DNA from: Phycisphaerae bacterium
Lineage (GTDB): Bacteria; Planctomycetota; Phycisphaerae; UBA1845
DNA length: 41,966 nucleotides
Assembly (NCBI GenBank): GCA_050050135.1
Contig: JASFUW010000001.1
Span: 1 to 41,966 of the forward strand
Direction of reading: 5' to 3'
A program made the position numbers and the translations under genes. The notes beneath the pieces were generated by a model that worked only from the letters and a program-made list of their open reading frames with translations, searched no databases and was not told the origin of the DNA. Numbering within the stretch: position 1 is the stretch's first letter; every line of letters starts with the position of its first letter. This document shows, piece after piece, positions 1 through 41,966 of the stretch.

Positions 1-1381
1 CACCGAGATCGTCCAGCGCGGCGCTGAACGGAATCAGCCCCGTCACGCCCTGGTACGGTTCCACGCGATGGGCGAGCACGTCACGGATCTTCGCCCGATT
101 CAGACCGGCCGTCCGGATCGCCCAGATCAGCATGTTCATGCCGTCGTACGCATGGGCCGAGTACGTGTCCGGCTCGACCCCGAACCGCTCGCGAAACGCC
201 GATTGAAACGCCATGTAATCCTCGTCCATCCTCGTCGGATCCCACGGAAAACCGCAGATCACCCCCTCCGCGTTGCTTCCCGCAATTTCCACGAACTCGT
301 CCGAGACGCAACGGTCGCAACAGAAAAACGGCTGCTTCATTCCCATCGCCCGCATCTGGTTCAGGATGCGGGCCCCGTCTTCGGCATCGCCCCAGTGTAC
401 GACGGCGTCCAGCTTGCTCGCGTTAAGTCGTTCGAGTTGAAGCGTAAAGTCGTCTCCCCCCACCCGGTACGCCATTTCCAGAACGATCGGGCGCTTGAGC
501 CGCCGACTCGTGTCCCTGACCTCGCGAACCCCGAATCGCCCGTACCGGTTCGACGCCCGCATGATCCCCACCCGCCGGTAGTCCATCTTCCGATAGATGT
601 AGTCCGTCAACAGATAACCCATCTGGCGATCATCGCCGATGCACCTGAGCACCCAGGGGATGTTGGTCTCGATGAATGTCGGATCCGTGTCACCACTGTT
701 CATCATCACGATTTCGGCTTTGAGTGCGACGCGGATGGCAATATGGCTGTTGGCTCCGTCGATCGTCCCCAGAATCGCCCAGACCCCGTCCCTGTACGCC
801 ATCTTGATGATCTCGTTCCCCGACGCGCCCCACAACCCGTTGTCGTTCGAAACCACCAGTTCGAACGGAATGTTTCGCTCGCGGTAGCCGCCCTCCGCGT
901 TCGCCTGCTCGATCGCCAGCCTCGCCCCGCGAAGCATCGAGATGCCCAACACCTCCTCGTGGCTCTTCCCACCCGTCGCGACCGACACCGTCGCCATGAT
1001 CGGACCGATGAACCCGATCTTCACCGCCTCCAGGTGCTCCGGCTCCGCAATCGCCCGACCGGGACCGGTGTACTCCATCTGCTCCAGAAAATGCTCCTTG
1101 AACGGCCTGACGTGCCGGAACGGCTCGACGTCCATCGCGGAACCCGCGTAGTTATGGTCCTTCCTAAGTTCGAGTTGCGGTATCTCATATGGACCGACGT
1201 CGATCGCGTCGAGCAGCGCATCGAGATCCTCACTCGCCTCCCCTCTTTGCCGCCTTGTGCCCTCGGCCTCCGGCTTACCGCTCACCGGCTCGTTTCCTTC
1301 GGAAACCGCGAGCCCCCCGAACCCACAACACGACACGATCACGCCCGCAAAAACCCTCACGACGATCTTCCTCGACAGCAT
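1..1381 (-). CDS. Periplasmic substrate-binding protein, Leu/Ile/Val-binding type (LivK / Peripla_BP_6-like); 3' end lies beyond the window
   Basis: Absent from the ORF track because its stop is left of position 1. My reverse-complement translation from ATG (1381..1379) reads MLSRKIVVRVFAGVIVSCCGFGGLAVSEGNEPVSGKPEAE... (signal peptide). It continues ...KIGFIGPIMATVSVATGGKSHEEVLGISMLRGARLAIEQANAEGG... and stays open to ...PYQGVTGLIPFSAALDDLG at position 1. The long + ORF 68..1621 is an R/P/H-rich shadow of this gene. Confidence 0.8.
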   Translation of the reverse strand, partial: MLSRKIVVRVFAGVIVSCCGFGGLAVSEGNEPVSGKPEAEGTRRQRGEASEDLDALLDAIDVGPYEIPQLELRKDHNYAGSAMDVEPFRHVRPFKEHFLEQMEYTGPGRAIAEPEHLEAVKIGFIGPIMATVSVATGGKSHEEVLGISMLRGARLAIEQANAEGGYRERNIPFELVVSNDNGLWGASGNEIIKMAYRDGVWAILGTIDGANSHIAIRVALKAEIVMMNSGDTDPTFIETNIPWVLRCIGDDRQMGYLLTDYIYRKMDYRRVGIMRASNRYGRFGVREVRDTSRRLKRPIVLEMAYRVGGDDFTLQLERLNASKLDAVVHWGDAEDGARILNQMRAMGMKQPFFCCDRCVSDEFVEIAGSNAEGVICGFPWDPTRMDEDYMAFQSAFRERFGVEPDTYSAHAYDGMNMLIWAIRTAGLNRAKIRDVLAHRVEPYQGVTGLIPFSAALDDLG

Positions 1382-1439
1382 GGTGTTACCCCTTGTCCTC
1401 AGACGCTTGATCCGCATACCGGATCCTCGGTCCCTTCGC

Positions 1440-2690
1440 CTACTTCGTCTGCGCTACGGACGAACGCAGACCCGGATAATACCCCTCCCCGATGGCGCGC
1501 CCCAGTCCTTTGGACGTGCCCACCCACACATCAGTCCCGTCGAAGTCTGCCCAAAGCACGTAGTTGTGCGGAAGGTTGGGTCCGGTATCCACCTCGGCCA
1601 ATACCTCCGTCCCCCTCTTAATCACCGCCTTTCCCGTGTGCGCCTTTCCGTCACCGGTATAGACCACCCAGGTATCGGTCGGAAAGTCGGCCAGAACGCC
1701 GAGCCCCTTATCCGTACAGAACCACGCCTCGTTCGCACTTCGCCCCGCAATCGCGTTGTTGAAGTCGCTAGGAAGTCCACTGTCATGGGCAAAGTACCCG
1801 CGCCAGTGTCTTCCGTCATACCGACTGGCACCGAAATACGTCGTCACCCACAGGACCTTCTCCACGTAACTCACACCCGTCGTGATCACATGCACGATCC
1901 CGTCGTCCCGATAGAGATCAATCTCCATTTCCCCATCCGGATCGAGATAGTCTTTCCACGTACCTCTCTCGACGTCGTATTCCAAAACCCCACTACCCCA
2001 GACGCCCAGATACACCAGACCGTCGGCATACGTACAACTGTAATTCCAGATCTCCTCCATCGGCGCGTTCTTTTCGGTGAATATGCTCCATTCCCCCGTC
2101 ACCGTGTTGTATCGACTGGCACCCGCGGTGGTCGCTGCCCAGATGTTGTCATGCTCGACCGCAACCCCATACACCACGTCATTGACAAGACCGCTGTTCA
2201 ACTGATGCCAGTGATCGAACCGCCCTCCGCTGAACCGGGCCAGTCCGCCCCCGAACATCCCCAACCACACCTCTCCCGTCTTCGGGTCGACATCAATGGC
2301 CCCCACCACCCGCCACGGCAGACCGTCCTCCTCGCCCCAACTCTTGACCTCGTCGGTCCGCTTGTCCAGACGCGCTAGACCGTTCTCGGTCCCGATCCAG
2401 ACGAACGGCCCATCCACCTTCACCGCGAACACGTGATCGTTGGGCAGCCCGTCCGCAGTCGTGTACTGCTTCCAGTGCGTGTAGACGTACGGCAGTCCGT
2501 CGGAGTGATCGTGCGCTTCTTCCGACTCGCTCCCCCGTCCGGTCGCTTGCCCGACCGCATCACGTGGCAACCCGTCGTCCTGAACCGACTGTCGTTGGGT
2601 CGCGAGACATCCCACCAGAGCAATGCAAAGGGCAGGCCACAGGAGGTGTCTTAGCTGTCCTACGTTCATTGTTCCGCCCCGTATTATCAT
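1440..2690 (-). CDS. Secreted/lipoprotein beta-propeller with two-component-regulator-propeller (Reg_prop)-type repeats
   Basis: 416-aa ORF with a lipobox-like LCIALVGC. Repeated units: VDGPFVWIGTENGLARLD, GEVWLGMFGGGLARF, DNIWAATTAGASRY, DVWVGTSKGLGRA. The ATG at 2690 overlaps the upstream stop (ATGA). An alternative start is M8 at 2669. Confidence 0.7.
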   Translation of the reverse strand: MIIRGGTMNVGQLRHLLWPALCIALVGCLATQRQSVQDDGLPRDAVGQATGRGSESEEAHDHSDGLPYVYTHWKQYTTADGLPNDHVFAVKVDGPFVWIGTENGLARLDKRTDEVKSWGEEDGLPWRVVGAIDVDPKTGEVWLGMFGGGLARFSGGRFDHWHQLNSGLVNDVVYGVAVEHDNIWAATTAGASRYNTVTGEWSIFTEKNAPMEEIWNYSCTYADGLVYLGVWGSGVLEYDVERGTWKDYLDPDGEMEIDLYRDDGIVHVITTGVSYVEKVLWVTTYFGASRYDGRHWRGYFAHDSGLPSDFNNAIAGRSANEAWFCTDKGLGVLADFPTDTWVVYTGDGKAHTGKAVIKRGTEVLAEVDTGPNLPHNYVLWADFDGTDVWVGTSKGLGRAIGEGYYPGLRSSVAQTK

Positions 2691-5617
2691 AGTGTCTTCA
2701 GATACTCGATCAAGTCATTCAACTGGTCTTTCGTCATATCGTTCGTCACCCCGTGCCGGTCGTACGGGTTGAAGCGCGTCCAGATTTCCTCCAACGTGTC
2801 CGAGATTCCGTTATGCAGATAGGGTGAAGAATCATAGATGTTATTCAGATGCGGAACGTCAAACTCCACCTCTCGGTCCAGCCACATCTTCGTCCCCACG
2901 TCGCGCCGCGTCCGATCCGTAAACAGCGGCGGAAAGTGGCAAGTAACACACCTGTCCTCCACGGGAATGACACGACCGTCATTCGCCAACGTCCGTTGGA
3001 ACACCGCTTTCCCGCGCCGTTGCGCCGGCGTCAGCTCCCCACCGACCTCTCGATACCGATTCGGCGGCCGCGGAATCGTGCAAATGTAGTTGTCAAGTGC
3101 CGAAAGCTCTTCCGGCGTGAACGGATCGATACGCGTAAAGAACACAGCCAGCCGCGGCCCGCACTGTCTCTGCAAGCTCGGATTCGTCCCCTCCCACTTG
3201 AACGGCGCCGTGTCCAGGATTCCACGCAGCGTCCGGTTGTCGACCGGACTGCTCCCGATCCCGTCCGGCTCGATGTCATACGTCAGCCCGTCCACGTGTC
3301 CGTCGGGATGGCAGGAGTGACACGAGAACTGTCGGCGGAAGGTGATGTCCGCGCTGTGAAAGAGCTGCTCACCATACCGGACTTTCGTAATCTCCTTCGG
3401 CCCTCCCAGATCAATCCGACCGTCCGCGACCATCTTCTCCACGTCTATGACCGTGATGGAGTCATCCAGGGCGTTGGCCACGTAAGCCGTTCGACCGTCC
3501 CTCGAAAACAAAATCCCCCGCGGACTCGCCTCCGTCGCAATGTGCTTGACCACGAACCCCGTCGGCTTCCCCACGTGGTTCGGAATAACGTGCTCCCGCT
3601 CGTATTGCGACGCCTCTTCGAGCATCGACACCAGCTTCTCGACATCAACGACAGCCACACGATCAGAACCGCTGCTGGTCACCAGCGCATAACGCCCGTC
3701 CGGGCTGATCGCCACGTCCGCCGGATCCGGGAAACACAGGTGCGGTTCGTCGAGCAGCACCTGGTCCACCCGCCCGTCGCTCCCAATCACCCCCAGACCG
3801 TTCGTGATCGTCCAGCCCTGCAACAGACGTGTCATGGGCACCAGGTTCTTGGTTCGGTTCAGCGTCGTCAGCGCGAACGCCCCGCTCGGATGCCACGCGA
3901 CGCCCTGCATCAGGTTGGCCCCATTCACCTCAAAGCGCTCTTCGACCACACGCCGCTCAGTGTCAACGACTGTCACTTCGGAGACCGACGGCTCACGAAA
4001 CTCGACAAACCGCGAGAGGTTGTTGGTCACAACGAGTTGCCGTCCGTCCGGGCTCAAACTCAGCGACCAGGGACTGCGGCTCGCCGACAGCCGCTTGATC
4101 TCTTCAAAGGATCCCGCATCGAGCACCGAGATGCTGTCAGACGCCGTGTTGAGCACGTAAAGCACTTTGCCCGACCGGTCCGTCAGCACCCCGTGCGGCT
4201 CATCGCCGACCGGAACGATCTTCGCAACGGTCCACGTGCTCGTATCGACCACCGCCAGCGTGTCGTCCAGCCGATTCGTGACGTACGCCCGCGCGCCATC
4301 CGGACTCAGCGTCACATCGGTCGGTTGACCGCCCGTCGCGACCTCCGCCTTCACCTTCCGCGAAGCGAGGTCGACCACGATCAACGTGTCGGACGCTTCG
4401 CACGTCACGTACAGCGTCGCCCCGTCCGGCGAAAGCGCCAGGTTCAGCGGCGTTTTGTATCTCAGTGCCTGCGTCTGGTCGGTCACCACCGAGGGATGCG
4501 CAATCGCCTTGACTGCCGCCTCGTAGTTAAACTCCCGACCGTGTGCCTTCGCATGACACGTCAAACAGGTTTGCTTCGTCACCGTCGCCAGACCCGCCTG
4601 CCGGGCGGCCCGGGGATCCCGCATGATCGCCTCCGGCCAATATTCGCTGCCAGCGCCGTGGCACGACTCGCACTGGACTCCGTCCATCGGATCGAAGCCC
4701 TCCATGAACTGGTCCGCCGCCTCACCGCCCCCCGTCGTGTGGCATCGAAGACACTCGGGATTCGTCTGCGGATCGCCGGCGTGTCCTTCCTTCCTGGCGA
4801 TTTCCCCCGCCGCCTCGGTGCCCAACACCCCAAACGCCCGCGCGTGCTTACTCATCCGCCACCGGCTGAACTGATAGCCGTAATCCGGTCCCTTATGGCA
4901 CGCCGCACACGCCATCACCCCCGTATACTTCGCGCTTGGCGCCGCAGGCTGATCACCACCTTCGTTCCCTCGCGCACGCACGGACCCCTCGGATACTGGC
5001 GCCGAAACGGTCGTCTTGTTGCACACCCCACCACAGATCGTCTTGAGCTCCTTCTCGATGTCGATCTGCGGCGACTTCAGAACCGCCACGTGCGAGCCCT
5101 TCACGTTATGGCAGGTCATGCACGATCGCGCGTCAGGCATCTTCATCCCGTGCGCCATCGCCTTTTGCCGGTCCATCATCACTTCCGGATCGATGTACTC
5201 ACTGCCGGCACCATGACACGTCTCACACTGAATCCCGTCCTCGAGAAAAAACCTCTCTTCCTTCTCCCAATCCTCCGCGCCATACGCGGTCACGTGACAC
5301 CCCAGGCACGCCGCCGCCTCTTGCGGCTCGTCCGGGATACCGCTCAACTTCGCGATTTGCTTCGCTTCTTCACTCCAGAGTGACGCGTATGCCAGGGCAT
5401 GCTCCGACACCCGCCATTGGCTGTACGTCCGCATGCGGCTATACATCTGCGCCGGGTTAGGCCCCGCGTGACACTCCGCGCAAACCTGAACACCCACATA
5501 AACGGGATGCCGATCCGACACACCCGGACCCGACGCGACCGCATAGCCCGCGCACAACACCAACACCATCACGGCGCTTTCGCGCCATCGCTCGACTATC
5601 CGTTTTCCGCGCATCAC
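2687..5617 (-). CDS. Decahaem c-type cytochrome fusion: 2x tetrahaem (cytochrome c554-like) modules + YVTN-type beta-propeller + C-terminal dihaem cytochrome-c-peroxidase/MauG-like domain
   Basis: 976-aa ORF with ten CxxCH motifs. The Cys residues are at 46, 104, 131, 166 and 237, 289, 316, 351 (two internally repeated modules, each with QCE(T/S)CHGAGSEY), and at 766 and 890. Residues about 385-760 carry repeated LSPDG..(L/A)YV(T/A)N...(S/T)(I/L)xV(V/I)D units. N-terminal signal anchor. Confidence 0.8.
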   Translation of the reverse strand: MMRGKRIVERWRESAVMVLVLCAGYAVASGPGVSDRHPVYVGVQVCAECHAGPNPAQMYSRMRTYSQWRVSEHALAYASLWSEEAKQIAKLSGIPDEPQEAAACLGCHVTAYGAEDWEKEERFFLEDGIQCETCHGAGSEYIDPEVMMDRQKAMAHGMKMPDARSCMTCHNVKGSHVAVLKSPQIDIEKELKTICGGVCNKTTVSAPVSEGSVRARGNEGGDQPAAPSAKYTGVMACAACHKGPDYGYQFSRWRMSKHARAFGVLGTEAAGEIARKEGHAGDPQTNPECLRCHTTGGGEAADQFMEGFDPMDGVQCESCHGAGSEYWPEAIMRDPRAARQAGLATVTKQTCLTCHAKAHGREFNYEAAVKAIAHPSVVTDQTQALRYKTPLNLALSPDGATLYVTCEASDTLIVVDLASRKVKAEVATGGQPTDVTLSPDGARAYVTNRLDDTLAVVDTSTWTVAKIVPVGDEPHGVLTDRSGKVLYVLNTASDSISVLDAGSFEEIKRLSASRSPWSLSLSPDGRQLVVTNNLSRFVEFREPSVSEVTVVDTERRVVEERFEVNGANLMQGVAWHPSGAFALTTLNRTKNLVPMTRLLQGWTITNGLGVIGSDGRVDQVLLDEPHLCFPDPADVAISPDGRYALVTSSGSDRVAVVDVEKLVSMLEEASQYEREHVIPNHVGKPTGFVVKHIATEASPRGILFSRDGRTAYVANALDDSITVIDVEKMVADGRIDLGGPKEITKVRYGEQLFHSADITFRRQFSCHSCHPDGHVDGLTYDIEPDGIGSSPVDNRTLRGILDTAPFKWEGTNPSLQRQCGPRLAVFFTRIDPFTPEELSALDNYICTIPRPPNRYREVGGELTPAQRRGKAVFQRTLANDGRVIPVEDRCVTCHFPPLFTDRTRRDVGTKMWLDREVEFDVPHLNNIYDSSPYLHNGISDTLEEIWTRFNPYDRHGVTNDMTKDQLNDLIEYLKTL

Positions 5618-7248
5618 TCAGCCCCCTGCACAACCGTAAGAAGCTGATTCGCCCGAACGTCTTCCAACACCGTCTTCTTACCGTCGGGCCACCGAACCTC
5701 CACCGCGTCCACCTTCGTCGCACGACCGAGCCCGAAGTGGGCACGCGGGTCGCTCTGCGAGAGGTAACCCGTCACACCCGAAACCTCGTGTACCATCCGC
5801 GTCCCCCCAACCGTCACGGTCACACGTGAACCAATGGCGATCACTTTCGTCCCCGCACGCAGCGGCGCCACCATGAGCCACTGGTTCTGACTACCTCCCT
5901 CGTTGCGCAGCAACTTCGCCCGATCGTTCAAATTCATGACCATCAGATCGAGGTCGCCGTCATTGTCGTAGTCGGCATACGCCGAGCCCCGACCCACGAA
6001 CTTCTCTTGAAAATACGCCCCCGATCGCTTCGCGACGTCGATGAACTTCACCGATCCCCCGGACCCGCTGTTCCGCAACAACGAATCCTCCTCCGTATAC
6101 TCGTGGTGTGCATTCCCATTCGCCACGAAAACGTCGAGGTGACCGTCGTTGTCATAGTCGAACAGCAACCCCCCCCATCCCGTGTACTGCCCGCACGAAA
6201 CCGCCAGATTACTCGGCGCCGTGATATCCGTAAACCACTTTCCCTCATTCACAAACAGACAACCATACCCCATGTCTGGAATGTACAGGTCCAACAAGCC
6301 GTCACGATTCACGTCGCCCACCGCCGGTCCCATCGACGACGCACCCTGACCGCCCTCCCCGAACGCCACGCCCCACTCCAACGCCTTGTTCTCGAACTTC
6401 CCATTGCCCACGTTTACGAAGTAGCAGTTGGGCGACGCGTCGTTCGTCACGTAGAGATCGATCCGTCCGTCGCCGTTCAAGTCGGTAGCCACCGCGCTCA
6501 TCGCCCGTCCGTCGGGAAAGTGGAGCCCCGTCTCTTCGGTGACGTCGCTGAAGGTGCCGTCGCCATTGTTGCGATACAGTCGATCGGCCTGCGCCTTGTA
6601 GCTAAGCGGCCCCGGATAACCGGCCGCGGGATAGAAATCGCGAAACTTCCCAGCGTCGTACTCCAGGTAGTTCGCCACATACACATCCAGGTCACCATCG
6701 CCGTCGTAGTCCAACCACGGCGCCGAGACCGTCCAGTGGGCATCGTCCAGTCCCGACCGCTCGGAGACGTTAGTGAAAGTCCCATCGCCCTCGTTGCGAT
6801 ACAGCACATTGGGACCGTAGTTCTGCACATACAGATCCACATCACCGTCGTTGTCGTAGTCCACCGCGGACGCTCCGATCCCGAACCGCTTGTCGCCGAC
6901 GCCCGCCTTCTCGGTCACGTCGGTGAACGTCCCGTCTTTGTTGTTGCGATACAATGCGTTCGACAGCTTGCCGCGCAGATCCCGCCCGAAATTATCACTC
7001 ACCCTTCGCGTCCAACACCCGTTGACCAGATAAATGTCCAAATACCCGTCGTTGTTGTAGTCGAAGAACGCACAACCCGGCCCCGTCCCCTCGACGATAT
7101 TGCTGAGTGTGTGGTCCCCGTAACTGTGCTTGAACTTGATCCCGGCCCGGTCAGTCACGTCGGTGAACACCGGGAGTGTGGGCTCGGCGGCAACGGCCGG
7201 GCACACCATGAGTGGGAAAGCGAAACTAGTGATCGCTGCTCGCATCAT
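5614..7248 (-). CDS. FG-GAP/VCBS-repeat protein with C-terminal ASPIC/UnbV domain (CRTAC1-like)
   Basis: 544-aa ORF with a signal peptide. Seven D-x-(D/N)-x-D-G-x-x-D-(L/I/V)-(Y/F/M)-(V/I) calcium-loop repeats (DYNNDGYLDIYLVNG, DYDNDGDVDLYVQNYG, DYDGDGDLDVYVANY, DLNGDGRIDLYVTND, DVNRDGLLDLYIPDMG, DYDNDGHLDVFVANG, DYDNDGDLDLMVMNLN). C-terminal ...GYLSQSDPRAHFGLGRATKVDAVEVRWPDGK... is typical of UnbV_ASPIC. Confidence 0.8.
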   Translation of the reverse strand: MMRAAITSFAFPLMVCPAVAAEPTLPVFTDVTDRAGIKFKHSYGDHTLSNIVEGTGPGCAFFDYNNDGYLDIYLVNGCWTRRVSDNFGRDLRGKLSNALYRNNKDGTFTDVTEKAGVGDKRFGIGASAVDYDNDGDVDLYVQNYGPNVLYRNEGDGTFTNVSERSGLDDAHWTVSAPWLDYDGDGDLDVYVANYLEYDAGKFRDFYPAAGYPGPLSYKAQADRLYRNNGDGTFSDVTEETGLHFPDGRAMSAVATDLNGDGRIDLYVTNDASPNCYFVNVGNGKFENKALEWGVAFGEGGQGASSMGPAVGDVNRDGLLDLYIPDMGYGCLFVNEGKWFTDITAPSNLAVSCGQYTGWGGLLFDYDNDGHLDVFVANGNAHHEYTEEDSLLRNSGSGGSVKFIDVAKRSGAYFQEKFVGRGSAYADYDNDGDLDLMVMNLNDRAKLLRNEGGSQNQWLMVAPLRAGTKVIAIGSRVTVTVGGTRMVHEVSGVTGYLSQSDPRAHFGLGRATKVDAVEVRWPDGKKTVLEDVRANQLLTVVQGAE

Positions 7249-9320
7249 TCTTCACCATGACTGTTCATATCTGCGGGGCCATCCCCTCGTGGTTCGGGCG
7301 AAGCCGGAATTCCATCCCACTGCGCGCCGAGATCAATCCACTCGATGAAGGCGAGAACCTCCTCGTCCGATAGCGGGTCCCCGCCCGATGGTGGACACCT
7401 TGGGACCTTCCGCCCGTCTCGACCAGATGGCAACGCGTCCCAAGGCCTCGCCGTGACCTGACCAAGGAGCGGCCAGACCAGCGGGCTCTTGCGCGCCGCC
7501 CCCGGTGAGACGATCGGCAGGCCCTGCGATAATACCGAGGGAAATGAGGTCGGGGTCTCATGTGAAGGTGGTCGATGGAACCGGTCGAACACGCGCTCGG
7601 CATCTCCAGCCAATTCCGGCCGTCCGGCCGTCCAGTCCTCGTGACAGGGGAGACAGCGCCCCACGATGGTCGGCATCACGTCCCGACGGAAGTCGACCGT
7701 CCGCCGTTTCTGCGGCGGCAGCGTCAGCTTCATGCCCGGCTTTTTCAGCGCGTCGACGAATCGGTTCTCGGGTGTAAGTTGGGGATCTTCGTGACACCCG
7801 ATGCACCCACGAGGCTCACGATGCTTCACCCATATCCAGCCGCACGTTCTAAGCGCCAAACCATCCGCATCCAGCGTCTGCAACTGAATCGGTGTATCCG
7901 CCGGGACCTCGATATGGAACGAGCCGTCCTTTTCGACCGGGACGACACCGAGGATTCGCTTCTTGACGATCTCCCCGCTGCGACCTAATGGAGTCCGTGG
8001 CCGGGTCGAGGCAGACGCGCGCCCGTCGGCGGGGTATGGCTCCGGCACGCCCTCGATCACCCGCAGACTCTTGATCATTCCGGGCTTCATGTGGGGCAGA
8101 TTGAACGGCTCTGCCAGGTAGGCGTTGAGACAGTAGAGCTTCCCCGTCGGATACTTCTCGTTAACGACACTCGACCGACCGTCCGGCTGTGTGCGTGGTG
8201 CCAGAATCTTGGCATGGAGCTCGTGATGGTCGGGATCGTCGAACACCAGGCCCCGCTCACCGGAACGTGGATCAACCCGGTATAAACCGTGAGAAGAACC
8301 CACCATCCCAAGCCGCGAGGAGACCAGCACGCTCCCGTCAGGCAGCGGTGATGGTGAGTGGTAGAGGTACCGATCGTGACTGATCCGCCTGTGGGAATCG
8401 AAGTGCCGACGGAGCATCACCGAGGCCAAGCTCCCGGCTCCGTCCCACGGCACTTCGCCGGCCTCGACGAACACAACCAAGCCATCGGTCGTCGCCGTCG
8501 GCATATGCTTAATGCGCTTGCCCTGGTCGCCGCAGAACAAGGCGTAGTCGGCGCCGTCGGTGTTGACCCCGAACAGCGAAACGCGCCCCCACGGCCCGCG
8601 TCTAAGGTCCATCCGCTGCCAACTCGCCAAAAGCACGCGCCCGTCGGGCATCAGATAGGGGTCCATGTCGTCGCTGAGATTCATGGTAAGTCGGCGCACG
8701 GCGGTCCCATCGAGCTTGCAGCTATACAGGCTGGTTGCGGGTCCCGAACCGTATTCGTTCATCATACCCGCCGCGTCGCTCACGAACATGACTTGATACC
8801 ACGGCTCGGTCGAGACGATCGTGTACAACGTGGCCTGATACGCCGGGCTCCGGCAGTTCCCGAAGTCGCGCGTGATCTGCCGAGGCTCGGAACCGTCGGC
8901 CCGCATCTCCCAGATGTTCCACCGGTCGCCGCCGTCGCGCTTGGCCGTGAACAGCACCCGCTTCGCGTCGAACGAGACGTCGAACTCGCACGCGCTGTGA
9001 AAACCCTTGGTCAGCACGTGAACCGTGCCGTCCGTCTCCAGCCGCACGATCCGCCCGCCGTCACCGTATCTCGACCGCAGCATGCCTCCCGCCCGCGACG
9101 TCTTTGATTCACTCTCCTGACCGACCGGGAGCTGAACCATCAGCACCGGCGACTCGATCGTCCGTGGCGTGGTGGCGCCTTCGCCGCCCCGCGCGCTCGG
9201 CCCGGCCCGGGTCACGACCGCCAGCCCGACCGCCAGCCCGACCGCCAGCCCGGAACCTGCCAACACGAACCGCCCGATACGTGACCTGCTCATCGCGACC
9301 GTATCCGCCTTCCACCACAC
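7245..9320 (-). CDS. TolB/PD40-like beta-propeller protein with hydrazine-synthase-alpha-like middle region and C-terminal dihaem (2x CxxCH) segment
   Basis: 691-aa ORF with an N-terminal anchor (GLAVGLAVGLAV). PD40-like DGGDRWNIWEMRADGSEPRQIT. The segment VPVEKDGSFHIEVPADTPIQLQTLDADGLALRTCGWIWVKHREPRGCIGCHEDP resembles the HzsA middle/haem region as I recall it. Second haem motif: GRCLPCHEDW. The start may be M10 (9293). Confidence 0.6.
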   Translation of the reverse strand: MWWKADTVAMSRSRIGRFVLAGSGLAVGLAVGLAVVTRAGPSARGGEGATTPRTIESPVLMVQLPVGQESESKTSRAGGMLRSRYGDGGRIVRLETDGTVHVLTKGFHSACEFDVSFDAKRVLFTAKRDGGDRWNIWEMRADGSEPRQITRDFGNCRSPAYQATLYTIVSTEPWYQVMFVSDAAGMMNEYGSGPATSLYSCKLDGTAVRRLTMNLSDDMDPYLMPDGRVLLASWQRMDLRRGPWGRVSLFGVNTDGADYALFCGDQGKRIKHMPTATTDGLVVFVEAGEVPWDGAGSLASVMLRRHFDSHRRISHDRYLYHSPSPLPDGSVLVSSRLGMVGSSHGLYRVDPRSGERGLVFDDPDHHELHAKILAPRTQPDGRSSVVNEKYPTGKLYCLNAYLAEPFNLPHMKPGMIKSLRVIEGVPEPYPADGRASASTRPRTPLGRSGEIVKKRILGVVPVEKDGSFHIEVPADTPIQLQTLDADGLALRTCGWIWVKHREPRGCIGCHEDPQLTPENRFVDALKKPGMKLTLPPQKRRTVDFRRDVMPTIVGRCLPCHEDWTAGRPELAGDAERVFDRFHRPPSHETPTSFPSVLSQGLPIVSPGAARKSPLVWPLLGQVTARPWDALPSGRDGRKVPRCPPSGGDPLSDEEVLAFIEWIDLGAQWDGIPASPEPRGDGPADMNSHGEE

Positions 9321-10003
9321 GGCACGTGGCCTACCTCACCGACTCCGCGGCACGATTCTACCAGACAACAGAATCATAAGACAAGCTACAAACCAACAAC
9401 GCCAGCTCATTCACAACCGCGCCTCCGCAGTTCGAACCGCGCCTGTAAGAAAGCGGCCTAGGGATCATGAACCGCACACCCACCGCACGCGGAAGGCCGC
9501 CAAAAACCCGTCCGGCTGTATCTATCGGTTCGGCATACCGCCCTCGTTTTCGTTCCGGCTCAAAACAGATGCAACCGCTTCCTGTGCAGATTCGCGCGGC
9601 CGTCTCGCGCACGGCGCAAACAACATATGGCACGGGCCCCACGACGGGTGCCACGGGTCCGCGAAGCCGGCCCCGTGGGCATCCTCTTCCCCGAGGGTTC
9701 CCAAACCCGCAGAACGCAAGCCCGACGTCCGTCTGGAGAATCGCAAGACTGAAGTGCAAACCACGCTGGCTTCCGCGCACCGGCCCTCCGACACCCCGAA
9801 CGCAGCAAACGCAGCACAACGGACGCGTAAGACTCAACCGTCCCCCGGTCTCCGGCATGCCGCGGTCCCCCGTCCCCCCATGTCCCTTCGTCCCCGTGTG
9901 GCTTCCCGTTCTTCTTCATCTTTCGTCCTTCATCCTTCCGCACCCCGGAGCATTGATCACCAATCCGCCACATTCCCCGTCCTCCGCTCCCTGTTCCCTC
10001 TCT

Positions 10004-12931
10004 TCAAACCGTCTGCATCGCATCGATAATGTTGTTCCGCGCAGCCCGCCGCGCGGGCCCGATCCCCGCCAGCAGGCAGACCCCCACCGTGATCAACACG
10101 CTGATTGCGACCGTCCCCATCGGCACGATGAACTCGAACGTGATATCCGCGATCCTCGAACTGATCTGCTGGTCGCTGTACGCAGTATGGAATCCTAGTG
10201 CTACACCCATGACACTTCCGAGCGCCCCCAGTGTAACGGCCTCGGTGAGCACCAGCCGCACGATCTGCGATTTCACCGCCCCCACCGCCCGCAGCATCGC
10301 GATCTGCCGCGACCGCATGTGCACGCTCACCATCATCAGATTCGCGATCCCTACGGCAGCCACCACCAGCAAAACCGACGGCAACCACGTAATCGCCCCG
10401 ATCGCCCGCCGAAGCGCGACATCGAGCGATCGCCGAAGCCGCGAGACCGACCCCACAATGGCGTCCGGGTTCCCCGTGATCTGGGCGACCTTCAGCAGGA
10501 CGAGCCACTCACGGAACGTATACCAGTTCTCTTCACGTCCCCGACGTTCCGTCGACGATGACCACGCCAGCTTCCGAATCGCCTGCGCAAACCGTTCGAG
10601 TTCCGACCGGGCCGCATCCGGCAGGACCGCCTCCCGACCGCTCCCTCGCCACGCCGCAAGCTCTGTCAGGATCGCCCCCAGCCGCTCCTGCTCAGACGGC
10701 AGGTAGGGCGACCACGCCAACAGCGCATCCGCCACCGCCTCCTCGTCGCCGAAGTCGGGAAGGTGCTGTGGGTCGAAGTCCGGCGGCAATTCAGTTTCCG
10801 GCAAATCGAGGTCGAACAGAAACATCGAGACGATATCCAGCCCGAACTTCTCCTTCAGGTCTGAAGCCGTACCGAGAAGGGCGCTGGCGGCCGCGAACTG
10901 CATGTAGCTCTCCGCCTGAAACGCCGACACCGCCATATCCATCGCCGGCGATTCCACGACCCCCGCCACCTCGAACCGCGCCGACTTCCCCCCCACGTTC
11001 ACCATGATCTCGTCACCCAGATGAAGGTCCTTGCTCCTTCCCGTCTGTCGTGGAATCAAAACCGCCCCGCCCCGCTCCAGCTTCTCCATCGCCTCGTCAA
11101 ACGAACCCTCCACGAACGTCACCTTCACCATCTCGAGCACCCGCTTGGGATCACCCGCGACAAACACGGGGCGGGTAAGCCTCTTTACCAACGACTCGAC
11201 GATCGACGACGACGACGCGCCTTCGGCATCCGCCTTCTCGATCCGACAATCCGCATCGACCAGCGTGCTGCACTCCCCCACACCCGGCGCCCTTTGCACG
11301 CGCTCCACGACCTCCCCCGACACATACTTCGGCGTCCACACGAACGCTTCGGGCAGTCGCGCCGGAAAATCCCAGATCGCCAGAACGCTCTTGGCCTGAA
11401 CCGCGAGATAGACGATCAGCGAGAGTCCGACCATCAGAACCCAGCACGCCCCCGTACTGCGCCAGGGCGAACGCACCAGCGGTTCTTCCGCCAACCGCGC
11501 TCGAAGCCCGAGCAGCCGGCCGAACACCCGCGCCGCCGGCCGCCCGAAAGCCACCACCAACACCGGCGTCACCAACGTGTACCCGAGATAAAGCGACCCC
11601 ACGCCCACAAAGACAAACACCGGCTCAACCCAGCGATACGGATCGGAGAAGACCGCCATCCCGTGATGAATCAACAACAGACTCACCCCCACCGCTCCGG
11701 AAAAAAAAACGAGCGCCATCCGGGCCGGTCGAGCCTGCGGCGCGAGCGCCTCCAACGGCGTCACGCGCCCGACTTGAAGTGTCAACAAAGCAGCACTGAG
11801 CAGCGTCGTGACGACCCCGCTGATCGCGGCCAGCGCCATCCCCCACCGATCATAGTGAACCTCGATCATCAGTTCCGGCGAAAACGAGGCAATAATCTCG
11901 GTCAACACCACGCCCCCGAGCAGCCCGAACACCGTCCCCACCACACCCAGCGGAACCAACTCGAAGAACAGCAGGGCGGTCACCTGACCACGGGTCGCGC
12001 CGAGACACCGCATCGTGCCGAGCTGCGGGCGCCGCTGCGCCAGCCCGATCGCCTGAGTGGTCACGATGATGAAAAACGACGTGAGCATCGCCACGAACGC
12101 CACGATCCCCAGGATCAATCTCATGATCCGGTCCGCTTCATCCAGCGCGATCTGCCGACTCGCAGCCGTCTCAATCCGGTATGAATACGGCGGCGTATTC
12201 CGAGCCAGGGACCGTTCAATCGCTTCCTTCGCCGCCGCCAGCGCATCGAGCGACGCGTCGGCCAGCATCACGTCGATCGCCGTCACCGCGCCCGGCTCTT
12301 TCCTCAGCGCTTGCAGGTCCGACAGAGGAACATAGACCCGCGGCGCTTGAAAGTCCGCCAGCCGCTGACTCGCGAACAGCCCGATGACACGCAGTGTCAT
12401 TCGCGGACCTTCGCGTCGCGTCGCCAGCGACACCGTATCGCCGAGCCCGATGCCCCACGCGACGGCCGTCTCCCGCTCCATGACCGCCGCCCCCGTTTCG
12501 GAGGGTTTCAACATCTCCCCCTCGAGCGCGGGAAGAGACTGGAATGGTTCTTCGGTTGTGGGATCGATCCCGATCGCATCCACCCACCGCCAGCGGCGCG
12601 TCACCAGATCCTCTGTCTCCCCCTCCCTACAGAGTCTTACCCGTCGGTGCAGCCGCGCGGTGACGTGGATCACGTTCTCGATCTCGGCGAGTCCACGCGC
12701 CATCGACGCGTCGAGCCGCCCCCAATGCGCACCCAGCGGATGGATCGTTACGTGCGCAGACCCCAACCAGCGGTAGACAACCTCATCGAGAATCGCGTCG
12801 TGCGAGGTCTTGTAGCAGTTGGCGATCGTCGCCACCGCCCCCACGCCGAGGGCCACCGAGAGACCCGCCGCCAGACATCGACCCGGGTTAGCCCACCAGC
12901 TCCCGATAGCGAGACGCCACAAACGCCGCAT
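10004..12931 (-). CDS. ABC transporter permease, fused double FtsX/MacB-type
   Basis: Track ORF 10004..12973. The likely start is MRRLWRLAIGSWWANPGR (ATG 12931..12929), typical of MacB/FtsX N-termini. Two TM bundles are separated by large extracytoplasmic regions. The C-terminal FtsX block is ...MRSRQIAMLRAVGAVKSQIVRLVLTEAVTLGALGSVMGVALG.... Confidence 0.75.
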   Translation of the reverse strand: MRRLWRLAIGSWWANPGRCLAAGLSVALGVGAVATIANCYKTSHDAILDEVVYRWLGSAHVTIHPLGAHWGRLDASMARGLAEIENVIHVTARLHRRVRLCREGETEDLVTRRWRWVDAIGIDPTTEEPFQSLPALEGEMLKPSETGAAVMERETAVAWGIGLGDTVSLATRREGPRMTLRVIGLFASQRLADFQAPRVYVPLSDLQALRKEPGAVTAIDVMLADASLDALAAAKEAIERSLARNTPPYSYRIETAASRQIALDEADRIMRLILGIVAFVAMLTSFFIIVTTQAIGLAQRRPQLGTMRCLGATRGQVTALLFFELVPLGVVGTVFGLLGGVVLTEIIASFSPELMIEVHYDRWGMALAAISGVVTTLLSAALLTLQVGRVTPLEALAPQARPARMALVFFSGAVGVSLLLIHHGMAVFSDPYRWVEPVFVFVGVGSLYLGYTLVTPVLVVAFGRPAARVFGRLLGLRARLAEEPLVRSPWRSTGACWVLMVGLSLIVYLAVQAKSVLAIWDFPARLPEAFVWTPKYVSGEVVERVQRAPGVGECSTLVDADCRIEKADAEGASSSSIVESLVKRLTRPVFVAGDPKRVLEMVKVTFVEGSFDEAMEKLERGGAVLIPRQTGRSKDLHLGDEIMVNVGGKSARFEVAGVVESPAMDMAVSAFQAESYMQFAAASALLGTASDLKEKFGLDIVSMFLFDLDLPETELPPDFDPQHLPDFGDEEAVADALLAWSPYLPSEQERLGAILTELAAWRGSGREAVLPDAARSELERFAQAIRKLAWSSSTERRGREENWYTFREWLVLLKVAQITGNPDAIVGSVSRLRRSLDVALRRAIGAITWLPSVLLVVAAVGIANLMMVSVHMRSRQIAMLRAVGAVKSQIVRLVLTEAVTLGALGSVMGVALGFHTAYSDQQISSRIADITFEFIVPMGTVAISVLITVGVCLLAGIGPARRAARNNIIDAMQTV

Positions 12932-13676
12932 CGTGATCTCCGCCCGGACCGATCTCGCCGGCCAACCCACCATCTCTCAAAACGAGCACCCGATCCGCGT
13001 GGCTCGCCGCGTCAGCCTCGTGGGTCACCGCGACAACCGTTCGCCCCCCATCGCGCGCCAACGACGACAACAACCCCCAGATCGCCGCACCGTGTTTGCT
13101 GTCCAGGTTTCCCGTCGGCTCATCCGCGAGCAAGAGCACCGGGTCGTTCATCAACGCACGGGCGATCGCCACCCGTTGCTGCTCTCCGCCCGAGAGCGCC
13201 TGTGGTCGGTGCTTCGCACGGTGCGAGAGGTTGACCTCTTCCAACAACCGTCCCGCCCGCGCGTCCATCTGCTCCGCCTCGCCGTTCTCCAACAGCGCCG
13301 GCAACGCCACGTTCTCGACGGCTGACAGCGTAGGAAGGAGGTTATAAGCCTGGAACACGATCCCCAGCCGGCGTCTGCGAAAGAGCGTCCGCTCTCGGTC
13401 GCTCATGTCGTGCAGGTCCTGGCCACCCACACAGATGGACCCCATGCTCGGAACGTCGAGCCCGCCGATCAGATGCAACAGCGTGCTCTTGCCGGAACCG
13501 CTCGCCCCCATGATGGCGACGAATTCCCCCTCGTGAACATCGAAAGACACACCCCGGAGGGCATCCACCGGTTGACCATCGCTGAGGTAGGTCTTGGACA
13601 GGTCACAGACGGTAAGAACCGGGGAGACGGCTCGAGGGCTTGCTTCGTTCGCGCCGACTGCCGAGGGCTCATCCAT
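12888..13676 (-). CDS. ABC transporter ATP-binding protein (MacB/LolD-type)
   Basis: Walker A GASGSGKSTLL, signature LSGGEQQRVAIARAL, Walker B LLLADEPTGNLD, H-loop VTHE. Confidence 0.9.
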   Translation of the reverse strand: MDEPSAVGANEASPRAVSPVLTVCDLSKTYLSDGQPVDALRGVSFDVHEGEFVAIMGASGSGKSTLLHLIGGLDVPSMGSICVGGQDLHDMSDRERTLFRRRRLGIVFQAYNLLPTLSAVENVALPALLENGEAEQMDARAGRLLEEVNLSHRAKHRPQALSGGEQQRVAIARALMNDPVLLLADEPTGNLDSKHGAAIWGLLSSLARDGGRTVVAVTHEADAASHADRVLVLRDGGLAGEIGPGGDHDAAFVASRYRELVG

Positions 13677-13870
13677 GATTTCGGACTGCTAGGTCGTCAA
13701 GGCTGACCCGGCGGTGTCGCACCGAACCGCCAACTCCGCGGGCCATTGTACGCCTCTGCGCGCCGATTCGCCAATAAGCACGCCCGAAACATCCGCCGCT
13801 CGACCGGTGTGGCCGCCACGCACCCAGCCGGCAAAGCCGCACGCTATGCGCCACCGCCGAATCCCAAAAC

Positions 13871-13898
13871 AAAAACGCCCGCTTAGCGGGCGTTTTTT
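13871..13898 (-). terminator. Intrinsic (bidirectional-looking) terminator hairpin
   Basis: aaaaaCGCCCGCttaGCGGGCGtttttt: a 7-bp GC stem (13876-13882 / 13886-13892) flanked by an A-run and a T-run. It lies about 100 nt downstream of the minus-strand stop at 14000. Confidence 0.6.
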
Positions 13899-13999
13899 CT
13901 TATCATCCCATTTTCCGCCGGTAGGCCCGACGATTCGCCGGGGTCCCCTGTCACAAAACCAAGGACCCAAGTCAGGCGAACGTCTCAACCCGGTGCACG

Positions 14000-14338
14000 C
14001 TAGCCCATGGGCTTGGCTTCCGCCTTTTTCAGCCGTTTGGTCTTGCCGCGCTTCTTGCCTTTACGCCGGACGCTCCGCGACGAGGTCTTCCTTCTTTCCT
14101 TTCGACTCACGTTCGACGCCGACGTCGTCCTACGTTCGCTGCGACCCGATCTACGGACATTCCGATTCGTGTCCCCCGTGGTCTCCCTCGCCTTACGTTC
14201 AACGGTCTGGCCCGTGTTGCTGGTTGCGCGCCGCTGTTCACCCGAACCACTGAAGGTAAAGTAGGCAACGCTCCCTGCACCGAGGATCAGAACCGCGGCG
14301 ACGGCAATAAACACTTTCTGCTTCTTCTGAGCATCCAC
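14000..14338 (-). CDS. Small single-pass membrane protein with Arg/Lys-rich tail (paralog A, 112 aa)
   Basis: Within track ORF 14000..14395. GGGAGG lies 8 nt upstream of an in-frame GTG at 14338. The product reads VDAQKKQKVFIAVAAVLILGAGSVAYF... and then a basic tail ...RKERRKTSSRSVRRKGKKRGKTKRLKK.... Confidence 0.5.
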   Translation of the reverse strand: MDAQKKQKVFIAVAAVLILGAGSVAYFTFSGSGEQRRATSNTGQTVERKARETTGDTNRNVRRSGRSERRTTSASNVSRKERRKTSSRSVRRKGKKRGKTKRLKKAEAKPMG

Positions 14339-14634
14339 GACGACAACCTCCCGCGCATTCGCGCTCCGGTTCGGTCGATATTGACACGCCAACAAGTAGT
14401 ATCGGCGTCGAACGGTGCCGCGTCAAGCGTGAGCCGCCGATGGACGCCTCACGCTGCTGCGCACCTACCTCCGACGCCGGTTCTCCTACAACTTTAGACG
14501 CCTGAGAAGCCGCCTTGGTTCCCAGCTTGGGCCGAATTTCCCGCAAAAAACGGCAGGATCGTTCCGAAAACCAAGTGCACGTCACGGCTCGGCGCCGCGA
14601 TCGTGCCACACTCCCCCCGCCGGACCGCATGACC

Positions 14635-14973
14635 TTACCCGGCCGGAGCGGGGGCGGTCTGTTTTACCTCTCGCGGTTTGGTGCGTTCACGTCGCGGCCG
14701 CGTGTACCTGGTGGGTTTCTTCGATTCCGGGCGTCGCGGACGGTTCACACGCTCAACCGGCGGCTCCTTCCGGACCGGCTTCGCGGGACGGACGTCTTCC
14801 CGCGGGGCGTTTCGGTCACGGTCCGGGCGCTGGACGCTCGGCGTCGCCGCCGCGACCGACGGCGGAGGCGTCGAACCGCGATCGAAAGCAAGCCAGTAGC
14901 TCCCCGCACCCAGCAAAAACGCCGTAAGGCCGGTCACGACGAACGCCACTCGGTTTTGCCGGCTCATCTCCAT
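14635..14973 (-). CDS. Small single-pass membrane protein with Arg/Lys/Pro-rich tail (paralog B, 112 aa)
   Basis: Within track ORF 14635..15117. GGAAGGAG lies 7 nt upstream of the ATG at 14973. The product reads MEMSRQNRVAFVVTGLTAFLLGAGSYWLAF... and then ...RPAKPVRKEPPVERVNRPRRPESKKPTRYTRPRRERTKPRE.... Confidence 0.55.
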   Translation of the reverse strand: MEMSRQNRVAFVVTGLTAFLLGAGSYWLAFDRGSTPPPSVAAATPSVQRPDRDRNAPREDVRPAKPVRKEPPVERVNRPRRPESKKPTRYTRPRRERTKPREVKQTAPAPAG

Positions 14974-15376
14974 AGCTTGACTCCTTCCGTTTCCAGTACC
15001 GACTGCCCTCTGCCGCCACGTCGGTCGCTGACCCGCGGCGAGGTTGGGACCGGAACTGCGGCCTCCGCTCCGGTCTTCTCCCACACTTTGGACGCCTCGC
15101 TCGCCCTGCGGTTCCAATCGCCTCAGGCAGCCCGTCGCCCTGTTGCCCTCGCCGGTCGCGAATCAACCCGACGCGCGGCCCCGCCCGGTGGCGGCGCAGG
15201 CGAACCGTCAACCGAACGGAGCTGCCGATAACCATGCTCCGGGTTCGCGCCGCACCGCCGGTCCCGAAGTTGACGAACGACCTCGGTTGGCGGTACGCTC
15301 GCCCAGCGGGTGGAATAAGGAAAAGCCCCTTAAGTGCAGAAGAGCATGCCTGAGAACATACAAGGAGTCCGGTGTC

Positions 15377-16279
15377 ATGATGAAGCTCGGCTTCAGCGCT
15401 CGTGTATGCCCCGAGTGGGATCTCACTACGCTCATCGGCAAAGCCGCCGAACTCGGCTTCAACGGCGTCGAACTGGTCGATCTGCGAGGCGGCCCACCGC
15501 TGCCTTCCGCCAGAGAGTTGACCGCGAATCCTGACGTCGGGCATGCGCTGCTCGAAAGCAAGAAAGTCGAACTGGCATGCCTCAGCTCCGACGTAACGCT
15601 GGACTCGAAGAACAACACGGAGCTCAACAAACAAAGGACCGCCCTCGCCGAAACGGTCGGGCTCGCCGCGAAGCTTCGCTGCCCGTTCGTACGAATCTCC
15701 GCCGGCCACGTCCAACGTCTCGACACGGAACGGTTCGCGCTCGCGAGGATCGCTGACGCCCTCCGCGCTCTCGTGCCGATGCTGTCGCGGCACGATGTGA
15801 CGCTTCTGGTGGAAAACGGCGGCGACTTCACCGGCGCCAACCACCTATGGCATCTGGTCGACGCCGTGGACCACCCGACCGTTCGCGGATGCTGGAACCA
15901 GTGCCAGGCCATGACATCCGGTGAACGGGCCACGAGAAGCATCCCGCGTCTGGGCAGCAGGCTCGGGCTCGTCCATCTCTGCGACGCCGCCTTTGACGAA
16001 AACCACGTACTGACCGAGTACAAGCTCCTCGGCGACGGCAATACCGACGTCGCCCACCAGATCGACCTCCTGAAGGGCATCGTCTACGACCGATATCTGA
16101 TCTTTGACTGGCCCAAAAACCGAATCCCGTCCCTGCCCGACCCGGACGACGCCGTACCCAAGTCCTATGAGTTCATGCGCGAATGCGTCGAGGCAAAACA
16201 GACCGTCCTCGCCGCCTACAAGGGCGACAAGCAGGCACCCAGGATGGCGGCACGGACCGGAGCAACCGCCACCGTTTGA
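15377..16279 (+). CDS. Sugar phosphate isomerase/epimerase (xylose-isomerase-like TIM barrel)
   Basis: AAGGAG lies 9 nt upstream of the ATG at 15377. The product MMKLGFSARVCPEWDLTTLIGKAAELGFNGVEL...FVRISAG...LLVENGGDF...LVHLCD... is typical of the AP_endonuc_2 family. The upstream part of track ORF 15044..16279 is R/P-rich and non-coding-looking. Confidence 0.75.
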   Translation: MMKLGFSARVCPEWDLTTLIGKAAELGFNGVELVDLRGGPPLPSARELTANPDVGHALLESKKVELACLSSDVTLDSKNNTELNKQRTALAETVGLAAKLRCPFVRISAGHVQRLDTERFALARIADALRALVPMLSRHDVTLLVENGGDFTGANHLWHLVDAVDHPTVRGCWNQCQAMTSGERATRSIPRLGSRLGLVHLCDAAFDENHVLTEYKLLGDGNTDVAHQIDLLKGIVYDRYLIFDWPKNRIPSLPDPDDAVPKSYEFMRECVEAKQTVLAAYKGDKQAPRMAARTGATATV

Positions 16280-16396
16280 ACTCGCGGCGAGTTTGCCGTC
16301 CTGTCGTATCCCAGCAACGCCGCGAACACCCCCGGTCCGATTCCCGACCGCCTAACTCAAACCGCCCGTGACCGCTGGCCGATAACCCTCCCGAAC

Positions 16397-17848
16397 GTGG
16401 TCAGTCAATACACAACCATTCCCGGATGGTCGATCGTCGGCCTGCTCGGTTTCTCCGCGGCCCTGGTTCTTTGCCGGGTCCTTCTGCGAAACACGATCGG
16501 CCTGCTCGCGTTTCTATTCTGCGTTACCGTCGCGGCAGCCCTCGCCGTCGCGCGTGTGTGGCCCGCATCCGATGGAGCGATCCAGGGCCTGGCGCAGACC
16601 TGTGCAGCAGCCGCTCTGCTCTGGGCCGTCTTCGCGGCCCTGGCTCGACCGCACGCGGACCGCGCCACCGATGACCGCTGGAGCGACAGATTCGCGAGGC
16701 TCGCACGCGTCGTCGCTCTCCTGCTCGCCATCCCCGCGGTCATCGTCCTCGCCGTCATCCTCACTATGAGAACGGTCTTGGTGGCCGTGGAACTCGTCAC
16801 GCTCGTGCCCCACCCCGCCACCTACCGGTACGGTTTCGGGGTCGACGGGCTGTGGACGCTCCTGTTCGTGTTCCTGTCTTCAACAGTCGCCTGGGTCTCG
16901 ACCCGCGACCGGCGGCTGGCTGTCTGTCAGCTCTGGGGTGCCATATCGTTGGCATTATGGATCTGCCTCCTGAACGCGCCCCTGAGGACCACCGCCGTGG
17001 GCGGCGTCGAGCGGACCAGCCTCACCCTGTTCCTCGCGGTCGTGGTCGCAGCCACGCTCGCCTTGGCCGTTCTCGTCATCGGCCGGGTCCATCGACTTCA
17101 GAGCCCTTGTTCCGTCCAGACCTCGACCGACCCGACCACCGACCAGACCGGCGCTTGGCCCGGGTTGACGCTCAGCGTGACCGCTATCGCCACGGGTATG
17201 CTGCTCCTCGTCTGTTATCATCTCGCGATCCCGCTGCAGACCCATCCCGGCGGGCACCGGCTATCAGCCTTCATACTGGCGGGGACGGCCGGCGTGACCG
17301 CCTCGACATGTTTCGGCCTGAGTCGACAAGCCTTGAGCGTCCCGCTTCTTGACAGCGCCATGGCGTCAACGTCGATCGGGCTCTGTGCGCTGGCAACGAT
17401 CATCGTCCCTGAACAACCACACGCACTCGCCGCACGCTATCCGATGCTCTTCAACGCCATGATCGTAGGTCTCGCTGTCGCGATGGCCCTATGCGTCAGC
17501 ATCGGGACCGAACCCCCCGGTCCGCCCGCTGCATGGCGAGGTTCGGCCTTTATCACCAGGCTCATGCCGCACGCGCGACGTTTCGCCTTTCTCGACGCCG
17601 CGCTAGCCCTGGTCGTCTCCTTCGCCATGGCGCTTTGGCCGCGATGGCCGGAGATCCCGATCATGGACGACTCGTTCGGCCGGATGACCGCTGGGTGCGC
17701 CGCGAACCTTCTCCTCCTGCTCGTCGCCCTCTGGGCATCACGCCGCATACCGCGCGTCTCCTATCAAGTGCTGACCGTGTTGGTCCTCGTCTCCACCACC
17801 GCCTTTCTGGTCATCCGGCTGCTACCGTTCAGCGCAAGATTCGGTTAG
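16397..17848 (+). CDS. Polytopic integral membrane protein (about 10-12 TM), no recognisable family
   Basis: 483-aa ORF with a GTG start. Hydrophobic helices are spaced throughout, and I see no catalytic or transport motif. Coding is inferred from hydrophobicity periodicity only. Confidence 0.5.
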   Translation: MVSQYTTIPGWSIVGLLGFSAALVLCRVLLRNTIGLLAFLFCVTVAAALAVARVWPASDGAIQGLAQTCAAAALLWAVFAALARPHADRATDDRWSDRFARLARVVALLLAIPAVIVLAVILTMRTVLVAVELVTLVPHPATYRYGFGVDGLWTLLFVFLSSTVAWVSTRDRRLAVCQLWGAISLALWICLLNAPLRTTAVGGVERTSLTLFLAVVVAATLALAVLVIGRVHRLQSPCSVQTSTDPTTDQTGAWPGLTLSVTAIATGMLLLVCYHLAIPLQTHPGGHRLSAFILAGTAGVTASTCFGLSRQALSVPLLDSAMASTSIGLCALATIIVPEQPHALAARYPMLFNAMIVGLAVAMALCVSIGTEPPGPPAAWRGSAFITRLMPHARRFAFLDAALALVVSFAMALWPRWPEIPIMDDSFGRMTAGCAANLLLLLVALWASRRIPRVSYQVLTVLVLVSTTAFLVIRLLPFSARFG

Positions 17849-17873
17849 CTTGGAAAAAAGAAGGAGGCGCCGG

Positions 17874-18125
17874 GTGGCCGAGAACAACCGACTCATCAGA
17901 CTGCGTAGACTCTCGAAGGCCTTGCAGACCCACCGCCCCGCCACCGCGGAACAGCTCGGGGCGGCCGTCGGCGTGTCACGACGCACGCTCCTTCGAGGCC
18001 TCAGCCTACCTCCGGAATTGCGGACTAACTACCAACTAGCAGGGGACAAGCCACATGCGCGCCGTCGTCCAGCGAGTCAGTCAGGCCTCGGTTCACGTCG
18101 AGGACAGCGTCAGCGGCGCCATTGA
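17874..18125 (+). CDS. Short winged-helix (HTH_11 / YafY-BirA N-terminal-like) ORF, possibly a truncated or frameshifted regulator remnant
   Basis: AAGGAGG (17861-17867) lies 6 nt upstream of the GTG at 17874. The product reads VAENNRLIRLRRLSKALQTHRPATAEQLGAAVGVSRRTLLRGLS.... The expected continuation (..AYLRNCGL..) is in the +1 frame and stops at 18039. The annotated frame runs 71 nt into dtd. Confidence 0.3.
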   Translation: MAENNRLIRLRRLSKALQTHRPATAEQLGAAVGVSRRTLLRGLSLPPELRTNYQLAGDKPHARRRPASQSGLGSRRGQRQRRH

Positions 18126-18504
18126 GCGCGGGCTGCTCGTCTACCTCGGCGTCGGCAACGAGGATGACGAGTGTGACGCCAGGTACATCGTCAACAAAAT
18201 CCGTCACTTGCGCATTTTCCCCGACGACGAGGGTCGCCTGAATCGCGACGTCGTGCAAGCGGAGGGAAAGGTGCTCGTCGTTAGCGCTTTCACGATTCAG
18301 GCCGATGCCCGCCGCGGCCGTCGGCCGTCATTCGACGCGGCCGCTTCCCCTGACCATGCCGTGAGACTCTACGACCAGGCGTGCGAGGAGCTCAGACAGT
18401 CGGGCGTTTCGGTTGAGCTTGGCGTCTTCCGAGCCATGATGGACGTGCACTCGACCAACGCCGGTCCGATCTGCATCCTGCTCGACTCAAAACGCGGATT
18501 CTAA
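18055..18504 (+). CDS. dtd: D-aminoacyl-tRNA deacylase
   Basis: MRAVVQRVSQASVHV...GLLVYLGVGNEDD...KIRHLRIFPDDEGRLN...VLVVSAFT..ADARRGRRPSF..AA.P..A..LY...GVFRAMMDVHSTNAGPICILLDS is collinear with Dtd. The length of 149 aa is typical. Confidence 0.9.
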   Translation: MRAVVQRVSQASVHVEDSVSGAIERGLLVYLGVGNEDDECDARYIVNKIRHLRIFPDDEGRLNRDVVQAEGKVLVVSAFTIQADARRGRRPSFDAAASPDHAVRLYDQACEELRQSGVSVELGVFRAMMDVHSTNAGPICILLDSKRGF

Positions 18505-18540
18505 TGGGAACCACTGAGGTCGATACGATACACTCAATCT

Positions 18541-18566
18541 GAGCCGCGGGCTTGAGCCCGCGCGGA
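18541..18566. repeat. 26-nt GC-rich hairpin repeat (REP-like), copy 1
   Basis: gagCCGCGGGCttgaGCCCGCGcgga. It is 25/26 identical to 28130-28155, and the single difference is in the loop. Confidence 0.6.
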
Positions 18567-18609
18567 CGCACGGTGACCGTAGACCTACAACTGATCCAGC
18601 GTAAACCCG

Positions 18610-19212
18610 GTGAAACACCTACCCAGAAAGTCGACACCCAAGGTCCGAGGCGGAAAGGTCCAGCGAAAAAACCGATCCGCCGAAACGCCCACCTGTTACA
18701 ACGTACCGCAGGAAGTCCCCGCCATCGTGCGTGAAAAACCCGGCCCCGGATACCGCCACGTCCTGCGAAAGAACGACGTCATCGATTTCATCAGCATCCT
18801 TCCGGATTGGGCGAGCCTCTCCAAGGGCTTAAACGCCATCATCCTCGCCCCGGGCGACATTCACTGTGACGGATGGCACGACGCCGGCGTCGTCGCCGTC
18901 ACCGCATGGGAGAAGGTCTTGTGGCGCACCGTGTCGCCCGAGTATTACGCCGACCACCGTGACATCTTCGATCGCCTGGAAGTCGAACGCGTCAAGACAG
19001 CCAACGAATATCAATGCAGGTTCACCCTCGCCCAGGTCCGTGCCTACCAGTTGCTACACATCTTGCTGCACGAGCTGGGTCATCACCACGACCGCATGAC
19101 CACGCGTAGCAAACGCGAAGCAAGCCGAGGCGAGGGGTTTGCCGAGCAATACGCACTCAGACATGAACGCCTGATATGGCAGCGTTACACCGAGACCTTA
19201 AAGTTGGCATGA
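18610..19212 (+). CDS. Hypothetical protein with HExxH motif (LLHELGHHHD), putative zincin-like metallopeptidase
   Basis: 200-aa ORF with a GTG start and no clear SD, so the start is uncertain. It has a basic N-terminus and a single HELGH motif near the C-terminus, followed by ...EGFAEQYAL.... I cannot assign a family. Confidence 0.5.
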   Translation: MKHLPRKSTPKVRGGKVQRKNRSAETPTCYNVPQEVPAIVREKPGPGYRHVLRKNDVIDFISILPDWASLSKGLNAIILAPGDIHCDGWHDAGVVAVTAWEKVLWRTVSPEYYADHRDIFDRLEVERVKTANEYQCRFTLAQVRAYQLLHILLHELGHHHDRMTTRSKREASRGEGFAEQYALRHERLIWQRYTETLKLA

Positions 19213-19261
19213 CGCGTGCGTACTTGCCCGCGACCCCACCAACAGCACCAGCCCTGTCCTT

Positions 19262-20569
19262 TCAGCCCACGTCAAGCGCCAACACGTGATTCCGATCGCG
19301 GACGTAAAGTACCCTGTCCACCAGCGTCGGCACCGAAAAAGAGTAGCGTTCAGTGATCTTGCACTGTGAATGAACGCGCAGACCTTCGGGCGTCGCGGTC
19401 GCGAGCGTTAGCTGACCATCCTGATCCAGGACAAGCAGCTTCCCATCGGCGTACACGCAACCGGCCATCGGAAAACCGCGCTTCGCCCACACGCGCTTCC
19501 CCGTCTGCATGTCGACCGCAAGCAGCAGGCGTTCCGTCGAGCCGTACAAGTATCCGTTGACGCACACCGGTGTCGGCTGCCAGATCTTGATCTTCCGGTT
19601 CGACCAGACCTCTTCCGGCTGCGTCTTCCCGTCCTTCTTGACCAATCGCACGACGCGCCCTACGGCCTCATTACCCCCGGACGTGTAGAACAACAGATCA
19701 CGACCATTCCAGACAGGTGTTACGATACTACCCATCTCCGGATGGTGCCAGAGCGGTGTCCCCGTCTTCGGATCGACACCGATCAACCCGTGTCGGGTCG
19801 AGCAGACGAGCTGATCCTTCCCGTCAAACTTGATGAGAATCGGCGACGCCTCGCTCAGCCGGTAGTCCAGCTTCTTCCACAGCAGTGCACCGCTCGCCTG
19901 GTCGAACGCCGCCAACGTCTGCCCGTCCGCCCGCGCATTCGGCTTGTCGCTCTCGTTGTCCGGTCGCTCTCGATCCAACGGAACGATGATCGACCCCTCA
20001 TACGCAATCGGGCTGCAAGGATAGCCGACCTCTTTACTCACAGGCGCCCCATAAGCACGAGCAAGATCACGCTCCCACAACACCTCGCCCGTCTTCTTGT
20101 CGAAAGAGTGCAACATCGCCCGCGAACCGACCGTAAACAGCCGCCCCCCCACAACGAGCGGCGTCGCGTTCGGCCCCTGACCGCCCCATCCGTTTTCGTC
20201 GCGCGACAGGAGCGGCGACCGGTGTCCGTGCTCCCACAGCGTACCGCCCGTCTTCGCATCCAACGCAATCGTGAACTCCTCATTTGCCGTCCGAGACTTC
20301 CGGTACATGGTGTACAGCACACCATCGTCATACACCAGACACGAATAGCCGTCCCCCAGCGCGCGCTGCCAGATGCGTGGCGGTCCGTTCTCAGCCCAGC
20401 GCTCCGCGAGGCTCGCCGTTCGGACCGTGAAGTTCCGGTTCGGCCCGCCCCACTGAGGCCACTGCGCAAGCGCGTCCGCCGAAAAACCCGAAACCAGGAA
20501 CGCACCAACCCAAACAACGCGCGAGCCGGCGGTCGCGCGAGCCGCCCCGAACGGATGACTGGATCGCAT
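19262..20569 (-). CDS. Secreted PQQ-like (BamB-type) beta-propeller repeat protein
   Basis: Signal peptide followed by WPQWGGPNRNFTV. Repeated ...G(T/E)(L/V)LW(E/K)... blade motifs. GGAGG lies upstream of the ATG. Confidence 0.75.
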   Translation of the reverse strand: MRSSHPFGAARATAGSRVVWVGAFLVSGFSADALAQWPQWGGPNRNFTVRTASLAERWAENGPPRIWQRALGDGYSCLVYDDGVLYTMYRKSRTANEEFTIALDAKTGGTLWEHGHRSPLLSRDENGWGGQGPNATPLVVGGRLFTVGSRAMLHSFDKKTGEVLWERDLARAYGAPVSKEVGYPCSPIAYEGSIIVPLDRERPDNESDKPNARADGQTLAAFDQASGALLWKKLDYRLSEASPILIKFDGKDQLVCSTRHGLIGVDPKTGTPLWHHPEMGSIVTPVWNGRDLLFYTSGGNEAVGRVVRLVKKDGKTQPEEVWSNRKIKIWQPTPVCVNGYLYGSTERLLLAVDMQTGKRVWAKRGFPMAGCVYADGKLLVLDQDGQLTLATATPEGLRVHSQCKITERYSFSVPTLVDRVLYVRDRNHVLALDVG

Positions 20570-20596
20570 GAGATGTCCTCCACTGCAGGTACCGCG

Positions 20597-21907
20597 TCAA
20601 CCGAGGTCCAGCGCCAGGATGTCCTTCTCGTCACGCACGTACAGCTTGGTCCCCACGATACTCGGCGCCGTAAATGACCACTTCTCAGTGAGCTGAAACT
20701 GCGAATGAACCGTCAAGCCCTCGCGCGTGGCCGTCGCCAACCCGAGTTTGCCCAGGTGGTCCAGAATGATCAGCCTCCCGCCCGCATCGATTAACGCTGA
20801 AGTCGGGAACACGCGCTTGTGCCACAGCCGTTCGCCCGTCTGAAGGTCCACCCCGATCATCGGCGCTTCCAGCCCCTGCGTCCCGCGCTTCGAGCCGACC
20901 AGAAGGTCTCCCACCAGAACGGGCGTTCCCATCCCCAGCGGCGTTCGGCGATTCGACCAGAGCTGTTCAGAGATCATCTTCCCGTCGCGCTTGGTCAGCC
21001 TGATCCCGAACCCGTACTCGCGAGACGCACAATAGAGCGTGTCTCGGCCGTTCCAGACCGGTGTCGCGAACACACCCTTGAACTGCTCCTCGGGAACCGG
21101 TTGCTCCCACAGAAGCTCACCGCTCTCCGGCTTGACCCCGATCACACCGGTCGTTGTACACAGAACATATTGCGACTCCCCGTCGTAGGTTATCAGAATC
21201 GGAGACGAGTGGTTGATCTGAAAAGACAGCTTCCGCCACAGTTCTTCCCCCGTGGTCTGACGGAACGAAACCAGCGCGCTCCCATCGTTCTTGCCGCCCT
21301 CGCCGTTACCGACCGGAACGATGATCGCCTGACCGCACGCGATCGGACTGCACGAATACCCGCACGTCTCGAGCTGGGCGTGAAACTTCCTCTTGAGTTC
21401 ATGCTTCCAAACGACCTTACCGTCCGCAACCTGTCGGCAGTAAAGCGCCGCGTTTCGACCGAGCGTATACAGCCGATCTCCGACGATCAGCGGCGTCGCG
21501 TTCGGCCCGGTGAACTCCTTGCCGTGATCGGCGACGCCCCTGGGAATCACCGCCATGTTCCGCTTCTGCCAGAGCGTCTCACCGGTGGCCGCATCGAGCG
21601 CAATCGTATACTCGTAGGGGTCCTTTCTTTTCTTGCGGAACATGGTGAAGAGCTTGCCATCGTCGACGACGATGCCCGAATACCCGGTACCCAGCGGTCG
21701 ACGCCACAACACCTTTGGACCCTCCACCGGCCACGTCTGGGCAAGTCCTTCCGTCTGCACGGAGAAATTCCTGTCGGGACCACCCCACTGCACCCACTGG
21801 CCCTGCACGGGCAAGCTTGTGCCGAGAACGGCGCCGATGGCGATGAGCATCCGCCCGAACCGACAGGAACGGACTCCGGTCGAGACGTGTACATCCCGCA
21901 GTCTCAT
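20597..21907 (-). CDS. Secreted PQQ-like (BamB-type) beta-propeller repeat protein, paralog of 19262..20569
   Basis: WVQWGGPDRNFSV and collinear similarity to the downstream gene over the whole length (436 vs 435 aa). The start may be the internal M20 (21850). Confidence 0.75.
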   Translation of the reverse strand: MRLRDVHVSTGVRSCRFGRMLIAIGAVLGTSLPVQGQWVQWGGPDRNFSVQTEGLAQTWPVEGPKVLWRRPLGTGYSGIVVDDGKLFTMFRKKRKDPYEYTIALDAATGETLWQKRNMAVIPRGVADHGKEFTGPNATPLIVGDRLYTLGRNAALYCRQVADGKVVWKHELKRKFHAQLETCGYSCSPIACGQAIIVPVGNGEGGKNDGSALVSFRQTTGEELWRKLSFQINHSSPILITYDGESQYVLCTTTGVIGVKPESGELLWEQPVPEEQFKGVFATPVWNGRDTLYCASREYGFGIRLTKRDGKMISEQLWSNRRTPLGMGTPVLVGDLLVGSKRGTQGLEAPMIGVDLQTGERLWHKRVFPTSALIDAGGRLIILDHLGKLGLATATREGLTVHSQFQLTEKWSFTAPSIVGTKLYVRDEKDILALDLG

Positions 21908-22550
21908 AACGAAAGCTCCAAATGCAGCATCGTCCTCGGTTCAGATCGGATTCCGTTCAACGTGCCGGCACCGCCATCAGCCTGCGAACGGCTCGCACCA
22001 CACCGCGGAAGGTCGTGACGCCGCGGGATCCGACACATTCCGTCACGCCCCCTGCTTTTCTAACCGGTTCAGCCCAACGTGAAGTCCTGCCGACGCCGTC
22101 CAAACACAACTTCTTACGAACGAGAGGTTCTACGCCTTCACCTTCCGAACAACCACGCTCGCACGCGCTGCACCTGCGACAACGCGGCCCGCCCCGCCCG
22201 GCCCGTGAAGGCACCCGAACCGTACGCGGCGCCGTCGACGAAGAAGACGCCAAACCACCCCGCGGTCCGCCTTTCTCGTCGACTTCCTATCCGCTGACAA
22301 CCACGGTATTCACAGACGCCGTACAAGCCCGTAAACTAGCCCGTCACGGCGGTTCGTCGCCGCCCGGTCGACGCCAAGTTGGCAACTTCGGGGCGGCGCG
22401 TAACAGAAGGTCGAACTCGAATTGAGCGTTCTACCAGCCCCTTGAAAAAGGGGACTGGCTCCGAGCAACGACCCGTCCACGGAGTCGTGAGCGGCTGCCG
22501 GCGAGGTGCCTGTACCCTTTTCAACAGCCTCCTACATCCGGGAGTGGTCC

Positions 22551-22883
22551 ATGGAGACAGTCGTCGTCATAAACAACGATCAGATGGGACATGGTGATCG
22601 AGCCCTTGGTCAGAAGATACTCGCCACCTGCCTGAGGAAACTCTACGCCGCGTGCAGACCCACCGCCGTGATCCTCTACAACGCCGGCGTCAAGCTCGCC
22701 CAAAAGGACGCGCACGTCGCCGTCGAGCTTCGCCTCCTCCACGACCAGGGCGTCGACATCCTTCCCTGCGGCACTTGCGCCGATCACTTCGAGATCCGCG
22801 ATCGGTTGTTCACCGACACCGTCAGCAACATGGACGAAATCCTCGCCACCATCAACAAAGCCGACAAGGTCATCACCCTCTAG
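22551..22883 (+). CDS. DsrE-like protein resembling the C-terminal half of selenium-metabolism protein YedF
   Basis: GGGAG lies upstream of the ATG at 22551. METVVVINNDQMGHGDRALGQKIL...AVILYNAGVKLA...LLHDQGVDILPCGTCADHF...VSNMDEILATINKADKVITL matches the family pattern as I recall it (..GrGddeLG..L....P..i.fyN.GV.L......L..L...Gv.IL.CGTC......v.NM..I......DKVI..). No TusA-like CPxP N-domain is present. Confidence 0.6.
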   Translation: METVVVINNDQMGHGDRALGQKILATCLRKLYAACRPTAVILYNAGVKLAQKDAHVAVELRLLHDQGVDILPCGTCADHFEIRDRLFTDTVSNMDEILATINKADKVITL

Positions 22884-22995
22884 CACCACGGCCTGAGCCG
22901 CACGCTTCAGCTTGCGCGGAGTCCCGGCGCGCCGCAAAGGACACCCCCTATGTCACCCAACCGCACCGCGAAGGAACGTGCTGACGACCGCGTGA

Positions 22996-25080
22996 CTAAC
23001 CCGCAACCTCCCAGAGCTCGACGTACCGCACACTGCTCGATGGGTGCGCGTACCCTCGGACCCTGACAACACCTTCGCGGGAAAGCTGTTCGAATAACGC
23101 CTCGAGTCGACCCGGCTCCACGTACGGTGAAAACCCGTACGTCGACGCCAACCGCCGCAGCTCCCCCCAGTTCACCAGCACATGCGAATACCCCCGCTCA
23201 CGCAGCCAATCCGCGATACGTCCGGCGTCATCCGTCTCGCTCACGAGGTCCAGAAACGGGCTCCGGTTGAACGCCACGCAATAATCGACCTTCCGCTGAA
23301 AATAGAACGCCCTCGCTTCGCCGACCAGCAGAACCTTCGCGTCTTCGGGCAATTCCGCGTTGACGGTCTTGAAGTATTCATACCCCGGCAGTTGACCTTC
23401 GTAGATCAACGCCGCCGGCGCCCCGGCCGCCCCCTCCCGCCGTAACAGGTCCAGCGCGGAAGCGCCGTTCCACGCGGCCCCGAACACCAACGCAGCCGCG
23501 ATCACCGTCCGCCGCGTTCTCGCGCCATGAACCAACACCGAACGCCCCGCCAGCAGACTCAACGGGATCAACAAAACTACCGCGAACCGAGCGTACAAAT
23601 GCGTCGCGAACAACCACACCGCCAGTTGCAGCGCAAGAATCATCAGCAGTGCAAAGTCCACGTCACTGCGCCGCCGCCGGAACATCCCGAGCGCCGCGAG
23701 CAACAACACCACCGGCCCGAGCCGCTGGTGCTTGTCCCAAAGCACGTGCGTAAAAAGCAGCCCCACCCGTCCGCCGATCGTCCGTTCCCCCGCGTCCAGC
23801 GAATGCCCGCGATCCCACCTTTCGGTCTCTTCCGGACCCCAACCCGACGGCGACGCCGCAAACACCGAGTTCGCGAGCGGGAACACCGGATTACCCGTCA
23901 TCGCCTGGTTTTTCGCGAGCCACGGCAAAAATGTCACCACTGCGGCACCAGCAAACACACACGAAGCGCCGATCCGTCGCCCCGTCGCCCTCGACCGCCT
24001 AAAGAGGGGCACAAGCGCGAGTGGCGCAGCAATCAGCGGAACAGCCGTATACTTGCACCCGCAAGCGAACCCCGCCGCAGCGCCCGCCACGACCGCCAGC
24101 CCGAACGGACGGGAATGCATCCCTCCCGATTCTGCACCGTCCACACCATCGGACCGCTCCGTGTCGCGCAACGATCGGAGCAGCAGCCCGCAACCCACTG
24201 TGCCCCAGAACAACATCCCGTTCTCGACGTACGCCAGCCCCGACAGATAGACAAGCCACCCCGTCGTGCCTGCACACACCCCACACACCGCGCCAGCCTC
24301 TCGCGACCACTCACGCCCGACCGCCCACGCCGCAAAAACGGTCAACACCGCAAACGCGAGGTGAATGACGTTCGCCACCGTCCCGACGTCCTCGACGTCA
24401 TCGAGCACGACCATCGCGAGCAAATAAAGCATCTCCACGTTCGAAGGGAAACTGGCGTACACGTTGTGCGCTGCGTATTGGATCTGACCCGCCTCGTAAT
24501 ACTCCTTGGGCATCTGAAGGTGATATTCCAGAACGTCATACCCGTACCCCTCCTCACTCCAGATGAACCCCGGCGCGGTCGAAGCCGCAAGCAGCGCCAG
24601 TACGGCGAACGGCAACGCGGCCCACCACAACCACATCCACCCTTTGTGATCGCCTCCGGATTCCGCCTCCGCTTCCGTTTCGCACCGGTTCGCCCCGCTT
24701 AGAAGCGAATACCACCGATAGCAGCCGACCACCATGAGGCACGCCAGAATCACCACCCAGAGTCGTTGATCGAGAAGCCCCGCAACTCCCAGCGCAAGAA
24801 CCGACAGACACAGCACCCCCAGTCCCAGCGACGCCCCAATCAAAAAATGCCAACGAAGTGGCAGTTTTCCGCAACCGAAGACGGGAACCAGCCACGCCCC
24901 CGCAAGCATCGGGGGCACGACAATCAGCCCGTCCGACAGCAAATCGAGCACCACGCCGACTAGCGCGGCCGGTGACACCATCCCGACACCCAGCAGCGCC
25001 AGGACCGCAAACCCGGCCACAAGAAGAAATGTCCGCCTCCGCCCCCCAACAACCGGCCCGCCTTGGTCACCTTGCGTCAC
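22996..25080 (-). CDS. Polytopic membrane protein, GT-C-fold glycosyltransferase-like (GT39/ArnT-like) with C-terminal soluble domain
   Basis: 694-aa ORF with about 12 TM helices and an early extracytoplasmic loop (SEEGYGYDVLEYHLQMPKEYY). The C-terminal part, about 130 aa, is non-membrane. The family call is tentative. Confidence 0.45.
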   Translation of the reverse strand: MTQGDQGGPVVGGRRRTFLLVAGFAVLALLGVGMVSPAALVGVVLDLLSDGLIVVPPMLAGAWLVPVFGCGKLPLRWHFLIGASLGLGVLCLSVLALGVAGLLDQRLWVVILACLMVVGCYRWYSLLSGANRCETEAEAESGGDHKGWMWLWWAALPFAVLALLAASTAPGFIWSEEGYGYDVLEYHLQMPKEYYEAGQIQYAAHNVYASFPSNVEMLYLLAMVVLDDVEDVGTVANVIHLAFAVLTVFAAWAVGREWSREAGAVCGVCAGTTGWLVYLSGLAYVENGMLFWGTVGCGLLLRSLRDTERSDGVDGAESGGMHSRPFGLAVVAGAAAGFACGCKYTAVPLIAAPLALVPLFRRSRATGRRIGASCVFAGAAVVTFLPWLAKNQAMTGNPVFPLANSVFAASPSGWGPEETERWDRGHSLDAGERTIGGRVGLLFTHVLWDKHQRLGPVVLLLAALGMFRRRRSDVDFALLMILALQLAVWLFATHLYARFAVVLLIPLSLLAGRSVLVHGARTRRTVIAAALVFGAAWNGASALDLLRREGAAGAPAALIYEGQLPGYEYFKTVNAELPEDAKVLLVGEARAFYFQRKVDYCVAFNRSPFLDLVSETDDAGRIADWLRERGYSHVLVNWGELRRLASTYGFSPYVEPGRLEALFEQLSREGVVRVRGYAHPSSSVRYVELWEVAG

Positions 25081-25086
25081 GCCTGG

Positions 25087-26886
25087 TCAGCCTTCGTCGA
25101 AAAGCAGCGCCTGCCTCGCCTTCATCAGCCCCACCAAGGCATGCTGGCAGTGGTCGATGCGCAGCGTGTTGAGCGACGGCGTCGTCCGCACACCGCCGAC
25201 CGCATCCTTCGGGCTGCGCATGAAGTACGCCTCCTCCGGACGGACCTGAAGCTGCATGACAAACCGAGCCGCCCGCCGAACCACGCCCTCATACCGCCGC
25301 ACCCGCACGGTGTCCTTCGCGACGCGCGCAAGCCTCAACGCATCCGCGAAACCTTCGAGATAAGCCGCGGTCGCCACCCCGACGCGTCCCGGCTGATACG
25401 TCGAAAACCCGCCCCAAAGCTCTGGCCAACGGCAGTTGTCTTCGTCGAGCTGCTTATCCGCAAGCCAGTCCGCAAGCTCGAAAACATACGCGACGTAATC
25501 ACCCCGCTTGCTGTGCTCCGCCATCAACGCATACGCCTGCACCTGCCACGGCACGAACGCCGGCGACCGCCGCCCACGGAAGTACTCCCGATAAAACGTG
25601 ATCGCCTCGTGAAACGCCTCCAGCACGCGCGTCGACGGGTCGAGGCGATAGTGCGCCGCCATCGCCAAAAGCGCCTCACCTGGAAAATAATCCTGCGCCC
25701 GAACCTCGACCTCCGGCAAAAACGCCGTTACGAACATCCCCGAAGGACGTTGCAACAAAAGCATCCCGTTGATCAACCGCTCCCGCGTGTCCGCGTAGGT
25801 CTCGGGCTCCGGATGTTCCGCCAGCGCCAGGCTCAAGAGCGCCGTGACCCCCAGCTTGTTTCGCCCGTCCGACGTCTCGATGAATGCCGCGTGCTCGACA
25901 TCGTCGACTTCTTTCAAACCCTGAAGGTGATAGCGGATCCCCAGATCAGCCGCCGCCTTCGACGCACTGTTGCCCGACATCCGCGCGTGCATCGCCAGCG
26001 CCACGACCGCCCCCACCTGCCGCACCAGGTTCTGATCCTCGCTGTACACGTCTCGCGACGGCTCATACTGATAGGTAAACAGCCCCGAATCGAGCTGCCG
26101 GTACACCATGTAATCCGCCAGCCGATCGATCGCTTCGTCCACCTCGCCCGGCGTCACTTCGCCCGGCTCGATCACCCTAAGCCCACGGTGCAGTGACACC
26201 ACACTGCCACCAGAATCCGATTCGTACCAATGCACCGACCGGAACCGGCTTAGCCTTACATGCCCCGTCCTCGACGGGTCCACCCGCGCTGTCTCCGCAA
26301 ACCGCCTGAGCGCGTCCGCCACCACGAGACCGCTCGTGATAATCTCGGTCGGACAGAAGCGGTGCCGCGCGCCCGCACCCACCATGTTCACACCGTGAAC
26401 GCCCGGCTCGACAAACGGCGCCACCGCTCGCGGCATGGTCCAATCACCTTCCACGGGAATCGGCTCAGCCGGGCCCACGACCTCGATTTCGACCAGCATC
26501 CGGTTCGCCAGCTCCAGGTCCAAAAGACCCTGCGCCGCCAGAACCTCCGCCGCGGTCAACGCGGCATCGCGCGTCGCGTCCGTGACCCGACCCGGTCCCG
26601 CCGCCGCCGTTCCCAGGAGGTAGCCGCGCTGTCGAAGGCGGACCACGACCTCCGCTTCGACGTTCCCGAGCGATCCCGGCGTGTACGCCGGTTCATACGT
26701 CGGACGCCCGAGCGCCCGATCCCTCACCGTCCGGCGAGCGATCCGTGACAGAAGCACGCGATGCGTTTCGCTGATCGCAGGCACCGCCGGCTCTGCCGGT
26801 TCCTCACCACGCGAGCACGGCGCGCAAACAGCGAGGCACACCAGCACAAACGGCAAGCGACCCGGCGTGAGTTTGTCCGCCAACAT
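25087..26886 (-). CDS. Secreted fusion protein: AMMECR1-like N-terminal region + alpha/alpha-toroid-like C-terminal region
   Basis: The likely start is MLADKLTPGRLPFVLVCLAVCAPC (ATG 26886..26884), which is a signal peptide. The N-region reads RIARRTVRDRALGRP...VVVRLRQRGYLLGTAAA.... The C-region is helical-repeat rich with YFPGEALLAMA. The stop lies 6 nt before the start of the GT-C-like gene. Confidence 0.4.
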   Translation of the reverse strand: MLADKLTPGRLPFVLVCLAVCAPCSRGEEPAEPAVPAISETHRVLLSRIARRTVRDRALGRPTYEPAYTPGSLGNVEAEVVVRLRQRGYLLGTAAAGPGRVTDATRDAALTAAEVLAAQGLLDLELANRMLVEIEVVGPAEPIPVEGDWTMPRAVAPFVEPGVHGVNMVGAGARHRFCPTEIITSGLVVADALRRFAETARVDPSRTGHVRLSRFRSVHWYESDSGGSVVSLHRGLRVIEPGEVTPGEVDEAIDRLADYMVYRQLDSGLFTYQYEPSRDVYSEDQNLVRQVGAVVALAMHARMSGNSASKAAADLGIRYHLQGLKEVDDVEHAAFIETSDGRNKLGVTALLSLALAEHPEPETYADTRERLINGMLLLQRPSGMFVTAFLPEVEVRAQDYFPGEALLAMAAHYRLDPSTRVLEAFHEAITFYREYFRGRRSPAFVPWQVQAYALMAEHSKRGDYVAYVFELADWLADKQLDEDNCRWPELWGGFSTYQPGRVGVATAAYLEGFADALRLARVAKDTVRVRRYEGVVRRAARFVMQLQVRPEEAYFMRSPKDAVGGVRTTPSLNTLRIDHCQHALVGLMKARQALLFDEG

Positions 26887-26946
26887 GCCGATCAGTATAG
26901 TGCTGCACAGGGTGCCCCTCAAACGGGACGCCGAAGGGAACGACCG

Positions 26947-27864
26947 ATGGCCAAAACCGAAACCGACTTTGCTGCGCCCATCATGACCGCGGCCGCCCAA
27001 GTGGCCAAAGCCGTCAAAGCTCGAGTCTTGTTCGCCTACGCACACGCCGTCGATGACGTCGCCGCACTCCAACAGTCACTCAAACCCCCGACAAAGCTCA
27101 CCCTCGTCTGCCGCGACCAACAGGACGAACAACGCGCAAAACACGCCTCCGTCGAACTCATGACCGTCCCCGCCTTCGAGCTGACGAGAATGGGGCAGAT
27201 CAAGATGGCCACCCTGATCGCCTTCACCCAAGGCCTCCTCAGAGCCGGTGACGTCTTTGTCTTTCTGACCGGCATAACCGGCCGCTCGATTGACACACTC
27301 GTGACCATGCGCGTCGGCGATGAGTTCGAGCTCTTCCAATCCGTCGGCCAACCCAAGCTCACCGAGCACATCCGCCGACCCGTCTTCGAGAAGGTCCTCC
27401 GACTCGCCATGGAACTCGCCCACGAAGGCCGCGAAGGCAAGCCCGTCGGCGCCCTGTTCGTCATCGGCGATCACCGCGAGGTCGAAAAGTCCGCCGTCGA
27501 GGGACGTATCAACCCGTTCCGTGGCTACACCGAAAAGGAACGCAACATCCAGGACGACTCCATCGACGACATCGTCAAGGAAATCGCGAAGCTCGACGGC
27601 GCATTCATACTCAAGGGCAACGGGGTAATCGTCTCCGGTTGTGCAACGTTGCGGCCCGCCATGGCTGGCAAGGAGCTGTCACAGGGGCTCGGCAGTCGTC
27701 ACGCCGCAGCCGCCGCCATCACCGCAAGCACCCACAGCATCGCCATCACCCTTTCCGAATCCACCGGCGACGTCCGCGTCTGGCGACGCGGTGAGATGAT
27801 CACCGAGATCGAAAAGGCCCCAAAGGCACTACTAGACGGAACCGTCCCTCCGCCCGTCCCATAG
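26947..27864 (+). CDS. Diadenylate cyclase, CdaZ/DacZ-type (pyruvate-kinase-C-terminal-like N-domain + DAC/DisA_N domain)
   Basis: The start is MAKTETDF at 26947. DAC motifs: GALFVIGD, DGAFILKGNG, LGSRHAAAAAIT, LSESTGDVRVW. There is no TM (CdaA) or HhH (DisA) domain. The N-terminal half (..VPAFELTRMGQIKMATLIAFTQGLLRAGDVFVFLTG..) is like that of DacZ. Confidence 0.75.
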   Translation: MAKTETDFAAPIMTAAAQVAKAVKARVLFAYAHAVDDVAALQQSLKPPTKLTLVCRDQQDEQRAKHASVELMTVPAFELTRMGQIKMATLIAFTQGLLRAGDVFVFLTGITGRSIDTLVTMRVGDEFELFQSVGQPKLTEHIRRPVFEKVLRLAMELAHEGREGKPVGALFVIGDHREVEKSAVEGRINPFRGYTEKERNIQDDSIDDIVKEIAKLDGAFILKGNGVIVSGCATLRPAMAGKELSQGLGSRHAAAAAITASTHSIAITLSESTGDVRVWRRGEMITEIEKAPKALLDGTVPPPVP

Positions 27865-27962
27865 CCCCACACCGCACAGAGCCTGACGCATCACATACCC
27901 CTTCCCGACACGTGACCCCGCCCCACAAGCAGCCCCGTGCCGACCAAAATCTTCCACTCCCT

Positions 27963-27995
27963 CCCCCCCTTACTGAGGGGGGGGACTGAGGGGGG
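27963..27995 (+). other. C7/G8 hairpin followed by a second ACTGAGGGGGG unit
   Basis: CCCCCCC(27963-27969) ttactga GGGGGGGG(27977-27984), then actgagggggg is repeated (27972-27982 and 27985-27995). It lies about 100 nt downstream of the DAC gene stop. There is no U-tract. Confidence 0.4.
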
Positions 27996-28007
27996 TTCTG
28001 CGATTGT

Positions 28008-28202
28008 CCCATAGGGACGGCCCGGCCAAGCCTAGTTCCGGCGCCGCGGGACCGGGACTTCAAGCGTAGTGCATCGTTCCAGGCCCGTAGGGACGGTTGA
28101 GGGCTCCGCGACTCCCTCCCTCCCTTCCCGAGCCGCGGGCTTCAGCCCGCGCGGAATCACCTCCTGGATGAACCCCGCATCTTGCTCCCGGCGCCGCGGG
28201 AG
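28008..28202. repeat. Composite intergenic repeat cluster (three repeat families)
   Basis: cccatagggacgg (28008-28020) and cccgtagggacgg (28084-28096) form one pair. The hairpins gttccggcgccgcgggac (28035-28052) and ctcccggcgccgcgggag (28185-28202) share a 14-nt core, and their closing pair covaries. The 26-nt hairpin at 28130-28155 is the third family. Confidence 0.5.
28130..28155. repeat. 26-nt GC-rich hairpin repeat (REP-like), copy 2
   Basis: gagCCGCGGGCttcaGCCCGCGcgga, 25/26 identical to 18541-18566. A partial third copy (ccgagccgcg) is at 28293-28302. Confidence 0.6.
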
Positions 28203-28352
28203 GACATGCGGCTCAGAGCGTTGCGCGACCCGTGAGATGCCCCACTGGTGCTGCGTCAACTGTATTTTTGCGGGTAGCGAGCGGCCTCTTTCCGAGCCGC
28301 GCCCGTGAGGAAGCGGTCTTCTGGAACCCGCAAATTAAGGCGTGACCGTGCA

Positions 28353-29738
28353 CTAGGACTCGGACAGCCCTTCGGTGACGCGCTCATAGCGCGCTCTCAT
28401 GCGCTGCGTCCATTCAGCCACCATTTGCAGGGATTCGTATTCGGACAGTTGGCGATAGCGCTTCCCCAAAGCGTACGCACCGTTCTCGTCGAGCGGCGCA
28501 GCGGTGAGTTCCGCCAACGGTCCTTTGGGCATTCCAGCCGATGTGATCGCCTCCCATGCTCGCTGCAAGAGTAGATGGTTCCCTCCGTGTGTCGCCGTGG
28601 TCAACAGTGGTTCAAGCGCTGCCAGTTGCGCTCGTGACTTGGCCAGGTCCAGATCGCGCCCATGATCGAGCGTCAGCGGATTGTCCTGCATCGCCAGTTC
28701 AGCACCGAACTTCTCGTACGTCGAAGGCACGATCGGGTAGTGGTACAGCGTCGGGGCGTTGACCGATCCATACTCCGACCGAATGCCCCAGAGTTTCTGC
28801 CCTTCCTCGCTGAGGTTGTACCGTACAAACGCTTCGGCCAGTGCGGGTTCCCTGGCTGATTTCAACACGCTGACCACCGCCGGTGACACTGATGAGACGC
28901 CCTGCGGAACAACGAACCTCAGTCTTCCGCCCGACTCGGCCACGCGTCGCTGACCATCGTAGTTGATGGCGAACGCGGCGATCGACTCGCCACTGACGAC
29001 CTGATCCAGCGCTTGCGTGCTGCGCTGCGTCAAGGCCCGGGCGTTGCCCAGGATCCGCATTATCGTCGCCCAACCCCGCTCCCAACCCTGTTCCTGCAGG
29101 ATTAGCATGAAAGACTGCCGTGTCGTACCGCTGGCACTCGGGTCGGCCAGGCCCAGCCAACCGGCAAACCGCGGATCGCCCAGGTCCGACCAGCACTCAG
29201 GAGGATCGATCCTCCGCGCCTCGCACACCTGCTGGTTGTACAGAATACCGAAGCGTGCCAGGGCGATGGCGTGCCATCGACCTTCTTCATCCCGCGTCGG
29301 AATGCCTCCGATGTCCGTGGGCAGGGACTCAGCGACCTCACCCAGTGCAACCGGGCGCGCCCACCCGGCCTCAGCCAAGACCTGATGATCGGTCACACCC
29401 CCACCGAACAGAACGTCGGGGGTGCTGCGGAGCCTCGCTTCCGGCGCCGAGGTGAACCAACCCCGAACTAGTTCTACGCAGGTCGGCGTCCCGCGCACCA
29501 CCCAGTCGATCTCGATCTCCACGTTCTTGTCGTAGGTCCTCTGGTACCAGAAGGAGAACCCGTCCGCGAAAGCCGTTTGAATATCGGCGTTTACAGGCGT
29601 CAGCACGGTCAGGCTCTTGACCGACTTCGAGCGATCAGCGCGGCTGGTATAACGCTCGGAGCAACCGGTAGGCAGAGTCCCTCCAACCAGAACCACGGCG
29701 AGAATCAGGCCAATCAAACCGCGATCGATAGACTTCAT
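28353..29738 (-). CDS. ABC-type extracellular solute-binding lipoprotein (PBP2; iron/thiamine/polyamine-like), orphan
   Basis: GGAGG lies 7 nt upstream of the ATG at 29738. The product MKSIDRGLIGLILAVVLVGGTLPTGC has a lipobox. The body has ...FGGGVTDHQVL...GIPTRDEEGRWH..ALARFGILYN...GTTRQSF.... The upstream 98 codons of the track ORF look non-coding. Confidence 0.65.
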   Translation of the reverse strand: MKSIDRGLIGLILAVVLVGGTLPTGCSERYTSRADRSKSVKSLTVLTPVNADIQTAFADGFSFWYQRTYDKNVEIEIDWVVRGTPTCVELVRGWFTSAPEARLRSTPDVLFGGGVTDHQVLAEAGWARPVALGEVAESLPTDIGGIPTRDEEGRWHAIALARFGILYNQQVCEARRIDPPECWSDLGDPRFAGWLGLADPSASGTTRQSFMLILQEQGWERGWATIMRILGNARALTQRSTQALDQVVSGESIAAFAINYDGQRRVAESGGRLRFVVPQGVSSVSPAVVSVLKSAREPALAEAFVRYNLSEEGQKLWGIRSEYGSVNAPTLYHYPIVPSTYEKFGAELAMQDNPLTLDHGRDLDLAKSRAQLAALEPLLTTATHGGNHLLLQRAWEAITSAGMPKGPLAELTAAPLDENGAYALGKRYRQLSEYESLQMVAEWTQRMRARYERVTEGLSES

Positions 29739-30356
29739 CTTTGCGCCTCCAAGCGATGGTGCCTCGTGACGAAACAACAACGTGCGTGGCGCCTCCGTCA
29801 CACCCACGCCGACCGGGACGTGCAGCACCCGTGGTTCTCCCCGGATGCGCCGACGTCTGGGGTGCAGACCACGCCGTTCCGTCAGGAAGCCATGAGCATA
29901 CTGAAATCGCCGAACCTCGGTAACTCGGCTCTTCGTTAAAATAGCGTTAAGACGCCGTGTTTCCAGCGTTTGAAGCGGGCTGCCGCGTTTTTGCGCCCTG
30001 CAAAGGCACGCCTCGATCATCCGCCGATGCATCCAACCGCCTCACTCACACCGCACACCGCGCCGGACCCAAGGCATGCAGCGCGGGGCACGTAGAACCC
30101 GGATTCGCGAATAGGGAATAGGAAACAGCCGCGAGCCAACGCCGGACAGGCAACGCGCACCACACAACGTGGAACAACCAACGGGAAATAGGCGGCGGAT
30201 GTCCCATTCAAACCGCAAGATCGCGCCGGTACCCCAGCCAATCCGCAGGATGGGATGGGGGACGGACACACCACGTCCGTGCCTCCGCCAATCCCCAATC
30301 CGCAAGCTCCGATCCCCCATCATCCTGCTCCCCGTTCGCCGCTCACTGCTCCCTGC

Positions 30357-31184
30357 TCAGCCGACCAGGCTGAGCCTTCTCTCCCGCCCACGAAACACCG
30401 CCAGCTCCCGAATCCCCGCGGCCAGCAGCATCTCGACCGCGATTTCCAAGTCCGCCCCCACCGACTCGACCAGATGCGCGTCCGACCCCACCGACATCGC
30501 TTCTCCCCCGAGCTCGGCATACCGTGCCACGACATCGGCACCGGGCATGGTCTCATCCACCCCCTGCCGCAGCGACGACGTATTGATCTCCGGCGTAACA
30601 TCAGCCGCAACGCACGCCGCGAGGGTATCGTCGATCAGCCTCGAGAAACGCGCGACGTCATGTCTCCCGTAAAACCGCTGCGTATACCGCTTCACCACGT
30701 CGAGGTGCCCCAGCACGTCAAACACGCGACCTTCCGACCGGTGCAGCGCCTCACAAAACCGGACCGCTTCTCGCAAGGTCTCCAGGTACCGTCGCGTCCC
30801 TTCGATCGAATCAATGCCTTCCCAGTTCCGCCGTTGATAGACCGCCTCACCCCCGAAGTAATGAACGCTCAGCACCACCAGATCGAACTCGTGGCGCCGG
30901 AGGAAGTCGAGAATGAACGGCATACGTTCCGGCTGATAACACACCTCGATCCCCTTCCCGACGAAGATTCGATCACCGAACTCCTCCCGCAGTCCCCGAA
31001 TCGTCTCGGCGTAGCGCTCGTCGTCATACACACACCCGGGCCAATCGTCAGGGTGCGTGTCGAAGTGCTCCGTAAACGTCACCCCGGCGAGCCCCTGCTC
31101 GACCCCTCTCACCACGCACGCCGCCGGCTCGCTCTTGGAATCGAACGAGTGACGCGAATGAACGTGCTGATCGTACAGTTCCAT
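30357..31184 (-). CDS. Histidinol-phosphatase, PHP family (HisJ/HisK-type)
   Basis: MELYDQHVHSRHSFDS..., ...VTFTEHFD..., ...VLSVHY..., ...VLGHLD..., ...GSDAH.... These are the PHP metal-ligand motifs, in order. Confidence 0.8.
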   Translation of the reverse strand: MELYDQHVHSRHSFDSKSEPAACVVRGVEQGLAGVTFTEHFDTHPDDWPGCVYDDERYAETIRGLREEFGDRIFVGKGIEVCYQPERMPFILDFLRRHEFDLVVLSVHYFGGEAVYQRRNWEGIDSIEGTRRYLETLREAVRFCEALHRSEGRVFDVLGHLDVVKRYTQRFYGRHDVARFSRLIDDTLAACVAADVTPEINTSSLRQGVDETMPGADVVARYAELGGEAMSVGSDAHLVESVGADLEIAVEMLLAAGIRELAVFRGRERRLSLVG

Positions 31185-31323
31185 ACACCCGACCCTCTGA
31201 ACTCACGAATAATCCGCCGCCCGCCGACAATACCTTACCGCGTACATCGACCGCAAGGCGGCCCGGACCCGCCCGCGTGGGAGGGCGTTGCCAGGCCTCT
31301 TGGTCATGCATTAGGATCAAACC

Positions 31324-31812
31324 ATGTTCTTCGGAAACGCCGTACCAACGGGCGAGCAGCACGGCTCTCCGATCCCCGGTTCGAGACAGATCCACTGTTC
31401 GCGATGCGGACAGGACATGCTCGTGGCCCCGCAGCATGTAAACGTCACCGTCACCTGTCCGAACTGCAACCACCCGATCGACCCGTGGAAGGCGGGGCTG
31501 ACGCCGCCACCCCAGACCCCGCCGACCCCGCCACCACCGGCCCTCCATCGCCCGTTCCCCGCGTCGGCGACCGCTCCCGGCTACTCGTGGCGAAACCGTT
31601 GGATCGCCGGCGCCCTCGGCATCCTGCTGGGCCCGTTCGGCGTTCATCGTTTCTATCTGGGCTACACCGGAATCGGGATCGTCCAGGTAGCGTTAACCGT
31701 CGGTTCGCTGTTCATTCTCACGCCCGTGGTAGCCATCTGGGCATTTATCGAGGGCATACTCTGCTTCTGCGGTGCGATGACCGACGCCGACGGCCTGCCC
31801 CTCCAGGGTTGA
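31324..31812 (+). CDS. Zinc-ribbon + TM2-domain membrane protein
   Basis: CSRCG...(x19)...CPNC ribbon, a Pro-rich linker, then TM2-type NRWIAGALGILLGPFGVHRFYLGYTGIGIVQ...IWAFIEGILCF. Confidence 0.7.
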   Translation: MFFGNAVPTGEQHGSPIPGSRQIHCSRCGQDMLVAPQHVNVTVTCPNCNHPIDPWKAGLTPPPQTPPTPPPPALHRPFPASATAPGYSWRNRWIAGALGILLGPFGVHRFYLGYTGIGIVQVALTVGSLFILTPVVAIWAFIEGILCFCGAMTDADGLPLQG

Positions 31813-31885
31813 CATGGCTTGCGGTTTCGCGACGTTATTCGGTAGGACCTTCGGTCAGGTGTCGGCATGGGCGGGATGATGCGAC

Positions 31886-32320
31886 ATGAGTGCTGACCCA
31901 CACGATCCGGGCACGGCCCCCATAACGATCTACTGCACGCAGTGCGGCCGACCCATGCTCGTCGCACCTGAGCACACGCGCATCGCCGTCACGTGCCCAC
32001 ACTGCCGACATACGCTCGAACCCTGGCGCGTGATGGCGACCGTCGCCGGCCAACACCGCGCCGCCGGTCCCGGCCGACTCGCGCCATACGACCCGACGAT
32101 CTACTCCACGCGCAACCGTTGGGTGGCCGGCGCCCTCGGCATCCTCCTAGGCCAGTTCGGCGTCCACCGCTTCTACATGGGCTACGTCGACATCGGAATC
32201 CTTCAGATCATTGTCACCCTCGTCACCTGCGGCATCGGCGGCATCTGGGGTTTCATCGAGGGAATCCTCTGCTTCTGCGGCGCCATGCAAGACGTCGACG
32301 GCCTACCACTACGCAGCTGA
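31886..32320 (+). CDS. Zinc-ribbon + TM2-domain membrane protein (paralog)
   Basis: CTQCG...CPHC ribbon, then NRWVAGALGILLGQFGVHRFYMGYVDIGILQ...IWGFIEGILCF. It is collinear with 31324..31812. Confidence 0.7.
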   Translation: MSADPHDPGTAPITIYCTQCGRPMLVAPEHTRIAVTCPHCRHTLEPWRVMATVAGQHRAAGPGRLAPYDPTIYSTRNRWVAGALGILLGQFGVHRFYMGYVDIGILQIIVTLVTCGIGGIWGFIEGILCFCGAMQDVDGLPLRS

Positions 32321-32337
32321 CGTATATATTAAGTTGC

Positions 32338-33879
32338 TTAACAAGCACCGCGGAGGAACGTGCCCGCGGTACGGAACAGGATCATCATATCCAGCTCGAA
32401 AGACATGTGCTTCAGGTAGTAAAGATCGTACTGGAGCTTGCGCTTGGCGTCTTCGATCGAAGAGCCGTAGCGATAGCTGATTTGCGCCCAACCCGTGATC
32501 CCCGGCTTCACCAGATGGCGTTCCGCGTAGTATGGAATCCTGTCGCAGAGTTGTTCAACAAAGTCCGGTCGTTCCGGCCTCGGCCCGACCAGAGACATCT
32601 GGCCGACCAGTACGTTATAGAGCTGCGGAAGCTCGTCCAGCCTGGTGCGGCGCAAAAACTGTCCGATGCGTGTCACCCGCGGGTCGTTCGGAGCGCACCA
32701 CACGCTCTTTCCGTTCTCGGCATCCGGCTTCATCGTGCGGAACTTGAACAGCCGAAACACCCGCCCGTTCTCCCCCACCCGATCCTGCGAGTAAAACACC
32801 GGCCCGCCGTCACCCAGCTTGATCGCCAGCCCGATTAGCGGCCACAACGGCGCGGAAAGACACAAACCGGCACCCGCGAGCACGAGATCAGCCAACCGCT
32901 TGAGTGTCGCATGCTCGTCACAGTGCACGCGAAGGTCCGCAAACAGGAACCACGACGGCGTGATCTCGTCGACCAGAATCTGCCCGGTCGCTTTTTCGTA
33001 GAAGATGGCCTCGTTCGTCACCCGGCACCCGGCCTGCAGACACGGAACCATCCACTCCATGACATTGCGGGCGCGGGCATCGCTCTCGCCCACCACAATG
33101 TCGGTCACGCCGAGCGTCCCCAGCCCTCCGACATCTTGCAGGATCGGTCCCAGGTACGCGGTGTCCACACGGCCGTCGTCCTCTGTCTCGCGCGCGCTCG
33201 CATATCCGACCAGGCGATACTCGTGAAGGAAACCGTTCTCCTGTGCCGTCTTCAGCGACTCGTACAAGGCCCGCGACCCGATCACCAGCAGTCCGCAGTG
33301 CACCTTGTGAACCGCCCACCACGCCCCCAACCTAACGGCCACGCCACCGCCGAGATAGACGGACATCGCCAGCGTCGTAAACCGCCGCCCCACGATCGCG
33401 TACATGACGACGTAGATCATCGCATACGACAGCACACACGCCGCCCCCGTCGTCAAAAGCATCCGCGTGAAGATGCGCGACCGGCTCATCAGCGTCTCAC
33501 GGTCATACAGACCGAAGACCAGGCTGCACACGATCGCGGAGAACGCGAAGACCGCAAGCGCCTGCCACAACGCGATGTGCGGCGTCACCAACAGCTCGGG
33601 CGGGGGAAAGCTCGAATGCGCAACGTACGTGCCGAGTGTGAGCAGCGACAGGTCAAGGACCAGCCACGTCGACGCGGGGAGGCGGAGAAGCGCACGACCG
33701 ATAACACGAGTCAACCGCTCGCCGGCCGAACCGAGCGCAGTCCGGGCGTTGACGCTGCGCCGGGCCGGAAAATCAGCAAGCACCGGCGCAGCCACCCCGG
33801 AACCGTCAACGCCGGCTGCAATCTGCGCGCACATACAAAACCTCGAGGCGAGCCCGAGAAATCCATCGGCCGTCATCAT
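32338..33879 (-). CDS. Polyprenyl-phosphate glycosyl-1-phosphate transferase (WbaP/EpsB-type, Bac_transf domain)
   Basis: N-terminal TM bundle and a central Rossmann-like region. The C-terminal domain reads ...PVFYSQDRVGENGRVFRLFKFRTM...DPRVTRIGQFLRRTRLDELPQLYNVLVGQMSLVGPRPE...KPGITGWAQI.... Confidence 0.85.
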   Translation of the reverse strand: MMTADGFLGLASRFCMCAQIAAGVDGSGVAAPVLADFPARRSVNARTALGSAGERLTRVIGRALLRLPASTWLVLDLSLLTLGTYVAHSSFPPPELLVTPHIALWQALAVFAFSAIVCSLVFGLYDRETLMSRSRIFTRMLLTTGAACVLSYAMIYVVMYAIVGRRFTTLAMSVYLGGGVAVRLGAWWAVHKVHCGLLVIGSRALYESLKTAQENGFLHEYRLVGYASARETEDDGRVDTAYLGPILQDVGGLGTLGVTDIVVGESDARARNVMEWMVPCLQAGCRVTNEAIFYEKATGQILVDEITPSWFLFADLRVHCDEHATLKRLADLVLAGAGLCLSAPLWPLIGLAIKLGDGGPVFYSQDRVGENGRVFRLFKFRTMKPDAENGKSVWCAPNDPRVTRIGQFLRRTRLDELPQLYNVLVGQMSLVGPRPERPDFVEQLCDRIPYYAERHLVKPGITGWAQISYRYGSSIEDAKRKLQYDLYYLKHMSFELDMMILFRTAGTFLRGAC

Positions 33880-34089
33880 CTTGGACGTGAGTTATCGGCA
33901 TCGCACAACCCGCCCGCAATCGCCCGTCCAGCGGGTTGGAAGAGCCAACCCCGGTCCGATCGCACCACGCGCGCGCCCGCCTTTTTTGGACGAGTGGACC
34001 AGTTTCGATCCCGATATCACGACAGGGATTACATCGGTCGCCGGGTCCCGCCCGGTGACTGCGCTACAGGATTGGTCCGCGCCAAGGAA

Positions 34090-34872
34090 ATGAGTGCCAA
34101 CGCCATCACCCGTATGACTGTAGCCGCGTTTGTGCCGAGCCTGCTGCTCGCTTTCGCATCGGGATGCGCGCCCTGCGAGGTCAACACCTGGGCGCCGAAG
34201 CCCGTGGTGCATTGGGAGCAGGTAGCGACGCAACCGGTGCAGCCGGTCGTGGATGGTTATCGGATACTGGCGGAACATCCCACACGGGCACTCTTTCCGG
34301 CGTCGATGGCTGTCACCCGCGTCTCCGTCGACCACAAGGAGCAGCGGACTCCCAGAGGCGGACCGCTTCTGATGACCGACCCGAGAAACGAGTTTCTCCA
34401 GTGGAACTCGACGCTCGACAACCAGATGGCCATCAGCGAGGTGTTCCCCATCGTGGATGACGACCTCGGCGGCGGTCAGGCCGATCCGCAGCAGATCGTC
34501 GCGGCGTTTCGAGCGCTGCACGCCGGGCTCGGATTGATCTACGCCGTGAATGAGCTCAGCCCCACCGAGTCGGAGATGTTCGGCGTACTATATGACATCA
34601 AGGCGGCACGACCGATCGCATCGTTGCACAAGGCGGCCGCATCGATTCCTCCCCCCGACGACGGAATCTGTCGGGCGGAGACACCCGACCCGTGGGTGAG
34701 CGATTCTCGGGCGTTGGTACGCGCGGAGTTCGACAAGCTGGTGCATACGGTGATTCGCGAACTCATCTTGCGCGACGAGCCGGCACCGATCGAGGTGCAG
34801 ACCGGTTGGAGGCCGCCCGCCCCGGCTCGCTCCGCCGTGTGGCCGCCACCCGCACTGGCCACGGGAAGGTAG
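34090..34872 (+). CDS. Hypothetical lipoprotein
   Basis: AAGGAA lies upstream of the ATG at 34090. The product MSANAITRMTVAAFVPSLLLAFASGC has a lipobox. The upstream 393 codons of track ORF 32911..34872 are antisense to the sugar transferase and R/P-rich. Confidence 0.5.
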   Translation: MSANAITRMTVAAFVPSLLLAFASGCAPCEVNTWAPKPVVHWEQVATQPVQPVVDGYRILAEHPTRALFPASMAVTRVSVDHKEQRTPRGGPLLMTDPRNEFLQWNSTLDNQMAISEVFPIVDDDLGGGQADPQQIVAAFRALHAGLGLIYAVNELSPTESEMFGVLYDIKAARPIASLHKAAASIPPPDDGICRAETPDPWVSDSRALVRAEFDKLVHTVIRELILRDEPAPIEVQTGWRPPAPARSAVWPPPALATGR

Positions 34873-34874
34873 TC

Positions 34875-36533
34875 GTGCATAGCGCAACCGCGCGACACGC
34901 ACCGCCTCAGATCGACCGCCTCCGCCCGATGCGAACGGCTCACACGAGCCATCCGGCGGTTCGGTTTCTTGTCCGCCGTTATGTCGAACTCCTGACGATT
35001 CTGGCACTCCTGTTTGTATTGCAGACCGGATTGGTGCCGTTCGACTTCCAGAGCGCAGCAGATCAGGTCGGCGCGGGCAACTTCTTCTCGAGCGCGACGT
35101 CGCGGCTGACTCTGCCGGACGTCATCAGCAACATCTTCCTGTATGTGCCGCTGGGCATGCTCCTGCACTGGAGTCTTGCGCGCAGGCTGCACCGGATACC
35201 GGCCACGGGCCTGATCGCCATGGCGCTGGCCGCCGCGACGAGCGGGCTCGTGGAGTGGCTTCAAGCCTACTCTGCGGCGCGGGTCTCGTCTGTTATCGAT
35301 CTTTCGAGTAATGTCATCGGCGCGGCAGTCGGCGTGTCCCTTTCGTTGACCTGCCGGCGGATCGTCCCGCAGCTTGTCGGCGCCGCGATCGCCGAGCTGC
35401 AGCACAGACCGCAGGCGCTGATGCTCAAGGCCTACTGCCTGGTGCTCGTCGTTTTCGCAGCGATTCCGTTTTCCTTCTCGTTTGACACCGTTCGCTTGAA
35501 GCAGGCGGTGAGGTCGGCGAATCTCATCCCGTTTCAGGCAATCGCCTATGACGACGCCGTCATGGCCGGACTGCTGCCGAAGTCGGCCGTCAACGCCCGC
35601 GCCCAGCTTAGATGGCTGAACATGAGGCGTTGGTCGCGTTGGACCGTCGAATGCATCTCCTTTACGGTGCTGGCGTGGCTGGCGCTGACGGTTCTTCGAG
35701 ACGACTACCGCTTCGGCACGCGGGCGAGCGTCGCATTCGTCATGTACCTCGGCGGTGCGTTCGCGCTCGCGCTGACGCTTCTGCAACTGCCGATTGTTTC
35801 GCGGGCTTGTGATGTAACCGACGTGCTCTTTCGATGGATCGGCGTGGTGCTGGGGCTCGTCGCAAGAGGTTGGTACCTTCGCCGGCTCGGGACCGGACCC
35901 GCTCGCGCGCTCGACGACTTTCATCGACGGGCCGCGAAGATCGGGATCGCGATGCTCGCGTGCTACATCTTGTACATCGGCGCCATTCCGTTCGAGTTCG
36001 GTGGTCGGGGCGGCGGCGTGAAGGCGTCGATCATGAGTGACAGTCTTCTGCCATTTTTTGCCTATTACGTGGCTCGCTTCGACCTGATGATGTCGGACGC
36101 CATGCAGAAGTTCGCCTCGTACGCCGTCTTCGCGGCGCTTCTGGCGTTTTGTTGGTCGCGCCGCGGCGACGGCAAAGTCGACGCGCGTGTGTTCGCGGTC
36201 GCCGCCGCCGGTGTGTCGCTCTCGGTTTATGTCGAGTTCGTGCAAGCGTTCATCCCGGTTCGTGTTCCAAGCCTGACCGACCCGATCCTCGCCGCGGCAG
36301 GGTGCGCGACCGGGGCGGTCCTCGTTCGCCAGGCGAGGTCCGTCTACGCGTTTTCTCAGCGTGAACCGCGTGCGATCGACATGCCTGAGCGTTCGAAGGC
36401 GCGTCACGAGGGCGCGGCGCTTCCGCGGGACGATGCGCTGATCGCCACGTTGATTGACCCCGACCCGAACGCCCCGGCCGAGCCGTCCACCTCCACCCCG
36501 CGCGTTCCCACAACGAAGAACCCCACAGTCTGA
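34875..36533 (+). CDS. Membrane protein with two VanZ-like domains
   Basis: GGAAGG lies 5 nt upstream of the GTG at 34875, which is 2 nt after the preceding stop. The first module reads ...LVPFDFQ...NIFLYVPLGMLL...EWLQAYSAARVSSVIDLSSNVIGAAVG. The second module reads ...IPFEFGG...QKFASYAVFAALL...VEFVQAFIPVRVPSLTDPILAAAGCATG. Confidence 0.55.
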   Translation: MHSATARHAPPQIDRLRPMRTAHTSHPAVRFLVRRYVELLTILALLFVLQTGLVPFDFQSAADQVGAGNFFSSATSRLTLPDVISNIFLYVPLGMLLHWSLARRLHRIPATGLIAMALAAATSGLVEWLQAYSAARVSSVIDLSSNVIGAAVGVSLSLTCRRIVPQLVGAAIAELQHRPQALMLKAYCLVLVVFAAIPFSFSFDTVRLKQAVRSANLIPFQAIAYDDAVMAGLLPKSAVNARAQLRWLNMRRWSRWTVECISFTVLAWLALTVLRDDYRFGTRASVAFVMYLGGAFALALTLLQLPIVSRACDVTDVLFRWIGVVLGLVARGWYLRRLGTGPARALDDFHRRAAKIGIAMLACYILYIGAIPFEFGGRGGGVKASIMSDSLLPFFAYYVARFDLMMSDAMQKFASYAVFAALLAFCWSRRGDGKVDARVFAVAAAGVSLSVYVEFVQAFIPVRVPSLTDPILAAAGCATGAVLVRQARSVYAFSQREPRAIDMPERSKARHEGAALPRDDALIATLIDPDPNAPAEPSTSTPRVPTTKNPTV

Positions 36534-36657
36534 ACACGCTCAACGGTCGATCCCCGGTCACCCCTGACGTGTTGCGTCTCGATCCGCACCACACGCCGAC
36601 CCGCATTTCACAACCCGCGAGCGACGGGCCGCTGGCAACCGCAGCGAAAGTCGGCCT

Positions 36658-36686
36658 TTGCATGCGGACTGTGGATGCGACATAAT
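36658..36686 (+). promoter_or_regulatory. Sigma70-like promoter candidate for tal
   Basis: TTGCAT (36658-36663), a 17-nt spacer, then CATAAT (36681-36686). It lies about 85 nt upstream of the tal start. The -10 sits inside the palindrome ATGCGAcataaTCGCAT. Confidence 0.3.
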
Positions 36687-36771
36687 CGCATGTGCGGGCT
36701 CGGGATGAGCGGGGCGTACGATCACGCCGCGATCGGCGGATGCGTACTGAGTGACCGACAGGAGGCACCGT

Positions 36772-37890
36772 TTGAGCAACACCATCCAGAAACTCAATGA
36801 GCGAGGACAGTCGATCTGGTGCGACGATCTGAGCCGTGAGATGATCAACTCGGGGGAGCTGCAGCGTTACTTCGAGATGGGTGTCACAGGGGTGACGTCG
36901 AACCCGACGATCTTCATGAAGGCCCTCAGTGGCGGTGACGCCTATGACGAGCTGTTCAACAAGCTCGCGAGCGAGGGCAAGACCGGGATGGAGCTTTACG
37001 AGGGCCTGGTTCTGCCCGACATCGCCGACGCGGCCGATATGCTCAGACCCGTCTACGATCGAACCGACGGACGAGACGGGTTCGTCAGTCTGGAAGTCAA
37101 TCCCAAGCTCGCCTATGACATGGAGCGGACGCTCGATGAAGCCCGCCGACTGTTCAAGACGCTCAACCGGCCGAACGTGCTGATCAAGGTTCCTGCAACC
37201 GATGAAGGCATCCCCGCGATCGAGACGCTGATCGGTGAGGGCATCAACGTGAACGTGACGCTCATCTTTTCGCTGGCGATGTACCGGCGGGTGATGGGTG
37301 CATACTCGAGCGGCCTGAAAAAGCTCGACGCCGCGGGCGGCGACCTGAGTCGTGTCGCATCCGTAGCATCGTTTTTCGTCAGCCGACTCGACACGCTCGT
37401 AGACAAGCTTCTGGCTGAAAAACATCCGCCGCATGCTGACATCTCCGATCTGCTCGGGGCGGCCGCGGTGGCCAATACGCGGCTCGCGTATGCCCTGTTC
37501 GAACAGACCTTCCGGGACGGCGGTGATTTTGCGGCACTTGCGGCCAAGGGTGCCCGCGTCCAGCGGCCTCTGTGGGCAAGCACCAGCACGAAGAACCCGG
37601 AATACCCCCCCACCAAGTACGTCGACGACCTGGTCGGGCCGGACACGGTCAACACGATCCCGCCGGATACGATCGCCGCCGTTCTGCACGGTGGCCGGAC
37701 CGAGGTCACGATCCGCCATGATCTTGCAGGTGCTCGTGCCGTCTTTGCGGCACTCGAGAAATCGGGCATCCACGTCGACGCAGCCACCGACAAGCTCAGC
37801 GTAGACGGGGTCAAGGCGTTCTCACAGTCGTTCGACGACCTCCTCGCCAACCTCGAAGCGAAGCACGAGAGGGTTCGAGCGGCGGGATAG
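36772..37890 (+). CDS. tal: Transaldolase (long, actinobacterial-type)
   Basis: GGAGG (36761-36765) lies 6 nt upstream of the in-frame TTG at 36772. The product reads LSNTIQKLNERGQSIWCDDLSRE...GVTGVTSNPTIF...FVSLEVNP...NVLIKVPAT.EG..AIE.L...GINVNVTLIFS...VASFFVSRLD.... Confidence 0.9.
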   Translation: MSNTIQKLNERGQSIWCDDLSREMINSGELQRYFEMGVTGVTSNPTIFMKALSGGDAYDELFNKLASEGKTGMELYEGLVLPDIADAADMLRPVYDRTDGRDGFVSLEVNPKLAYDMERTLDEARRLFKTLNRPNVLIKVPATDEGIPAIETLIGEGINVNVTLIFSLAMYRRVMGAYSSGLKKLDAAGGDLSRVASVASFFVSRLDTLVDKLLAEKHPPHADISDLLGAAAVANTRLAYALFEQTFRDGGDFAALAAKGARVQRPLWASTSTKNPEYPPTKYVDDLVGPDTVNTIPPDTIAAVLHGGRTEVTIRHDLAGARAVFAALEKSGIHVDAATDKLSVDGVKAFSQSFDDLLANLEAKHERVRAAG

Positions 37891-37902
37891 TAACGAGGCG
37901 GC

Positions 37903-37934
37903 GAAGCGACGGAGCGACGAAGCGACGGAGCGAC
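37903..37934. repeat. 2 x 16-nt perfect tandem repeat (gaagcgacggagcgac)
   Basis: 37903-37918 equals 37919-37934, followed by ggagggaggg. It starts 13 nt after the tal stop. Confidence 0.6.
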
Positions 37935-38359
37935 GGAGGGAGGGATGGAAGGACGTAGGGAATGGGAGCCCGGCGCGCCGGGGAAGGCTCCGGGGCAAAA
38001 GTCGGGCCCGTGTCGCAGGCGAAGCCACGGGGAACGGCGTTTTTGATAGCGCCAGTGCGGGTTTTTGGGTTGGTTCTGTCACTTTTTTTGTGCATTTCTT
38101 TTTCTCTTCCCGCTCCGGGGGTCGGCCACGCGGCATTCGGCACGCACAAACTGTGCGCGCAGGACCGCCATCCGGTCCAGGAGAATAACTTCAGGGGTGA
38201 TCGGTGGCTCGAGTCGCGAGTAGGAATACGAGCCATCGGGCGCCAGCGGTGGCATTCGCCAGTCTGTGTCGTCGCAATGCGCCGCGGGACCCGGGCGATT
38301 GATATCCCTTTAGAATTCGGCTGCACCCAGCGCGGTACGCCAACGCCCGGAGTAGGAGC

Positions 38360-38387
38360 TTGACTCGTTAAAGCTCGATGGGATAAT
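38360..38387 (+). promoter_or_regulatory. Sigma70-like promoter candidate for the Cys-tail gene at 38530
   Basis: TTGACT (38360-38365), a 16-nt spacer, then GATAAT (38382-38387). It lies about 140 nt upstream of the ATG at 38530. Confidence 0.3.
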
Positions 38388-38529
38388 CGTTCGCCGATCG
38401 CCTAAGAACCGCTTGGCTGTTTTCATTGATGTTTTACGAATGGCGAGCCGAGCATGTCGGTCTCGCGGGCGCGGAGCGGCGTGAGGTCGCGCAAACAAGA
38501 CGGGCGTCTTCAATTCGCGGCAGGTAGCG

Positions 38530-39626
38530 ATGGCAAACGACAAAAGGCACCGACCGGAAGACGGGCCAACAGCCCGCGAGATACTCGGGCACACTGGGGC
38601 AGTGTTCGTCGTCTTCTGTGGGATCTATGCATGCGCGAATCTACTCGGGCACATCGTCGCGGCCAGCGAGGGTGTGGGCGCCGACCCCGTTGAGGTCGCA
38701 CTAGCAACAGTCGTAATCAAGTGCATAATCGCGCTCGATTGGATACTCCTCGTGGCATACGTTGCCCACAGTTTCCTGCGCTTGGCCAAACGGTTCGTCC
38801 CAGAGACCGTGGCGCTATACCTCACTGGACTTCTGCGGATCGTGCGACGGTCAGGCGACCACGAAAACGACCGGGGTCGCGCGCGGCCACGGTGGCGGAT
38901 CCGAGCCTTCGGCGCCATTGGGAGCCTCGTGGTTGTTGCGCTATACCTGACTGGATCCGCACTACTAGCGCCGCGCGAATGGACGTTGCTTTTTGACGGG
39001 CTGGGAAGCGTGTTCGAGACAGTTCACGGTCACGTCGTTTTCAGGCCGGGATTGCAATCGGACCGAATCTGGATGGGCTTTAAGGTTGGGGGCCCGATAG
39101 GTAGGCCCGTCGGCGCCGATGTTGGACAGACGGATCCCCTTGATACATCCGGTCGCGTCACCGTCTGGTGTAACACCGACAGACGAGAGCTGCGAATCAC
39201 GGCGACAAATAACGACGGGACCCCGATAACCCGCGCATATACCATCTACGACCCGAGTTGGGCAGTACGCACGAGCTTTCAAGAGTACCTGCAGCGGTTC
39301 GAGGAGCATATGCGAGGGGACGGCGGATCAGGACCAACGCGCAAACGGGGTGCCCAGGCGGCGGGGAGTGCTTCTGCCCGGCAAGCGGCGCGGAGGGGAT
39401 TTGCTGCCCTGAGACGACCGTTCCCTATGCGGACTGCGCGGCCCCCGGCGGGTGTCGCTGTGCCTGTTTGGCCGTTTGGCCACCAGCCCCCGACGGGGGC
39501 GTGAAAGTGTCCGAGGCTCGGAATTGCGGCCTCGGACTGGAGTCGTGCAAGATCCGTTGCCCTCCGGGCCATGCTCCGGGGTGTGCGTGCGACGAAAGAA
39601 AATGTTGGGGCGTCTGCATGAGATAG
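38530..39626 (+). pseudogene. Multi-pass membrane protein with unassigned middle domain and cysteine-cluster tail; the reading frame is broken between 39328 and 39350 (frameshift or assembly error)
   Basis: ORF 38530..39504 has 4 TM helices and a domain homologous to that of 40116..40790 up to ...EEHMRGDGG, after which it becomes low-complexity. The homologous Cys-rich tail (CPGGGECFCPASGAEGICCPE...GGCRCAC..., 16 Cys in 91 aa) is in the -1 frame (39351..39626). Confidence 0.5.
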
Positions 39627-39960
39627 TAGAATCCGCCCGGTCGAGCTCTGCCACGCACACCTGTTCGTCCGAAAATGGAAGGGTTTGCAGCCCTGAAACA
39701 GCGGGTTCCGCATCTTCGCGCCACCGGATGCCGACGAGTGGGCTGGAGCACGATGTCGCCGTTCCCGAGCGATCAGGAGTTGAGTTTTCACAAGCGGAAA
39801 GGGCAATACTATTTTTCTCGGAATTCTGTTGACACGTGGGCCTCAGGTTGTGACGATAAATCAAGTCGGACTTTGGACGACGCAAGGCCCTTTCATTTTT
39901 TTGGAGCCGGGGGCGGCGAACGCCGTCAATCTTTGCAAGTTTGAGTCAATTAGCACTGTT

Positions 39961-40041
39961 GGAGCGCGTGTGCCGAAGCGCTCCATGAGGCCGCGCTGAG
40001 GCGTTGAGCCGCTACCGGTCATATTCATGTGCCGAAGCATG
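39961..40041 (+). promoter_or_regulatory. Two copies of TGTGCCGAAGC, each inside a hairpin, upstream of 40116
   Basis: Copies at 39969-39979 and 40028-40038. Hairpin 1 is GGAGCGC(39961-39967)/GCGCTCC(39978-39984). Hairpin 2 is CATG(40026-40029)/CATG(40038-40041). Confidence 0.3.
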
Positions 40042-40115
40042 CAAGCTAGTCGCATAGTCATTACGGAGGGGCGACCGAGCCATAACAAAACCCACATCAT
40101 CCGGAGGCAAACAAA

Positions 40116-40790
40116 ATGATGATCAGGCAGCCAGTTGCGTACGCCATCTCGGGGCTTCTTTTGCCACTTGCTGCGTTTGTCGTATACGTAGGCCAGACGG
40201 GCGTCAAGGCCGAAAGGGACCGCGCGCGGATCGCGAAGGTCCCAGTAAGGTGGACCTCAGTGGAACCATACGCCTACGAAGGGCCCGCCACGTTCTATGA
40301 AAGGCCCGATGGTATGATCGTGTTCAGTCGGGGGCCAACGGTTTTGCCTCTTACAATCGGCTTCGACCTCCATCTGCAGTGGGATGAGGAAACGGCGGCT
40401 GCGGCGATGGATGGGAGCCTTGAGCTCAGGGACGTTTCCGCCTGGATGAGCATTGAATACGACGACAAGACGTCATCATTATTTCTGAGCTTTGTAGATG
40501 ATGCAGGCGTTCAGCAAGAACTCGCGTACAAGGTTGGTCCGCATAGCGACACCGCCGAGGCGCAAACCGCTTTTGACGCGCATCTCCGCATGTTGTTCGA
40601 CTATATGAACGGCGGGGATCTTATCGGCGAGAATGACGCGACCTACAAGACATGCTCATCTGGATCTTGTTCCTGTGCTGGTCCGGGATGTTCCTGCTCT
40701 GCCTGTTGCCTTGGTGAGGGCCTGATTCCGGAGTGCGACTGCAACCCCGAACGTTGCAGGTGTACCTGTATAAGAGCCCAGAGCTGCTAG
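40116..40790 (+). CDS. Single-pass membrane-anchored protein with unassigned domain and C-terminal cysteine cluster (13 Cys in the last 45 aa)
   Basis: GGAGG (40103-40107) lies 8 nt upstream of the ATG. The N-terminal TM is VAYAISGLLLPLAAFVVYV. The C-terminus is CSSGSCSCAGPGCSCSACCLGEGLIPECDCNPERCRCTCIRAQSC. Confidence 0.65.
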   Translation: MMIRQPVAYAISGLLLPLAAFVVYVGQTGVKAERDRARIAKVPVRWTSVEPYAYEGPATFYERPDGMIVFSRGPTVLPLTIGFDLHLQWDEETAAAAMDGSLELRDVSAWMSIEYDDKTSSLFLSFVDDAGVQQELAYKVGPHSDTAEAQTAFDAHLRMLFDYMNGGDLIGENDATYKTCSSGSCSCAGPGCSCSACCLGEGLIPECDCNPERCRCTCIRAQSC

Positions 40791-40865
40791 GAAACACCGG
40801 GGTATTCGCCGCACCATACGTTGTTAGCGTGACGGTCGGCGGGTCCAAAGCATAGGCCGACGTGG

Positions 40866-41966
40866 TCACGCGTCGTCGGGAACGACGTCGATGTCAGTCA
40901 GTGGCACTTCTAGGTCGATGGCGCCGGAGGTGACTAAGGCCTTTTGTTTGTGGAGCTGCATGCGGACGACTTTGCCGGGTTTTCGCAGCGGTTTGATGTA
41001 GACCTCGTCGCCCGGTTGCAGGTCGTTGACCCAATGGGTCCACTCCTCGAAGGCCTGGGTGGATTCGCGGAGGCGCTCGCGGTCTTTTTCCAGGCGCTGT
41101 CGCTCGTGCCTGGCCTCGATGGCGGCGTCGCGGGCGGCTTTGCGGGCGGCTTCGGCTTCGCGGCGTGAATGCAACGTGCCGGCGATGGCCCGGCTCAAGG
41201 CACGCGTTCGGTTCGAAAGAACGCTCTTCGCAACGCTGACCAGGCGAGAAGGCATGCCCAGGCGTTGGGCGATGATCAGGGCGTTGCTGTTGCCCGGTTC
41301 GCCCATGCGCACACGGAAGGTGGGTTCGAGGGACTCAGGGTCGAACTCGACGGCCGCGTTGTCCACGCGTTCGGTCGTGAAGGCCGTGGCTTTCAACGCG
41401 GAAAGGTGCGTGGTCACGATCGCCTTGGCCTTCAGCGTCAACAGCTCGGAGATGACGGCTTCGCCGATGGCTGCCCCTTCGTCGGGGTCGGTGCCGGCGC
41501 CCAGCTCGTCGATCAACACGAGCGACTTCGGACCGCTGTGCCGCATGATGTCGAGCAAGGTGCCGAGGTGGGAACTGAAGGTGCTGAGCGACTGCTGCAA
41601 GCTCTGCTCATCGCCGACGTCGATGAACACCTGACGGTAGGTCGGCACGCGCGAGCCCTCGCCGGCGGGGACCGGAACACCGCACTGGGCCATCATGGTG
41701 AACAGGCCGACGGTCTTCAAGGTGACCGTCTTGCCGCCGGTGTTCGGGCCGGTGACAACCAGCACATCGAAGTCCTCGCCGAGCCGAATGTCGATGGGGA
41801 CGACCTCGCGGAACGGTTTGCCGTCGTTGGCGTCGCGCTCGAAGACCTCGATCAACAAGGGGTGGCGCGCTTCGTGCAGATCGAGAACGCCGGTTTCGTC
41901 GATTTCCGGGCAGACGCAGGACCGCTTCCTGGCATAGCGGCACTTGGCGGCGATCAGGTCGAGTGC
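40866..41966 (-). CDS. mutS2: Endonuclease MutS2 (5' end beyond window), ending without a Smr domain
   Basis: The frame stays open upstream of track ORF 40866..41858, to the window edge. Walker A is TGPNTGGKTVTLKTVG and Walker B is LVLIDELGAGTDP. A coiled coil and a KOW-like segment (PGDEVYIKPLRKPGKVVRM...) follow, and the stop comes about 20 codons later. Confidence 0.85.
   Translation of the reverse strand, partial: ALDLIAAKCRYARKRSCVCPEIDETGVLDLHEARHPLLIEVFERDANDGKPFREVVPIDIRLGEDFDVLVVTGPNTGGKTVTLKTVGLFTMMAQCGVPVPAGEGSRVPTYRQVFIDVGDEQSLQQSLSTFSSHLGTLLDIMRHSGPKSLVLIDELGAGTDPDEGAAIGEAVISELLTLKAKAIVTTHLSALKATAFTTERVDNAAVEFDPESLEPTFRVRMGEPGNSNALIIAQRLGMPSRLVSVAKSVLSNRTRALSRAIAGTLHSRREAEAARKAARDAAIEARHERQRLEKDRERLRESTQAFEEWTHWVNDLQPGDEVYIKPLRKPGKVVRMQLHKQKALVTSGAIDLEVPLTDIDVVPDDA

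What the first reader, a model, noticed from the sequence alone, without database searches (positions are those of the whole stretch)
1..9320. Five-gene, translationally coupled operon for a secreted haem/propeller module of unknown function
Five consecutive minus-strand genes all carry signal peptides or membrane anchors. Three junctions have overlapping stop/start codons: ATGA at 7245-7248 and at 2687-2690, and GTGATG over TGA at 5612-5617. This argues for coupled translation. The gene set is an HzsA-like propeller with 2 haems, an FG-GAP/ASPIC-UnbV protein, a decahaem/YVTN/peroxidase-like fusion, a Reg_prop propeller, and a LivK-like binding protein. No ABC permease or ATPase is visible on this side. 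Twelve CxxCH sites in total imply an extracytoplasmic electron-transfer or small-molecule redox function. I know of no characterised pathway with this gene set.
Basis: partly seen in the sequence, partly recalled or inferred. Interest (0 to 1): 0.6.

Follow-up and report, generated by a model that had tools for sequence, protein, structure and literature searches.

The report
Hydrazine-synthase-like multihaem gene cluster
This is a real, strongly conserved operon for an exported 12-haem enzyme complex distantly related to the anammox enzyme hydrazine synthase; the cluster type was already described in 2023-2025, almost certainly does not make hydrazine, and its true reaction is still unknown.

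Summary
Five co-directional genes (7245-9320, 5614-7248, 2687-5617, 1440-2690, 2-1417, minus strand) are tightly packed, and all have N-terminal export signals. They carry 12 CxxCH sites (2 + 10).

Gene 1 is a full-length HzsA homologue. Gene 3 is an octahaem (2x c554) extension fused to HzsB + HzsC homologues. Together they are a complete hydrazine synthase (HZS) homologue.

The gene set matches the "clade I HZS homologue cluster" of Hagglund et al. 2025 (PMC12758564). All of that paper's residue features are reproduced here. The HZS-specific catalytic residues are missing, and the third haem-linking Cys of the gamma subunit is kept.

Order g1-g2-g3-g4-g5 plus a second binding protein is kept in 41 of 43 loci from Planctomycetota and Acidobacteriota. 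The window is a whole contig of a Phycisphaerales-like MAG, so the sixth gene is cut off.

New here:
- The Reg_prop propeller and the binding proteins are the most conserved parts.
- They are recurrently fused to each other.
- They never sit beside ABC membrane genes, so they are probably fixed subunits.

The function is unknown. My best guess is reduction of a small N-oxide. This scan has met the same cluster type in at least five other genomes. Verdict: new member of a known, uncharacterised kind.

The parts
9355..9384 (-). Candidate sigma-70-type promoter (TTGTCT-18 nt-TAGAAT, with TG extension), 35 nt upstream of the g1 GTG start
   Evidence: Consensus scan. The position is right, but the number of such sites is not above shuffles. 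Inference only.
7245..9320 (-). g1: HzsA-like alpha subunit (691 aa). Signal peptide or anchor, N-terminal beta-propeller, HZS_alpha middle domain with haem alphaI site C506IGCH, and a C-terminal domain with haem alphaII site C556LPCH
   Evidence: Pfam HZS_alpha 84 bits. NCBIfam hydrazine_alpha 198 bits against a cut-off of 800. PDB 5C2V_A E 7e-41 in three stretches. 27% identity over 739 columns to an anammox HzsA. Residue alignment.
5614..7248 (-). g2: exported FG-GAP (7 repeats) + UnbV/ASPIC protein (544 aa), CRTAC1-family type
   Evidence: Pfam FG-GAP_3 179 bits in 7 stretches and UnbV_ASPIC 90 bits. It lies between the alpha and beta-gamma genes in every related locus.
2687..5617 (-). g3: decahaem fusion (976 aa). 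Signal peptide, two tetrahaem c554-like modules (res ~36-360), an HzsB-like 7-bladed YVTN propeller (res ~389-727) and an HzsC-like dihaem domain (res ~740-976, haems at C766 and C890)
   Evidence: NCBIfam hydrazine_BC 209 bits against a cut-off of 1250, hydrazine_beta 162, hydrazine_gamma 90. PDB 5C2V_B 3e-41, 5C2V_C 6e-21, c554 1BVB 2e-7. AF2 propeller against 5C2V_B: TM 0.91, rmsd 2.8 A. Residue alignment.
1440..2690 (-). g4: exported (lipobox LVGC) single Reg_prop-type beta-propeller (416 aa). Nearly invariant loop at 253-267 (GEMEIDLYRDDGIVH)
   Evidence: PDB 4A2L (BT4663 sensor) E 9e-22. AF2 pLDDT 83, pTM 0.80. Foldseek best hit 4A2L, TMq 0.61. Median 71% identity across loci.
2..1417 (-). 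g5: exported (lipobox-like IVSC) Peripla_BP_6 / LivJ-fold binding protein with a conserved ~100-aa N-terminal extension. The 3' end is cut by the contig end (about 43 residues missing)
   Evidence: Pfam Peripla_BP_6 125 bits. NCBIfam LivJ/K subfamily 79 bits against a cut-off of 477. PDB amino-acid binding proteins, e.g. 4GNR 4e-23. Truncation shown against orthologues. LivJ ligand positions only partly kept.

Best explanation
The region is one copy of the 'clade I hydrazine-synthase (HZS) homologue' gene cluster, in a Phycisphaerales-like planctomycete.

It encodes an exported c-type cytochrome complex built like HZS:
- an alpha subunit (g1, 2 haems);
- a beta-gamma fusion (g3) that carries an extra eight-haem c554-like wire;
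- a CRTAC1-like FG-GAP propeller (g2);
- a ligand-binding or scaffold module made of a Reg_prop propeller (g4) and two LivJ-fold binding proteins (g5 and a sixth gene lost at the contig end).
The binding proteins work as fixed subunits, not as ABC-transport shuttles.

It is not a hydrazine synthase. The alpha active site has lost the Tyr ligand and Zn site that define HZS. The gamma site has Trp and Leu where HZS has His144 and Asp168.

Inferred mechanism (about 0.3 confidence for this part):
- Electrons enter through the octahaem wire to haem gammaII.
- They reach the Cys-crosslinked catalytic haem gammaI, which reduces a small N-oxide (NO to hydroxylamine).
- The product passes to the now canonical His-ligated alpha haem. 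There it is reduced further (to ammonium) instead of being condensed with ammonia.
This would be an ancestral-type multi-electron NO/hydroxylamine reductase or detoxifier.
For: SHOWN
- Full-length homology of g1 and g3 to all three HZS subunits. Predicted propeller TM 0.91 to 5C2V_B.
- The gamma domain is far closer to HzsC (77 bits) than to any peroxidase (20 bits).
- All clade-I features of PMC12758564 are reproduced in my own alignments:
  - alpha gene upstream, FG-GAP gene in between, beta-gamma fused, 8 extra CxxCH;
  - both alpha CxxCH present;
  - deletion at alphaSer590/Tyr591;
  - alphaCys303 and alphaHis772 absent;
  - beta-loop Glu absent;
  - PFKWEG (Trp) at gammaHis144;
  - Cys kept at gammaCys165, invariant as C819 in 37 orthologues.
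- Six-gene order kept in 41 of 43 loci from two phyla.
- g4 and g5 are the most conserved genes (median 71% and 70% identity, against 50% for g1).
- Fusions:
  - g4+g5, g5+g6 and g4+g5+g6 in L048, L083 and L084;
  - g4-like+SBP in the genome's own second cluster;
  - nine of nine sampled 740-1068-aa relatives of g4 are fused to Peripla_BP_6.
- No ABC permease or ATPase follows the binding proteins in L001, L002, L004 or L095.
- The own genome has no HAO/HDH-family octahaem gene apart from g3 itself. It has an aa3-type oxidase.

INFERRED
- Complex formation, direction of electron flow and the substrate.
Against: - No biochemical, transcript or proteomic data exist for any member.
- The Trp at the gammaHis144 position is the CCP/MauG state, so peroxide or protein-oxidising chemistry is not excluded.
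- gammaAsp168, implicated in the gammaI axial site of HZS (PMC12607021), is Leu here. NO chemistry at gammaI may therefore differ from HZS.
- N-oxide reduction does not explain why two binding proteins, a Reg_prop propeller and a CRTAC1-like propeller are so strictly conserved.
- No nitrosative-stress regulator site or N-cycle gene is linked to the cluster.
- The gamma domain of my AF2 model is low confidence (pLDDT 35-60), so nothing structural can be said about the active site.
Confidence: 0.78

Rival explanations
1. It is a genuine, divergent hydrazine synthase, and the organism is an unrecognised anammox bacterium. This was hypothesised for Phycisphaerae UBA1845 (PMC10732223) and for ten phyla in cold seeps (PMC11828985).
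For: All three HZS subunits have homologues in one cluster. gammaCys165 and all four core haem sites are kept. Two published studies read such genes this way.
Against: - Scores are far below the NCBIfam equivalog cut-offs: 198 against 800, and 209 against 1250.
- alphaTyr591/Ser590 are deleted. alphaCys303, alphaHis772, gammaHis144, gammaAsp168 and the beta-loop Glu are all absent.
- No HAO/HDH-family gene was found in the genome (the genome is 84% complete).
- An aa3-type oxidase is present.
- A long branch separates all such proteins from anammox HzsA.
- PMC12758564 reaches the same rejection.
Confidence: 0.04
2. It is a peroxidase or MauG-type system. The gamma domain uses its CCP/MauG-like dihaem pair, with the bridging Trp. 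It either reduces H2O2 with electrons from the octahaem wire (like the trihaem quinol peroxidase YhjA), or it oxidatively modifies a partner protein such as the propeller or a binding protein.
For: - Trp replaces gammaHis144, as in CCP/MauG (PMC12758564).
- Weak CCP_MauG and RoxA-like Pfam hits.
- The organism is probably aerobic.
- The partner proteins are strictly conserved and fused, as expected if one is a substrate or scaffold.
Against: - CCP_MauG scores 23.8, below its cut-off of 25.6.
- The best peroxidase structure hit is only 20 bits, against 77 bits for HzsC.
- The HZS-specific third thioether Cys is invariant, and CCP/MauG lack it (the CCP/MauG side is my background knowledge).
- A peroxidase would not need a two-haem HzsA-like subunit.
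Confidence: 0.12
3. It is an amine or amino-acid redox or N-N bond-forming enzyme. The LivJ-fold proteins capture an amino compound. That compound is oxidised, or is condensed with haem-generated hydroxylamine, at the alpha haem.
For: - g5 keeps Thr102, Tyr150 and an acidic residue at 226 of the LivJ ligand site.
- The binding proteins are integral to the cluster and lack a transporter.
- A RidA-like (imine deaminase family) gene lies directly upstream in 8 of 40 loci.
- HZS itself condenses hydroxylamine with an amine nitrogen.
Against: - LivJ positions Ser79, Tyr202 and Tyr18 are replaced in g5. Nearly all are lost in the second binding protein.
- The HZS condensation site (Tyr-ligated alphaI) is exactly what is missing.
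- The RidA link is confined to acidobacterial loci.
Confidence: 0.08
4. It is an extracytoplasmic electron conduit for mineral or humic redox (iron or manganese). The 12 haems act as a wire and the propellers as surface-binding modules.
For: - 12 haems, with MtrC/MtrF-like and c7/c3-like weak Pfam hits in the c554 region.
- Many carriers are sediment or soil Planctomycetota and Acidobacteriota.
- PMC10732223 notes metal-cycling genes in related MAGs.
Against: - No porin or outer-membrane partner gene is conserved next to the cluster.
- The catalytic-type, crosslinked gamma haem and the HZS architecture point to small-molecule catalysis, not simple wiring.
Confidence: 0.05

Closest known systems
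Clade I homologues of the hydrazine synthase complex (Hagglund et al. 2025, Genome Biol Evol, PMC12758564)
   Same: - Gene order: alpha, FG-GAP/CRTAC1, fused beta-gamma, then binding-protein genes.
- Eight extra N-terminal haems in two c554 domains.
- Both alpha haem motifs present.
- The same set of lost residues (alphaTyr591/Ser590, alphaCys303, alphaHis772, beta-loop Glu, gammaHis144 to Trp) and kept residue (gammaCys165).
   Different: - This copy is from a Phycisphaerales-like MAG. The paper's clade I examples are Aquisphaera, Thermogutta, Novipirellula, Syntrophobacter and Paludibaculum.
- In the sections I read, the paper does not mention the Reg_prop propeller gene. It calls the binding proteins 'ABC transporter substrate-binding proteins'.
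- Here the propeller and binding proteins are shown to be the most conserved parts and to be recurrently fused.
Anammox hydrazine synthase HzsABC (Kuenenia stuttgartiensis, PDB 5C2V; NCBIfam NF052339/40/41/42)
   Same: - Three-domain alpha subunit with two haems.
- Seven-bladed beta propeller with the blade-6 loop insertion.
- Dihaem gamma subunit with the third Cys-haem link.
- Beta-gamma fusion, as in Scalindua.
- 27-31% identity over full length.
   Different: - Gene order is reversed (alpha first), with an FG-GAP gene inserted.
- Eight extra haems.
- A large deletion after the alphaI CxxCH removes Tyr591.
- No Zn-site Cys303 and no alphaHis772. Trp for gammaHis144, Leu for gammaAsp168, no beta-loop Glu.
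- Scores are a quarter or less of the family cut-offs.
- No HDH found in the genome.
hzs-like genes of Phycisphaerae UBA1845 MAGs (Dalcin Martins et al. 2023, PMC10732223) and 'new HzsA clades' of cold seeps (PMC11828985)
   Same: Same protein families. GCA_020344555.1, cited in the 2023 paper, is my locus L001/L016, and it carries the identical six-gene cluster.
   Different: Those papers read the genes as potential new anammox. The residue evidence here, and in PMC12758564, argues against that.
Bacterial dihaem cytochrome c peroxidase / MauG family
   Same: Dihaem fold of the gamma domain. Trp at the position between the haems. C-terminal PYxHxG-type motif.
   Different: - Below the Pfam cut-off.
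- An extra thioether Cys.
- Fused to a propeller and an octahaem wire.
- Paired with an HzsA-like subunit.
LivJ/LivK branched-chain amino-acid binding proteins of E. coli
   Same: Peripla_BP_6 fold. Thr102, Tyr150 and an acidic 226 are kept in g5.
   Different: - No livHMGF partners.
- A ~100-aa conserved N-terminal extension.
- Ser79, Tyr18 and Tyr202 are replaced.
- Often fused to a propeller.
- 79 bits against a cut-off of 477.
Periplasmic sensor propellers of Bacteroides hybrid two-component systems (BT4663, PDB 4A2L)
   Same: Reg_prop beta-propeller fold of g4.
   Different: One propeller only. No Y_Y_Y, kinase or receiver domains. It is a secreted or lipid-anchored stand-alone protein.

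Membership tests
Clade I HZS-homologue gene cluster (PMC12758564) | Alpha-subunit gene upstream of a fused beta-gamma gene, with an FG-GAP/CRTAC1 gene between them | tested here: met
   g1 7245-9320, g2 5614-7248, g3 2687-5617, all on the minus strand.
Clade I HZS-homologue gene cluster (PMC12758564) | Eight additional N-terminal CxxCH motifs in two c554 domains on the beta-gamma protein | tested here: met
   CxxCH at 46, 104, 131, 166, 237, 289, 316 and 351. Pfam Cytochrome_C554 has 2 stretches.
Clade I HZS-homologue gene cluster (PMC12758564) | Both alpha haem motifs present. Gap at alphaSer590/Tyr591. alphaCys303 and alphaHis772 not conserved | tested here: met
   Alignment with two anammox HzsA sequences: CIGCH followed by a deletion, CLPCH present, no His at position 772, Asp at position 303.
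Clade I HZS-homologue gene cluster (PMC12758564) | gammaCys165 kept. Trp at gammaHis144. Beta-loop Glu not conserved | tested here: met
   LQRQC819G, PFKW808EG and the TRLLQGWTITNG loop.
Clade I HZS-homologue gene cluster (PMC12758564) | Two substrate-binding-protein genes downstream | tested here: inconclusive
   One (g5) is present and is cut by the contig end. The second was not found anywhere in the 84%-complete assembly. It is present in 41 of 43 related loci.
Hydrazine synthase proper (NCBIfam NF052339 alpha, NF052342 beta-gamma; Dietl et al. 2015) | Score above the curated equivalog cut-off | tested here: not met
   198 against 800 bits, and 209 against 1250 bits. True anammox genes score 1518-1606 bits.
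Hydrazine synthase proper | Tyr591-ligated haem alphaI with Zn site (His587/Cys303) | tested here: not met
   The Tyr591 region is deleted and Cys303 is not aligned. The residue roles are taken from PMC12758564 and PMC12607021.
Hydrazine synthase proper | gammaHis144 and gammaAsp168 at the haem gammaI site | tested here: not met
   Trp and Leu at these positions.
Hydrazine synthase proper | Accompanying hydrazine dehydrogenase (HAO-family octahaem) in the genome | tested here: inconclusive
   PF13447 hits only g3 itself in the own genome. But the assembly is 83.7% complete.
Dihaem cytochrome c peroxidase / MauG (Pfam PF03150) | Family score above the gathering threshold | tested here: not met
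   23.8 against 25.6 bits.
Dihaem cytochrome c peroxidase / MauG (Pfam PF03150) | Trp between the two haems | tested here: met
   W808 aligns with gammaHis144. PMC12758564 equates that position with the CCP/MauG Trp.
LivJ/K-type ABC transporter binding protein | Adjacent permease and ATPase genes (livHMGF type) | tested here: not met
   None in L001, L002, L004 or L095. The window's own ABC pair (10004-13676) is the MacB/FtsX exporter type and is not conserved near the cluster.
LivJ/K-type ABC transporter binding protein | Amino-acid ligand positions (LivJ Tyr18, Ser79, Ala100, Thr102, Tyr150, Tyr202, Glu226; their roles are from my memory of the LivJ/LivK structures) | tested here: inconclusive
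   g5 has Leu, Gly, Gly, Thr, Tyr, Asp, Asp at these positions. The second binding protein keeps only Thr102.
Hybrid two-component sensor (Reg_prop + Y_Y_Y + kinase) | Signalling domains after the propeller | tested here: not met
   g4 is 416 aa and is a single propeller with no further domains.

The most novel reading that the evidence does not exclude
The cluster encodes a previously uncharacterised nitrogen-cycle enzyme of ordinary aerobic heterotrophs. It would be an HZS-ancestor-like complex that reduces NO via enzyme-bound hydroxylamine. The fused propeller/binding-protein 'antenna' would feed it an amino compound, so that it either forms ammonium or makes an N-N bonded product outside anammox bacteria.
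Probability: 0.1. Interest if true: 0.8.

Novelty: new member of a known kind. Interest (0 to 1): 0.38.

Why it matters
Hydrazine synthase was long thought to have no relatives. These clusters are its closest known kin, and they occur in hundreds of species of soil and sediment Planctomycetota and Acidobacteriota.

The literature currently disagrees about them. Two studies count such genes as hidden anammox potential, which changes nitrogen-loss budgets. One study rejects that reading.

This window adds another independent case in which the residue evidence rejects hydrazine synthesis. It also sharpens the open question by showing that the propeller and the 'transport' binding proteins are integral, fused and transporter-less parts of the machine.

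Finding the real reaction would show what HZS evolved from. It could also reveal a new extracytoplasmic nitrogen or peroxide chemistry. As a genome-scan finding, however, it is a rediscovery of a described, uncharacterised cluster type.

Tried and rejected
- Riboswitch or RNA in the 683-nt upstream gap: Rfam found nothing at E <= 1.
- Conserved upstream regulatory motif: k-mer and pattern scans of 70 upstream regions found none. No FNR-, NsrR- or Fur-like sites. Sigma-54 -24/-12 motifs appear only in three acidobacterial loci.
- Rest of the operon in the own assembly: the second binding protein and the g5 C-terminus were not found on any other contig.
- Conserved neighbours beyond the six genes: only a RidA-like gene directly upstream, in 8 of 40 loci, all apparently acidobacterial. 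A PMT-type glycosyltransferase appears in a few loci.
- The upstream MacB/FtsX + ATPase pair (10004-13676) as a partner of the binding protein: rejected. It is an exporter type, lies 683 nt away, and is absent from related loci.
- Lipoprotein status as a conserved feature: a lipobox is common in planctomycete g5. It is not conserved in g4 or in acidobacterial copies.
- CCxxC in g5 (FFCCDRC) as a metal site: rejected, because the Cys residues are not conserved.
- Structural check of the gamma active site: the AF2 gamma domain is low confidence, so only the propeller could be compared.
- Further literature on function in cultured carriers: nothing beyond the three papers.

Full report
OBSERVATION

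The five minus-strand ORFs are at the stated coordinates. I read the junctions directly.
- g1/g2: gaATGAtg at 7245-7248.
- g2/g3: GTGATG over TGA at 5612-5617.
- g3/g4: ctATGAta at 2687-2690.
- g4/g5: a 22-nt spacer.

The first two overlaps hold whichever of the adjacent start codons is used. The third depends on the start choice. An ATG at 2669 preceded by GGGGCGGA is an equally good g4 start and would leave a 17-nt gap.

There are 12 CxxCH motifs, two in g1 and ten in g3. Every product begins with a charged n-region and a hydrophobic 12-mer (Kyte-Doolittle 2.0-2.7). None has a later membrane-like segment. g4 (LVGC) and g5 (IVSC) have lipobox-like motifs.

The window is a complete contig (C1) of a 572-contig, 83.7%-complete MAG. 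g5 is therefore truncated by the contig end, by about 43 residues. Nothing lies 'left of the window' in this assembly.

WHAT THE GENES ARE

g1 (691 aa):
- Pfam HZS_alpha. NCBIfam hydrazine_alpha scores 198 bits, against a cut-off of 800.
- It aligns with the crystal-structure alpha subunit 5C2V_A in three stretches that cover propeller, middle and C-terminal domains (E 7e-41).
- It is 27% identical over 739 columns to an anammox HzsA taken from a genome of the same phylum.

g3 (976 aa) is not a generic fusion:
- After two tetrahaem c554-like modules, residues 389-725 match HzsB (5C2V_B, 3e-41; 30% identity).
- Residues 742-976 match HzsC (5C2V_C, 6e-21; 31% identity).
- NCBIfam's model for the Scalindua-type HzsBC fusion is the best hit (209 bits, cut-off 1250).
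- An AlphaFold model places the propeller on 5C2V_B with TM 0.91 and rmsd 2.8 A. The gamma domain was modelled poorly (pLDDT 35-60).

So g1 + g3 are a complete HZS homologue.

The other genes:
- g2 is a 7-repeat FG-GAP propeller with an UnbV/ASPIC domain.
- g4 is a single Reg_prop propeller. 4A2L scores E 9e-22. The AF2 model has pLDDT 83 and pTM 0.80. Foldseek's best hit is the BT4663 periplasmic sensor.
- g5 is a Peripla_BP_6, LivJ-fold protein.

ALREADY DESCRIBED

Three papers cover this kind of cluster.
- Dalcin Martins et al. 2023 (PMC10732223) reported hzsA-like plus fused hzsBC-like genes in Phycisphaerae UBA1845 and suggested new anammox bacteria. One of their reference genomes, GCA_020344555.1, is my locus L001/L016.
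- A cold-seep study (PMC11828985) counted such HzsA-like proteins as anammox potential in ten phyla.
- Hagglund et al. 2025 (PMC12758564) sorted the homologues into clades I-IV.

Hagglund et al. describe clade I as follows:
- alpha gene first, an FG-GAP/CRTAC1 gene in between, and fused beta-gamma with eight extra haems in two c554 domains;
- two binding-protein genes downstream;
- alphaI and alphaII motifs present;
- a gap at alphaSer590/Tyr591, with alphaCys303 and alphaHis772 not conserved;
- beta-loop Glu not conserved, gammaCys165 kept, and Trp in place of gammaHis144.
They conclude that these are not hydrazine synthases.

MY OWN TESTS OF THOSE FEATURES

I aligned g1 and g3 with orthologues and with HzsA, HzsB and HzsC extracted from two anammox genomes.

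In g1:
- C506IGCH is followed by a large deletion that removes the Tyr591 region.
- Position 303 is Asp.
- C556LPCH (alphaII) is present, but there is no His at position 772.

In g3:
- The blade-6 loop is present but reads TRLLQGWTITNG, without the Glu.
- PFKW808EG replaces PFRH144EG.
- LQRQC819G keeps the third haem-linking Cys, which is invariant in 37 orthologues.
- gammaAsp168 is Leu.
- Both gamma CxxCH motifs and the C-terminal HG motif are kept.

Every clade-I feature is met and every HZS-specific catalytic feature is missing. gammaAsp168 was recently implicated in the gammaI axial site of HZS (PMC12607021).

SYNTENY, SPREAD AND ORIGIN

562 of them encode a g1 relative.
- In the best 80 loci the order is always g1-g2-g3-g4-g5, followed by a second binding protein about 30% identical to g5.
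- Of 43 loci with at least 8.9 kb downstream, 41 have all six genes.
- Carriers are Phycisphaerae, Sedimentisphaerales, Pirellulales, Thermoguttaceae and other Planctomycetota, plus Acidobacteriota (Bryobacterales, Solibacteraceae, Thermoanaerobaculia).
- In an even sample of 400 genomes of the phylum, only four besides the own genome have a close orthologue (E < 1e-100). The distribution is patchy.
- In a tree, g1 is sister to a Phycisphaeraceae MAG (68% identity) inside a Phycisphaerales clade.
- All homologues are separated from anammox HzsA by a long branch.
- Acidobacterial copies form at least two groups, so a few inter-phylum transfers are needed.
- Called-gene junctions in four relatives range from -4 to about +120 nt, and up to 450 nt before the sixth gene. 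Tight packing is conserved. The particular overlaps are not.

THE ACCESSORY PROTEINS

Median identity to the window across loci:

| Gene | Median identity |
|---|---|
| g1 | 50% |
| g3 | 63% |
| g2 | 65% |
| g5 | 70% |
| g4 | 71% |

The 'accessory' propeller and binding protein are under the strongest constraint.

Fusion evidence:
- Single ORFs fuse g4+g5 (L048, 859 aa), g5 plus the second binding protein (L083, 847 aa), and all three (L084, 1332 aa).
- An exhaustive search with g4 gave 735 cluster representatives at E <= 1e-30, many of them 740-830 aa long. All nine that I scanned are propeller + Peripla_BP_6 fusions.

Transport evidence:
- No ABC permease or ATPase follows the binding proteins in four loci examined.
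- The MacB/FtsX + ATPase pair upstream in the window (10004-13676) is an exporter type and is not conserved beside the cluster.

LivJ ligand positions, numbering checked on E. coli livJ:
- g5 keeps Thr102, Tyr150 and an acidic residue at 226. It replaces Tyr18, Ser79 and Tyr202.
- The second binding protein keeps only Thr102.

I conclude that these proteins are fixed subunits or ligand-capturing parts of the complex, not transport shuttles. This goes slightly beyond the published description, which calls them ABC transporter substrate-binding proteins. In the sections I read, that description does not mention the Reg_prop gene.

Two nearly invariant loops are predicted disordered in isolation. 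They are g4 253-267 (GEMEIDLYRDDGIVH) and the g3 blade-6 loop at 590-603. Both are good candidates for interface or tunnel-plug elements.

GENOME CONTEXT

- The own genome has no HAO/HDH-family octahaem gene other than g3, and no NirK.
- It has an aa3-type oxidase and an 800-aa haem-copper family member that may be a qNOR. The assembly is incomplete, so absences are weak evidence.
- A second, reduced cluster lies on contig C112. Its contents are listed under the items noticed in passing.

MECHANISM

Shown:
- an exported, co-inherited six-gene unit;
- an HZS-type alpha/beta-gamma pair with 12 haem sites;
- loss of the HZS condensation site;
- retention of the crosslinked gammaI site;
- integral propeller/binding-protein module.

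Inferred:
- The proteins form one complex.
- The octahaem c554 wire exchanges electrons with a periplasmic or membrane partner.
- gammaI reduces a small N-oxide, and the canonical alpha haem carries out a further redox step instead of comproportionation.
This would be an ancestral-type NO/hydroxylamine reductase. I hold this chemistry at about 0.3.

Rivals:
- peroxidase or MauG-like chemistry (the Trp is the CCP/MauG state), 0.12;
- amine-linked or N-N chemistry that uses the binding proteins, 0.08;
- a mineral electron conduit, 0.05;
- true hydrazine synthesis, 0.04.

WHAT FAILED OR WAS UNAVAILABLE

- Rfam found nothing in the 683-nt upstream gap.
- No conserved upstream motif was found.
- Only a plausible sigma-70-like site at 9384-9355 was found.

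VERDICT

The cluster is a new member of a known but functionally uncharacterised kind. Earlier agents of this scan reached the same identification on at least five other genomes. I reached it independently before looking, and it does not change my scores.

Noticed in passing
own genome contig C112 = L014:2564-8830 (minus strand): A second, reduced HZS-like cluster in the same genome. It has an alpha-like gene without the alphaII domain (539 aa, 7211-8830). It has a beta-gamma-like gene with only one c554 module (796 aa, 6 CxxCH, 4824-7214), which keeps an insertion otherwise seen in anammox HzsC. It has a 752-aa propeller + Peripla_BP_6 fusion (2564-4822). A MarR-family gene (1652-2254) follows. 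No FG-GAP gene lies on the 12.5-kb contig. It does not fit clade I neatly.
   Followed up: partly
window 1440-2690, residues 253-267 of g4; window 2687-5617, residues 590-603 of g3: Two nearly invariant loops (GEMEIDLYRDDGIVH in g4, NLVPMTRLLQGWTI in g3) are the lowest-confidence parts of otherwise confident AlphaFold propellers. This suggests they fold only against a partner.
   Followed up: partly
L048:6888-9467, L083:15228-17771, L084:16260-20258: Natural single-ORF fusions of the propeller and the two binding proteins (859, 847 and 1332 aa). In addition, many 740-830-aa propeller + Peripla_BP_6 proteins appear in the global protein library.
   Followed up: yes
L095:245-724 and 8 of 40 loci, directly upstream of the alpha gene: A RidA/YjgF (Ribonuc_L-PSP) family gene lies immediately upstream on the same strand in acidobacterial copies of the cluster. 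In L095 a PMT-type glycosyltransferase and a third Peripla_BP_6 fragment follow the cluster.
   Followed up: partly
window 9321-10003: A 683-nt gene-free gap between the cluster and the upstream ABC pair. There is no Rfam match. One sigma-70-like site lies at 9384-9355.
   Followed up: partly
window 10004-13676 (minus strand): A MacB/FtsX-type permease (989 aa, two FtsX + MacB_PCD) overlapping an ABC ATPase gene (262 aa). It is an exporter-type pair and is unrelated to the binding protein of the cluster.
   Followed up: no
window 19262-21907 (minus strand): Two tandem paralogous PQQ_2/BamB-like beta-propeller genes (435 and 436 aa).
   Followed up: no
window 22996-27072 (minus strand): Two adjacent large ORFs (694 and 661 aa) with no Pfam match at E <= 0.001.
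   Followed up: no
window ~34000-38000: GC skew is strongly negative from 1 to about 34 kb and turns to about zero or positive after about 36 kb. This probably reflects a change of coding strand.
   Followed up: no

Follow-up and report, generated by a model that had tools for sequence, protein, structure and literature searches.

Granulins are secreted modules of ~45 aa with ~12 Cys, in which stacked β-hairpins carry a disulfide ladder. Protegrin and tachyplesin are β-hairpin antimicrobial peptides, free and cationic, from animals. Phycisphaerae and Chlamydia belong to the same PVC superphylum. In the granulin hairpin-stack the β-hairpins are pinned by disulfides (PMC7463432), and covalent cross-linking of chlamydial envelope proteins runs through their CxCxC, CC and CxxC clusters (PMC2878342). 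The two genes described here, P1 and P2, lie in a 41,966-nucleotide stretch of a Phycisphaerae contig (the window), and each encodes a domain followed by a Cys cluster. They belong to an undescribed, rare protein family, and their features are listed in Table 1.

Table 1. Features of the P1/P2 locus, in window coordinates
Feature	Coordinates	Strand	Description
sigma-70-like promoter match	38360..38387	+	TTGACT-16-GATAAT with TG; consensus scan, pattern match only
P1 ORF	38530..39504	+	324 aa as read in the window; Cys tail out of frame
P1 first-frame part, residues 1-263	38530..39318	+	same as intact allele P0005 up to ...EEHMRG
P1 membrane module	38593..38973	+	hydropathy: hydrophobic segments at about residues 22-45, 55-82 and 126-148
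P1 family domain	38974..39318	+	most diverged member; 22-31% identity to any relative
Cys-rich reading frame	39258..39626	+	frame +2 relative to the ORF at 38530
16-nt deletion relative to intact allele	39316..39322	+	moves the P1 Cys tail into the +2 frame
P1 Cys module 1	39351..39467	+	frame +2; 9/12 canonical Cys, without C4, C5 and C8
P1 C-terminal extension and stop codon	39468..39626	+	7 further Cys; second HMM stretch
P1-P2 spacer	39627..40115	.	489 nt, GC 0.556; weak promoter-like match at 39787-39815
P2	40116..40790	+	intact 224-aa member; NCBI PVI86_00135, hypothetical protein, Phycisphaerae MAG
P2 N-terminal hydrophobic segment, residues 5-28	40128..40199	+	signal peptide or signal anchor
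P2 family domain, residues 50-166	40263..40613	+	predicted βββα-βββα; AF2 pLDDT 91-97; column conservation
P2 linker	40614..40652	+	pLDDT ~65; variable in length and composition among members
P2 Cys module	40653..40787	+	12 canonical Cys and a 13th as final residue; two predicted β-hairpins

A first-pass annotation of this DNA had read P1 and P2 as homologous along both the domain and the Cys tail. They are true, diverged paralogs: in BLASTP, frame-corrected P1 and P2 align over 197 aa at E=9e-9, and against composition-preserving shuffles the domain alone has z=6.9 (0/2000 shuffles reach the score) and the tail alone z=3.7 (8/2000). With an HMM built from 27 relatives, all from outside the window, P2 reaches 161 bits, intact P1 108 and the in-frame P1 ORF of the window 56, and shuffles stay at ≤3. 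The register described by the annotation, CC at 18-19 and CxCxC at 35-39 counted from the first Cys, is present in both tails and kept in homologs, and the annotation was also right in its counts (13 Cys in the last 45 aa of P2, 16 in the 91-aa P1 tail) and in all the peptide strings that it quoted.

An exhaustive profile search of 1.84 billion (1.84e9) representatives returned 31 family representatives, 19 of them at E≤1e-10. All members, 200-370 aa long, are built alike: the N-terminus is hydrophobic, a domain of ~115 aa comes next, and a linker that varies joins it to the Cys module at the C-terminus. Both window proteins match the family definition, a domain with YEGPG / VFSPG / GFDL / GW..YD / FFxYM and then a terminal Cys module ending CxCxC; in P2 the domain motifs seen in column conservation are YEGPG, VFSxG, GFDL, GW..YD and FxYM. 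The labelled members, P2 and P0013 (in a second Phycisphaerae MAG), are both from Phycisphaerae, so far the only group in which the family is labelled; cluster look-ups added no further taxon names. The domain had been regarded as unassigned and has no Pfam, NCBIfam, PADLOC or PDB-sequence match; nothing consistent came from scanning the first three libraries with the two proteins, the isolated tails and all 31 members, and the whole-protein profile gave chance-level matches only against PDB sequences (legume lectin, E=0.55). Word-indexed searches found only two relatives of P2 and none of P1, and one family alignment (A1), scanned against metagenome contigs and genome contigs, gave no match; A2 and A4 were so diverse that no pattern could be built from them. 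A hand-made degenerate pattern recovered one true member (L014, Phycisphaerae) among nine genome matches and none among 19 metagenome matches. No description of this Cys module was found in literature searches.

With 31 sequences, AF2 predicts a βββα-βββα fold followed by two Cys β-hairpins (mean pLDDT 90.6, pTM 0.85); with 4 sequences the pLDDT was 38.9. The four strands of the predicted tail hairpins have pLDDT ~95, each hairpin of P2 has CxC-x4-CxC spacing, and between the final two CxC pairs lies a loop whose length differs among members (2 to 5 residues), which fits a hairpin loop. The pTM suggests that tail and domain pack together into a single unit. The model is a high-confidence predicted fold without structural neighbours in PDB or BFVD, where Foldseek gave no match at E≤0.001 (best 0.064 and 0.025, TM ~0.2). 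Among polar residues, four Asp alone are well conserved (65-77% in column conservation), and it is from the absence of catalytic signatures that a binding or structural role is proposed.

Family N-termini carry 1-5 K/R ahead of a stretch of 14-22 uncharged residues, after which come small-x-small sites such as AVA|QE, LNA|QS and GYA|AQ, and the proteins are probably exported. The flank charge-difference rule, a heuristic, gives 15 N-in, two N-out (P2 and P0021) and 8 ties; by raw count, K/R are more numerous behind the hydrophobic segment than ahead of it in 15/24 members, P2 included. P0007 has 8 K/R before the segment and 1 after, and in P1 the loop ahead of the last hydrophobic segment (residues 83-125) holds 12 K/R, counted from the sequence, so that P1 would be N-in with its domain outside by the positive-inside rule. 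For P0007 and P1 the predicted domain-out orientation is unambiguous. The description of both window proteins as membrane-anchored holds clearly for P1, with its three hydrophobic segments, and is less secure for P2, which has just one such segment, at the N-terminus, and this may serve as a signal peptide; the P2 N-terminus is ambiguous (flank net charge 2 vs 3, poor -1 residue). The string VALYLTG occurs twice in the P1 membrane module as a 21-nt direct repeat (38809-38829 / 38935-38955), and this module has no similarity to an overlapping TM ORF in L007.

The promoter-like match precedes the P1 start codon by 143 nt, GGAGG is found 8 nt ahead of the P2 start codon, and Rfam and tRNA scans of the spacers gave nothing. 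The lower GC previously noted by eye is real but modest (0.566 in P2 and 0.556 in its upstream spacer vs 0.628 for the contig), with GC3 of 0.64-0.67 in the P1/P2 pair vs 0.77-0.84 in tal and mutS2. The mutS2 gene had been called truncated-looking; its frame is open to base 41966, and it appears truncated only because the contig ends. The proposal of a multi-gene system was not supported, as members are mostly single genes in unrelated housekeeping neighbourhoods, which are not conserved, and a tandem pair occurs in only 2/7 loci with enough flank. The gene context of members gave no functional clue. No maturase (radical SAM, LanB/C/M, YcaO), as the annotation had stated, and no C39-peptidase exporter was present among the window neighbours scanned or in L001, L005, L007, L008, L010, L013 and L014.

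P0005 (370 aa, JGI 3300042731) is an intact P1 allele from another metagenome, and its sequence matches the window exactly to either side of the deletion; the population of this contig is taken to include such an intact allele. The Logan contig L003 starts exactly at the deletion site, where it reads GGGTACGG and the window reads GGGGACGG, and this third assembly agrees with the intact reading at the junction. A programmed frameshift in P1 was considered and rejected, since the intact allele differs by a 16-nt indel. The P1 tail frame is open for 105 codons past the shift, and in its C-terminal extension the Cys module recurs, weakly and in part, as a second copy (second HMM stretch, 8.9 bits).

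Across the family the tails contain 8-16 Cys, a typical module having 12 Cys in ~40 aa, and the mature domain is nearly Cys-free. The number is even (8, 10, 12 or 16) in 27/30 tails (binomial p=4e-6); by distinct patterns, counted by hand, parity is even in ~14/17 (estimated binomial p ~0.006). Odd counts are those of P2 (13), P0012 (9) and P0023 (9). Nine sequences have lost both C1 and C6 and none has lost C1 alone, loss of C5 accompanies gain of C8' (phi -0.76), and loss of C11 accompanies gain of a Cys beside C2 (phi -0.80). Signal-peptide-like or N-in N-termini, even Cys parity and paired loss or relocation together point to disulfides, and a disulfide-bonded tail in an exported protein would fit better than a metal-thiolate sponge. 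The favoured account, which is considered reasonably probable, is that a Sec signal peptide or N-in membrane anchor (the three-segment membrane module in P1) would lead to a compact ~115-aa α/β domain (βββα-βββα) without conserved catalytic-type residues, and that the Cys module would fold outside the cytoplasm as two β-hairpins, with about six disulfides within the molecule to hold them, and pack against this domain. From the co-variation, C1 would pair with C6 and possibly C4 with C12, and C8-C11 and C9-C10 would be cross-strand pairs. The Cys module would then serve to stiffen a periplasmic or cell-envelope protein whose role is non-enzymatic, in binding or in structure, and would not store metal; of the two paralogs, P1 would be tethered to the membrane and P2 would be soluble or loosely anchored.

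The tails had been described as metallothionein-like. A metal-thiolate cluster tethered behind the domain, buffering or sensing Cu(I), Zn, Cd or Hg, would lie in the cytoplasm if the N-terminal segment were an N-out anchor and otherwise in the periplasm, and it has in its favour the composition of the tail (27-29% Cys with CxC, CC and CxCxC; few aromatics in P2). High Cys content with CxC, CC and CxxC motifs is a metallothionein trait that the tail shares; being a small free cytosolic polypeptide is one that the proteins lack, at 200-370 aa with an N-terminal signal peptide or anchor and a folded domain (topology by heuristic). The N-out flank charges of P2 and P0021, the 8 ties and the raw K/R counts favouring C-in for 15/24 members leave some weight on a cytoplasmic location and hence on metal binding, but the unambiguous anchors of P0007 and P1 would put the domain outside. 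Against the idea, tails and whole proteins matched no family and no metallothionein in Pfam at E≤10, the tail profile had 0 matches to all PDB chains at E≤10, conserved His ligands are absent in column conservation, and metal-resistance or transport genes are absent near any member. AF2 predicts metal sites confidently even without metal present, and the prediction here is of ordered β-hairpins, not a loop-rich metal-wrapped fold. With the strong even-number bias and the Cys lost or relocated in pairs, this reading is considered unlikely, and the metallothionein-like label is not supported.

Use of the Cys tail as an intermolecular cross-linking handle in a disulfide-bonded envelope network, with a possible P1-P2 link, would follow the chlamydial model. 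It is suggested by the superphylum shared by Phycisphaerae and chlamydiae and by the odd exported Cys number of both paralogs (13 in P2; 16 and C214 in P1), which would leave one free thiol each. Chlamydial envelope proteins cross-link through CxCxC, CC and CxxC clusters (PMC2878342), but the present proteins have no sequence relation to Omc families, even parity and the confident compact predicted fold favour pairing within the molecule for most Cys, and members are rare singletons rather than abundant envelope components, which makes cross-linking very unlikely. A slim chance is given to an extracytoplasmic Cys cluster of a new type, with a metal-thiolate or redox-active centre set between two CxC hairpins; the membrane-tethered P1 and the soluble P2, both with odd exported Cys numbers, would form a disulfide-linked, Phycisphaerae-specific sensor or relay pair on a fold that has no known structural relative. 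A RiPP or bacteriocin precursor, with the domain as a large leader and the tail as a core cut after GG in YMNGG, would account for the GG ahead of the Cys-rich C-terminus in P1, P2, P0002 and P0003 and for CxC-x4-CxC spacing like that of β-hairpin antimicrobial peptides; it is extremely unlikely, as the GG is confined to the P1/P2 subgroup and replaced elsewhere, members have Sec-type N-termini, genes for a maturase, C39 peptidase or ABC exporter are absent from the surroundings of every member, and the pTM of 0.85 suggests tail and domain packed as one unit. A separate question is whether P1 is a duplicate in decay that has become a pseudogene in this genome, with P2 alone functional. The deletion that removes its Cys tail, its position as most diverged member (22-31% identity), the loss of the GFDL, GW and YD motifs and of three canonical Cys, and the lack of a second P1-like sequence among 5.8e9 proteins are in keeping with decay. 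An open 370-aa allele in another assembly, a third assembly matching it at the junction and a tail frame open for 105 codons after the shift speak against it, and, since L003 breaks at precisely this site, the deletion could itself have arisen in assembly; decay of P1 is therefore possible but doubtful.

The family of ~30 clusters was previously uncatalogued and is absent from Pfam and NCBIfam. As it is rare and without system-level organisation found, its present value is as a catalogue entry and structural-genomics target. The conserved 12-Cys double-hairpin module is distinctive and could serve as a compact stabilising tag, and, since Phycisphaerae/Planctomycetota envelopes are poorly understood, a lineage-restricted protein predicted to be exported and disulfide-rich is a reasonable candidate envelope component.

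Compared with described systems, the tails resemble metallothioneins (bacterial SmtA/BmtA, MymT) in Cys content (~28%) and in CxC and CC motifs, and differ in the ~115-aa folded domain and signal peptide or anchor, the even, pairwise-changing Cys, the regular predicted β-hairpins and the lack of a model match. With granulin/epithelin they share ~12 Cys in a ~45-aa module of β-hairpins, hairpins and disulfides alike being predictions here; the family pattern, C-x4-C-x-C-x4-C-x-C-x2-CC-x7-C-x-C-x4-C-x-C-x-C, has one CC pair whereas granulin has four, and the module matches no PDB chain, occurs in a bacterial host and is always C-terminal to one particular domain. AF2 predicts two hairpins in the tail at pLDDT ~95. 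CxC-x4-CxC occurs twice in the tail as in protegrin and tachyplesin, and in the second AF2 hairpin C207 would face C216 and C209 would face C214, going by an inferred register; those are free cationic animal peptides, whereas the hairpins here are predicted parts of a larger protein. The Cys clusters of chlamydial OmcA, OmcB and porin are likewise from the PVC superphylum, exported and built of CxCxC and CC (PMC2878342). No Pfam match, the Chlam_OMP families included, was found for any of the 31 members, and the chlamydial clusters, which are not homologous, cross-link between molecules, whereas parity and the compact model point here to internal pairing.

The window is an entire 41,966-bp contig from a Phycisphaerae MAG. 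The first-pass annotation described P1 and P2, the two plus-strand genes between the transaldolase and mutS2 genes, as paralogs. The peptide strings and counts it quoted were all correct when checked on the sequence, and the paralogy was borne out by BLASTP, shuffle tests and an HMM of outside relatives, which all agree. BLASTP of frame-corrected P1 against P2 gave E=9e-9 over 197 collinear residues, and of 2000 composition-preserving shuffles none reached the score of the domain alone (z=6.9) and 8 reached that of the tail alone (z=3.7). The HMM, built solely from 27 relatives found elsewhere, gave 161 bits for P2, 108 bits for intact P1 and 56 bits for the in-frame P1 ORF of the window, with 400 shuffles all at or below 3 bits. 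P1 is the most diverged member of the family (22-31% identity), lacks three canonical cysteines and several motifs, has an additional partial Cys module, and is either neofunctionalised or decaying. A 21-nt direct repeat in P1, 90% identical, encodes 'VALYLTG' twice and suggests an internal duplication of a membrane segment.

The same locus is present in JGI metagenome contig 3300042731, in which P1 is 370 aa long (P0005). P0005 is identical to the window P1 on either side of the junction, and its allele has 16 nucleotides more (...HMRGGRTQRVRRIRTNAQTGC...). Logan contig L003 starts exactly at the junction and reads GGGTACGG against GGGGACGG in the window, which fits the intact allele. Read together, these two sequences indicate a 16-nt deletion in the window P1. 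Either the deletion is genuine and makes the allele null or truncating, or it arose as an assembly error where the graph breaks. A programmed frameshift was ruled out, as the intact allele carries the 16 additional nucleotides.

Coordinates of features in the window and at two further loci carrying family members
Feature	Sequence	Coordinates	Strand	Remarks
Diadenylate cyclase gene	Window	26761-27864		Upstream on the contig; DAC domain and DacZ_P sensor domain
Long ORF	Window	34539-36407		Antisense to and overlapping the 613-aa membrane protein; no Pfam match
Large membrane protein	Window	34692-36533		613 aa; three VanZ-like stretches
Transaldolase	Window	36751-37890
First long spacer	Window	37891-38529		639 nt
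Tandem repeat	Window	37893-37940		8-nt unit ACGRAGCG, ~6 copies, immediately past the transaldolase stop codon
ORF called by JGI	Window	37962-38363		133 aa; no family match; looks non-coding
P1	Window	from 38530	+	Cys-rich part in +2 frame after ...EEHMRG (nt 39318), open to 39626
21-nt direct repeat in P1	Window	38809-38829, 38935-38955
P1 C214	Window	39169-39171
P1 deletion	Window	about 39316-39322
Second long spacer	Window	39627-40115		489 nt; GC 0.556
P2	Window	40116-40790	+	Intact, 224 aa; NCBI PVI86_00135, 'hypothetical protein'
P2 C224	Window	40785-40787
mutS2	Window	40866-41966	-	Frame open to base 41966, the contig end
TM ORF	L007	1158-1505		2-3 TM; overlaps the start of P0007 by 29 nt in a different frame
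P0007	L007	1477-2217
PDZ-containing gene	L010	3-1058
P0014	L010	1263-1994
PDZ-containing gene	L010	2036-3247		Trypsin_2 and PDZ (HtrA-like) periplasmic protease, 42 nt downstream of P0014

The spacers preceding P1 and P2 are unusually long, and an Rfam scan of both returned no match. The truncated look of mutS2 is due to the contig end, which cuts the gene; the N-terminus is not truncated. The C-terminal Smr domain may be missing, since the best-scoring of its matched stretches against TIGR01069 reaches no further than position 567 of the 790 in the profile, and MutS_V and MSSS are the only domains in the JGI call.

Word-indexed searches recovered no relative of P1 and only two of P2. A profile search run exhaustively over 1.84 billion representatives returned 31 proteins at E<=1e-3, 19 of which reached E<=1e-10; one of the 31 is an unrelated repeat protein and not a true member. 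True members are 160-360 aa long and share a single architecture: hydrophobic N-terminus, spacer of low complexity, ~115-aa domain, variable linker and, at the very C-terminus, the Cys module. The domain motifs are L-x-Y-x-G-x-G, G-x-L-V-F-S-P-G, G-F-D-L, G-W-x4-Y-D, L-x-V-x-A-x-D-x-x-G and F-F-x-Y-M. The domain is still unassigned: a Pfam scan of members matched no family consistently, and searches of NCBIfam, PADLOC and PDB sequences matched nothing. Homologs conserve the Cys register. Both taxon-labelled members are Phycisphaerae, and the clusters are nearly all singletons, on one to three contigs. The family is new, rare and lineage-restricted, with proteins that are probably exported and a fold novel by prediction.

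The first-pass proposal of a candidate system was not upheld, as the flanking genes change by locus and a tandem pair was seen at just two loci, the window and L007. Comparison of the loci gave no sign of a multi-gene system, the neighbours being transaldolase and mutS2 in the window, aldehyde dehydrogenase in L001, HNH and SIS genes in L005, HtrA-like PDZ proteases in L010, TsaD and YidC in L013, and AccD and Rpe in L014. In L007, membrane-anchored P0007 lies upstream of signal-peptide-bearing P0006 by about 900 nt. The TM ORF at the start of P0007 may reflect a P1-like membrane fusion that is split or frameshifted; it has no sequence similarity to the P1 membrane module.

Most family N-termini have 1-5 K/R, 14-22 uncharged residues and small-x-small sites (e.g. 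AVA|QE, LNA|QS, GYA|AQ), often with Q next. By flank net-charge difference, 15 members were N-in, 2 N-out and 8 ties; as a caveat to this assignment, raw K/R counts make 15 of 24, P2 included, more basic after the segment than before. The charge distribution clearly favours a domain outside in P0007 and P1, because of the K/R before the segment (8 before and 1 after in P0007; 12, read off the sequence, in the loop preceding the last hydrophobic segment of P1). AF2 gave a pLDDT of 38.9 with a four-sequence alignment, and a mean pLDDT of 90.6 and pTM of 0.85 with a 31-sequence alignment of mature P2 (residues 42-224). In this model the domain is β-β-β-α-β-β-β-α, the linker falls to pLDDT ~65, and the tail (pLDDT ~95) forms four strands as two hairpins (residues 184-189/192-197 and 203-210/213-220), each with CxC-x4-CxC. 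From the strand limits, C207 would face C216 and C209 would face C214 in the second hairpin. Foldseek searches of the model found nothing at E<=0.001 in PDB (best 0.064, TM 0.2) or BFVD (best 0.025).

The tail had been read as metallothionein-like, and it resembles metallothioneins in Cys density and motifs; the family departs from them in sequence, size and predicted location. The number of tail cysteines is even (8, 10, 12 or 16) in 27 of 30 tails (naive binomial p = 4e-6), and in about 14 of 17 distinct Cys patterns counted by hand (p about 0.006, an estimate); the mature domain is almost without Cys across the family. Among the canonical module cysteines C1-C12, C1 and C6 are jointly missing from nine sequences, and no sequence lacks C1 while keeping C6. 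Loss of C5 is associated with gain of a Cys two positions ahead of C8 (phi -0.76), and loss of C11 with gain of one next to C2 (phi -0.80). Metal-thiolate clusters (e.g. M3Cys9, M4Cys11) are not known to be under a parity or paired-relocation constraint. Parity and paired relocation are the behaviour of disulfide partners, and for this reason the tail is read as a putative extracytoplasmic, disulfide-stitched double hairpin that would pack on the domain. Overall, paralogy, the unassigned domain and the Cys register survive from the first-pass reading, and the metallothionein and system parts are not supported. A non-enzymatic role of the domain, in binding or structure, is the most economical guess, because it conserves only four Asp, moderately, and no His, Ser, Lys, Arg or Glu.

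The exported parts of both window paralogs have odd Cys counts (P2, 13; P1, 16 + 1), which are compatible with one putative intermolecular disulfide. These counts hint at a minor rival reading by analogy, in which the tail would be an intermolecular cross-linker, as in the envelope proteins of chlamydiae, members of the same superphylum, whose CxCxC and CC clusters form links between molecules (PMC2878342). On the favoured reading of disulfide-stitched hairpins, the module would work most like secreted disulfide-rich hairpin modules, the examples being the hairpin stack of granulin and the CxC-x4-CxC ladders of protegrin type. It belongs to neither family, since its Cys pattern is different and it has no sequence match.
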